Shown piece after piece: positions 1 through 34,837 of a stretch of DNA of 34,837 nt. The notes below the pieces were generated by a model. The model was not told the DNA's origin. It ran no database searches and was given only the letters and a program-made list of their open reading frames with translations. This DNA comes from an uncultured archaeon (GTDB taxonomy: Archaea; Aenigmatarchaeota; Aenigmatarchaeia; QMZS01), in NCBI GenBank assembly GCA_964386335.1, contig CAYLRQ010000002.1, forward strand, positions 1 to 34,837, read 5' to 3'. Position numbers and translations under genes: made by a program. Within the stretch, counting starts at the first letter, position 1; each line of letters begins with the position of its first letter.

Positions 1-97
1 ATATAGATCAGAGTATAGTGATGTGGATATTTCTTTTTATTTTACTAGATAGTTTAATTTAAATTGTTCTGAAATCTTTTTAAATAAAAATGCAAAT

Positions 98-2527
98 TTA
101 TTTTTGATTAATTTTAATTCCGACAATACTTGAAATTCCGTTTTCGGAAACCACACCATAAACCTGATCGCTTTTCGATATTGTAACATCATTATGGGTA
201 ATAATTATGTATTGCTGTTCCTTAGAGAATTCTCTAATCGCTTCTATAATTTTTTTTGTGTTTTCGCTGTCAAGGGCGGCATCGATCTCATCAAGCAAAA
301 CAAAACAACTCGGCCTGCATCTCTGTATTGCCAGAAGAAAACCTATTGCGGTTATTGTTTTTTCTCCTCCAGAAAGAGAATCTATACCAAGAAGTCTCTT
401 TCCCTTCGGTCTTGCTTTTATTAGCAGTCCAGAATAAATATTTCCCGGCTCTTCCAAAACAATATAACCTTCTCCACCGGTAAACTTCGAATAAATGTCT
501 CCAAATTCTTTATTTACAACTTCAAACAAATCCATAAATTTTTCTTTTCTTCGATTTTCAATTTCGGTTATTACCTTCAAGATGGCATATTTTTCTTCAA
601 TAATTTTTTCAACTTTCTCCTTCAAATCCTCGTACTCGCTTCTGTATTTTTCAAAATCTTCAACAGATTTCCAGTTTAAAGGACCCAACTTATTGATTTC
701 GTGTGCATAACTTCTTAACTTTTCTTTTAATTCTGGAACGCTTCCTTCTTCCACTTCATCAAACAGTTCTGTTTCGGAAAGTTCATCTTGATAATTCTTA
801 ACTTCCACTTCTATTCTGGCAAGTTTTATTTTTTCGTCAGATAATTCGCTCTGCAATCTCAATTTTCTTTCATAAATTTTTCTTCTTTTCTCTTGAATTT
901 TTCTTATTTCTTCTTCTATTTTTTCTGCTTCTTTTCCAATGCCCGCATATTTGCTGCTTGTTTCCTCTCTTTTTTTGGATATTTTTTTCAATTCTTCGTT
1001 CAATTTCTCCAGCTCTTTTTCCAGATTTTTGTTTTCTTCCGTTAAATATCCGATTTCCTTCCTGATTTTATTTGCATCAAAAAGCTGTTCTTTATATCCT
1101 CCCAAAACGGCACCGCTTTTTTCTATCAGAGAGCCTTCCAAAGTTGCAATTCTGTATTTATTCACAAATGGCTTGGAATTTTCTAGTTCATCTATAATTA
1201 TTGTATTGCCCAACGCGTATTCCACGACATTTCTGAATTTTTCATCAAAACTAACAAGATTTATTGCATTTCCAATTACTCCTTTTCCTTCCGGAGTTTG
1301 AATGACGTTTCCTTTAATTTTATCAAGAGGGAGAAATTTCGCCCTTCCTATTTTGTTTTCTTTCAAATATTTTATATAAATGGGTATTTTATCAAAAGAT
1401 TTTACAATTATATCATTTTTTGTATTTCCAAGGGCAACATCAATCGCCTGCTTATATTTTTGGTCGCAATCCAGAATTTGTTCAACAGTTCCAAGAATAT
1501 CTTCCTTTCCAAGTAAAAATTTAATTGCTCTTGGTTTATTTATTTCAGAAATCTGTTCAAGGTATTTTTCCAATCTTTCTTTTTCCCTGTTATTTAAATT
1601 TATTTTGTTTTCTAATTTCATAATTTCGCTTTTTACTTTTTCTTGCTCTTCTATTACCTTAACTTCCTCGCTCCCTCTGAAAATATTTTTTGTATATTCC
1701 CTTAATTTGTTTTCTAATTCCTCAATTGTTTTATCCATATCCTGAATTTCTTTGTCTATTCCCTTTATTTTTTCATCATATTCCCTTGCCTTTTCGCCGA
1801 TTCTTTCTTTCTTACTCAGATGTTCGTCCAAAGTTTTCTTTAAAATTGAGAATTTTATTTTTTTAATTTTTGAGTTTAGTTCATTATAGGTTTCAACTTT
1901 TCTTTTCTCAACAGAAATATTCTGAAATAATTTTTCTCTTTCCTTTAAAAGCAAACTTTGTTCTTTTAAAATTTCATCTACTTTTTTCAATTCCGTTTCG
2001 CTCTTTTTCTTTTTTTCATCAAACTCCGCCAGCCCGGCAAGTTCGTCTATGATGTGCCTTCTCTCCAAGGGATTCATTTCCAAGATTCTCGTAACATCTC
2101 CCTGCGCGACAATATTCAGCCAATCTGGAGAAATCCTCGCCTCTCTTAATAAATCAAGAATTCTCTGTCTGGTTTCTATTCTGTTGTTTAATCTATATGT
2201 TGATTGTCCAAGAGTATTTATTTTTCTCTCAATTACTATCGTGTTTTCATCAAATTTTATTTCTCTATCAGAATTATCAATTTCGAGTTCAACTTTTGCA
2301 CTATCGGACTGTCCCTTCTCGCTTTTGAAAATTAGGTCTTCCATCCTGTCTGCTCTCAAAGCCTTCGCGGAATTCTTTCCCAGAACAAAGGAGAACGCAT
2401 CCAATATATTTGATTTTCCTGAGCCGTTGCTCCCGGCAATACAGGTTATTCCATCTCCAATAACTAAACTTGTCTTGTTTTTAAAGGACTTAAAACCTTG
2501 AAGGGTCAATCTTGAAAGTTTCACCAT
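98..2527 (-). CDS. smc: SMC chromosome segregation ATPase (unusually short, 809 aa)
   Basis: N-terminal head FKSF...IAGSNGSGKSNILDA (Walker A). Heptad-rich K/E/L arms. Central hinge-like globular block (res ~336-488, GTVEQILDCDQKYKQAIDVALGN). C-terminal head with ABC signature LSGGEKT and Walker B CFVLLDEIDAALD. Confidence 0.9.
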   Translation of the reverse strand: MVKLSRLTLQGFKSFKNKTSLVIGDGITCIAGSNGSGKSNILDAFSFVLGKNSAKALRADRMEDLIFKSEKGQSDSAKVELEIDNSDREIKFDENTIVIERKINTLGQSTYRLNNRIETRQRILDLLREARISPDWLNIVAQGDVTRILEMNPLERRHIIDELAGLAEFDEKKKKSETELKKVDEILKEQSLLLKEREKLFQNISVEKRKVETYNELNSKIKKIKFSILKKTLDEHLSKKERIGEKAREYDEKIKGIDKEIQDMDKTIEELENKLREYTKNIFRGSEEVKVIEEQEKVKSEIMKLENKINLNNREKERLEKYLEQISEINKPRAIKFLLGKEDILGTVEQILDCDQKYKQAIDVALGNTKNDIIVKSFDKIPIYIKYLKENKIGRAKFLPLDKIKGNVIQTPEGKGVIGNAINLVSFDEKFRNVVEYALGNTIIIDELENSKPFVNKYRIATLEGSLIEKSGAVLGGYKEQLFDANKIRKEIGYLTEENKNLEKELEKLNEELKKISKKREETSSKYAGIGKEAEKIEEEIRKIQEKRRKIYERKLRLQSELSDEKIKLARIEVEVKNYQDELSETELFDEVEEGSVPELKEKLRSYAHEINKLGPLNWKSVEDFEKYRSEYEDLKEKVEKIIEEKYAILKVITEIENRRKEKFMDLFEVVNKEFGDIYSKFTGGEGYIVLEEPGNIYSGLLIKARPKGKRLLGIDSLSGGEKTITAIGFLLAIQRCRPSCFVLLDEIDAALDSENTKKIIEAIREFSKEQQYIIITHNDVTISKSDQVYGVVSENGISSIVGIKINQK

Positions 2528-2624
2528 ATATGGATTTTCTTTTAAAAAAGAAAAGAGATAAGCAAAAAGAAAACATATAAAAATATAAAATCTTCTTTCA
2601 AGTTTAAAAATCCTTTAAATCCTT

Positions 2625-3554
2625 CTATGCAGTCCGGGTCATCTCCGGGTTTGCAAGCAATTCGCAAACCTTGCAAATTTTTCTCGAAGACGGCTCTCCA
2701 CAAATTTTGCAATATTTTATTTTTCCTTTTTTGTAAAATTCTTTTCTCAGAGAGGGAATCAATAAATCGGCAAATTTAACAATCTGAAATAAAGACCCAG
2801 GATATTTCTCTTCCAACTCATATAAAAATTTTCTTATGGTTTTTCTTACAGATTCTTTTCCATAGGGACATTGTTTTTTTGGATAATAGGGCAGATTTAG
2901 AGCATCGCAATAGGCAAAAATCTCCTCTTCTGGAATTTCTCTTAATGGCTTTATTCGCGGAACAAATTTTTTTATTTCTTTATTTTCAACTTTTGGTCCC
3001 AATCTCAAAAATTTATCCAGATTCCCAAAAATAAAATTTAGAAAAATTGATTCCGCCTCGTCATTTAAATTAAATCCAAATGCCAGTTTTGTGGCTTTAT
3101 TTTCTCTTGCTTTTTTGTTCAACAAATATCTTCTCAAGACACCGCAATAGGTGCATGCATTCAGTTTTTCGTTTTTTAGAATTTCCGGCAGACTCTTTGC
3201 AAATTCTTCCTTGAAGGAATAAAGTTTTAGGGGAATATTCATCATTTTACAAAATTCTTTTGCTTTATTTAGGGTTTTCTTTCTATATTCACCTATCCCT
3301 TCATCTATTGCTATTGCGAAAATCTTCATATCTTTTCTCTTCTTTACAATCTCATTTAGAACATATAAACAAGAAATAGAATCTTTTCCCCCGGAAAGGG
3401 CAACACAAATGTTATCATTTTTTGAGAGAAGTTTATTTTTTCGGATATTTCTTTTTATTTTTTTCTCTATAGATTTTACAAAACATTTTTTACACAGTTC
3501 TATCCCCTCATATTTTCTTTTATAATAGGTTTTCTTTCCGCATTTGCAAACCAT
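2625..3554 (-). CDS. PP-loop tRNA 2-thiouridine synthetase, TtuA / NcsA (Ncs6) family
   Basis: 309 aa. PP-loop SGGKDS. Cysteines CTYCGVLRR plus QCPYG, as in Fe-S dependent TtuA/Ncs6 enzymes. Cys pairs at the N-terminus (CKCG...CKKC) and C-terminus (CKICG...CKVCE) look like zinc fingers. Confidence 0.75.
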   Translation of the reverse strand: MVCKCGKKTYYKRKYEGIELCKKCFVKSIEKKIKRNIRKNKLLSKNDNICVALSGGKDSISCLYVLNEIVKKRKDMKIFAIAIDEGIGEYRKKTLNKAKEFCKMMNIPLKLYSFKEEFAKSLPEILKNEKLNACTYCGVLRRYLLNKKARENKATKLAFGFNLNDEAESIFLNFIFGNLDKFLRLGPKVENKEIKKFVPRIKPLREIPEEEIFAYCDALNLPYYPKKQCPYGKESVRKTIRKFLYELEEKYPGSLFQIVKFADLLIPSLRKEFYKKGKIKYCKICGEPSSRKICKVCELLANPEMTRTA

Positions 3555-3575
3555 AATTAAATAAGATAAAATTAT

Positions 3576-3666
3576 GCCTCCGTTGTGTAATTGGATAACA
3601 CACCACTTTGCGGAGCAAAAAAATAGTGAAAAGGTGGCAATCAGGGTTCGAATCCCTGCGGAGGCA
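3576..3666 (+). tRNA. tRNA-Arg (anticodon GCG) with an 18-nt intron after position 37
   Basis: Hand-folded cloverleaf. Acceptor GCCUCCG/CGGAGGC (7 bp) plus discriminator A. D arm GUGU-AAUUGGAUA-ACAC. Anticodon stem CCACU/GGUGG (one G-U) with loop UUGCGGA (GCG at 3610-3612). 4-nt variable region. T arm CAGGG-UUCGAAU-CCCUG. Nucleotides 3614-3631 interrupt the anticodon loop. No encoded CCA. Confidence 0.75.
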
Positions 3667-4300
3667 TTTCCCTCAATGAGATATGGATATCTTCGAACAA
3701 ATTTTCCTGTTTTATCTCAATTTTTTGTTGATTTGCAAGATGCAAGATTGCAACAAAATATCTTGCCGTTTCCAAATCACTTTTTCTGTTTGTCAGTTCA
3801 TAAAAACTCGTCTTAATTATCTTTGAAAGTTCTCTAAAAACCTTTTCCACATAATCCTCAATATTTATTTTCATCAATCTCTGCAATTGATTTATTTTTT
3901 CTTCTCTCTTTAGTTTTATTTGTTCTCTTCTCTCTTTTTCGCTCATTACTTTTTCCAGAGTTCTGGTAAGTTCTTCAAAGGTTATGTTTCTTCTCGGTAT
4001 TCTGCTGATGGGAGGTTCAAGAATCTCAAGGCCTTCTATATCAATTTTTTCCAATTCTCTTTCTTCCTTTTCTTCTTCAATGAGAGTCTCGGATTTTAAT
4101 CTCAATAATATGGCGGAAACTAGAATAAATCTCGCCGGGATTCTGAAATTTATCTCTTTAAGTTGGTTTAGATATTTTAACAGAGAGTCCGCTATTTTTG
4201 TAATATTTATATTCCAGGGATCCAACCCCTCTTCTATTATAATTTCTCTTAGGACTGATTGAAAGTCAGACCCTTCTATAATAAGCTGAAGAATATCCAT
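3641..4300 (-). CDS. scpA: Segregation and condensation protein A (kleisin ScpA)
   Basis: 219 aa. The N-terminal block ILQLIIEG...DPWNINITKIADSLLKYLNQLKEINFRIPARFILVSAILLRLKSETL matches the conserved ScpA N-terminal pattern. Acidic middle, winged-helix-like C-terminus. The last ~9 codons overlap the tRNA on the opposite strand. Confidence 0.75.
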   Translation of the reverse strand: MDILQLIIEGSDFQSVLREIIIEEGLDPWNINITKIADSLLKYLNQLKEINFRIPARFILVSAILLRLKSETLIEEEKEERELEKIDIEGLEILEPPISRIPRRNITFEELTRTLEKVMSEKERREQIKLKREEKINQLQRLMKINIEDYVEKVFRELSKIIKTSFYELTNRKSDLETARYFVAILHLANQQKIEIKQENLFEDIHISLREMPPQGFEP

Positions 4301-4318
4301 AATATTTAATATTGTAAT

Positions 4319-4450
4319 CTATCTCGCAATTATCTTCTTAATTTTTTGTGCTCTGTCTTTCATCAATATTCTATATCCGCAGTGAGGACAAATAATACCC
4401 TCTTCTATTTTTTCAATTTTTCCTTTACATCTAACGCAGGTATAAGTCAT
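4319..4450 (-). CDS. rpoP: DNA-directed RNA polymerase subunit P (Rpo12)
   Basis: 43-aa ORF below the ORF-track cutoff, translated by hand: MTYTCVRCKGKIEKIEEGIICPHCGYRILMKDRAQKIKKIIAR. CxxC...CxxC zinc ribbon, and the CPHCGYRIL.K.R...K motif typical of archaeal RpoP. Its ATG overlaps the sepF stop (TAATG). Confidence 0.85.
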   Translation of the reverse strand: MTYTCVRCKGKIEKIEEGIICPHCGYRILMKDRAQKIKKIIAR

Positions 4451-4806
4451 TATTTCACCCTTGAAACAACAGCGGAACCGGGACAAATTATCAATATGGA
4501 TTTTGGACCCATTACAATATCGCCGTCTATGGCAATAATGGTCTTTTTTATCCTCTCTATAGCTCTCCTAAGCTCTCCAATATCTTTTTCTTTCAACTCT
4601 TCTGTCTCTGCAAGAACAATCATTCCTTCTCTAATTTCCTTCTGAATTCTTTCGGTATCTTTATAAGCGGTTATTTTTTCTATTTTGATTTTTATTTTAC
4701 CTTCTGTACTTTTTGGCTGTTCAATGATTTTGTTAAAATCTACATACTCTTCATCTTCTCCTTCAGTGCTTCTTAAAGTTTTTCCAAAGATTTTTTCAAG
4801 TACCAT
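4450..4806 (-). CDS. sepF: SepF-like cell division protein (DUF552 family)
   Basis: 118 aa. Short amphipathic N-terminus (MVLEKIFGK), acidic linker, then an alpha/beta core KIKIKIEKITAYKDTERIQKEIREGMIVLAE...LRRAIERIKKTIIAIDGDIVMGPKSILIICP that fits the SepF/YlmF pattern. Confidence 0.65.
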   Translation of the reverse strand: MVLEKIFGKTLRSTEGEDEEYVDFNKIIEQPKSTEGKIKIKIEKITAYKDTERIQKEIREGMIVLAETEELKEKDIGELRRAIERIKKTIIAIDGDIVMGPKSILIICPGSAVVSRVK

Positions 4807-5023
4807 AAATAATATAAAATTATTTATAAGAGATAAAAGAAATATTTTTAAGAATTCAAGATGTTATCAATTAAATTTATAAAAATATTATAAAAAGCCC
4901 TCGTTTGTCTCTCTGACAGAATTTTTAAAATATTCTAATATTTTCGCAAATCTGCAAACTTTTATAATGCTTTCGTCCATAAATCTCCCAAGAAAAAGCA
5001 TTTATTCAAACCAAAAATATATT
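4807..5023. promoter_or_regulatory. Divergent intergenic region between the sepF operon and cmk
   Basis: Inference only. This 217-nt AT-rich spacer between divergent start codons must carry both promoters. Several TATA-like strings are present (e.g. TTTATAA at 4961-4967), but individual boxes cannot be assigned reliably at this A+T content. Confidence 0.35.
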
Positions 5024-5560
5024 ATGATAATAACGATTTCCGGGCAGGTTGGTTCTGGAAAATCAACAATTGGGAAAGAGTTGGCAAAAAAGCTGAAATA
5101 TAGATACATTTCGATGGGTGAAGTTTTCAAGAAATTAGCAAAAGAAAAAAACATGAATTTAACGGAATTTTTAAAATATGCGGAGAAAAATCTAAAAGTG
5201 GATAAAGAGATCGACGAAAGTCAAAAAAATCCCGGACAGAACTGTATTCTGGATTCAAGAATGGGTTTTTATTTTGCAAATCCAGATTTAAAAATCTGGC
5301 TAAAAGCCCCATTGGAGGTGAGGGCAAAAAGAATTGCAAAAAGAGAATCTTTCAAAAATGAAGAGAATATTAAAGAAAAAATCAAAGAAAGAGAAAAAGC
5401 AGAAAGAGAAAGATATATGAGAATGTATTCCGTGGATATTTTTGATAAAAACAATTACGATTTAATTATCGATACAGCAGAATATAATATTAATCAGGTT
5501 GTTGAGAAAATTATCTCAGCCGTAAAACAAAAATTTGCTGTTAAAAATCTGTATAAATAG
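5024..5560 (+). CDS. cmk: Archaeal-type cytidylate kinase
   Basis: The P-loop sits right at the N-terminus if translation starts at the ATG at 5024 (MIITISGQVGSGKSTIGKELAKKL). Also LDSRMG and DLKIWLKAPLEVRAKRIAKRE, typical of archaeal Cmk. The ORF-track start at 4967 adds 19 non-conserved residues. Confidence 0.85.
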   Translation: MIITISGQVGSGKSTIGKELAKKLKYRYISMGEVFKKLAKEKNMNLTEFLKYAEKNLKVDKEIDESQKNPGQNCILDSRMGFYFANPDLKIWLKAPLEVRAKRIAKRESFKNEENIKEKIKEREKAERERYMRMYSVDIFDKNNYDLIIDTAEYNINQVVEKIISAVKQKFAVKNLYK

Positions 5561-5585
5561 TATTTATTATTTATTATTTTAATTT

Positions 5586-5840
5586 ATGGAAGCGATGTGT
5601 AGAGATATTATAGGGAAAACGATAGTTTCAGAAGAAACTGGAAGAAAATTTGGGCTTGTAGGAAATCTCAATTTCATTGTTGAAAGTGGCGAACTTTTAA
5701 ATTTGGTTCTTGAAGCTCCGACAAAGGCGGTAGAACAGATTAATTTGGAAACCGACGATTCTGGAAGATTTCTCATCCCCTTCTCAACAGTAAAATCGGT
5801 TGGAGATTTCATAATCGTCTCCGAAAAAGAAATTATTTGA
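5586..5840 (+). CDS. PRC-barrel domain protein (possibly CdpB-like)
   Basis: 84 aa. The pattern IIGKTIVSEETGRKFGLVGNLNFIVESGELLNLVLE...IPFSTVKSVGDFIIV matches small archaeal PRC-barrel proteins. Confidence 0.6.
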   Translation: MEAMCRDIIGKTIVSEETGRKFGLVGNLNFIVESGELLNLVLEAPTKAVEQINLETDDSGRFLIPFSTVKSVGDFIIVSEKEII

Positions 5841-5870
5841 TTTTCATTTTTAGTTTTAGAAATAACTATT

Positions 5871-8800
5871 ATGCATATAAATAGCTCTAAAAATATTAAA
5901 ATCTTATTAATATTTTTGCTATTTCTAATTATAATTCCCGTAGAGGCAAATCCCGCTTCTTATTTAACGGAAAAAGTTGATGCAAAATTTGATTATAATG
6001 GAACTTTAATTAGTTTGGATAATAAAGGCAGTGTTGAAGTAGAAATATTCAACAGAAACGATGTGCTACAAAACATAGAAATTATACTGTCAAGTACCTC
6101 AAATACGAATTTAAACGATAAAAAGGCCTATTCTGCTGTTGCTGCATCGCCTTCAATGGGAGATAAAACAAGACTGTATATAAATACAAATGAAAGTAAT
6201 GAGAGCATATACTACAGATTTTACAATGCTCCGCTTGTAGGCATGAATTTGAGTTATCAGAATGAAATTGGAGGAAGAGACCTAACTCCCGAGAAAAACC
6301 GAATTAAATTCAAACTTTATTTAAATTCAAGTAAAAATCTAAATGGTGTGGAACTTAATATAAAAGCAAAAAAAAATACTTATGGAAGAAACGACTCTCT
6401 AAATTTTATAGAAGGGAATGCAAGTAATGGCGATGTTCATTTAATAGATACTGACTCAGACAATTTTAAAGATAATTTGAGATGGATTGGAAATTTAAGA
6501 AAAACTGCGACAATAGATTTTGTTGCCGAGATTACTCCCGGAATTAATTATCCTGAAGATGAACTGAAAGATGATATTGACTCAAAAGAAAGTCATCTTA
6601 ATTATTCGCAACCATCTACTTTTACGGGAATAACTTTCTCGGATAGATTTGCGAGAGGACCAGTAAGACAGGGTGTAGAAATAATGGCAAAAACAAACTG
6701 GACTGTAAAAGGTTTTATAAAAAACATTGCTTATGGATTTATCTATTATATAGATCACTGGAATTTATACAAAGTTGGAGAAAATACGTCTTCGGCATCT
6801 GGAATGGTTAAAAGAAATATTCTTCCCGGAAAGTCGTTTTATACAGATGAATATGATACGGGCATACGGGCTTCCTCCACTCCAGAGCAAAGTTTAACAA
6901 AGCCTCCAGAGGTCTATTATTCGGTAGCATTTGACTGGAATGTTCTGTGGGGCGGATCAGAATACTACGGACTAATAGATGAAAGAATGAATCTACCCAA
7001 TTTATATCAAATGGATCTTGGTTTAAATAAAAGAATAGATATTATAAAAAATGATGCAAACGGAAGAATACTTGGCATTGAAGATGAAATAAAACACCTT
7101 GGGCATGCAAATATACAATTGAGCAATCTGAGTATAAATTTAACTGGTCTGAATGGATGGAAAGTTCTAAATCTAAAAATTTTCTATGTTAATAATACAA
7201 ACAAAACAGAAATAATCAACTATACAAAAAAAGAAAACTCAGGAAATATGGAAATAATATTGCCTTTGAATATTTCTGAGAAAATCAGATTAAATGATAT
7301 CATTCTTTTAAAATATAATCTTAGTGGAAGTGCAAAAGAAGAAAACAAAAAATATGTCTTTGGAATAAATGCGATAGCAATAACAAAAAGCGGAACTCCG
7401 ATAAAGAAAACTCTAGTTAGTGAAATAGAAGTTCCCGGGTTAAAACCTGTTGAAGAAGAAACGGGTGGTGGAGGGGCTGGTGGAACTTATCCAGAAATAA
7501 GAGAAACCGCGCAGATAATAAAAATTTCTGCCGAAAACAAATTTATAACCGATTATACAATAGAAAACAAAGTATTATTTAAGGTAATAGATACGGGAAC
7601 TAAAGGGATCAGAAATCCAACATATTTCTTATATCTGCCAGAAGATTCTTATTTGCATGTGGAAGATATAAAAATTACATTGATAAGGAAGGGTGTAGAA
7701 AAAGAATTAAATATTGAAATAGAAAAAATGGGCATAAAAGCCATAGGTAAAAAAAATTATCTGATATATGCCATTAAAAAGAAAACCGAACCCACGGAAG
7801 TAGATACATTGCATGATCAGGATATTATAAAAATACAATATAAACTGGATATTCCTCTGGGGACCAGCGAAATTATTACACGTGCCTATGGTTACAACTA
7901 TTACGAAGACAAATACATATTTGAAGACGAAGTAACCAAAGTAAGGAGAGAATACTGGAAATTAAGAAATTTGACCATAACAGAAAGTAAATTTGAAAAT
8001 AGAAAAATTTTTGTTGGAAAACCCGTAAGATGGATGAAAACAATAGAGATATACAATCCAAATGAGAGATCTGTAAAAGAATTGTACACAACAAAAGTTT
8101 TTGACAATAAACTGAACGTCAAAATACATGAATCAAGAAATGGAAGTACAAATAAGATAAACATAGAAAAAGAAGATAAAAGTACAGTTTCTTTTTTTGT
8201 AAACATAATGCCAAAAGAGAGAATTACCTATTTTGTTTTTGTAGATACGCCGCCAATTTTGGAAATAAAGAGAAATACAAACATTCTGGAAATAAAAAAT
8301 AAAAGTGTGAAAATTAGTTTGGATATAACTATTAAAAACTTCGCTAAATACCAATATAAAAATGCTTATCTTGAATTGCCTATACAAAATATATTAAAAT
8401 GCAATTTTAATTATTCTGTTATTGGAAATAAAACTGAGATAAAAATACCTGTAATAAAATCTTTTGAAAATAAAACTATAAAAATTGTTTATGTGGAAAA
8501 ACCCCCGCTATTAAAAATATATACAGATAAACTGAGATATAGATGTAATGAAATAGTAAATATTACCTTATTGATTGTGCAGGACAAAAAAAAAGGTTAT
8601 CTTGAAATAGAAATAAATGGTCCTGGAAATTCTCTAAATAATATTTATGCCGACTTGATTTCTTTGGAGAAGTCAGATACTAAAAAAAACATAGAAGTGA
8701 AACTGGAAAGATGTGCCACTGGAAATTATACAATATATGGGTATTACAAATCAAACTTCCGACCAATATTGATTTCCAAAGAAAGTTTTTTTGTTGATTG

Positions 8801-8933
8801 TGAAGAAGTTTATGACGTGCCTCTAATAATTTTTGTAATCCTCACAAGTATCCTAATAATCCTATTGGTAAAAACTGTTTATAGAAGAAAGAGTTGGAAA
8901 GAAGAAATCAAAGAACTAAAAAATCCTCGATAG
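5871..8933 (+). CDS. Secreted, C-terminally TM-anchored surface glycoprotein, paralog A of an unnamed family
   Basis: 1,020 aa. Signal-peptide-like N-terminus (ILLIFLLFLIIIPVEA). Many N-x-S/T sequons. Gly linker ETGGGGAGGT (7452-7490). C-terminal helix VPLIIFVILTSILIILLV followed by YRRKSWKEE. Colinear motif matches to ORF 19681..22953 (e.g. ARGPVRQG at 6651-6674 vs 22066-22089). Confidence 0.85.
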   Translation: MHINSSKNIKILLIFLLFLIIIPVEANPASYLTEKVDAKFDYNGTLISLDNKGSVEVEIFNRNDVLQNIEIILSSTSNTNLNDKKAYSAVAASPSMGDKTRLYINTNESNESIYYRFYNAPLVGMNLSYQNEIGGRDLTPEKNRIKFKLYLNSSKNLNGVELNIKAKKNTYGRNDSLNFIEGNASNGDVHLIDTDSDNFKDNLRWIGNLRKTATIDFVAEITPGINYPEDELKDDIDSKESHLNYSQPSTFTGITFSDRFARGPVRQGVEIMAKTNWTVKGFIKNIAYGFIYYIDHWNLYKVGENTSSASGMVKRNILPGKSFYTDEYDTGIRASSTPEQSLTKPPEVYYSVAFDWNVLWGGSEYYGLIDERMNLPNLYQMDLGLNKRIDIIKNDANGRILGIEDEIKHLGHANIQLSNLSINLTGLNGWKVLNLKIFYVNNTNKTEIINYTKKENSGNMEIILPLNISEKIRLNDIILLKYNLSGSAKEENKKYVFGINAIAITKSGTPIKKTLVSEIEVPGLKPVEEETGGGGAGGTYPEIRETAQIIKISAENKFITDYTIENKVLFKVIDTGTKGIRNPTYFLYLPEDSYLHVEDIKITLIRKGVEKELNIEIEKMGIKAIGKKNYLIYAIKKKTEPTEVDTLHDQDIIKIQYKLDIPLGTSEIITRAYGYNYYEDKYIFEDEVTKVRREYWKLRNLTITESKFENRKIFVGKPVRWMKTIEIYNPNERSVKELYTTKVFDNKLNVKIHESRNGSTNKINIEKEDKSTVSFFVNIMPKERITYFVFVDTPPILEIKRNTNILEIKNKSVKISLDITIKNFAKYQYKNAYLELPIQNILKCNFNYSVIGNKTEIKIPVIKSFENKTIKIVYVEKPPLLKIYTDKLRYRCNEIVNITLLIVQDKKKGYLEIEINGPGNSLNNIYADLISLEKSDTKKNIEVKLERCATGNYTIYGYYKSNFRPILISKESFFVDCEEVYDVPLIIFVILTSILIILLVKTVYRRKSWKEEIKELKNPR

Positions 8934-8941
8934 ATCGCAAA

Positions 8942-10369
8942 TTAATATCCCAATCTGCTGTGGAATTCCGTTATTTTCATCAGAACGCGCGGATTGCTTT
9001 CTTCCTGTTTTTCATATTCGGACAAAAGATGTATATACTGCTTTCTGGCCTCAGTATAATTTCTGGAATTTATTAACATCTGAATACGATTAATAAGTTC
9101 AAAAATTTTATCCTTTTTTTCTGATTCTTCCTGATTTATTATGACGGGTTTATAAATATATCTTGGCTTGGCATAGTTTATTTGTGAGGCTAATCTCTCT
9201 TCAGGAGAAATATTTTTCTTTGTTTTTTCCATATACGAGTTATTTTCAATTTTGCTGTCTATCTTCTTAGATAATCCGAGAAGTTTCATCTCCAGATCGG
9301 CAAATCTTTTGTTCAAATTTTCTTTTTCCAAATCCAATTGTTTTTTTATTTTTTCTTCATAGTCTTTTAGTTTATTATCTATGTACGTATAATCAACTCC
9401 CGCCAATTTTCCGCTTTGTTCTCTTTTTAGGGTTTCCATTCTCCTATCAAAAAACTGTTTAATTTTTTCTACTTCTTTATTTAATTCTGTCATATTTAGA
9501 CCTCCCGTCGTTTTATTGGTTCCTTTGATTACTTCAATCAGATCAGAAAACTTGCTCTCGGTATCGAATTTTAATTCGGCCAACTTTTCTTCTAATTCTT
9601 TATTTACTTTTTCTAATTCCCTTTTTTGTGCTGTTTCTGTTAATTTTAAAGACAATCTATCAACTGTTCTTAAAAGTTCTTTAAGTGTGTCCTCATTTGT
9701 TTCTATTTTATCTATATTGTTTCGTATTTTATTTAAATTTTCCTTCAGTTCATAAAATAAGGTTTCAACAGTTCCTGCATTCTTCTCCGTTTTATTTTTT
9801 AAATCTTCTACAATTTTAATTTTCTTATTTAATTCGTCTGCAATAGAAACAACATCTTTTAAACCTTTTATTTGTTCTATGGCGTTGGATAAATCCTTAA
9901 ATTTGCCGGATAGGATTTTAAGTCTATCTTCAATGGATTCTATTTTTGCGTTATTTTTTTCTATTTCGGCCTCCTTTTTCTCTAGATTTTTCAAAATTTT
10001 TTCTGGTTTTAATTCTTTAGCGATATCATATATTGTGTCAAACTTGCCTATAAGTTCGCTGTAATTTTTATCCAATTCTACCAACGAAGATCTCAATTCT
10101 CCAATTCTTTCGGAGAGATTAGTAATTCTCTCATTAACTTCTGATCTATTATTTTCTAAAATCTCGACACGGCCGAGCAATCTTTCAAGTTTCAGTGTTA
10201 AATCCACCAGGGATTCTTTTTCTGCATCTCTGCTTTCAAGCGAGGACAGGTCTTTTTTTTCATTTTTTTTTCTTCCAAATAACGTAAATTTCTTTTTTTC
10301 TTTTTCTTTCTCCCTTTTCTCAATATCTCGGAATTCTTCGGGAGTGATTATATTTTCTTCTTCTACCAT
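8942..10369 (-). CDS. Cytoplasmic long coiled-coil protein, function unknown
   Basis: 475 aa. No hydrophobic segment. Charged N-terminus (EKREKEKEKKK), then ~350 residues of heptad-like E/K/L/I/N sequence. Helical C-terminal block (IFELINRIQMLINSRNYTEARKQYIHLLSEYEK). The start codon lies 8 nt downstream of the giant gene's stop. Confidence 0.8.
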   Translation of the reverse strand: MVEEENIITPEEFRDIEKREKEKEKKKFTLFGRKKNEKKDLSSLESRDAEKESLVDLTLKLERLLGRVEILENNRSEVNERITNLSERIGELRSSLVELDKNYSELIGKFDTIYDIAKELKPEKILKNLEKKEAEIEKNNAKIESIEDRLKILSGKFKDLSNAIEQIKGLKDVVSIADELNKKIKIVEDLKNKTEKNAGTVETLFYELKENLNKIRNNIDKIETNEDTLKELLRTVDRLSLKLTETAQKRELEKVNKELEEKLAELKFDTESKFSDLIEVIKGTNKTTGGLNMTELNKEVEKIKQFFDRRMETLKREQSGKLAGVDYTYIDNKLKDYEEKIKKQLDLEKENLNKRFADLEMKLLGLSKKIDSKIENNSYMEKTKKNISPEERLASQINYAKPRYIYKPVIINQEESEKKDKIFELINRIQMLINSRNYTEARKQYIHLLSEYEKQEESNPRVLMKITEFHSRLGY

Positions 10370-10377
10370 AATATTCG

Positions 10378-13300
10378 CTAAATTTTTTCTAAGGAATTCT
10401 CCAAAGATGATATATATATTTCGGCCATCCTGAAGTTGCCCGTCTTAAGTTTATTTGTCGCGAGTTTGAAGTCCACCTCATAATCTTCGGTATAAACATT
10501 TCTTTCTTTTAGTTTTTTTATCTTCTCCTCAATAACTTTAAGCTTTGCTATATATTTTTTATACAACACGAGTTCGTCATCGCGGATTTTATGCGGATTA
10601 TGTTTTGTTGGCCTAAATTCAACAAAGAAGGGTTTTCCATCATTGTATTTGGGATATTGCATAAGTCCCGCACCAACACCCATTCTTGCAATTCTCTCCG
10701 AATATTGCTCTCCATATTTTGTTTTAACTTTATCTATGTCTGTCAACGATTTTGTATTTAACTGGAGTTCTGTCAAAACATTGCCTGCAATTGCTTCCTT
10801 AAAATCTGCCAGCACTTGTGAACACATAATAATGCCTATGCCCCATTTCCTGAATTCTCTTGCCGCTTTTTCCAGAGCAACATATCCTCCATGGCCTCCA
10901 TATTTCTCAAGTAAACGATGGACTTCATCAAAAACAATTACCAATTTTAATTCTGAACTTTCTTCCCAACTTTCTCTAAAAATAGAAGCAACAATATTGC
11001 GAACGGCTTCATCATATTCTCCGGATTTTAATTTGTTTAAGCAAAAAATGGTAATTTCTCCCGGGTTAATAAACTCCTTTATATTTAATTTAAAGTCCGG
11101 TTCTTCTACATCATAAATCAATCCGGGATAGGATTTTATATCAAAATCCCCCATATCAAATTTTTTGTATTTGCTTAAAAGATTATTATCCCTGCAGGGT
11201 TTAACAAAGCCCGTCCATTGCGCAGTTGGATCAAATACAATGACTGGTATTTTTTTGTCCAAAGCCTCTTCCGCAAATACAGAAGCAGAAACAGATTTTC
11301 CCGCTCCCGTTGCGCCAGCAACTATTATGTGAGTAGTCAAATCCTTTGGATCATAATAACAGTAATTATCTGTGCCGGCAAATTTTCCAATTTTAAAACC
11401 TTCTCTTGGAACTTTTCTATAATCAAGTGGATATAAGTATCTTTCCTCTTTTTCCTTTTCTTTCCTCCAAAGCAGATAATATCTCCATATATATGTGCCG
11501 CCAACTGCTACTGCCATCGCTAAAGCTAAAATTAATAATCCCACCGTTAGTGGAGATTCAAATAAGGGTTTAACCACTTCAAAAGTTGCCACATCCATAA
11601 TACTTTTTTCCTTATAATCTGCCCAGACTTCCAGAGTATAAGAGCCTTCTTCGGTGATATTTAAAGGCAAACTTTCTCTGACTATTGTTGTTGTTTCCAA
11701 AGTCGTATTTGTTTTCAGTTCTTCAATAATTTTATTTGTTTTCTGATATTTAATTATGTAAGTCAAATTCAGGGGATATTTTTTTCTTTCTCCCAGATTT
11801 ACCAATTTTACAATAAAATCCAAAGTTCCTTTTGGGTTTATTGTTTTACTTGCAATTTCAACTTTAACAGAGTAAATTGGTGCCGCCGATTCTAAAACCC
11901 TGATCGTAACGGGAATGCTTTGTTTTTGCCCTTCTGCTCTTATAATAATATTTCCCGCATAAGTTCCAATACTCTGATTGGTAAAAACTGTCAGGTAAAT
12001 ATCTAATTTTTTGGTTTCATTTGGTTGTAGAGTCAGTTTATTAGTACTTAAACTTAATAGGTCTCGCAAACCCTCTGTAATTTCCAGAGTGGTTGAAACA
12101 TTTTTATATAACTTATTTTTCATAGAAAGCCAATAAGTTTTAAGTTCTCCGCGGAAAACCCTGACGTCTCCAATATTCGTATCTATAACAAGAGGAAATT
12201 TTTCTATTGGACAGTCATTTGGACAGTTCTGCCAATTTTCTCCTATTTCGCAGACATTATTTCCGCAAATCGCTTTCTCCTCTTTTGAAGGAATGTAACT
12301 CTGTCCTCCACCTCCTCCTCCACCGCTAGTTCCTCCGCTCGTTTCTTTTTTTTCTTCTGGTTTAGAATAAGGAGTGCAGGGAACCAAACTGCTGCCAGAA
12401 TAACAGGCTTCTGCAACAAAGAACGCCGACAGGCTTGAAACGGTAAAATTGAACTTCTTGTTTTCTGGTGTGGCATTTAATATGTCTGAACTGGTTAAAT
12501 CCGAATTGCATTTTCTCTCAATATAGTTCCAATTATGACATTTAAAAATTCTAAGATGCTGCGGATTAATTGCCCAACCATATTTTTCAACTACGTAATT
12601 ATAAGCATCTGTGACATCCAAAATCAATCTCGCTTTACTAAGATTTATATTTGTGTCCACAACAAATCCGAGAATAGGAACATGAGTTTCGTCTGGTTTG
12701 TTCACCTCTGTTTTATTTGAAATCTCTATATAAGTTCCAAAATAATCAAATTTAAATGGATTTTTTATTTCATTTTCGGTTAAATCTAAGTTTGCATCAT
12801 AGAAAATTATTTTCTGACCGAATAAATCAACATCCACATCATATTTTCTCTTGTGCAAAGTCCAGTTATATGTTTTATTATCTCTGATGGAAAATTCATG
12901 CATTTTGTAGAGTTCTGCTAAATTTTTTTCTTCCCGGTAAAAAGTGAAGTTTGCATTGATTTTCTCTCCATCCGGGTTTGTTAAATTTCCCGTCATTTGT
13001 ATTGGCAGATAAATATCAAACCACCCCTTTTTGCTGCTTACGGGATTGCCTTCGGTATCATTTGCATAGACAATTATGTCGTAATCGCCTATCCGTTTTG
13101 GATTGGAAAAATTGAATACGAAATTTCTTTTATCAAAATCGTTTTCGGCGGGCAAAGTATTATTGGAGATGGGATATATCCTGTCTAATTTCCAATTGCT
13201 TCCAGTGTGATTGACGGTCGCCCATACAGAATCTATCTCTTTGTTATCCGTAACATTAACCTTAAAAATTATGTAAGGCAAAGTATAAGAAGTATTATCT

Positions 13301-16300
13301 ATAAAATATGTGTGAATATTCGAAAACCAAGGCGAAGTATAATCTTTATAAATAATTGCCTCTTCCTCTACATCGGAAAGAACAACTTCTTTTTTGGTAT
13401 AATTTCCAATAACTTCCAGATTATTTTTAATGGGGTTGTCTGTAATATTTGGAGCTGTACAAGTAATAAACCATCTTTGGCGTATTGTATGAAAATATAA
13501 ATCTGTAATAATGCATTCCTCTCCGCCAATTAAAATTGTCCAGTTTATGTCCTCCTGAACCGGAACATTTCCTTCCTTTGATTCTACTTCTATTGTTAAA
13601 TTTTGATTTGGTGAAACTTCTTCTGGATAAGGATCTTCCTTCTTTGGAGAAATAATATCAACGGTGAAATTAATTATTGTGAATGTGATAGGAATTTCAA
13701 CGGATTTTGGAGTAGCACTTTCATCCAAGTTTTCAATTTTTAAGGTATAATTGTAAGTTCCAATTATTAGAGAGTTATTATCAGTATCATAAAAAATTTC
13801 AACGGTTTTCTTTGTTTTGCTTGTTACACTTACTGAAGTTTGATTTGCTTGCTTTGTATCATTTAATGTTAAATAATTAATTGTTGTTTCATTTCCCGGG
13901 AGGATGGATAAATTAAATTCAAAATCTGCTTCTTTTTTGTTTGTGATTATAATTTCGCCGAGTTTATTTATTTCTTTTTTTAAACCCACTGTTTTGTTTA
14001 GGTAAATCGGAGAAACTTCCCAATCCTGGGAGGTTATATTAAGAATTAAAGGGAGATGGTCTGTGCAATTTCCGGTGCAATTTTGGATGGTTGCAGTGAT
14101 ATTCAGATGGTAAATGTTTATATAAGAATTGTTATCCGGTATTGTCAAAATCATGTTTATTGTAGAATTACTTGCTTTATTTAAACCGAAATTATTATTG
14201 CTGAAAGTTGTCCAATTATTTATCAAATCAGAATTATCTCCGGTTAAATTTAAAATAATATTGGTTAGATCTACATTTCCATAATTAAGTATGGTGAAAT
14301 TTGCCGTTCTGCTTGCCGTGATGGGAACGGTAAGAGTTAAATTATTTTCGGAGAATTTTATTCTCTTGTTTTCTTTAACATAAATTGAGATATTTTCCAT
14401 TGTATTATTTTTTGTACCGTCTGCATTCTGCCATTCAACGGTGAAATTTATCTGGTTATTTCCGATCTCCGCCCCGGCAGTTACAGTAATATTAATCTGT
14501 CTAGTGCAATTTTTTCCTGTTGGTATGGGTTCGCAATATATGGCCGGAATAAAAATTCCGATTGGTTTACTGACAGTTATTAAAGGATTGTACATTGTGC
14601 CATTTCCAGTATTATTCAGAAAGAAATTTAATAAGAGGGTTGCATTGTTCTCTATTGTTATGCCCTCCGCTGTTGAAGTGTTCAAACTCAGAATTAAATC
14701 TGCCGTCGTATTTCCAGAAGATACCTCAACCTTAATCTTCTTTTCATTAAGTTCCGTTGCATTATAAAAAAGATTCGGTTGATCTGCTATATTACAGGAA
14801 AAATTATAGTTGCCTTCGCCTCCAACTTTAGAATTTTTAACAGATACTCCCTTCTCATCTGTCAGATTAAATCCAATTAGCGTGGTGGTATTATAAAAAC
14901 TAACATTATACTTCGGTATTCCTTTTTCTGTATAATTATCTGCAACTTTGCACAATAAAGATAAATTTGCATTCTGCATGCATTTATAATTTAATAGACC
15001 TTCCGTTATATTAACAAAGGTGCAATAGTTGGAAACTATTGTAAGATTATTGATATAAGCAAAGCCCGTTAAATTAAAAAACAGGGTTTTTTTATCAGAA
15101 TCGTAAAACTGTTTTTCTGCCTCTGCAACTAATTTTCTTCTCCCAACATCTTCTGTTCCATTTAGTATATAATTCGTCGTATTTTCACCTATTTTTTTCT
15201 TTGAACTCAGATAAATTTGAACTGGCTCGCCAGAATGGAAATTTACACACTCTCCACTTTCATCCGCAAAGCAGAGATAATCAATTAGAGCAAAAACGGC
15301 ATCTCTCTCCCCCGCACCGGTATTTTTTTCGTTCCAGATAACAACGGATATGTTCCTCGCCGATGCGAAACTGAGATTGGTGCAAACATCGATGGTCCAG
15401 TTTTCCGGTTCTGGAACATCTCCGGAGGGATCCGTATTTTTTATAATTTCTTCTGTTAAATTGCAAATAACTTCTCCAACTTTTATATAGAATTCTCCAC
15501 TTGAACTGCTTTCATTAAATTCTCCCCAAGATTTGTATTTTATTTTTATTGAAGTTGGATAAGTAAAGTTAGGGAGTCTTTGGAATAACTTTGTTTCTCC
15601 ACCATTGGCAGATAGATTTGCAAAATAGTCGGAACCAATATGAGAAATATTGGTATGGCAGCCCACTGTGCTGCAAATAGAAGAATTCCAATATGAAAGG
15701 TCTCCAGAATCAAAACCTGCGTTTAAAATATTATAAGTTATATTATAAGAATTTAAATTTTCTTTCTTTAAATTAATTTCAAAAGTTTTGCTTTCATTTG
15801 CCGATAAATTAACCAAAAAAACCAATTCGGTTAGATTAGTCATATATTCTTGACTCTTATTTATTTCTAATTTGTCCGCTGTTTTCCACGAATATAAAGA
15901 AAATGGCAGTTCTGTTTCATTGAATAAAATTTTGGTTTTATTCAAATTCCAGTCTTTCAATTCAAAATCATCTGAACTAAAAAAACTTCCGTTCAAGATT
16001 ATCGGATAGTTGGTTCTATTTTTTCCGGATAAATCTTTAATTGTAAGATTTAATTTATATTTATTTACAAGATACCAATTGATCAATACTTCTGTAGTAT
16101 CATTACCACAATTATCCTTTGCAGAAGCATTCAGAGTAATATTTTGTCCCTTGTAATAGTTTCTCTCTTTTGGAGAAATTATTGTCAAATTTAATTTATC
16201 TCTTAAGATTATTTGTTCATCGGTTTGATTGTCTGAGATATTATAAAAATCATGGGTTCCGTTAATTTCAACAGACAGATTTTTTATTCCGACATTTAAA

Positions 16301-19300
16301 CTGCAATTTGGGGTATAAATTAAAGAACAGATTCCAGAAGAATTGGTTGTATTGGTTCCGATAAAGATTTCATTTAAATAAAAATGACAAGAATAACTAG
16401 AAAGATTTGCATAATTTTCATATCTATCAACTAATCTGGCGGAAAATGCCGCCTTTTCATTCTTATAGAAAGAAAAATTAACTGGATTTAAAATTGTTGG
16501 TTTTAACCATCCTTTTATGGTCAGATTATATTCTGTCGAATTTTTATCGTTGTAATAATCATCATTTTTTATTCCGATGTGCCAATTTGTTTTTCCTGGC
16601 TCAAAAGTTTGGCCCGGGTTAAAACTAAATTTGCAATAGCCGCTGGAATTGCTTTTTGTGGAATTTATCCACTTATTGACCCAAAGAGAACAATTCGCTC
16701 CAATAACTGTTTCTTCCGAATTCGTATCATTAATAAAAACAGATAAAGTTGCTGTTTCATTCCTGAAGACAACTGAATTGTTGCCTTCGCAACTATCCGC
16801 TAAATAAACAACAGAAACATTGTGTTTCAATACATTAAAATCTACAGAGGTGGTATTTCTCGGGTTATGAAATTTCGATGTGTTGTTTGAATTATAATCA
16901 AAATATTCAATTTTAAATTTGCTTATTCCAGTCCAGTTTTTGTCTGAGGTCAGATTAAATTCTACAATAGTTCCATTAGTGACGTTTTTTGAACCTTTAT
17001 TTACCCACGTCTTTGTTTTATTTTTAAAAATAAAAAGAACAACATTTATTGCATCATTGTCAATATCAGTTACATTGGCGGAAAATGTAAAATTTGCGCC
17101 CCAGATATCAGAAGATGGAGAGACCTTTAAATCGGTTAAGTTTGGTGGCAAATTGTAAGAACCTCCAACCAGATAATTTGTGGGATTGTTTGGACTCAAA
17201 GTTGGTTGCTTCCATTTGAAATACATATTGTTATTTATTTTTTTCTTGCAAACATAAAAAGTATCCGAACCAACCATTATTTGCGTGTAAGTTGGATTTG
17301 AAGTATTGCAATTATCTGTCAAATTTGGTGGGGTGATATCGTAAAAAGTTCCATTGCCATACCAATCAACCAATAAAAATTCTTCTCCCTCTATCTGCGA
17401 GTCATTAAGTTGCCACCATGCCGTCGCGTTTTTAAAAGTTCCGTTCGTAGCATTCAAAGTTAAATTTATTCTTCTCTTATAATTATCCATTCCATAAGTG
17501 GAGTAATAATCAGAGGTATTATATAAATGAATCGGCGTGCTCGTTTCCTGTGAACTGTCCCAAAAAAGAATGGAAAAGTTTGCATAGTTCCCGGCATTTA
17601 AGATGATTGGATTTGAAGAAATATTGCAAACTCTCTTTTCTATTCCAAATTCGGTTATATTTGTCACATTATAAGAAGTTAGATTAAAATCGCATTTTGT
17701 TGCACTATTATCAACAACAATATATTTAATTGAAATGTTCTCTGCTGGGATTCCCTTAAAAGTAATGTTATAAACCTTGCTTCCAACCGATTCGTTTATT
17801 TTAATATCGCTCGTTCTCGACCAAGCAGCAACATCCTTTTTGTAAGAAATAATGCCAGAAACATTGTAGACATATTCAACACTCAAATTAGATATATTTA
17901 ATTTTCCCTTGAAATCGGAATGAAAAATCAAAGGAATCTGACAATTATTTGCTGTATCGAGTGTAGTGCAGGTATTTATATAATTATTAATTGCGGAAAC
18001 TAAATTTTGACCTGTTGCAATTTCTGATGTTCTCAACTTTGTTTTTGAACTCTTCCAGTCTATTGTCGAATCATTGCCAACATCTATGCTTAAATTTGTC
18101 GGAAAATAATCAAAGTTGAAGACATAAATTTTTCCATCTATTGCTCCAGCAACTACTTCACTACCCTCATCTGTTGTCAGGTTACCTATTGCTATTGATT
18201 TTATGGTATCTCCAGCTACGAAATTACCTATCAAGTGTCCCGTACTATTTAAGATATATAATTCTTTATTATCACAACCTATAACTATCTCATTTCCTGC
18301 ATAATCATTTGCAATTTCTCCAATTCTAAGGCTGTTAACAGAACCTCCTGTACTATAGTTTTTAATTTCTCCTCCTGTAGAATTTAAAATATAGACTTTA
18401 TTGTCTCCAGTTCCAATTACAATTTCATTTCCCGGGTCAGAAGTAATATCTCCAAGGTCTATTGTATTTATTGATGAATCGCCAACAGTGATATTACTAA
18501 CAATTATTCCTGCAGAATTTAAAATATATATTTTTCCTCCCGCACAACCTGCAACAATCTCATTTCCTTCATCTTCAGTGAGATTTCCTATTACAATCTC
18601 ATTTATAGTCTCCTCAACAGAACTATTCCATTCCAAATTTCTAGACCGATTTATGACATAAATAATTGTACTGGAACAAGCAACAATCTCGCTATCTTCA
18701 CTGCCCACTATATTTCCTATTTTTACAGAGTTGATACTACCTCCTGTTGTATAATTCCATATCTCGTTACCAGTGGAGTTCAATAAATAAACCTTGCCAT
18801 CTCCAGAACCAACAACAATTTCTTCTCCAAGATCAGAAGTTACATTTCCTACATCTGTTGAATAAATCGGATTGGGAGAGATATAATATTCTTTTACTAA
18901 CGTTCCATTGCTTCCGTACAATATACTTACCTCTCCATCATAACCGGAAGTACCGGTTACAATTTCATTTTCATCTCCATGAAATATATTGCCTATTGAA
19001 ATTCCTAAAGGTGCTACATTGGAGGATTTCACAGGAGAATTATAAATCGTTGTAAGTTTCCCGGTCAAATTCATGCTGATATTCTGCACTGTCGCATTTT
19101 TTGGAATTGATAAATAAAATGTTTTATTTCCGCCATTTTCTGGAAAATCAAATTCTGCGGAAGAAATAAATGAAGCAGAATCATTAAATTTTGTCAGAAT
19201 GTATCTGAAAGAAAGGTTGCTCAAATCCAGAATATATTCTCCTTTTTGAACTCCCAAAAATCCTCCCGCAATATGAACATTTATAAATAGTGATGATAAA

Positions 19301-19350
19301 ATCAAGGTAAGACCTGCGGCAAAAATAGAAGTAAGCATCCTCTTTTCCAT
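10378..19350 (-). CDS. Giant (2,990 aa) type I membrane protein: propeller-tipped glycosylated ectodomain + single TM + cytoplasmic FtsK/HerA-superfamily ATPase
   Basis: Uninterrupted 8,973-nt ORF. Signal-peptide-like N-terminus MEKRMLTSIFAAGLTLILSSLFINVHIAG. Seven tandem blades. Very dense N-x-S/T sequons in the ectodomain. One hydrophobic helix about 370 aa from the C-terminus. Walker A and B motifs in the tail. Confidence 0.9.
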   Translation of the reverse strand: MEKRMLTSIFAAGLTLILSSLFINVHIAGGFLGVQKGEYILDLSNLSFRYILTKFNDSASFISSAEFDFPENGGNKTFYLSIPKNATVQNISMNLTGKLTTIYNSPVKSSNVAPLGISIGNIFHGDENEIVTGTSGYDGEVSILYGSNGTLVKEYYISPNPIYSTDVGNVTSDLGEEIVVGSGDGKVYLLNSTGNEIWNYTTGGSINSVKIGNIVGSEDSEIVACSSTIIYVINRSRNLEWNSSVEETINEIVIGNLTEDEGNEIVAGCAGGKIYILNSAGIIVSNITVGDSSINTIDLGDITSDPGNEIVIGTGDNKVYILNSTGGEIKNYSTGGSVNSLRIGEIANDYAGNEIVIGCDNKELYILNSTGHLIGNFVAGDTIKSIAIGNLTTDEGSEVVAGAIDGKIYVFNFDYFPTNLSIDVGNDSTIDWKSSKTKLRTSEIATGQNLVSAINNYINTCTTLDTANNCQIPLIFHSDFKGKLNISNLSVEYVYNVSGIISYKKDVAAWSRTSDIKINESVGSKVYNITFKGIPAENISIKYIVVDNSATKCDFNLTSYNVTNITEFGIEKRVCNISSNPIILNAGNYANFSILFWDSSQETSTPIHLYNTSDYYSTYGMDNYKRRINLTLNATNGTFKNATAWWQLNDSQIEGEEFLLVDWYGNGTFYDITPPNLTDNCNTSNPTYTQIMVGSDTFYVCKKKINNNMYFKWKQPTLSPNNPTNYLVGGSYNLPPNLTDLKVSPSSDIWGANFTFSANVTDIDNDAINVVLFIFKNKTKTWVNKGSKNVTNGTIVEFNLTSDKNWTGISKFKIEYFDYNSNNTSKFHNPRNTTSVDFNVLKHNVSVVYLADSCEGNNSVVFRNETATLSVFINDTNSEETVIGANCSLWVNKWINSTKSNSSGYCKFSFNPGQTFEPGKTNWHIGIKNDDYYNDKNSTEYNLTIKGWLKPTILNPVNFSFYKNEKAAFSARLVDRYENYANLSSYSCHFYLNEIFIGTNTTNSSGICSLIYTPNCSLNVGIKNLSVEINGTHDFYNISDNQTDEQIILRDKLNLTIISPKERNYYKGQNITLNASAKDNCGNDTTEVLINWYLVNKYKLNLTIKDLSGKNRTNYPIILNGSFFSSDDFELKDWNLNKTKILFNETELPFSLYSWKTADKLEINKSQEYMTNLTELVFLVNLSANESKTFEINLKKENLNSYNITYNILNAGFDSGDLSYWNSSICSTVGCHTNISHIGSDYFANLSANGGETKLFQRLPNFTYPTSIKIKYKSWGEFNESSSSGEFYIKVGEVICNLTEEIIKNTDPSGDVPEPENWTIDVCTNLSFASARNISVVIWNEKNTGAGERDAVFALIDYLCFADESGECVNFHSGEPVQIYLSSKKKIGENTTNYILNGTEDVGRRKLVAEAEKQFYDSDKKTLFFNLTGFAYINNLTIVSNYCTFVNITEGLLNYKCMQNANLSLLCKVADNYTEKGIPKYNVSFYNTTTLIGFNLTDEKGVSVKNSKVGGEGNYNFSCNIADQPNLFYNATELNEKKIKVEVSSGNTTADLILSLNTSTAEGITIENNATLLLNFFLNNTGNGTMYNPLITVSKPIGIFIPAIYCEPIPTGKNCTRQINITVTAGAEIGNNQINFTVEWQNADGTKNNTMENISIYVKENKRIKFSENNLTLTVPITASRTANFTILNYGNVDLTNIILNLTGDNSDLINNWTTFSNNNFGLNKASNSTINMILTIPDNNSYINIYHLNITATIQNCTGNCTDHLPLILNITSQDWEVSPIYLNKTVGLKKEINKLGEIIITNKKEADFEFNLSILPGNETTINYLTLNDTKQANQTSVSVTSKTKKTVEIFYDTDNNSLIIGTYNYTLKIENLDESATPKSVEIPITFTIINFTVDIISPKKEDPYPEEVSPNQNLTIEVESKEGNVPVQEDINWTILIGGEECIITDLYFHTIRQRWFITCTAPNITDNPIKNNLEVIGNYTKKEVVLSDVEEEAIIYKDYTSPWFSNIHTYFIDNTSYTLPYIIFKVNVTDNKEIDSVWATVNHTGSNWKLDRIYPISNNTLPAENDFDKRNFVFNFSNPKRIGDYDIIVYANDTEGNPVSSKKGWFDIYLPIQMTGNLTNPDGEKINANFTFYREEKNLAELYKMHEFSIRDNKTYNWTLHKRKYDVDVDLFGQKIIFYDANLDLTENEIKNPFKFDYFGTYIEISNKTEVNKPDETHVPILGFVVDTNINLSKARLILDVTDAYNYVVEKYGWAINPQHLRIFKCHNWNYIERKCNSDLTSSDILNATPENKKFNFTVSSLSAFFVAEACYSGSSLVPCTPYSKPEEKKETSGGTSGGGGGGGQSYIPSKEEKAICGNNVCEIGENWQNCPNDCPIEKFPLVIDTNIGDVRVFRGELKTYWLSMKNKLYKNVSTTLEITEGLRDLLSLSTNKLTLQPNETKKLDIYLTVFTNQSIGTYAGNIIIRAEGQKQSIPVTIRVLESAAPIYSVKVEIASKTINPKGTLDFIVKLVNLGERKKYPLNLTYIIKYQKTNKIIEELKTNTTLETTTIVRESLPLNITEEGSYTLEVWADYKEKSIMDVATFEVVKPLFESPLTVGLLILALAMAVAVGGTYIWRYYLLWRKEKEKEERYLYPLDYRKVPREGFKIGKFAGTDNYCYYDPKDLTTHIIVAGATGAGKSVSASVFAEEALDKKIPVIVFDPTAQWTGFVKPCRDNNLLSKYKKFDMGDFDIKSYPGLIYDVEEPDFKLNIKEFINPGEITIFCLNKLKSGEYDEAVRNIVASIFRESWEESSELKLVIVFDEVHRLLEKYGGHGGYVALEKAAREFRKWGIGIIMCSQVLADFKEAIAGNVLTELQLNTKSLTDIDKVKTKYGEQYSERIARMGVGAGLMQYPKYNDGKPFFVEFRPTKHNPHKIRDDELVLYKKYIAKLKVIEEKIKKLKERNVYTEDYEVDFKLATNKLKTGNFRMAEIYISSLENSLEKI
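10381..11484 (-). other. Cytoplasmic P-loop ATPase domain (DUF87/HerA - VirB4 - VirD4 - FtsK superfamily), last 368 aa of the giant protein
   Basis: Walker A HIIVAGATGAGKS (GATGAGKS at 11293-11316) followed by IPVIVFDPTAQW. Walker B LKLVIVFDEVHRL (~10924-10944). REFRKWGIGIIMCSQVLADF block. No N-x-S/T sequon anywhere in these 368 residues. Confidence 0.8.
11485..11553 (-). other. Single transmembrane helix of the giant protein
   Basis: PLTVGLLILALAMAVAVGGTYIW is followed by the basic stretch RYYLLWRKEKEKEER (positive-inside). It is the only long hydrophobic stretch after the signal peptide. Confidence 0.8.
12208..12339 (-). other. Gly-run linker plus 4-Cys module in the giant protein
   Basis: SGGTSGGGGGGGQ is encoded at 12301-12339, and CGNNVCEIGENWQNCPNDCP at 12208-12267. 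This separates the long distal ectodomain from two membrane-proximal Ig/CARDB-like modules. Confidence 0.7.
18106..18993 (-). repeat. Seven tandem ~44-aa blades (FG-GAP / PQQ-like beta-propeller), residues 120-415 of the giant protein
   Basis: Repeating unit G[ND](I/L/V)x..D.g.EIV.G...GK(V/I)Y(I/L)LNS.G. The seven blades start at GNIFHGDENEIV, GNVTSDLGEEIVV, GNIVGSEDSEIVA, GNLTEDEGNEIVA, GDITSDPGNEIVI, GEIANDYAGNEIVI and GNLTTDEGSEVVA. Confidence 0.8.
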
Positions 19351-19411
19351 AATTATCTTGCATTATATAAAATACAAGAGGTCTTCATAAAGGAGTGCTT
19401 GAGTTATGTTT

Positions 19412-19684
19412 TTATTGAGCTTTATTATTATCCGGTCTCTCTATATTTCTTCCAACATTAATTGCATTTCTTAATTCACTAACAGAATCTCTCAATTCTC
19501 TTATGCTTTTTGTAAGGATCAGTTCTTCATCATCAAATTTTTTTGTAATTTTCCTAATCTGTCTGAATTCAAATTCCAAGATGGCCAGATAAACAATAAT
19601 AACAAGAGAGAGCAAAAGCAGCAATTCTGTAATGGGTATGTTTATTCCAAATAAATATACATATCCTGTTATTCCTTCCATCAT
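19412..19684 (-). CDS. Small single-pass membrane protein with a coiled-coil-like tail
   Basis: 90 aa. TM helix ELLLLLSLVIIVYLAILEF followed by RQIRKITKK and a helical charged tail. Its ATG overlaps the stop of the upstream paralog B gene (ATGA at 19681-19684). Confidence 0.7.
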   Translation of the reverse strand: MMEGITGYVYLFGINIPITELLLLLSLVIIVYLAILEFEFRQIRKITKKFDDEELILTKSIRELRDSVSELRNAINVGRNIERPDNNKAQ

Positions 19685-22600
19685 TTATTTTGTTTTTTAA
19701 TAATATAAAATCTTTTTACACTCATATAAAGGAGAATTATGGCGAATAATATTGTTAAATAACCCACTAAATTTCCATAATTTGCGGTTGTACCAACAAT
19801 ATAGAAATTTCCTGTTCCCGTCGCCAGAATTGCTAAATCGGATCTCAATCTGCTTTCCGCTAAATACGTTCCGGTCGGGGCTCCAACTGGAACTCTAAAT
19901 CTTTCGGAGATACTCGTTTTATCTATCGGATCTAATTTCCCCAAATCTTGTATATTTGAATAAACCAGATTCCTTTCTGGAGTGTACACTTCAGTTTCCA
20001 GATAAGGATTATTTATTTCTTCTCCGCCATGAATAACTAAAATATCCAGAGTTACTGTCGAATTCAAACTATATCTTTCCTTGTCTGGAGTAATAATTAT
20101 TTTGGGATAACTTTGCTTATATCTTATATTTATTTCTTTTAAACCTTTCGCTGGAAATTTATTTATTAATATGGTTGTCAGATCTTTTCCACCTGTATAG
20201 GATAAACTATTTCCCAAACCATCTTTAACGGAAAGAATATTGTCTCTGGAAATTGGTAAGTTTATGGCAACATTTTCATAGTCTTCCATTGCAAGGCTCC
20301 TCAAGAATATTGACATTTTTAATTCAACCATCTTGTTTTCCAACTTCTTTATTACTTCAACGTCTCTATCCGTTTCCAAAACGGGCGGAGTTAAAATTCT
20401 GATATCATAGTTTCTCGTTTCCAGAGGTGCCAGTCTCGTTTTCCAAACCATCACGGTGGTTCCATTTTCTTTTTTGAAAACAACTTTTTCATCTATTTTC
20501 TCTCCTTTTTTATTCAAATAAGAAACAAATCCGTCGGTAGTATCTTCAAAAACATCTATTTTAAATTCGGATTCTACCCATCTTTGATTTGGATTATAAA
20601 CATCAAAATCTTTAACCCAAGCAACGGGATTTCCCACAGTTATTGTCCTCGCTGTCAGGAAATCTGTTTGTTTTATTATTGGCTCTACCAGTGGACTTGG
20701 AACTATAACTCTAACAACTCCATAAGCTGTAGAAAAGACCTTTTTACCAAGAGCAGGGTCAAAACCTGCCAGTTCCATCGGTATTTCATATAAACCCGAT
20801 TGGGTTATATTTATCTGATATAATATTTTAACTGCAGCACCACTGCTTAAAGTCCACCCGCTTTTATCGCCATTTGTATATTCACAGGCATGGACTTTAG
20901 TTCCATCGGATAAAGTAATGGTTCCTCTATCAGTTACATTATAATCCTCGCTAACACCGCAACTCCAGGTTGAACCGTCTGTTGAATTGCAAAAAGTTAC
21001 AGAAGATCTGGAACAAGCAAAGTCGGTTCCCAAAGGAACATAATCAACAAATTTAATTCCGGTAATTTCGTCTCCAAAAACCTGAGCAACCAAACTTCCA
21101 TTCACTAAAGTCGGATTTGCCGGATCCGGAACCCACAAATCTTTATAACCAACCAATTGTTTTCCTGAAGTGGACATTGACTTGGCGGGTAAATTTTCTG
21201 TTTCCGGTGTTCCGCTTTGAGTTGTTATAGTTGAATTTCCAGTAAAATTAAAAACATCTCCCAATTGTAAATTTGACGGCGAAGATACTTCATAAAATAA
21301 TTTTATTTTTTCTCCATTTTCTAAATATTTACCAATATTTGTTGAACTTAAATCAGGTATTGTAACATTAACCAATCCATTATTATCTCCGCTTGGGTCT
21401 GTAACTGTAACAGTTACTCCGTTTGTCGTCCCCGTTCCCGTTTTCAAAGTATAATCTGTACCATTATTAAATGAAACAATTATTGAGGTCTCATCTATAT
21501 CAAAGGGAGATCTCTGAGATCCGCTGGTTGTATTTCTGGGAACAACACTCAAAATAACAATTTTCTTTCCCGGAGCATTGTCATCTCCTTGATAAGTAAC
21601 TTCATCTGTTATGTTAAAAGTTGTTGCCGACTCAATAGCCAGATAACCGCCAGTAGTTTTTGTTGGAACCATATCAATTTTGTATAAAGTTGGTAAATCT
21701 AAAGTTGTATTAATATAAGAAACATAATTATCTGGATTCGTATCGTTCCAGATTATATGCCAGTCAAAAGAAGAAGCTACATAAGGCTTTGTTCCAGTTA
21801 TATGAACTCTGGTGGTATCATTAGAATAATCCGGGTCTGTTGTATATAATCTTCCATAATCTGCCGTAAAGTTTGATGGGCTAAAGGTTCCCTCCTGCAA
21901 TTTATTTGTTACAGCCCCCGTTGTTGCACTTACATTGTAAATTGCCCAATTTGAAATATTATAGGTCAAAACATTTCCATTAACTTCTGTAGAGTTCTTT
22001 GCCAGAATAGTTATAAATCCTCTGACATCCCAGGCTCCGCCTCCGCTCATTTCGGCCATATCAATTCCCTGCCTGACAGGACCTCTCGCATATTTATACG
22101 CTATTGTTAAACCAGTCAAAGTTGAGGTTTGGGAATAAGAACTTTTTACCCCCTTATCAGATGAAGCAGAATCCAAATTTATATTTGTATTGCCATTAGC
22201 AAAGTTGTCTGTTTCAATAATATTTGCGTAAATAGTAAAGGTTTGTGTTCCTCCCGCATTTATATCGCCGCTCCAGGTTATTCTGTCATAATAACCATCT
22301 GCGCCATCGCTTGAAGATCTAGAACCTGAAGAGGTATAGGTAATATTTACGGCATCTGCCCCACCATTAGTATCTGTATCAAACTGGATTACGATCTCTA
22401 CATTTGCTAAATTTTTGGATGTTGAAGGATTGTGTGCCGTTATTACAAAAGTCATATTATTTGTTGAGCCTCCGGAACCAATATTATCGTGATCGTATAA
22501 ATCATGACCTCCCTGTTCATTTGAATAAGAAGTAACATTAAATTCTATTGCTGGGGCTTTATTTGCATTTGTAATCTTATAATAATTCTGATCCTCTCCA

Positions 22601-22953
22601 AAAACGGAGTCGTTGACATAAAGTTTTGTTTTAGCCCAGATGGCAGAAGAAGAAGAAACAGTCGCTTTGTAAGCCTCTTTTGAATTCAAATTTGTATCTG
22701 TTGTTCCAGAAAGATTTATCCTGACTGTTTGGAGTGTGTCATTGGTATTTGGCAGGGCAACTTCCAAGAAGCCAAATCTGCACGGATTTGAATTATCGAT
22801 GCATTCCGGATAGGTTTCTGAAGAAAGAGAACCATCCGTATTATAATCCGCATAAACCTGCTCTGTCTGATAAGCCACCGGACCAACATAGGCAAAAACA
22901 GGAGCAACTAAAACTAATCCAAAAATTATTGCCCAGAAAAAAAGCATCCTCAT
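19681..22953 (-). CDS. Secreted, C-terminally TM-anchored surface glycoprotein, paralog B of the same unnamed family
   Basis: 1,090 aa. Signal peptide MRMLFFWAIIFGLVLVAPVFA. T/S/G/D-rich ectodomain with many sequons. C-terminal helix LVGYLTILFAIILLYM followed by KRFYIIKKQNK. Colinear with ORF 5871..8933. Confidence 0.85.
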   Translation of the reverse strand: MRMLFFWAIIFGLVLVAPVFAYVGPVAYQTEQVYADYNTDGSLSSETYPECIDNSNPCRFGFLEVALPNTNDTLQTVRINLSGTTDTNLNSKEAYKATVSSSSAIWAKTKLYVNDSVFGEDQNYYKITNANKAPAIEFNVTSYSNEQGGHDLYDHDNIGSGGSTNNMTFVITAHNPSTSKNLANVEIVIQFDTDTNGGADAVNITYTSSGSRSSSDGADGYYDRITWSGDINAGGTQTFTIYANIIETDNFANGNTNINLDSASSDKGVKSSYSQTSTLTGLTIAYKYARGPVRQGIDMAEMSGGGAWDVRGFITILAKNSTEVNGNVLTYNISNWAIYNVSATTGAVTNKLQEGTFSPSNFTADYGRLYTTDPDYSNDTTRVHITGTKPYVASSFDWHIIWNDTNPDNYVSYINTTLDLPTLYKIDMVPTKTTGGYLAIESATTFNITDEVTYQGDDNAPGKKIVILSVVPRNTTSGSQRSPFDIDETSIIVSFNNGTDYTLKTGTGTTNGVTVTVTDPSGDNNGLVNVTIPDLSSTNIGKYLENGEKIKLFYEVSSPSNLQLGDVFNFTGNSTITTQSGTPETENLPAKSMSTSGKQLVGYKDLWVPDPANPTLVNGSLVAQVFGDEITGIKFVDYVPLGTDFACSRSSVTFCNSTDGSTWSCGVSEDYNVTDRGTITLSDGTKVHACEYTNGDKSGWTLSSGAAVKILYQINITQSGLYEIPMELAGFDPALGKKVFSTAYGVVRVIVPSPLVEPIIKQTDFLTARTITVGNPVAWVKDFDVYNPNQRWVESEFKIDVFEDTTDGFVSYLNKKGEKIDEKVVFKKENGTTVMVWKTRLAPLETRNYDIRILTPPVLETDRDVEVIKKLENKMVELKMSIFLRSLAMEDYENVAINLPISRDNILSVKDGLGNSLSYTGGKDLTTILINKFPAKGLKEINIRYKQSYPKIIITPDKERYSLNSTVTLDILVIHGGEEINNPYLETEVYTPERNLVYSNIQDLGKLDPIDKTSISERFRVPVGAPTGTYLAESRLRSDLAILATGTGNFYIVGTTANYGNLVGYLTILFAIILLYMSVKRFYIIKKQNK

Positions 22954-23139
22954 AATATTTTTTTAATTTATATATTAAATATATAAATATATTTAATTAA
23001 TTTATAACTGTATCTAATATATCTGTTGCATTTTTCACAGCGCATATATAAAAAAATTAAATAAAAAAATTAAAAAAGATAAATATAAGGGTAATACCAA
23101 GTAATATGCATATATTTAAAGATTGCGACTTGTTAAAAT
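22954..23139. promoter_or_regulatory. Divergent intergenic region shared by the surface-protein operon and glmS
   Basis: Inference only. This 186-nt, extremely AT-rich spacer lies between the divergent start codons at 22953 (-) and 23140 (+), so both promoters must lie here. Individual TATA/BRE elements are not assignable. Confidence 0.4.
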
Positions 23140-23796
23140 ATGTGCGGAATATTTGGATATGTCGGAAATAATAACGCTGTTCCGATATTAAAAAAAGGTT
23201 TGAAAAAACTGAATTATAGAGGTTATGATTCCTGGGGTCTCGGTTTAAAAATAATGGATAAAATCAAAATTATAAAAGACGTTGGAGATTTTGAAAGACT
23301 GGAAGAAACACCCGAAATTGATTCAAATTTGGGCATATCTCACACTCGATGGGCTACAATGGGAGAAATATCAAAAAATAATGCTCATCCGCATACTAAT
23401 GAAGATAACGGGATTTGTGTCGTGCATAATGGAATCATAGAAAACTTTCGAGAATTGAAAGAAGAATTGCTGAATAAAGGTCATAACTTCAAATCAGAAA
23501 CAGATACGGAGATAATCTGCCATCTTATCGAAGAATATGATGAATACAAATTTCCCGAAGCGGTAAGAAAAGCCTTCTTAAAATTAAAGGGCAGAAATGC
23601 CATTGTTGCTTTGCATAAAGATTTTAATGGACTGGTTGGCGTGAAAAACGGTTCTCCTCTGGTGGTGGGAATAAAAAACAATTCCGGCAAAGAAGAATAT
23701 TTCATTGCCTCCGACCATAGAGCCTTTATAACGGAAACAAACAAGGTTATTTTTTTAAATGATAATGAGTTAGTGGTTTTGGAACAAAATGAATGA
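23140..23796 (+). CDS. glmS: GlmS fragment 1: class II (Ntn) glutamine amidotransferase domain
   Basis: MCGIFGYVG (catalytic Cys2), HTRWATMGE and VHNGIIENF motifs. Ends at TGA 23794-23796, inside what is normally the last part of the amidotransferase domain. Confidence 0.8.
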   Translation: MCGIFGYVGNNNAVPILKKGLKKLNYRGYDSWGLGLKIMDKIKIIKDVGDFERLEETPEIDSNLGISHTRWATMGEISKNNAHPHTNEDNGICVVHNGIIENFRELKEELLNKGHNFKSETDTEIICHLIEEYDEYKFPEAVRKAFLKLKGRNAIVALHKDFNGLVGVKNGSPLVVGIKNNSGKEEYFIASDHRAFITETNKVIFLNDNELVVLEQNE

Positions 23797-23820
23797 AGAA
23801 ATCTGTAAGGGAAAATTAAA

Positions 23821-24942
23821 ATGACTATAAAAATTTTCGATGTTGAAACCGGAAAAGAGAAAAACAAAAAAATAGAAGAAATTGAATTTGAAGAAAAAGA
23901 GGAAGATTTAAAAGAAGAGCACTACATGCTGAAAGAAATTCTTGAACAGCCAGAAACAATAAAAAAAGCTGCGGAGCAGAATGAACAAAAATTGCTTGAG
24001 ACGGCAATGGAAATATTAAGGGCAAAAAATGTTATTTTCACTGCCTGCGGAACTGCAAGATACGCGGCAATTGTAGGCCGATATTTATTTTCTAAAATTG
24101 CGAAAAAATTTTCTGAAGTTATAATGGCTCATGAATTTCAGTATTTTATTGATTCCGTTGATAAAGATACTCTGATAATTGCGGTTTCGCAGTCCGGTGA
24201 AACAGCAGATGTTCTCGAAGGCGTTAAAAAAGCAAAGGAGAACGGAGCAAAAATTGTCGCAATAACCAATGTTGAAAATTCTTCTCTTGCGAGGATGTCG
24301 GATTTTGTGTTTTATCTAAATTGCGGACCAGAAATTGCTGTCGCATCGACAAAGGCATTTACCGGACAATTGGTTATTTTATATCTTCTCGCCTTTGCCA
24401 CAATAAACAAAATTCGGGCATGTAAAATTAAGTTGGAATATCTTGCAAAAAAAGTCGAAGAAACTATAACCAAAAATGATGAAACATTAAAAAAACTTGC
24501 AGTTAAATTGAAAGATAAAGGAGATTTCTATTATATTGCGAGAGGAATTGATTTCGCAATTGCCTCTGAAGGGGCTCTAAAATTAAAGGAAACGAGTTAT
24601 ATTCATGCTGAAGGAATGCCAGCTGGAGAATTAAAACACGGAACCTTGTCTCTGATAGAAGACGGAACTCCTGTAGTTGTTATCTGTCCGAAAGATTACA
24701 CTTATGAAGAAACATTAAATAATGCTCAGGAAACAAAAGTGAGGGGGGCTTTCCTTATTGGAGTATCTGATGAAGAAAACGAACTTTTTGATTCCTGGCT
24801 GAGAATTCCCGAGACGGAGGAAATTTTTTATCCTTTGCTGACTGTTATTCCCCTCCAATTGCTTGCCTATTATATAAGTGTTGCAAGAGGAAATAATCCC
24901 GATAAGCCAAGAAATCTGGCAAAATCTGTTACTGTGAAATGA
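23821..24942 (+). CDS. glmS: GlmS fragment 2: end of the amidotransferase domain plus two SIS (isomerase) domains
   Basis: Same reading frame as fragment 1. YMLKEILEQPE linker motif, SQSGETADV SIS motif, and C-terminal NPDKPRNLAKSVTVK matching the conserved GlmS C-tail. Confidence 0.8.
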   Translation: MTIKIFDVETGKEKNKKIEEIEFEEKEEDLKEEHYMLKEILEQPETIKKAAEQNEQKLLETAMEILRAKNVIFTACGTARYAAIVGRYLFSKIAKKFSEVIMAHEFQYFIDSVDKDTLIIAVSQSGETADVLEGVKKAKENGAKIVAITNVENSSLARMSDFVFYLNCGPEIAVASTKAFTGQLVILYLLAFATINKIRACKIKLEYLAKKVEETITKNDETLKKLAVKLKDKGDFYYIARGIDFAIASEGALKLKETSYIHAEGMPAGELKHGTLSLIEDGTPVVVICPKDYTYEETLNNAQETKVRGAFLIGVSDEENELFDSWLRIPETEEIFYPLLTVIPLQLLAYYISVARGNNPDKPRNLAKSVTVK

Positions 24943-24998
24943 ATCTTCCAATGAAGAGCAGAGTTTTGAGAGGTCTGGATAAATAAAAAAATAATATT

Positions 24999-26339
24999 AT
25001 GGAAACAGACGAGAGCATTTTTCGGGCCTATGATATTAGAGGCATTTATCCGATACAAATAAATGAAGAACTCGCGTACAAACTTGGAAGAAGTTTTGCA
25101 ACATTCAATAAAGGCAAAATAGTTGTTGGGAGGGATGGCAGGATAGGAGGAGAAGTTTTAAAAGAAAATTTAATCAAGGGCCTAACTGAAAGCGGGGCAG
25201 AAGTAATTGATATTGGAATTGTTCCCACTCCCTTGATAATATTCTCAATTAAGTATTATAATTTTGATGGAGGAATTTGCATAACTGCCAGCCACAATCC
25301 AAAAGAATATCAAGGTTTCTTGTTCTACAACAGAGAGGGAGAAGGAATTGGTTTGGAAAACGGTTTGGAGGAAATTAAAGAAAATATCCATTCCGAAAAG
25401 TTTACAGAAGGCAAAGGAGTTATTATTAGAAAAAACATTCTACAAGATTATATTAACTTCATATCTGACAAGATAACCCTAGAAAATGCAAAAATGAAGG
25501 TGGTTATTGACTGCGGAAACGGTGTTGCTTCCGTTGTTTTGCCAAAACTTCTGAACAGATTTGGAATAGAATATTTTCCATTATTTTGTTCTCTGGATGG
25601 AAATTTTCCAAACAGGGACCCCGAACCAAGAATGGACAATTTAAAAGCTCTGCAAGAAAAAGTGGTTGAACTAAAAGCCGATTGCGGATTTGCTTATGAC
25701 GGAGATGCAGACAGGGTTGTCGGGGTGGACGAAAAAGGAAATGTTCTCACTCCGAATCAGTTTTTTTGCGTATTAATCAAAAGTTATTTGGAAAACAAAA
25801 AAGAAAAAGTTGTGCACGATTCTTTAAGTTCTCTAACAGTAGATGAACTGGTTAAATATTACAAAGGATTTCCCATCGGGTGCAGAGTGGGGCACGTTTT
25901 TATTCAAAAAAAAGTTCTAGAAGAAAATGCAGCAATAGGCGGAGAGATATCCGGACATTATTTTTTCAATGAACTTTTCGGGGCAGATGACGCTTCATTT
26001 GCAACTTTAAAAGTTTTGGAATATTTGAATAAGAAAAAAATAAAATTATCGGAAGTTTACAGAGAACTGCCCAGTTATTATTTTGATTCTATAAGAGTCA
26101 AGACAAAAGAAGAAGAGAAATTTAAATTCATAGAAAATCTGAAAACAGAGTTCAAAGAAAAAAATTATAAAATGGATTGTTCTGATGGCGTCAAAATAAT
26201 TTTTGACGATTCCTGGATTTTATTAAGAGCCTCCAATACGGAGCCAAAAATTTCAATAGCATACGAATCAAAAACAGAAGAGGGATTTGAAAAACTAAAA
26301 AAGTTTGTCAATGAACTTGTAAAAAAAATTCCAAAATAA
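24999..26339 (+). CDS. glmM: Phosphoglucosamine mutase / phosphohexomutase
   Basis: Phosphoserine loop CITASHNPKEYQG, metal loop FAYDGDADR, sugar loop GGEISGHYFF, phosphate loop RASNTEPK. Confidence 0.85.
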   Translation: METDESIFRAYDIRGIYPIQINEELAYKLGRSFATFNKGKIVVGRDGRIGGEVLKENLIKGLTESGAEVIDIGIVPTPLIIFSIKYYNFDGGICITASHNPKEYQGFLFYNREGEGIGLENGLEEIKENIHSEKFTEGKGVIIRKNILQDYINFISDKITLENAKMKVVIDCGNGVASVVLPKLLNRFGIEYFPLFCSLDGNFPNRDPEPRMDNLKALQEKVVELKADCGFAYDGDADRVVGVDEKGNVLTPNQFFCVLIKSYLENKKEKVVHDSLSSLTVDELVKYYKGFPIGCRVGHVFIQKKVLEENAAIGGEISGHYFFNELFGADDASFATLKVLEYLNKKKIKLSEVYRELPSYYFDSIRVKTKEEEKFKFIENLKTEFKEKNYKMDCSDGVKIIFDDSWILLRASNTEPKISIAYESKTEEGFEKLKKFVNELVKKIPK

Positions 26340-26340
26340 T

Positions 26341-27504
26341 ATGCAGGCGGTGATACTGGCAGCTGGAAAAGGAACAAGAATGTTGCCTTTAACAGAGACC
26401 AAACCAAAACCTTTGTTAAAAGTCGCTAACAGAACAATTTTGGAGCATAACTTGGAACAGTTGAGAGAAATCGCAGAGGAGGTTATTATTGTTACTGGAT
26501 ACAAAAATGAATTAATTGAAAATTTTTTCGGAAATAGATTCAAAGACATTGAAATAAAATATGTCCGGCAAAAAGAGGCCTTGGGAACTGGAGATGCTCT
26601 GAAGATGGCGGCCGGTTTATTAAAAGATAAATTTCTGGTGCTGAATGGAGATGATTTGTATTTCAAAGAAGACATAAAAAAGGTTTTGGTGCGAGAACCT
26701 TGCATATTGCTGAAAGAAAGCGAAAATCCGGAGAATTTTGGTGTTGTAATGATTGAAAATAACGAGGTTGTTGAGATTGAAGAAAAACCTGAAAACTTCA
26801 AGGGAAATCTTGTAAATACAGGGCTTTATTTTTTAAATAAAGGCATTTTTGATTTCAAGATAGAAAAGAGCAAGAGGGGAGAGTACGAGTTAACAGATTA
26901 TGTAAAGAAAATTTCCGGACTGAAGTTTGCAATTGCAGAAAACTGGTTCTCCCTGACTTATCCGTGGAACCTGCTTGATGTTAATGAATTTCTTTTAAAG
27001 AATATCGAGAAAAAAATAAAAGGCAAAATTGAAAATTGTTATATTGGTGAAAATGTGCAAATAGGGGAGGGAACTGTAATAAAAAGCGGAAGTTACATAG
27101 AAAGCAATGTTATTATTGGAAAAAATTGCAAAATAGGTCCGAACTGTTATATAAGGGGAAACACTGCAATAGGAGACAAATGTCATATTGGAAATGGAAG
27201 TGAAATAAAGAATTCCATTCTCTTTGAAAATTCAAATTGTCCTCACTTAAATTATGTTGGCGATTCAATAATAGGCAGCAATTGCAATCTTGGCGCAGGA
27301 ACTACTATCGCAAATTTAAGACATGATGAAAAAGATATAAAGGTTATGGTAAAGGGAAAATTGACAAATACAAAAAGAAGAAAATTTGGATGTATTATTG
27401 GAGACAATGTAAAAACGGGGATTGGAACTTTAATATATCCCGGGAGAAAAATAGGTTCAAATAAAACAACAAAACCGGGAGAGATCATAGAAAAGGATAT
27501 TTAG
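26341..27504 (+). CDS. Bifunctional sugar-1-phosphate nucleotidyltransferase / acetyltransferase (archaeal GlmU-like)
   Basis: N-terminal AVILAAGKGTRMLPLTETKPKPLL nucleotidyltransferase motif. The C-terminal third is imperfect hexapeptide repeats (IGENVQIGEGTVIKSGSYIESNVIIGKNCKIGPNCYIRGNTAIGDKCHIG...), i.e. a left-handed beta-helix. Confidence 0.8.
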   Translation: MQAVILAAGKGTRMLPLTETKPKPLLKVANRTILEHNLEQLREIAEEVIIVTGYKNELIENFFGNRFKDIEIKYVRQKEALGTGDALKMAAGLLKDKFLVLNGDDLYFKEDIKKVLVREPCILLKESENPENFGVVMIENNEVVEIEEKPENFKGNLVNTGLYFLNKGIFDFKIEKSKRGEYELTDYVKKISGLKFAIAENWFSLTYPWNLLDVNEFLLKNIEKKIKGKIENCYIGENVQIGEGTVIKSGSYIESNVIIGKNCKIGPNCYIRGNTAIGDKCHIGNGSEIKNSILFENSNCPHLNYVGDSIIGSNCNLGAGTTIANLRHDEKDIKVMVKGKLTNTKRRKFGCIIGDNVKTGIGTLIYPGRKIGSNKTTKPGEIIEKDI

Positions 27505-28208
27505 AGGTCAGAAATTTTTCTCTTGAGCAGATAAATAAAATTTCTTATTCCCTGCGTGATGGTGACGCCTTTTCTGTATAACGGAGAATCTATTCGTATA
27601 TTGGCATATTTCAACTTGTTTCTGCCAATTTCGTAAACAATTTCGCCTTCGATCTCATAGCGATTTGCTTTTAGATTTAATTTCTTTGCCGCCTCTCTTG
27701 AGAAGGCTTTATATCCAGATTCCGTATCTTTTATGTTGGTTTTACAAATAAGATTTGTAAGCAAAGTTAACCAAAAATTTCCAAATTTTTTTACAAAAGG
27801 ATATTTTTCTAAATTTCTTTCTCCTATGACCACATCATATCCTTGATTAATTTTTCGAACAAAATTTGGTATGTCTTCTGGTTTGTGCTGTAAATCATCA
27901 TCCAGAGTTATAATAATATCCGCTCCTCTTTTTAAACCTTCTTTTATTCCCCTTCTTCTTGAATATCCGACTCCTTTATTTTCATTGTTATAGAGAACGA
28001 TTGCACCAAGTTTTTCCCCTATTTTACCTACTTTTTTTGTTTTTGTGTCGTCAACAACAATAACTTCATCGACATATTTTGAGGTTTTTCTTACAACTTC
28101 TTCGAGTGTTTTTTCTCCACTATAACTTGGAATTACTGCAATAAGTTTTTGCATAAATAACAAAAATAACGCATAAATAATCTCCTTTCTTTTGTCATCC
28201 TCCGGCAT
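27501..28208 (-). CDS. GT2-family glycosyltransferase (dolichyl-phosphate hexose synthase-like)
   Basis: IAVIPSYSGEKTLEEVV...VIVVDDTKT...ITLDDDLQHKP (the DxD / DDD motifs of DPM1/AglJ-like GT2 enzymes). The internal ATG at 28154 (MQKLIAVIPSY) is an equally plausible start. Confidence 0.8.
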   Translation of the reverse strand: MPEDDKRKEIIYALFLLFMQKLIAVIPSYSGEKTLEEVVRKTSKYVDEVIVVDDTKTKKVGKIGEKLGAIVLYNNENKGVGYSRRRGIKEGLKRGADIIITLDDDLQHKPEDIPNFVRKINQGYDVVIGERNLEKYPFVKKFGNFWLTLLTNLICKTNIKDTESGYKAFSREAAKKLNLKANRYEIEGEIVYEIGRNKLKYANIRIDSPLYRKGVTITQGIRNFIYLLKRKISDL

Positions 28209-28264
28209 GGAAATCCAAAACCGGGATTTTTTTGCCGTTTTCGAGTCTTTTCAAACATTTTGAT

Positions 28265-28285
28265 TAGATTCATGGATAGATTCAT
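28265..28285. repeat. Tandem 9-bp direct repeat TAGATTCAT-GGA-TAGATTCAT
   Basis: Read directly from the sequence: copies at 28265-28273 and 28277-28285. Lies between rpl24e and the GT2 gene. Confidence 0.5.
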
Positions 28286-28332
28286 TTTTCTAAATCAGCA
28301 AAATAAAATCGGATTTTTTAATTTTATGTCTG

Positions 28333-28494
28333 TTAATTTGTTTTTTTCTCTGCCCATTTCCCCTTTTTTCTTCCCATTCTAAAATATTTTCTGCATTTTG
28401 AAGAGCAGAAGTAGAAGATCTGTCCCTTGTTGTTTACAAACATCACTCCAGAACCTTTTTTTATGGTTTTCCCGCAAAAAGAGCATTTTATCAT
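28333..28494 (-). CDS. rpl24e: 50S ribosomal protein L24e
   Basis: 53-aa ORF below the ORF-track cutoff, translated by hand: [53 protein letters not shown]. The C.FCG...G.G.M.V...G....FCSSKC pattern is diagnostic. Starts 2 nt after the rps28e stop. Confidence 0.85.
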
Positions 28495-28496
28495 TT

Positions 28497-28685
28497 TTAA
28501 GCGTAGGCAGTTTCCATTTCCGTTTCTTTCAGATAAATAATATCTCCCTCTTTAATTCTTCCAATTACCGCCCTTTCAAGTATTTTGTCTTTCTTTTTTC
28601 CCTCCAATAATCTGCATTTAACTATGCTTATGCCTTTAGGTCCCTCTCTTTTAACAACTTTTACAACCTCTGCAGCTTCTGCCAT
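28497..28685 (-). CDS. rps28e: 30S ribosomal protein S28e
   Basis: 62 aa. [37 protein letters not shown] matches the conserved S28e core (VKCRILEG..KGRIL.RNV.GPVR.GDIL.L.ETEREA). Confidence 0.85.
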
Positions 28686-28717
28686 AATCTATTGATTAAA
28701 GAAATTTAAAGTAAGTT

Positions 28718-29425
28718 ATGGAGGATATAGACGATTTGAAAAAGAAAATTGCGGGAGAAATTGTATTATCAAATACTCCCGGCAATACAATTAAAAAATG
28801 GAGGCAATTATTTAAGATTTCTCAGGCAGAATTGTCCAAAGAATTAAATATGAGTTCTTCTGTAATTTCGGATTATGAATCTGGCAGGAGAAAATCTCCG
28901 GGGACAAAAATTATAGAGAAAATTGTTAACGGACTGATAAAAATAGATCTGGAAAAGGGTGGAAAGATCATAGACGAGTTTATGGCTTTATATAGAAACT
29001 CTGATTTCAAAACATTTATTTTGAAAATGAAAGATTTTGAAAAACCTGTAAAAATAAAAGAGTTTTTAAGGGAAATAAACGGAGAGCCATGCTATGAGTT
29101 TGATGATCGGAACATATACGGTTATTCTTTAATAGACAGCCAGAAAGCCATATTAAATTTTTCTCCTTTGGAATTGTCCAGAGTTTCTTCCCTGATAAGC
29201 CGGCATTGCATGATATTCACAAATTTAAAAAGAGGGAGATCTCCCATGGTTGCAATAAGATTGACAAATCTCAAACCCGGATTGATCGTATTTCATGGGA
29301 TAAAAAAGCCGGATGAACTCGCCCTGAGAATTGCCAAACTTGAGAAACTTCCGCTCGCAATATCCTATGTTTCCACCGTAGAAAGATTGATGGATATGCT
29401 GGAAGCTCTTAATAACAAATTTTAA
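28718..29425 (+). CDS. XRE-type HTH transcriptional regulator with a C-terminal domain (COG1395-like)
   Basis: The N-terminal IKKWRQLFKISQAELSKELNMSSSVISDYESGRRKSPG is a classic HTH_3 motif. The ~150-aa C-terminal domain is as found in conserved archaeal regulators. Confidence 0.7.
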   Translation: MEDIDDLKKKIAGEIVLSNTPGNTIKKWRQLFKISQAELSKELNMSSSVISDYESGRRKSPGTKIIEKIVNGLIKIDLEKGGKIIDEFMALYRNSDFKTFILKMKDFEKPVKIKEFLREINGEPCYEFDDRNIYGYSLIDSQKAILNFSPLELSRVSSLISRHCMIFTNLKRGRSPMVAIRLTNLKPGLIVFHGIKKPDELALRIAKLEKLPLAISYVSTVERLMDMLEALNNKF

Positions 29426-29702
29426 TTATTTTTAAATCATCCGTTCCCGAGACAACAAGATAATCAATAATTTCCTTATCATTGCACTCTGAAATAGAAA
29501 TATTTAAATCAAGAAGATTGTTTATTTTCAGGGCATCGGCATTATCAGTCAATTCGTTTTCTTTTTCCAGAAGAGATAAACCTTCGTATATATTGCTTCT
29601 CTTGGTGTCAAACTCTGCCTGAATTGGATTAAAAACAATTACAGGAAAAAGCAAAATAATAATTGCTATCAGTGATTCCAGAGAAAATAAATAACCTCTC
29701 AT
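29409..29702 (-). CDS. Small protein with a class III (type IV pilin-like) signal peptide
   Basis: Taking the internal ATG at 29702 gives a 97-aa protein starting MRGYLFSLESLIAIIILLFPVIVF, i.e. basic-Gly then S-L-E then a hydrophobic helix. The longer ORF-track version (to 29984) would overlap the conserved GTPase gene by 260 nt. Confidence 0.45.
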   Translation of the reverse strand: MRGYLFSLESLIAIIILLFPVIVFNPIQAEFDTKRSNIYEGLSLLEKENELTDNADALKINNLLDLNISISECNDKEIIDYLVVSGTDDLKIIKICY

Positions 29703-29724
29703 AATAAATCTTATAAGAACAATT

Positions 29725-30867
29725 ATGAAGATAGGCCTCGTTGGAAAACCGAGTTCGGGAAAATCAACTTTCTTTAAGGCTGCAACTTTGATAGATGCGA
29801 AGATAGGAAATTTTCCATTTACAACAATCAATCCAAATATCGGCTTTGGTTTTGTCAGGGTGGAGTGCCCGGAGAAATTTTTTAAAGTGAAATGCAATCC
29901 AAGGCTTGGTTTCTGCATAGAAGGAAACAGATTCGTTCCTGTTGAATTAATTGACGTTGCAGGGCTTGTTCCAGAGGCCCACAAAGGAAGAGGGATGGGA
30001 AATAAATTTTTGGATGATTTAAGGCAGGCAGATTGCCTGATTCATATTGTTGACGCTTCCGGAACAACTGACAGCGAGGGAAGAGAATGTTCAGAACACA
30101 ATCCCCTTGAAGATGTAAAATTTTTGGAGGATGAAATAAATTGCTGGTTTTTATCGATTCTTGAAAGAAATTGGAAGAAAATCGCAGACAAAAAGGACAT
30201 TGCAAAACAATTTTCTGGATTAAAGGTATCTCTCCCTACAGTTTCCGAAACAATAAAACAATTAAATCTTAATGAGAAGATCAGGGAATGGTCTGAAGAA
30301 GACAAATTAAAATTTGTAATTGAATTAAGAAAGAAGGTGCAACCTCTTTTGATCGCCGCAAACAAAGTCGATAAAACAGAATCTGAAAAATGGATTGAAG
30401 ATTTAATTAAAATAGGGGCAATTCCGTGTTCGGCGGAGGCAGAACTTGCCCTGAAGGAAGCGGAAAAAAACAAACTAATTAAATATATTCCGGGAGATAA
30501 CGATTTCAAGATAATTGGCAAAGTTACAGAGAAGCAAAGAGAGGCTCTGGAGAAAATCAAAAAAATTCTGAAAAAATTTGGTTCTACCGGAGTGCAGGAA
30601 GTAATAAATAAAGCCGTTTTTGATATTCTAAAATACATCGTTGTTTTTCCGGGGGGTGTTAAGAAACTTGCCGATAAAGAGGGAAGAGTTTTGCCAGATG
30701 CTTTTTTAATGCCTCCCAATTCAACGGCATTGGATTTTGCCTACAAGATTCACGAGGACTTTGGAAAAAAATTCATCGCAGCAATAGATGTAAAAACAAA
30801 ACAGAGAATTGGAAAAGATCATAAATTGAAAAATCTCGATGTTATAGAGATCATTGCAGGAAGATAA
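29725..30867 (+). CDS. YchF/OLA1-type Obg-family GTPase/ATPase with a C-terminal TGS domain
   Basis: G1 GLVGKPSSGKST, FPFTTINPN (G2), G3 DVAGLV, G4 AANKVD. C-terminal TGS-like segment ending LKNLDVIEIIAGR. Confidence 0.8.
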   Translation: MKIGLVGKPSSGKSTFFKAATLIDAKIGNFPFTTINPNIGFGFVRVECPEKFFKVKCNPRLGFCIEGNRFVPVELIDVAGLVPEAHKGRGMGNKFLDDLRQADCLIHIVDASGTTDSEGRECSEHNPLEDVKFLEDEINCWFLSILERNWKKIADKKDIAKQFSGLKVSLPTVSETIKQLNLNEKIREWSEEDKLKFVIELRKKVQPLLIAANKVDKTESEKWIEDLIKIGAIPCSAEAELALKEAEKNKLIKYIPGDNDFKIIGKVTEKQREALEKIKKILKKFGSTGVQEVINKAVFDILKYIVVFPGGVKKLADKEGRVLPDAFLMPPNSTALDFAYKIHEDFGKKFIAAIDVKTKQRIGKDHKLKNLDVIEIIAGR

Positions 30868-30916
30868 TTATTTATTCAAATAAAAACCGGATAGATAATT
30901 AATAAAATTTTAAATT

Positions 30917-31906
30917 ATGGTGGAGAAAAACAAGATTGGATTGTGTGGTTCAGTGGTTCTATTTGTTATTTTAATAATTGTCACTTGTTATTCTTTGTAT
31001 TCTATTTACAGCACTTCGGAGCAGATGGCTAAACATTACGGAACGGGAATATCAAAATACTGGGCGGATTCGATGAATTGGCTCAAAAATAACACTCCCG
31101 AGTGTACTGTCGTTGCAACTTATTGGGACCCTGGCTATTGGATTGCCGCTCTTTCAGAAAGAAAAACAATCTATGATGGAGGGAGTCAAAATTCCATAAG
31201 GCACACGCCAGTTAAGGATTTAAACGGTCTGGATTGCGTTGCAGATAGAGGCGGTTATATAAAGGAGGAAAATGGGGTGAAATATTGCATAACGAGTAGA
31301 ATGCAGGACATGGCCGGAGTATTATACACTTCGAATGAAACAAAAGCGGCGAAGATTTTAGAAACTTATCTCGGAAATTGTTCGGAGTTGTATGAACTGG
31401 CTTCAAGCGATTTGATCGGAAAATCTCATTGGTGGAGTTATTTTTCAAACTGGGACCCAGAAAAGGGAAAGGGGCAGGCTTATAGTTATATTACGGTAAG
31501 ATTGCAGGGTCAGAAGAACCTCTTACTGGAAAACGGCACCGCATTGATTTACGGGCCTTTTATTTTGAAAATAATCCAGAAAAATGATACTCAAAAAATT
31601 GAACCGCTTCTCCTGCAGGAAGGAAAATATTATAAAATTAAAAATCTCGTGCTTCCGCAGAACAATACCTTCCTGAAATTAAATTATTCGGATGCTCCAG
31701 TTCCCGGAACACTATGGGTTGATCCAAGTTTTCAAGCAGTAATTTATATGCCTCCGCAGATAGAAAATTCGATGTTTACAAGAATGTTTTTCTACAACGG
31801 AGAAGGCCTGAAATATTTTGAGCCCGCCTACATAACTCCGGAAGTAAAATTATTCAAATTTAAGGTTGAGAAATTTAGAGAAGATTTAAGGGAAGGAAGG
31901 ATTTAA
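30917..31906 (+). CDS. Single-TM protein carrying only the C-terminal (extracytoplasmic) domain of STT3/AglB oligosaccharyltransferase
   Basis: One N-terminal TM helix (LCGSVVLFVILIIVTCYSLYSIY). Then YWADSMNWLKNNTPECTVVATYWDPGYWIAALSERKTIYDGGSQN, which is the AglB context around the WWDYG motif (here YWDPG, 31121-31135). The 13-TM catalytic N-terminal domain is absent. Confidence 0.6.
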   Translation: MVEKNKIGLCGSVVLFVILIIVTCYSLYSIYSTSEQMAKHYGTGISKYWADSMNWLKNNTPECTVVATYWDPGYWIAALSERKTIYDGGSQNSIRHTPVKDLNGLDCVADRGGYIKEENGVKYCITSRMQDMAGVLYTSNETKAAKILETYLGNCSELYELASSDLIGKSHWWSYFSNWDPEKGKGQAYSYITVRLQGQKNLLLENGTALIYGPFILKIIQKNDTQKIEPLLLQEGKYYKIKNLVLPQNNTFLKLNYSDAPVPGTLWVDPSFQAVIYMPPQIENSMFTRMFFYNGEGLKYFEPAYITPEVKLFKFKVEKFREDLREGRI

Positions 31907-31956
31907 CAAAAATTTTACCTTCAAATATTTTCAGTTGCTAATTTTAAATCGAAGTT

Positions 31957-33873
31957 TCATTTGCCAATAATCTTCCTGATTTCTCCGATACATTCCGGAT
32001 TGGAAAGTGTGCTTAAATCTCCGAGTTCTTCTCCAGTAAACAATCTCTTCAAAATTCTTCTCATTATTTTTCCAGATCTGGTCTTCGGCAACTCCCTAAC
32101 AAAATAAATCCCGGAAGGTCTTGCAATTTTTGAAATTTCTTTTTCAACTCTTCTCACTATTTCTTTTTTCATTTTTTCATTTGGTTTTCCAGATTTTAAA
32201 ACGACAAAGGCTATTGGAACTTCTCCTTTTATTTCGTGCGGAACTCCAATAACAGCGCACTCATCAATTCTCTTATCCAGATCTATAACATTCTCCAACT
32301 CCCCAGTTGATATTCTGTGTCCCGCAACTTTAATTACATCATCTGCCCTTCCAACAATTCTTATTAATCCATTTCTATCTCTATATGCCAGATCACTTGT
32401 AAAATAAATTTTGTCTCCATATTTGCTCCAGTAAGTATCGACATATTTTTTGTGATTGTTGTAAACTCCTCTCAGCATTCCGGGACTGAAAGGAGGCAGT
32501 ATTACTAAATTTCCCTCTTTGTTTGCCGGAAGAGATTTTCCTTTATCATCCAGAATATCCGTTTTTATCCCGGGAAATGGAACTCCAGTAAAAGTTGGTT
32601 TGAAGGGGCCGATTCCCGGCAGAGAGGTTATCAGAATTCCTCCAGTTTCGGTTTGCCACCAGGTATCCAGGATTGGACATCTTTCTTTTCCGACTTCCTT
32701 ATAAAACCAATGCCAGGCTTCTTCATCAATTGGCTCTCCTACAGAGGCGATAATTTGCAGGGTGTTTAATTTCTCCTTAAGTTTTTTAATTTCTTTTTCA
32801 AACATTCTTATCGCAGTGGGAGCGGTATAAAAAGTTGTTACTCCGTATTTTTCAATAATCCGGGCCCATCTGTCTGGAGTTGGAAAATCCGGAGCGCCTT
32901 CATACAAAACATAGGTGGTGCCGTTTAATAAAGGACCATAACAGGAATAAGTATGCCCAGTAATCCATCCCAAATCGGCAGTGCTCCAGAAGATATCGTC
33001 ATCAAAAAGATCAAATATATATCTCGCAGTCCAACAGGCCTGAACAGTATATCCTCCGCAGGTATGAACTATTCCCTTTGGTTTTCCAGTAGAACCAGAA
33101 GTAAATAAAATAAATAATTTGTCTTCTGAATTCATTTGTTCCGGTTTGCAATAATCTGATTGCCCTTTGATTAAATCATCAAAAAAATAATCTCTGCCTT
33201 TGACAAGTTTTATTTTATTGTTCGCTCTTTTTGCAATAATTACTTTTTTAATATTTGTTCCTTTAATTCCCTCATCGGCGCTTTCTTTTAGATTAATTAT
33301 TTTTCCCCTTCTGTAATATCCATCTGCGGTAATTAAAATCTTGGCTTTAGTTTCCTGCAATCTTATTTTCAAAGCGTTTGGGGAAAAAGCAGAAAATACC
33401 ACGGAATGAACGGCTCCTATTCTTGCGCAGGCCAACATCGAAATTATCGTCTCTGGAATCATCGGCATATATATGCCGACAACATCTCCTTTTTTAACTC
33501 CCAATTTTTTCAAAGCATTTGCGAATTTATTTACTTTCCTATAAAGATCATAATAGGTAAATTTTATTTCCCTTTCTTCAACGGACTCCGGCTCAAAAAT
33601 CAAAGCGACTTTATTTCTTCTTTTCTCAAGATTTCTATCAAGGCAATTATAACAGATATTTATTTTCCCTCCGACAAACCATTTAAAATAGGGAGGCTCG
33701 TGAACAAAGACCTTATTCCATTTTTTAAACCAATGCAACTCTTTTGCGAGTTTATCCCAGAATCTTATTGGATTTTTGTTTGCTTCTTTATAAATGGAAT
33801 TGCTGTTTATCCACGCTCTTTTTTTAAATTCTTTGTCAGGAAAATAAGAAGTTCCCTTTTTTATTATTCCCAT
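31957..33873 (-). CDS. acs: Acetyl-CoA synthetase (AMP-forming)
   Basis: 638 aa. AMP-binding signature FTSGSTGKPKG, plus WWQTETGG, GRADDVIKVAGHRISTGELE and LPKTRSGKIMRRILK. Confidence 0.9.
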   Translation of the reverse strand: MGIIKKGTSYFPDKEFKKRAWINSNSIYKEANKNPIRFWDKLAKELHWFKKWNKVFVHEPPYFKWFVGGKINICYNCLDRNLEKRRNKVALIFEPESVEEREIKFTYYDLYRKVNKFANALKKLGVKKGDVVGIYMPMIPETIISMLACARIGAVHSVVFSAFSPNALKIRLQETKAKILITADGYYRRGKIINLKESADEGIKGTNIKKVIIAKRANNKIKLVKGRDYFFDDLIKGQSDYCKPEQMNSEDKLFILFTSGSTGKPKGIVHTCGGYTVQACWTARYIFDLFDDDIFWSTADLGWITGHTYSCYGPLLNGTTYVLYEGAPDFPTPDRWARIIEKYGVTTFYTAPTAIRMFEKEIKKLKEKLNTLQIIASVGEPIDEEAWHWFYKEVGKERCPILDTWWQTETGGILITSLPGIGPFKPTFTGVPFPGIKTDILDDKGKSLPANKEGNLVILPPFSPGMLRGVYNNHKKYVDTYWSKYGDKIYFTSDLAYRDRNGLIRIVGRADDVIKVAGHRISTGELENVIDLDKRIDECAVIGVPHEIKGEVPIAFVVLKSGKPNEKMKKEIVRRVEKEISKIARPSGIYFVRELPKTRSGKIMRRILKRLFTGEELGDLSTLSNPECIGEIRKIIGK

Positions 33874-33938
33874 TATTAATTTAATTCTTTTAAATATAAT
33901 TTTAAAATATAAAATACAAAAAGAAAAAAATCAAATGT

Positions 33939-34169
33939 TTAGAGTTCTTTTATTTTTTCGGATATGAACTCTTTCAGTTCTTCGTTGTCTGCGGGTATTG
34001 CTATGGATTTTTTGTATCTCTTGCTTCCGTCTGGAGCAAAGAATCCCCTTGCAATTTGCAGGAATTCGTTTTCTCCGTCATCTCCTTTCGCCAGTTTTCT
34101 CGCTATTTCTATAAAGTTGTTGTTTCCGAATTTTATTTCTTCACTTTTCAGCGTTTCAAATTCAACCAT
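33939..34169 (-). CDS. Small hypothetical protein (76 aa; weak resemblance to the PC4/p15-like ssDNA-binding fold)
   Basis: Compact ORF with its own spacing. The pattern KFGNNNFIEIARK...FLQIARGFFAPDGSKRYKKSIAIP is reminiscent of PC4-like proteins, but this cannot be confirmed by eye. Confidence 0.4.
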   Translation of the reverse strand: MVEFETLKSEEIKFGNNNFIEIARKLAKGDDGENEFLQIARGFFAPDGSKRYKKSIAIPADNEELKEFISEKIKEL

Positions 34170-34395
34170 TTGTTTTCACTTAATTAATTTGTTTTTAAAC
34201 TTTAATAAAGGTTGTTGATTTATTAAATATTGCCTTTTATCCCCATATGATTTAAATTTCTCCTGCTTATTGGTTTGTTTTTTGTTCTGAAAAAAGAAGC
34301 CACTATTTTGGAATTTTTGGCAGAAATTTTAAAACAAATATAAAAATCTTTCTATAAAAAACAATTTTAAAAATAAAAGAATTTCAAAAAAATTA

Positions 34396-34428
34396 AAAGA
34401 AAACAAAAAAAGCCTTTAAAAAAGGCTT
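34396..34428 (-). terminator. Hairpin plus oligo-T terminator downstream of the S-layer gene
   Basis: The minus strand reads AAGCCTTT-TTT-AAAGGCTT (perfect 8-bp stem, plus-strand 34410-34428) followed by TTTTTGTTTT. It begins 14 nt after the stop codon at 34443-34445. Confidence 0.55.
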
Positions 34429-34442
34429 ATATCTGGACAGAA

Positions 34443-34837
34443 CTACTCGGTCTGATTTCCTTCAGCGAGAGGAGCCAGAGTGGGGTTTGTAGTACCCGTT
34501 ACCTTAACTGCTGTTCCCGTTAATTTGGGTGCATATTCGTCATAGTCATATTTCTGCAATACGCTGCAAGCTGCCTGCGTGTTTTCTGCTTCCCAACCTG
34601 CAACAATTAAAGCAACTTTTCCTGTTGTGAAAGCATCATTGACAAGTTTTATCACTGCGGCATCTTCTGGAATTGTTGATGCCTCTCCGTAGGTTGGATA
34701 ACTCAATCCAAGAGCCTGCGCAGTTAATCTGTTAACTGCCGGTCCTCCAACCAAAATCAAATTCTTCTCCGTCTTTGCAGTTTCAATTTCCGGATCTGTA
34801 TCCAATCTTGCAATGTTGTCCATTATTGGAACAACCT
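34443..34837 (-). CDS. S-layer protein, C-terminal part (gene continues beyond the window edge)
   Basis: The frame stays open to the window edge (..VVPIMDNIARLD..). NLILVGGPAVNRLTAQALGL...GKVALIVAGWEAENTQAACSVL matches the conserved C-terminal domain of euryarchaeal-type S-layer proteins. G+C is visibly higher than in neighbouring genes. Confidence 0.6.
   Translation of the reverse strand, partial: VVPIMDNIARLDTDPEIETAKTEKNLILVGGPAVNRLTAQALGLSYPTYGEASTIPEDAAVIKLVNDAFTTGKVALIVAGWEAENTQAACSVLQKYDYDEYAPKLTGTAVKVTGTTNPTLAPLAEGNQTE

Follow-up and report, generated by a model that had tools for sequence, protein, structure and literature searches.

The 34.8-kb window (the whole stretch of DNA analysed, 34,837 nucleotides, from an Aenigmatarchaeota archaeon) has 33% G+C and contains a cluster of five genes, which encode the paralogous surface proteins A and B, a small protein of 90 aa, a giant surface protein and a coiled-coil protein (CC) (Table 1). 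Housekeeping genes are present on both flanks of the cluster, and the locus is therefore chromosomal. As read from the DNA, the genes of paralog B and the 90-aa protein overlap in ATGA, a 61-nt gap separates the 90-aa gene from the 5' end of the giant gene, the TAG of the giant gene and the ATG of the CC gene are 8 nt apart, and 8 nt also lie between the convergent stop codons of A and CC. The open reading frames are exactly those of the original prediction, and its junctions are all correct. Its list of absent components also holds, as Pfam, NCBIfam and hydropathy scans find no archaellum or pilus component, NurA/Mre11/Rad50, relaxase or polytopic protein in the module.

Table 1. Features of the giant surface protein cluster, with positions in the window.
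Feature	Residues	Position	Strand	Remarks
Paralog A gene	1020 aa	5871-8933	+	converges on CC gene
Paralog A C-terminal TM	978-1005	8802-8885	+	hydropathy
CC gene	475 aa	8942-10369	-	predicted cytoplasmic, no TM by hydropathy
CC C-terminal three-helix bundle	421-473	8951-9109	-	AF2 pLDDT about 87
CC conserved core	54-290	9500-10210	-	
CC signature SERIGELRS	86-94	10088-10114	-	inside conserved core
Giant gene	2990 aa	10378-19350	-	SPEARE-family type-I membrane protein with ATPase tail
Giant ATPase tail, HerA-clade P-loop	2623-2990	10381-11484	-	Pfam; without HAS barrel
Tail C-terminal helical segment, conserved		10381-10590	-	consensus ELELKLAkdKLKxGrFRMAeIYIxSL, 96 tails
REFRKWG motif	2831-2837	10840-10860	-	R2834 aligns with HerA R381 (PMC4351679)
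Walker B VIVFDE	2804-2809	10924-10941	-	aligns with HerA Walker B region containing E356 (PMC4351679)
Walker A GATGAGKS	2679-2686	11293-11316	-	invariant among aligned homologues
Giant single TM helix	2596-2622	11485-11565	-	hydropathy; followed by 368-aa tail
Giant membrane-proximal ectodomain	1794-2597	11560-13971	-	BLASTP; common to all giants
Giant poly-Gly linker (G x7) and Cys-rich motif CGNNVCEIGENWQNCPNDC	2343; 2362	12211-12324	-	
Giant PQQ-like beta-propeller	about 118-368	18247-18999	-	Pfam, NCBIfam; near distal tip
Giant N-terminal hydrophobic segment	5-34	19249-19350	-	hydropathy; presumed Sec signal
TATA-like box, A/T-rich, TTTTATATAA		19363-19372	-	13 nt 5' of giant ATG, inside the 61-nt gap
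90-aa gene	90 aa	19412-19684	-	single-pass membrane protein
90-aa protein hydrophobic segment	within 9-41	gene 19412-19684	-	followed by basic stretch and charged helical cytoplasmic tail
Paralog B gene	1090 aa	19681-22953	-	
Paralog B C-terminal TM	1059-1085	19699-19779	-	hydropathy

By hydropathy, the giant and both paralogs each possess a single N-terminal hydrophobic segment and a single C-terminal TM. The giant ectodomain contains 6.1 N-x-S/T sequons per 100 aa, three times the expectation from composition (A, 2.6; B, 2.4; cytoplasmic proteins of the window, 0.34), and all 156 sequons of the giant precede the TM, with none in the tail; topology prediction and sequon counts together confine the sequons to the predicted outside. 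These data bear out the topology originally proposed, namely single-pass A, B and giant proteins with large sequon-rich ectodomains and a sequon-free ATPase tail, together with the proposed set of components (envelope proteins, a cytoplasmic ATPase and a coiled-coil protein). The propeller of the giant is matched by Pfam Beta-prop_ACSF4 (E 6.7e-21) and Beta-prop_CGLA (E 1.4e-10) and by NCBIfam PA5033_fam (E 1.9e-10). The giant is thus predicted to project from the cell as a heavily N-glycosylated ectodomain of ~2,560 aa, with a propeller tip on a long string of beta-sandwich domains.

The apparatus had been put forward as undescribed, but the giant belongs to the SPEARE family of giant membrane-anchored surface proteins, which is published for Nanohaloarchaeota with relatives noted in Aenigmarchaeota (PMC6642349, PMC10266531) and includes NAR1_1133, SG9 AQV86_04780, SVXNc_0300 and BNXNv_0298 (Hamm et al. 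2019 PMC6642349; Reva et al. 2023 PMC10266531). Over 370 aa, the tail has 54% identity to its counterpart in the Nanohalovita giant BNXNv_0298; identities are 54-61% to the giant tails and short ATPases of loci L001 and L002, and 51-54% to the short ATPases encoded next to the giants in Nanohalovita, Nanohalococcus and SG9. The similarity extends into the ectodomain, where residues 1794-2597 align with the L001/L002 giants (E 1e-44 and 3.5e-33; the ~800-aa alignment with BNXNv_0298, at E 3.5e-33, covers residues 1771-2597), and the final ~200 aa of this region are also common to the short 'mini' ATPases (BLASTP). Like the published members, the giant combines a signal peptide, PQQ-like propeller(s), a long Ig-like stalk, a TM near the C-terminus, a P-loop ATPase and a C-terminal helical end. 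It differs from them in its length (2,990 versus 5,998-9,409 aa), in the absence from the window of a second, mini ATPase gene (of the SVXNc_0299/BNXNv_0297 type), the CC gene coming directly next, and in the presence of A/B and the 90-aa protein. Of 83 loci, 13 carry the mini ATPase, always alongside a larger giant, and it characterises some members, not the family in its original definition. Giant tails and mini ATPases do not form two ancient paralog clades, as a neighbour-joining tree pairs both within loci. The laminin-G, serine-protease and restriction-endonuclease regions from which the acronym was derived are disputed assignments (Reva et al. 2023, PMC10266531), and a Pfam scan of the window giant detects no laminin-G, protease or toxin-like region, only a sub-threshold ResIII match to the P-loop. 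Sequence similarity identifies the cluster as the form that the DPANN SPEARE giant-surface-protein system takes in Aenigmatarchaeota, while its partner set (CC, 90-aa protein, A/B) appears to be new.

Earlier assignments of the SPEARE ATPase disagree, the first being to a restriction enzyme and a later one to VirB4/TraG. The tail of the window giant matches Pfam DUF87 (E 1.2e-9) and HerA_C (E 6.5e-9), and its nearest solved structures are all hexameric HerA proteins (4d2i, E 1e-11; 9c1m; 8wiv; 8xau; 8ziq), with no VirB4, VirD4/TrwB or FtsK chain at E<=0.01 in this profile search. The Walker A, Walker B and REFRKWG motifs are invariant across 15 diverse homologues. Among the HerA motif residues compared (K154, E356, R381), E356 is the Walker B glutamate and R381 the trans-acting arginine finger (PMC4351679), which align in the comparison with 4d2i with E2809 and R2834 of the giant, respectively. 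Since the DUF87 match begins at residue 2653, 30 residues past the TM, there is no room for a HAS barrel of ~100 aa. A search at E<=1e-5 yields 324 homologues of the tail, and the top 120 are 44-62% identical to it. Judged by these motifs, the tail is a putatively intact HerA-clade ATPase joined directly to a TM helix, and the sequence comparisons place it, and with it the SPEARE-type ATPase, as HerA-like and not VirB4-like.

This assignment bears on the published T4SS-like model, in which the giant serves as a 'straw' and effector proteins are pumped into the host by its VirB4/TraG-like ATPase (Reva et al. 2023, PMC10266531). In a SPEARE-bearing consortium, both trans-cellular methylation and cytoplasmic bridges have been reported, and the tail gives weak Pfam matches, restricted to the P-loop, to TrwB_AAD_bind and AAA_10. 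However, only HerA-type proteins are recovered at E<=0.01 from the solved structures, and PF03135, the VirB4 N-domain assigned to SVXNc_0299 in the literature, goes undetected at E<=1 in SVXNc_0299, BNXNv_0297 and P0006, nor is it among the matches of the full-length giant at E<=0.1. Pfam and NCBIfam scans of the window detect no other T4SS component or relaxase either, and an injector of this type is improbable.

Directly 3' of the ATPase gene, a CC homologue is found in 74 of 82 loci of GTDB species representatives (undetected in the other 8), at a median gap of 10.5 nt and often with a 4-nt overlap. The reciprocal search from the CC motif finds the ATPase just upstream in 65 of 67 metagenome loci, and a CC family HMM gives exactly one matching ORF per locus. 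In Nanohalovita, the 518-aa gene that follows the ATPase genes is a homologue of the window CC (E 8e-24). CC, which has no Pfam family and for which no mention was found in published SPEARE descriptions, is thus a near-universal partner of the ATPase gene, as judged from gene order. Its length is highly variable (325-1123 aa across loci), and its C-terminal bundle is conserved in close relatives only. Candidate domain identities for CC were rejected, as the MIT/TPR-like Foldseek matches of the C-terminal bundle, those to Vps4 MIT domains being the best for the CC model, are not significant (E about 0.3); a TPR-like hairpin shared between this bundle and the C-terminal segment of the tail was likewise discarded (hhalign probability 2.4%, 67 and 97 sequences, respectively).

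Paralogs A and B share 30% identity in their N-terminal part (E 4e-42) and 27% in their C-terminal part (E 8e-23), and are true paralogs by this alignment. Paralog B contains a signal peptide, about 12 beta-sandwich domains in its AF2 model and the C-terminal TM; the model is a string of Ig/MG-like domains resembling adhesin legs, for which Foldseek matches are generic. Neither paralog has a family match above threshold in Pfam or NCBIfam, and with such generic folds an identification as S-layer proteins was not retained. In 12 loci, a homologue of the 90-aa protein is encoded between B and the giant, and a profile HMM added to BLAST only one further homologue, which follows a B homologue away from a giant (L007). 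Within the 2,910-3,107-aa subgroup of the propeller subfamily of giants, B and the 90-aa gene are upstream of 12 of the 17 giants with upstream DNA, and an A-like gene is divergently placed upstream of 5 more. A orthologues (38-53% identity) occupy the same convergent downstream position in L008-L012. In the subfamily with giants of ~2,200 aa, the upstream protein is instead an unrelated one of 657-701 aa with a signal peptide and C-terminal TM, and BLAST detects no A/B or 90-aa homologue in the flanks covered for the nanohaloarchaeal loci, which stop short of the region 5' of the largest giants. Both the 90-aa protein and the A/B family are lineage-specific, A/B being confined to a small family.

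The comparison of gene order among relatives, which had been proposed as a check, was carried out, and the order recurs across independent genomes. The arrangement B, 90-aa gene, giant and CC with convergent A is found in L003, L005 and L009-L012, at least four or five relatives at species level have all five genes in this order, and the more divergent genomes of L014, L015, L020-L025 and L037 retain B, the 90-aa gene, giant and CC; giant orthologues of 2910-3107 aa are present in 19 loci. The system as a whole has at least 583 matches in species-representative genomes of several DPANN phyla and Hydrothermarchaeota. Whether the search starts from the ATPase or from CC, synteny holds in dozens of species-level genomes, and because of this strong conservation the five genes very likely form one functional unit, as the original prediction held, but they are not indivisible. 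Giant and CC are the ancient, widespread core, B and the 90-aa gene are a separable pair that also occurs away from the giant, and A/B are lineage-restricted.

The opposite reading, of surface-protein genes adjacent by chance with a vestigial ATPase, or of a HerA-based defence or mobile element, could draw on the tight spacing, which is weak evidence for linkage in compact DPANN genomes, and on weak PADLOC matches of the tail to HerA and mad8. The synteny largely refutes it, the catalytic motifs are invariant, and housekeeping genes flank the cluster. Scans of the module genes with Pfam, NCBIfam and PADLOC find no Sir2, DUF4297 or NurA effector, nor Mre11 or Rad50, and a defence system was rejected; the reading overall is highly improbable.

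The unit may comprise two transcription units. In all 12 loci compared, 42 nt or more separate the 90-aa gene from the giant, and comparable A/T-rich boxes at comparable spacing to the giant are present in seven loci. The box TTTTATATAA is a possible internal promoter, for which it is weak evidence because the DNA has only 33% G+C. Given the gap and the box, B plus the 90-aa gene and giant plus CC may be transcribed separately, and a single operon is not proven.

The tail has Walker A, Walker B and the RExRKxG arginine-finger motif in common with HerA. HerA proteins (the HerA-NurA end-resection helicase and the Sir2-HerA and DUF4297-HerA scaffolds) are soluble, whereas the tail is membrane-anchored; the HAS barrel is replaced in the giant by a TM helix and giant ectodomain, and the partner is a coiled-coil protein in place of NurA, Mre11, Rad50, Sir2 or DUF4297. 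In its membrane tethering the giant resembles FtsK/SpoIIIE, Streptomyces TraB, TrwB/VirD4, CedB and EssC/EccC (CedB and EssC by description), which are ring ATPases with N-terminal TMs that move DNA or protein across the envelope, often between cells. The T7SSb pairs its motor with the small single-pass EssA and the large-ectodomain EsaA, which by description resemble the 90-aa protein and A/B, respectively. No WXG100 gene is present in the module. In the FtsK, TraB, TrwB, CedB and EssC systems there are either multiple TM helices or a polytopic partner that forms a channel; CedA of archaeal Ced DNA import is such a polytopic channel, whereas hydropathy detects no polytopic protein in the module. 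The tail matches Pfam FtsK_SpoIIIE at 16.4 bits (cut-off 24) and TrwB also below threshold, both in the P-loop only. To our knowledge, none of the membrane-anchored FtsK-HerA translocases fuses a multi-thousand-residue ectodomain to its motor.

The best overall explanation, to which we assign a probability of roughly 60%, is a ring-forming, membrane-anchored motor under clustered adhesin stalks that serves cell-cell contact or transfer. HerA-type ATPases hydrolyse ATP only in rings, in which a neighbour supplies the arginine finger, and the tails should therefore form a ring; the invariant trans-acting arginine points to this assembly, which would lie under the membrane and would probably be hexameric. 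Such a ring would bundle several stalks and their TM helices into one complex, on which CC, as an obligate cytoplasmic partner, may dock or which it may regulate. In this lineage, both Ig-like, membrane-anchored paralogs and the small single-pass protein of 90 aa would be accessory envelope subunits around the stalk base. The ectodomains would supply adhesion, and ATP hydrolysis would drive work at the site of contact with another cell, most probably polymer translocation by analogy with HerA, FtsK, TraB and CedB, with nucleic acid as the first guess for the cargo and protein as the second. Published observations in its favour are the expression of SPEARE proteins, seen by proteomics, and cytoplasmic bridges of up to 11 nm that join a SPEARE-bearing nanohaloarchaeon to its host. 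Counting against this explanation, a single TM per subunit and the lack of a polytopic protein leave no obvious channel, six glycosylated ectodomains of 2,600 aa on one ring may be sterically awkward, 8 of 82 loci have no detectable CC, a promoter possibly precedes the giant, and the system occurs in Hydrothermarchaeota.

The missing channel also fits a role in adhesion or anchoring only, where the giant and both paralogs act as adhesins or envelope scaffold. The ATPase ring with CC would then work as an inside-out clutch, or as an anchor to the cytoskeleton, by which the stalks are clustered, tensioned or remodelled without transport. A long CC of such variable length suits a structural tether, the modelled B resembles the legs of integrin, complement and PrgB, and the system is present in a non-symbiont lineage. 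The characterised HerA-clade proteins among the matches, however, are ring translocases or DNA-engaged hexameric defence scaffolds. Moreover, the tail is extremely conserved across phyla (44-62% identity for most of the homologues listed), in contrast to the freely diverging ectodomains, which suggests a demanding enzymatic cycle. Adhesion alone is therefore rather unlikely, and a motor at the contact site is preferred.

A bolder form of the motor hypothesis, offered tentatively and with less than even confidence, is that the giant-ATPase and CC core, with lineage-specific accessories, represents a distinct, unclassified, ancient and widespread archaeal envelope machine that belongs neither with the T4SS nor with derivatives of HerA-NurA. 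Its HerA-type ring motor, joined covalently to an extracellular fibre of its own, would build or drive, with CC, the intercellular bridges through which DPANN archaea exchange DNA or protein with other cells. SPEARE-type giants are the leading candidates for the means by which DPANN archaea attach to other cells and exchange material with them. In a Hydrothermarchaeota genome of free-living type the system adjoins cheR; a role in host contact is therefore not universal, and this occurrence cautions against a purely parasitic reading. The compact variant in Aenigmatarchaeota (~3,000 aa, a single ATPase and defined accessory proteins) is a more tractable structural target than the 9,000-aa nanohaloarchaeal proteins. 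The near-obligate CC partner contains the signature SE(E/K)IGELR(S/T), taken from the alignment of the conserved core as the broad alignment was too divergent for pattern extraction, which provides a handle for finding and studying the system anywhere.

The 2990-aa surface protein encoded at the centre of the window (the giant) is a new member of the described SPEARE family, the giant membrane-anchored surface proteins of DPANN archaea, as it shares tail homology, ectodomain homology and architecture with that family. Pfam identifies a PQQ-like beta-propeller near its N-terminus (residues about 118–357) and DUF87/HerA_C in its ATPase tail (residues 2623–2990). The tail alone retrieved 324 proteins at E ≤ 1e-5 (44–62% identity for the best 120 of the 324) from Aenigmatarchaeota, Woesearchaeota and Nanohaloarchaeota, including Ca. 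Nanohalovita haloferacivicina, Ca. Nanohalococcus occultus and SG9, with matches directly 3' of enormous genes of 3,904 aa (metagenome contig) and 8,880 aa (Nanohalovita). The latter product, BNXNv_0298, belongs to what Reva et al. 2023 (PMC10266531) call "giant membrane-anchored surface proteins" and Hamm et al. 2019 (PMC6642349) call SPEARE proteins. The tail is 54% identical to that of BNXNv_0298 and 60% identical to that of the 3,904-aa giant, and the membrane-proximal ectodomain (residues about 1794–2597) can be aligned to both (E 3.5e-33 and 1e-44, respectively). The published architecture consists of a Sec signal, PQQ-like propellers, Ig-like repeats, a TM segment, a conserved cytoplasmic ATPase and a C-terminal coil (PMC10266531), and this order of parts agrees with that of the window's giant; similar sequences have already been reported in Aenigmarchaeota, Woesearchaeota, Micrarchaeota and Altiarchaeales (PMC6642349). 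The original prediction of an undescribed conserved unit is thus upheld as to a conserved functional unit and set aside as to novelty of the core. The window encodes a compact, single-ATPase SPEARE system with two paralogous membrane proteins (A and B) and a 90-aa TM protein as accessories.

All five predicted open reading frames were recovered at the same coordinates (table below), and direct reading of the sequence bore out their junctions: B and the 90-aa gene share ATGA, 61 nt separate the latter from the giant gene, the ATG of the gene for the coiled-coil protein (CC) lies 8 nt past the TAG of the giant gene, and the stops of A and CC converge 8 nt apart. Hydropathy analysis finds one N-terminal and one C-terminal hydrophobic segment in each of A, B and the giant (TM residues 2596–2622, followed by a cytoplasmic tail of 368 aa), a single hydrophobic segment followed by a basic stretch in the 90-aa protein, and none in CC. 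The giant ectodomain contains 156 N-x-S/T sequons, three times the composition expectation; the density in 14 cytoplasmic proteins of the window is 0.34 per 100 aa. CC has nine sequons, a density (1.9 per 100 aa) above that of the other cytoplasmic proteins and below the 3.6 expected from its composition; its heptads, rich in Asn, Ser and Thr, are the probable source.

Coordinates of the features in the window, with N-x-S/T sequon densities (A, B, giant, CC and 90-aa gene from the six-frame ORF list)
Feature	Position	Strand	Description	Sequons per 100 aa
tRNA	3576-3666	+	91 nt; Rfam, 50 bits	
A	5871-8933	+	1020 aa	2.6 (ectodomain)
CC	8942-10369	-	475 aa	1.9
Giant gene	10378-19350	-	2990 aa	6.1 (ectodomain); 0 (tail)
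90-aa gene	19412-19684	-		
B	19681-22953	-	1090 aa	2.4 (ectodomain)
glmS, first part	23140-23796	+	glutamine-amidotransferase ORF	
glmS, second part	23821-24942	+	2xSIS ORF, same reading frame as first part	
329-aa ORF	30917-31906	+	weak match to STT3/AglB core domain (E 0.0026)	
126-aa ORF	34443-34823	-	outer domain of archaeal S-layer-like family (PF05124, E 4.9e-12)	

A profile built from 15 diverse tails was searched against all solved structures and matched exclusively HerA-type proteins, namely Sulfolobus HerA (4d2i, E 1e-11), HerA subunits of defence complexes and YjgR, with no VirB4, TrwB/VirD4 or FtsK chain at E ≤ 0.01. Walker A (GATGAGKS, residue 2679), Walker B (VIVFDE, 2804) and REFRKWG (2831) are invariant across the tail alignment, and HMMER aligns the last with REGRKFG of HerA, which holds the trans-acting arginine finger R381 (the Walker B glutamate being E356; PMC4351679). 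From these structure matches, the invariant motifs and the arginine finger, the tail is classed as an ATPase of the HerA clade, catalytically intact by its motifs and predicted to depend on oligomerisation. It has no HAS barrel, the DUF87 match starting 30 residues past the TM segment. Placement in the HerA clade rather than with VirB4-like ATPases is a useful and apparently unreported generalisation. A T4SS reading, in line with the published assignment of a VirB4 N-domain (PF03135) to SVXNc_0299, is poorly supported, as structure matches were to HerA types only and PF03135 was not recovered in that protein at E ≤ 1 with current Pfam; for the tail, the T4SS label is unsupported.

The tail alignment was scanned over 185,579 species-representative genomes, giving at least 583 coding matches, of which 79 loci were kept, their ORFs called and the window proteins compared with them by BLAST. 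Contigs with relatives of B show the order B, small TM protein (88–111 aa, sometimes two), propeller- and DUF87-containing giant (2,967–2,978 aa) and, by BLAST, a CC homologue. The comparison proposed with the original prediction thus came out in its favour, the complete arrangement B, 90-aa gene, giant, CC and convergent A recurring in two loci (L009 and L012) and partial forms in others: giant, CC and convergent A in L010, L011 and L008, which are cut upstream, and B through CC also in L014, L015, L020–L025 and L037, where the tail is only about 60% identical. A reading of these genes as unrelated neighbours, or as a defence system, is poorly supported. A variant order (L018, L027, L038, L040 and L043) has an A-like gene divergent upstream and a larger convergent protein with the middle domain of B (residues about 483–830). 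In a subfamily of giants of ~2,200 aa the upstream slot is taken by an unrelated 657–701-aa protein bearing a signal peptide and a TM segment at its C-terminus. A second, "mini" ATPase gene follows the giant in 13 loci, all with larger giants, and in a neighbour-joining tree the two ATPase domains of one locus are usually each other's nearest relatives (L001, L002, L028, L030, L051, L084, L086 and others), which suggests concerted evolution or repeated local duplication; the two may possibly form mixed rings. The pattern is a nearly universal core (ATPase-tailed giant and CC, with or without the mini ATPase) ringed by lineage-specific membrane-anchored accessories. MAG labels of Methanosarcinales, Heimdallarchaeota or Methanobacteriota also turn up among the loci, perhaps through binning errors.

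A CC homologue lies immediately 3' of the last ATPase gene in 74 of 82 loci with downstream DNA (median spacing 10.5 nt, frequently a 4-nt overlap), and went undetected by ORF calls and BLAST of the window proteins in eight. An HMM of the CC core gave 76 hits, exactly one ORF per locus and always the gene 3' of the ATPase gene, so the match is not coiled-coil noise. Reciprocally, when metagenome contigs were scanned with the CC signature E[ER]IGELR[ST][SM], an ATPase tail was found just upstream on the same strand in 65 of the 67 loci having enough upstream DNA. CC has no Pfam or NCBIfam family, and its SMC/Rad50-type coiled-coil matches are all sub-threshold. Its alignment comprises a conserved core (residues 54–290), a middle region of highly variable length and a C-terminal helical domain kept in close relatives only; the AF2 model shows long helices and a confident C-terminal three-helix bundle. 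Reva et al. (PMC10266531) name a downstream ATPase and a proteasome activator and leave the CC gene unmentioned; its standing as a near-obligate partner of the SPEARE family is a useful and apparently unreported generalisation. SPEARE carriers that can be cultivated include Ca. Nanohalococcus occultus, Nanohalovita and Nanohaloarchaeum antarcticus, and a CC homologue is encoded right after SVXNc_0299 and BNXNv_0297. In L049, one of the eight loci lacking a CC homologue, the giant is directly followed by three small opposite-strand ORFs (9334-10703, minus strand) whose hydrophobic N-termini resemble those of pilins (class III signal peptide-like). Five JGI contigs (L087–L091: Ga0136651_10001816, Ga0190304_1000237, Ga0190306_1000284, Ga0190316_1004439 and Ga0190316_1001835) encode a giant tail and CC core with 94–100% amino acid identity to the window (tblastn; a protein-level figure) and could supply population variation or matching metatranscriptomes.

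The paralogy of A and B is confirmed by 30% identity over the N-terminal 460 aa (E 4e-42) and 27% over the C-terminal 360 aa (E 8e-23). Relatives of B number just 17 in a collection of 5.8 billion proteins, those with names being Aenigmatarchaeota, and no more than 168 of 1.84 billion representatives match its profile. The AF2 model of B (pLDDT 73) comprises about a dozen beta-sandwich domains and a terminal TM helix, and its Foldseek matches are of the generic adhesin-"leg" kind, drawn from the Ig domains of PrgB, the MG domains of complement and integrin alpha. In the 90-aa protein a single TM segment is joined to a charged helical cytoplasmic tail; the gene for this protein follows B at a median of 5 nt and precedes the giant by at least 42 nt in every locus measured. 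In seven loci this gap holds an A/T-rich TATA-like box 13–25 nt 5' of the giant's ATG, so B with the 90-aa gene and the giant with CC may be two separate transcripts, A/T-rich runs weighing little in DNA of 33% G+C. Overlapping homologues of B (40% identity) and the 90-aa gene occur in L007 (4459-7952) with no adjacent ATPase-tailed giant, near a 1,730-aa MG2-like protein and an exosortase/archaeosortase-family gene. A second, different giant (3,925 and 3,860 aa, with Laminin_G_3, DUF2341 and Big_13) lies directly 5' of B in L003 (1-9442) and L005 (1-8928) and has the middle domain of B (residues about 430–830) in common, as do larger convergent proteins of L022, L038 and L027.

One fused protein joins a glycosylated giant stalk outside, a single TM helix and an intact HerA-type ATPase inside; the cytoplasmic CC is genetically locked to the ATPase, and Ig-like membrane-anchored neighbours are present. 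Since catalysis of the HerA type depends on an arginine supplied by the neighbouring subunit, the tails are expected to assemble into a ring beneath the membrane, which would gather several stalks together with their TM helices; CC would probably dock on this ring as regulator, adaptor or tether, and A, B and the 90-aa protein would surround the stalk base. The membrane-tethered superfamily relatives FtsK, TraB, VirD4, CedB and EssC move DNA or protein across envelopes, and cytoplasmic bridges and trans-cellular methylation have been reported for a SPEARE-bearing nanohaloarchaeon. On these grounds a motor-driven contact and transfer complex is favoured; confidence is moderate as to what the system is and low as to any cargo. 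Against this reading stand the lack of an obvious channel, the crowding that six giant ectodomains on one ring would cause, the eight loci without CC and the occurrence in Hydrothermarchaeota (L047). The chief competing explanation is that the complex serves adhesion or anchoring alone, with the ring acting as a clutch. L047 (MTMF02000009.1, a 1.9-Mb contig of Ca. Hydrothermarchaeum profundi JdFR-18, outside DPANN) encodes a giant (>3,695 aa), a 272-aa protein and CC. Next in line come another coiled-coil protein, then cheR, queC and a radical-SAM gene, and the neighbourhood includes queuosine/archaeosine-type genes.

The locus is chromosomal, as housekeeping genes of archaeal type flank it: one flank holds SMC, ScpA, SepF, cytidylate kinase and a TtuA-like gene, the other a split GlmS, GlmM and GlmU as well as a GT2 glycosyltransferase. 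The glmS halves are separated by two in-frame stops (TGA 23794 and TAA 23806) and 24 nt, and the gene is genuinely split rather than interrupted by one read-through stop. The Rfam tRNA, at 91 nt, probably holds an intron; ARAGORN reports none in the window. The 329-aa ORF may derive from the N-glycosylation oligosaccharyltransferase, as a remnant or as a fragment that has diverged; if true, this would bear on the nearby sequon-rich proteins. The 126-aa ORF matches an S-layer-like family.

Follow-up and report, generated by a model that had tools for sequence, protein, structure and literature searches.

How a single archaeal protein comes to join a surface stalk of more than two thousand residues to a cytoplasmic ATPase, and what such a protein may do, is the question raised by one open reading frame (ORF) in a contig from an uncultured archaeon (GCA_964386335.1 CAYLRQ010000002.1:1-34837; the whole stretch of 34,837 nucleotides is referred to here as the window). 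A first-pass annotation, made from the sequence alone, read the ORF as a signal-peptide-led surface protein with a ring-translocase-type ATPase as its tail and thought it suited to an episymbiotic archaeon. DPANN archaea rely on contact with other cells. The same annotation regarded the polarity of the protein as inverted, was aware of no characterised example and suggested that bundled stalks might form a fibre or conduit. We re-analysed the ORF, its homologues and their gene neighbourhoods using profile, sequence and fold searches, and weighed the possible functions of the protein against the results.

Results

Reality and distribution of the fused gene

The ORF is one uninterrupted, ATG-initiated frame of 2,990 codons (8,973 nt), and it was recovered on re-analysis together with every sequence element previously listed (Table 1). 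The nearest loci and the named members of the protein's cluster are metagenome-assembled genomes (MAGs) of Ca. Aenigmatarchaeota, which makes the organism a tiny DPANN archaeon. Colinear orthologues (n=33) of 2,909-3,105 aa and 33-59% identity were identified, mostly in Aenigmatarchaeota MAGs, and at least 584 loci carry the family. Cluster representatives range from 350 to 7,878 aa, and 104 of the best 150 are at least 1,000 aa long. Members of the family also occur in MAGs labelled Methanosarcinales and in Ca. Hydrothermarchaeum profundi, there on a contig of 1.9 Mb; the transmembrane (TM) helix of the Ca. Hydrothermarchaeum homologue was missed at the hydropathy threshold used. Searches within the window found neither a second copy of the ATPase nor any tRNAs.

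Separate short-form genes of 550-730 aa (leader, two Ig-like domains, TM helix and ATPase) exist in related genomes, and a frameshift or chimeric join could in principle have turned two genes, one for a surface protein and one for a membrane ATPase, into the giant ORF. We consider this virtually inconceivable: the translation has no internal leader peptide at the ectodomain/ATPase join, six independent assemblies (ENA, NCBI, JGI) each give a protein of 2,989-2,991 aa, and both the colinear orthologues and the predominantly long cluster representatives argue against it, as does the same fusion in the published Ca. Nanohalovita genome from a cultured consortium (CP107255.1), where the short form is an extra downstream paralogue beside the fused 8,880-aa gene. 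Judged from these sequence comparisons, the gene is a real fusion and no assembly artefact, and the orthologues show a compact predicted form of about 2,950 aa, with a single ATPase gene, to be conserved throughout Aenigmatarchaeota.

Table 1. Features of the giant ORF and its neighbouring genes (window coordinates; residue numbers refer to the 2,990-aa protein)
Feature	Coordinates	Strand	Basis or remark
Whole ORF, SPEARE-type giant membrane-anchored surface protein with HerA-like ATPase tail	10378..19350	-	2,990 aa, stop included
N-terminal leader, residues 1-34, signal peptide or signal anchor	19249..19350	-	KD hydropathy 1.8-2.1
Seven-bladed beta-propeller, residues 114-430, distal ectodomain tip	18061..19011	-	Blade motif, Pfam, PDB sequence matches
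Main ectodomain stretch, rich in N/T/S/I and in sequons, Cys pairs conserved, residues 431-2336	12343..18060	-	Composition, orthologue alignment
Gly/Ser-rich linker and 4-Cys mini-module CGNNVCEIGENWQNCPNDCP, residues 2337-2381	12208..12342	-	Translation, motif search
Ig-like beta-sandwich 1, residues 2387-2486	11893..12192	-	AF2 pLDDT about 90, Foldseek
Ig-like beta-sandwich 2, residues 2493-2592	11575..11874	-	AF2, Foldseek
Single TM helix, residues 2603-2622	11485..11544	-	KD 2.25, AF2, orthologues
Cytoplasmic tail, residues 2623-2990: juxtamembrane motif RYLYPLDYRKVP, HerA-clade RecA-like ATPase, C-terminal three-helix region	10381..11484	-	Profile, sequence and fold searches
Walker A GATGAGKS, residues 2679-2686	11293..11316	-	Motif search; all 67 family members keep G, T, G, G, K
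Walker B LVIVFDE, residues 2803-2809	10924..10944	-	Motif search; D, E invariant in 67 family members
REFRKWG block, residues 2831-2837, then MCSQ	10840..10860	-	Aligns with AREGRKFG...SQ of S. solfataricus HerA
C-terminal helical/coiled-coil region of tail, residues 2924-2989	10384..10581	-	AF2 helices
Partner gene, 475-aa cytosolic coiled-coil protein	8942..10369	-	8 nt downstream of giant ORF, same strand
90-aa protein, one TM helix and coiled coil	19412..19684	-	Immediately upstream of giant ORF; about 10 Aenigmatarchaeota loci
1,090-aa surface protein, leader and C-terminal TM anchor	19681..22953	-	First gene of apparent operon
1,020-aa paralogue of the 1,090-aa surface protein	5871..8933	+	Convergent with cluster; family in 25/82 loci

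Ectodomain and membrane topology

Only two hydrophobic segments were detected in the protein (KD window 19), namely the leader and the TM helix. The leader begins with MEKRM, supplying the K/R residues, and continues as a hydrophobic stretch (residues 5-34), consistent with the signal-peptide-like N-terminus described earlier. The seven tandem blades of about 44 aa were mapped to starts at residues 114, 162, 206, 249, 294, 339 and 383; each spans about 44-48 aa and they share the motif G-N-E-I-V...DGK-Y-LNS-G. Residues 118-357 match Pfam beta-propeller models, and the PDB sequence matches are to the 'Cake' and 'Bagel' designer propellers and to entries titled 'Cell surface protein'. The propeller is the best-conserved part of the ectodomain, with a mean per-column identity of 0.46-0.49 over residues 301-500 when the 32 other orthologues are compared with the cluster representative of the window's protein.

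The region that follows, about 1,900-2,000 aa long, had been described as N/T/S/I-rich, and the ectodomain has the composition to match (N 12%, I 9.6%, T 9.1%, S 8.2%); no Pfam family was found in residues 431-2336. Its conserved Cys pairs are probably disulfide-bonded. The 4-Cys module, which had been noted along with its Gly run, is present in 64% of the 33 orthologues and cleanly missing from the remainder. Where two Ig/CARDB-like modules had been suggested, an AF2 model (pLDDT 91.8) places two beta-sandwiches whose Foldseek matches are tandem Ig/FnIII-like proteins (RbmA, WxLIP, HYDIN-type Ig), and the second has its homologue in the N-terminal half of short-form paralogues of 550-640 aa. 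Ectodomain identity among the full-length orthologues is only 25-49%, in an alignment that is nearly gap-free.

The TM helix, which AF2 models within one continuous helix (residues 2600-2635), is followed by the basic stretch RYYLLWRKEKEKEER, as the first reading had it, and a hydrophobic segment occupies this position in all 33 orthologues. N-x-S/T sequons for N-glycosylation number 156, where composition alone would predict about 51, and none lies beyond residue 2565; the 368-aa tail thus has 0, with 1.2 expected. A recount gave exactly the numbers obtained earlier by hand (6 in residues 1-100, 4 in 101-200, 0 in the tail). In the 33 full-length orthologues, 75-174 sequons lie outside and 0-2 in the tail, and conserved Cys pairs are confined to the ectodomain. 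The sequons, the ectodomain Cys pairs and the basic residues past the helix all support a protein divided at its single helix, with the ectodomain predicted outside and the tail in the cytoplasm.

The tail is a HerA-like ATPase

Members of the FtsK-HerA superfamily reportedly share Walker A, a Walker B of the form hhhhDE, an Arg/Lys block after it and, where the following strand ends, a polar S/T-Q. The tail has a RecA-like core with both Walker motifs, at the places where they had been read by eye, followed by the Arg/Lys block REFRKWG and an S-Q; the R/K residues of the block and the S-Q are invariant in 67 family members, as are Walker A and B. The Pfam models DUF87 (41.8 bits) and HerA_C (42.9 bits) match the tail above their gathering thresholds and match 67/67 family members, outscoring ResIII in each. 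The AF2 model of the tail (pLDDT 91.9, pTM 0.91) gave S. solfataricus HerA as its top Foldseek match (4d2i, E 4e-13, TMq 0.54), followed by SIR2-HerA, HerA-NurA and then TcpA (4e-9), FtsK (1e-8), DndH-C and STIV2 B204. All of the top 50 matches are HerA, FtsK, TcpA, DndH-C or STIV2 B204, and no VirB4 structure is among them. The TM helix and Walker A are only about 55 residues apart, an interval modelled as a helix and two short strands, and the helices near the C-terminus lie at tail positions 302-327, 333-347 and 351-367.

Several models built for particular families stay below their cut-offs. The NCBIfam HerA equivalogs reach 20-32 bits against cut-offs of 800-970, the top NCBIfam match is CedD (39.6 bits against a 600-bit cut-off), and Pfam FtsK_SpoIIIE stays below threshold in the protein (20.4 vs 24 bits). 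The best PDB sequence match is YjgR/DUF853 (11kk, E 1e-6), covering Walker A and Walker B to REFRK, and several orthologues carry the NCBI name 'DUF853 family protein'. The earlier assignment of the tail to the FtsK/HerA type is thus backed by significant profile and structure matches and, on its domain matches and predicted fold, the tail is a P-loop ATPase of the FtsK-HerA superfamily that is nearer to HerA than to VirB4.

Comparison with other FtsK-HerA machines

FtsK, VirD4/TrwB and CedB/CedD carry their TM segment N-terminal to the ATPase. The order is the same here, so the earlier description of an inverted polarity is misleading and was rejected; the real difference from these proteins is the huge, signal-peptide-led ectodomain before the TM helix.

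The tail resembles HerA in its best fold match, its best Pfam models, the Walker motifs, the AREGRKxG-type block and the S-Q. Unlike HerA, it has no N-terminal HAS barrel, the domain by which HerA assembles with its partners, and it is tethered to the membrane; its locus lacks NurA, SIR2 and DUF4297 and has the coiled-coil partner in their place. With VirD4/TrwB and TcpA it shares a TM segment N-terminal to the nucleotide-binding domain, which in TrwB is a TM anchor. In contrast to the type IV coupling proteins, it has no detected all-alpha domain and an enormous ectodomain stands in front. As to FtsK/SpoIIIE and EssC/EccC, the tail is likewise a membrane-anchored ATPase of the same superfamily, whereas those proteins cross the membrane with several TM helices and are not known to carry a large ectodomain. 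EssC/EccC of type VII secretion systems are superfamily members able to move proteins too. YjgR, a soluble bacterial protein, is not known to have an ectodomain or a TM helix, and its identity to the tail is low and confined to the motifs.

In Sulfolobales, CedD consists of a TM helix, an N-terminal domain and a HerA/VirB4-like ATPase and is needed for DNA import (PMC11868833). A TM helix ahead of the ATPase is common to CedD and the window's protein, CedD being the top NCBIfam match of the tail as noted. Nevertheless, that score falls far below its cut-off, no CedA/CedE channel or Ced pilin lies near the window's gene, and the Ced proteins have no ectodomain.

Membership of the SPEARE class

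The first-pass annotation knew of no characterised example of this architecture, yet SPEARE proteins are a named family that has it. They are mostly extracytoplasmic, and a TM helix close to the C-terminal end leads into a cytoplasmic tail that is conserved; the original definition requires at least one laminin-G domain together with serine-protease and toxin-like segments, and the listed proteins are of 655 to 8,553 aa and can fill 4% of a genome, as in Ca. Nanopetramus SG9 (Hamm 2019, PMC6642349). The same study noted tail homologues in Aenigmarchaeota and detected the SPEARE protein of Ca. Nha. antarcticus by proteomics. A later account described a signal peptide, PQQ/WD40-like propellers, Ig domains, a TM helix, a VirB4/TraG-like ATPase and a coiled coil, and disputed the laminin-G, protease and toxin-like segments as SPEARE-defining (Reva 2023, PMC10266531). 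Giant examples from the two studies are NAR1_1133 of Ca. Nanohaloarchaeum antarcticus (5,998 aa), SVXNc_0300 of Ca. Nanohalococcus (9,409 aa) and BNXNv_0298 of Ca. Nanohalovita (8,880 aa).

The tail is 51-54% identical, over 98-99% of its length, to the short forms P0051 (Ca. Nanohalovita), P0056 (Ca. Nanohalococcus) and P0067 (SG9 AQV86_02330), whose genes neighbour the giant ones, the last being a locus tag in the SPEARE list of Hamm 2019. The giant genes at loci L001 and L002 (10,543 and 8,880 aa as called) align as well, their C-terminal ~1,150 residues with the last ~1,200 of the window's protein, at 32-35%. In genome (CP107255.1) and length, the L002 gene matches BNXNv_0298 of Reva et al. 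A homologous P-loop tail, a mostly extracytoplasmic protein with a C-terminal TM helix and a very large size were all found, as were the features of the later description: leader, propeller and, ahead of the TM helix, Ig-like domains. Against this identity, the laminin-G and protease domains of the original definition were undetected: no laminin-G, serine-protease or toxin-like Pfam match was obtained in the 2,990-aa protein at E <= 0.1.

Shared with the nanohaloarchaeal SPEARE proteins are the order of leader, propeller(s), long beta-rich/Ig ectodomain, single TM helix, cytoplasmic ATPase and terminal coiled coil, and the downstream coiled-coil gene. The window's protein differs from them in being three times shorter, in having one propeller instead of two and in the missing laminin-G, protease and toxin-like segments. 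Its locus has no short-form ATPase paralogue between the giant and coiled-coil genes, groups the gene, in a cluster specific to its lineage, with those of two surface proteins of 1,000 aa and one TM protein of 90 aa, and comes from a low-GC aenigmatarchaeon and no halophile. Homology places the ORF in the SPEARE class, as a compact representative from Aenigmatarchaeota, and its architecture is not new since the same domain order has been published (Hamm 2019, Reva 2023).

Gene neighbourhood

Of 82 loci, 72 have a member of the coiled-coil partner family, and 70 have it as the next gene downstream in the same orientation; the median gap is 13.5 nt, and many of the pairs overlap by 4 nt. The partner has the conserved motif ERIS-LSEEIGELRS, and its profile retrieved nothing from the PDB except generic coiled coils (MCP, designed bundles). 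Upstream of the giant gene, the gene for the 90-aa protein shares 4 nt with the 1,090-aa gene at the latter's stop. The 1,090-aa protein had no match in the PDB sequence search and none in Pfam, and Pfam searches at E <= 5 with the four neighbours (475, 90, 1,020 and 1,090 aa) returned coiled-coil noise or nothing. No polytopic membrane protein is conserved near the giant gene, the largest family with at least 9 TM helices occurring in 4/82 loci. Neither a VirB6/CedA-like channel, a VirB2-type or other pilin nor T4SS genes are conserved in the 82 neighbourhoods, and no NurA or Mre11/Rad50 partner genes were found in the window or in those neighbourhoods.

Discussion

The reading we favour, and hold to be reasonably probable, is that of a SPEARE-class stalk whose tail oligomerises under the membrane and whose ATP hydrolysis, together with the coiled-coil partner, handles a polymer at sites of cell contact. 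To our knowledge, every solved member of the FtsK-HerA superfamily oligomerises. By analogy, the tail would assemble beneath the membrane, most likely as a hexamer, and would thereby cluster several stalks into one surface assembly; hydrolysis, with the coiled-coil partner, would then be coupled to polymer handling where two cells meet. DNA may be preferred over protein as the substrate, for the sole reason that the nearest structural relatives of the tail all move DNA. Since no membrane channel partner is conserved, the ring may act at the cytoplasmic face, by docking, feeding or pulling, and not itself form the membrane conduit. Two points speak against this mechanism: the tail has no HAS barrel, which HerA uses for partner assembly, and a pore wide enough for dsDNA is unlikely to be formed by six single-pass helices. 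Because the family extends to Ca. Hydrothermarchaeum profundi and to MAGs with the label Methanosarcinales, a strictly symbiont-host role is not secure either.

A bolder version, possible though we would not expect it, is a distinct two-gene membrane machine with no T4SS part, widespread in DPANN and some other archaea, in which a HerA-clade ring tethered by single-pass helices would, with an obligatory cytosolic coiled-coil partner, bundle several glycosylated stalks into a single surface organelle and use ATP for DNA uptake or hand-over, or for mechanical movement of the stalk, at cell-cell contacts. If true, an envelope-spanning apparatus of a new class would be at hand, with the ~2,950-aa 'solo' form of Aenigmatarchaeota as its simplest version.

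The conduit suggested in the first-pass annotation had a precedent in the 'straw' to the host proposed for nanohaloarchaeal orthologues (Reva 2023, PMC10266531). There, the ATPase is of the VirB4/TraG type and the ectodomain would form or guide a T4SS-like channel for the injection of protein effectors into the host. Cytoplasmic bridges between symbiont and host, seen by cryo-ET of the Nanohalococcus consortium, are in line with such a channel, as are the eighth place of the coupling protein TcpA in Foldseek and several weak profile matches of the tail: T4SS-DNA_transf, AAA_10, TraC, VirB4_plasma and TrwB_AAD_bind, the last just above its gathering score (22.3 against 20.5 bits), over only 43 residues around Walker A and in 23/67 family members. 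The best Pfam and fold matches are nonetheless to HerA and not to VirB4, and in the 82 neighbourhoods neither a pilin nor a polytopic protein of the VirB6/CedA kind is conserved. PF03135 (CagE_TrbE_VirB), the domain at the N-terminus of VirB4, was found neither in the window's protein nor in the 67 family members; it had been reported for the downstream short form, whereas in P0051 and P0056 it is missing up to E = 10 and the N-termini are extracellular Ig-like domains. We consider this secretion channel unlikely.

Also unlikely, in our estimate, is that the protein transports nothing and that its ring serves as a hub for assembly, anchoring or mechanics, clustering stalks into a fixed surface structure beside two S-layer-like proteins and possibly transmitting force or conformational change between the coiled-coil partner and the ectodomain in the style of inside-out signalling. 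The sole near-universal partner is indeed a soluble coiled-coil protein, with no conserved channel partner; the cluster includes two paralogous 1,000-aa surface proteins with TM anchors; and solved HerA complexes form a platform for NurA, SIR2 or DUF4297 (PDB entry titles). The conserved length (2,909-3,105 aa) and near gap-free colinearity at such low ectodomain identity likewise point to a structural element of fixed form and not to an adhesin that varies. However, conservation of the catalytic residues is strict throughout the family, which suggests real translocase-type ATP turnover, and we know of no precedent for an FtsK-HerA ring serving purely as an anchor.

ResIII is a helicase-type P-loop subunit and no nuclease. 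Its weak match (23.8 bits in a tail-only search; 40/67 family members) spans only Walker A to Walker B and is outscored by DUF87 and HerA_C in every family member, and the AF2 fold is HerA-like and leaves no room for a nuclease domain in 368 aa, so that a restriction endonuclease degrading imported DNA (Hamm et al. 2019, PMC6642349), already dismissed by Reva 2023 (PMC10266531), is hardly credible and effectively refuted by domain and fold analysis.

The finding opens no new category of protein. New here are an ATPase nearer to HerA, a linked coiled-coil gene (70/82 loci), the lack of a conserved channel partner and a family of at least 584 loci. Annotation of the tail moves from 'restriction enzyme' or 'VirB4/TraG' towards the HerA clade, which constrains mechanistic models, and that no T4SS-like channel genes travel with the giant gene is a second constraint. 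SPEARE-type proteins are the most conspicuous candidates for the passage of material between DPANN partners, and the compact ~2,950-aa form of Aenigmatarchaeota would be an easier structural target than the 6,000-9,400-aa proteins of the halophiles.

Integrity and architecture of the giant protein

The longest ORF of the window by far is one ATG-initiated frame of 2,990 codons, which joins an ectodomain rich in N, I, T and S to a cytoplasmic ATPase tail. Six full-length assemblies, independent of one another and drawn from ENA, NCBI and JGI, fall in the 90%-identity cluster of this giant protein with lengths of 2,989-2,991 aa, and the named members of the cluster come from Candidatus Aenigmatarchaeota MAGs. 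A search with the full-length protein returned dozens of matches of ~2,900-3,100 aa that share 33-59% identity with the query and in nearly every case span 99-100% of it, with PF01935 present in all of them and a propeller Pfam listed in about two thirds; a second size class was found at ~2,200 aa. The ectodomain was colinear with few gaps across 33 orthologues aligned with MAFFT. Mean per-column identity per 100-residue block, calculated for the 32 other orthologues against the cluster representative of the window's protein as reference, was 0.25-0.49 in the ectodomain versus 0.51-0.78 in the tail, and the alignment points to the distal propeller as the best-conserved portion of the ectodomain. 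Judged from these comparisons the fusion of ectodomain and ATPase in one gene is real, the six assemblies and the 33 colinear orthologues excluding a chimeric assembly.

All seven features that the first-pass annotation had listed for this ORF are present, and its sequon counts are exact (6 in residues 1-100, 4 in residues 101-200 and 0 in the tail). A hydropathy scan detected only two hydrophobic segments. The N-x-S/T sequons number 156, where composition predicts ~51, and every one lies before residue 2565; the tail has none against 1.2 expected. The same split was observed in 33 of 33 aligned orthologues (ectodomain 75-174, tail 0-2). Ectodomain cysteines are kept as adjacent pairs in the orthologue alignment (461/470, 553/575, 681/701 ... 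2271/2281), and the only conserved tail cysteines are C2843, within MCSQ, and to a lesser degree C2719. Three independent indicators (the sequons, the presumed disulfides and the run of basic residues that follows the helix) agree on a predicted topology in which the ATPase is cytoplasmic and the first 2,600 residues lie outside the cell, the same division at the helix as had been proposed earlier.

The propeller blades match 'Cake'/'Bagel' designer propellers and PDB entries titled 'Cell surface protein'. An AlphaFold2 model of residues 2361-2990 (alignment of 57 sequences, pLDDT 91.8) gave two beta-sandwiches and one continuous helix ahead of a RecA-like domain, with three helices at the C-terminal end. 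Foldseek paired the two sandwiches with tandem Ig/FnIII proteins, RbmA and WxLIP among them. An intact HerA-clade ATPase sits ~30 residues below the membrane, separated from it by the cytoplasmic extension of the helix and a short linker. Of the 33 orthologues, 64% carry the 4-Cys mini-module and the rest lack it through a clean deletion; placed after the Gly/Ser linker and before the first Ig-like domain, it behaves like an optional cassette.

Features of the giant protein (residues) and of the window (nucleotides)
Feature	Position	Strand	Remark
Hydrophobic segments	residues 5-34, 2603-2621
Propeller repeats, 7	start at residues 114, 162, 206, 249, 294, 339, 383		~44-48 aa each
Pfam beta-propeller coverage	residues 118-357
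Gly run and CGNNVCEIGENWQNCPNDCP module	residues 2338-2381
4-Cys mini-module	residues 2362-2380 (window 12211-12267)		CGNGxCExGENxxNCPxDC
Beta-sandwiches, 2	residues 2387-2486, 2493-2592		AlphaFold2 model
Single continuous helix	residues 2600-2635		AlphaFold2 model
Cytoplasmic tail	residues 2623-2990
Walker A; Walker B; REFRKWG	residues 2679; 2803; 2831
SMC protein	98-2527	-	809 aa
ScpA	3641-4300	-
SepF	4450-4806	-
1,020-aa surface protein	5871-8933	+	leader, C-terminal TM anchor; paralogue of 1,090-aa protein; convergent with cluster
Giant gene	10378-19350	-	2,990 aa
90-aa protein	19412-19684	-	one TM helix, coiled coil; overlaps upstream gene's stop by 4 nt
1,090-aa surface protein	19681-22953	-	leader, C-terminal TM anchor
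glmS, glutamine-amidotransferase ORF	23140-23796	+	218 aa
glmS, double-SIS ORF	23821-24942	+	373 aa
UDP-GlcNAc pathway genes, with GT2 and weak STT3/AglB-core ORFs	23140-28208, 30917-31906
S_layer_C ORF	34443-34823	-	126 aa; near window edge

Classification of the cytoplasmic tail

Pfam matched the tail above gathering scores with DUF87 (41.8 bits) and HerA_C (42.9 bits), and marginal matches to ResIII, TrwB_AAD_bind and FtsK_SpoIIIE were obtained near Walker A. DUF87 and HerA_C matched all 67 family members searched; ResIII matched 40 of them, AAA_10 33, T4SS-DNA_transf 28, TrwB 23 and FtsK 20, and the VirB4 N-terminal domain none. NCBIfam gave nothing above threshold, the top model being CedD, whose 39.6 bits fall short of the cut-off of 600. 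The best solved structures by sequence were YjgR ('HerA-like helicase') and then S. solfataricus HerA, whose AREGRKFGVGL..SQ pairs with AAREFRKWGIGI..SQ of the tail. An AF2 model of the tail alone (pLDDT 91.9, pTM 0.91) had HerA 4d2i as its top Foldseek match in the PDB (E 4e-13), followed by SIR2-HerA, HerA-NurA and DUF4297-HerA, with TcpA (4e-9), FtsK (1e-8), DndH-C and the STIV2 packaging ATPase at lower ranks and VirB4 absent from the top 50. On the Pfam, sequence and Foldseek results, therefore, the tail is an ATPase of the FtsK-HerA superfamily, nearest the HerA/DUF87/DUF853 clade, in agreement with the ATPase class first suggested for it. Unlike HerA, it lacks a HAS barrel, there being only ~55 residues from the TM helix to Walker A.

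Every one of the 67 members carries the Gly/Thr/Lys residues of Walker A, D-E of Walker B, R-K of REFRKWG and the S-Q motif, and this invariance speaks for an active enzyme. The polarity, at first described as inverted, is the ordinary one, as the TM helix comes before the ATPase just as in FtsK and TrwB. CedD likewise carries its TM helix N-terminal to the ATPase (PMC11868833).

One tail homologue from ENA (P0083, 468 aa; 59% identity over 84% of the tail) has the proteasome-subunit families PF00227 and PF10584 as its precomputed Pfam matches and may be a mis-called or fused ORF.

Relationship to SPEARE proteins

The tail search first found proteins of 550-640 aa in Woesearchaeota, Aenigmarchaeota and Nanohaloarchaeota, in which one or two Ig-like domains stand between a leader and a TM helix that is followed by the same ATPase. 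Two of these short forms were examined in genomic context. Both directly follow a giant gene, which encodes 10,543 aa on an ENA contig in one case and 8,880 aa in the other (Ca. Nanohalovita haloferacivicina genome). Both giants end in the same linker, two Ig domains, TM helix and ATPase, and their C-terminal ~1,150 residues are 32-35% identical to the last ~1,200 residues of the window protein.

The ATPase-tailed giants are the published SPEARE proteins, described by Hamm et al. 2019 (PMC6642349) as very long and mainly extracytoplasmic, with a TM segment close to the C-terminus; a conserved region on the cytoplasmic side was interpreted as a type III restriction enzyme. That study reported tail homologues in Woesearchaeota, Aenigmarchaeota, Micrarchaeota and Altiarchaeales, and the SPEARE protein of Ca. 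Nha. antarcticus was seen by proteomics; it also hints that the tail may be cleaved from the ectodomain. Reva et al. 2023 (PMC10266531) gave the order as a signal peptide and Ig, followed by two PQQ/WD40-like propellers and about 75 Ig domains, then TM, 'VirB4/TraG-like ATPase' and coiled coil; they also recorded that a paralogous ATPase is encoded downstream, and they proposed secretion 'straws' that reach into the host, a view taken over in later papers. Consequently, neither the architecture, of which the first-pass annotation knew no characterised example, nor its proposed conduit for host attachment or transfer is new. PF03135, the VirB4 N-terminal domain reported for short forms in the literature, was not found with current Pfam up to E = 10 in the Ca. 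Nanohalovita (P0051) and Ca. Nanohalococcus (P0056) short forms, in which a leader and Ig-like ectodomains make up the N-terminal 260 aa. The giant protein is a compact Aenigmatarchaeota member of this named, functionally uncharacterised family, and we hold its SPEARE-class identity with high confidence.

Gene neighbourhood

On the minus strand the order is 1,090-aa surface protein, 90-aa TM/coiled-coil protein, giant and 475-aa coiled-coil protein, with 61 nt between the 90-aa and giant genes and 8 nt between the giant and 475-aa genes. The closest Aenigmatarchaeota loci among the matches listed share this arrangement, and in about 10 Aenigmatarchaeota loci the gene for the 90-aa protein immediately precedes the giant gene. 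Clustering covered every ORF in 82 neighbourhoods. The coiled-coil protein occurs in 72 of the 82 loci, in 70 of those directly downstream of the giant on the same strand (median gap 13.5 nt, 4-nt overlaps numerous); by this survey it is the sole near-universal partner, and it is predicted to be translationally coupled to the giant gene. It has a conserved ERIS-LSEEIGELRS motif and only generic coiled-coil similarity to solved structures. No conserved polytopic membrane family was found in the 82 neighbourhoods. The 1,020/1,090-aa surface-protein family, for which neither protein gave a Pfam or PDB match, occurs in 25 of the 82 loci; its members may be envelope or S-layer components acting with the giant protein.

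The flanks are housekeeping genes (SMC, ScpA, SepF and cmk; glmS, glmM-like and glmU-like), hence the cluster is chromosomal. Typical SMC proteins have about 1,150-1,200 aa, so the coiled-coil arm of the one encoded here must be much shortened; no ScpB was seen within the window. The sequon-rich surface-protein cluster adjoins the UDP-GlcNAc genes, namely the split glmS and one gene each resembling phosphoglucosamine mutase and GlmU; a GT2 glycosyltransferase is encoded there too, as is a protein that weakly matches the STT3/AglB core. The glmS halves are in the same frame with TGA and TAA in between, and represent either a truly split or a decayed gene. The S_layer_C match is to an S-layer outer domain.

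Distribution of the family

With one genome per GTDB species, at least 584 family loci were found, and the closest among the matches listed are Aenigmatarchaeota MAGs with 83-84% tail identity. The 81 retrieved loci include 18 complete ORFs of 2,909-3,106 aa, seven of ~2,200 aa, and many others of >3,700 aa that run past the locus edge. A 50%-identity representative library yielded 347 matching proteins at E <= 1e-30; among the best 150 of these, 104 have >=1,000 aa, 66 >=2,000 aa and 21 >=4,000 aa, the longest reaching 7,878 aa.

A SPEARE-type ATPase-tailed giant ORF lies on a 1.9-Mb contig, near genome length, of Ca. Hydrothermarchaeum profundi, Hydrothermarchaeota (L042, MTMF02000009.1), and others were found in MAGs labelled Methanosarcinales (L010, L064, L071, L074) and in Undinarchaeota (L073). 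By these assignments the family is not strictly DPANN, and its presence outside classical DPANN episymbionts weakens the assumption that it is specific to symbiont-host attachment.

Tandem ATPase-tailed gene pairs occur in 12 of the 81 loci, usually a giant followed by a short form of 550-730 aa that consists of the two Ig domains, TM and ATPase part only and is 62-72% identical to the C-terminus of the adjoining giant. The paralogue sits directly behind the giant, with a 0-1 nt gap or overlap, in many genomes: L001 (131-11662), L002 (207-11887), L023, L025, L026, L064, L071, L074, L078 and L079. Such pairs suggest either rings of mixed composition that bear few stalks, or a gene conversion or duplication of recent date. 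The ~2,950-aa class of the window is without a short-form paralogue.

Discussion

All solved relatives of the tail form oligomeric rings; by analogy the tail would do the same and, through this, cluster the stalks, and a ring-forming active ATPase is probable. ATP hydrolysis would work on a polymer, with DNA favoured as the substrate because every close structural neighbour moves DNA, although DNA handling itself can be put forward only tentatively. Protein is the substrate in EssC and VirB4 systems, and protein secretion in place of DNA would be unlikely here. A purely assembly or mechanical hub, acting together with the coiled-coil protein and transporting nothing, would be a plausible though less probable alternative. 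That six single-pass helices are themselves the conduit, with no conserved channel partner, is unlikely. For the ring-forming ATPase, action at the cytoplasmic face is plausible.

What this locus contributes to the understanding of SPEARE proteins is the HerA-clade assignment, the 'universal' coiled-coil partner (72/82 loci) and the lack of T4SS companions in the 82 neighbourhoods. The ~3,000-aa form provides a tractable version of a SPEARE-type protein.
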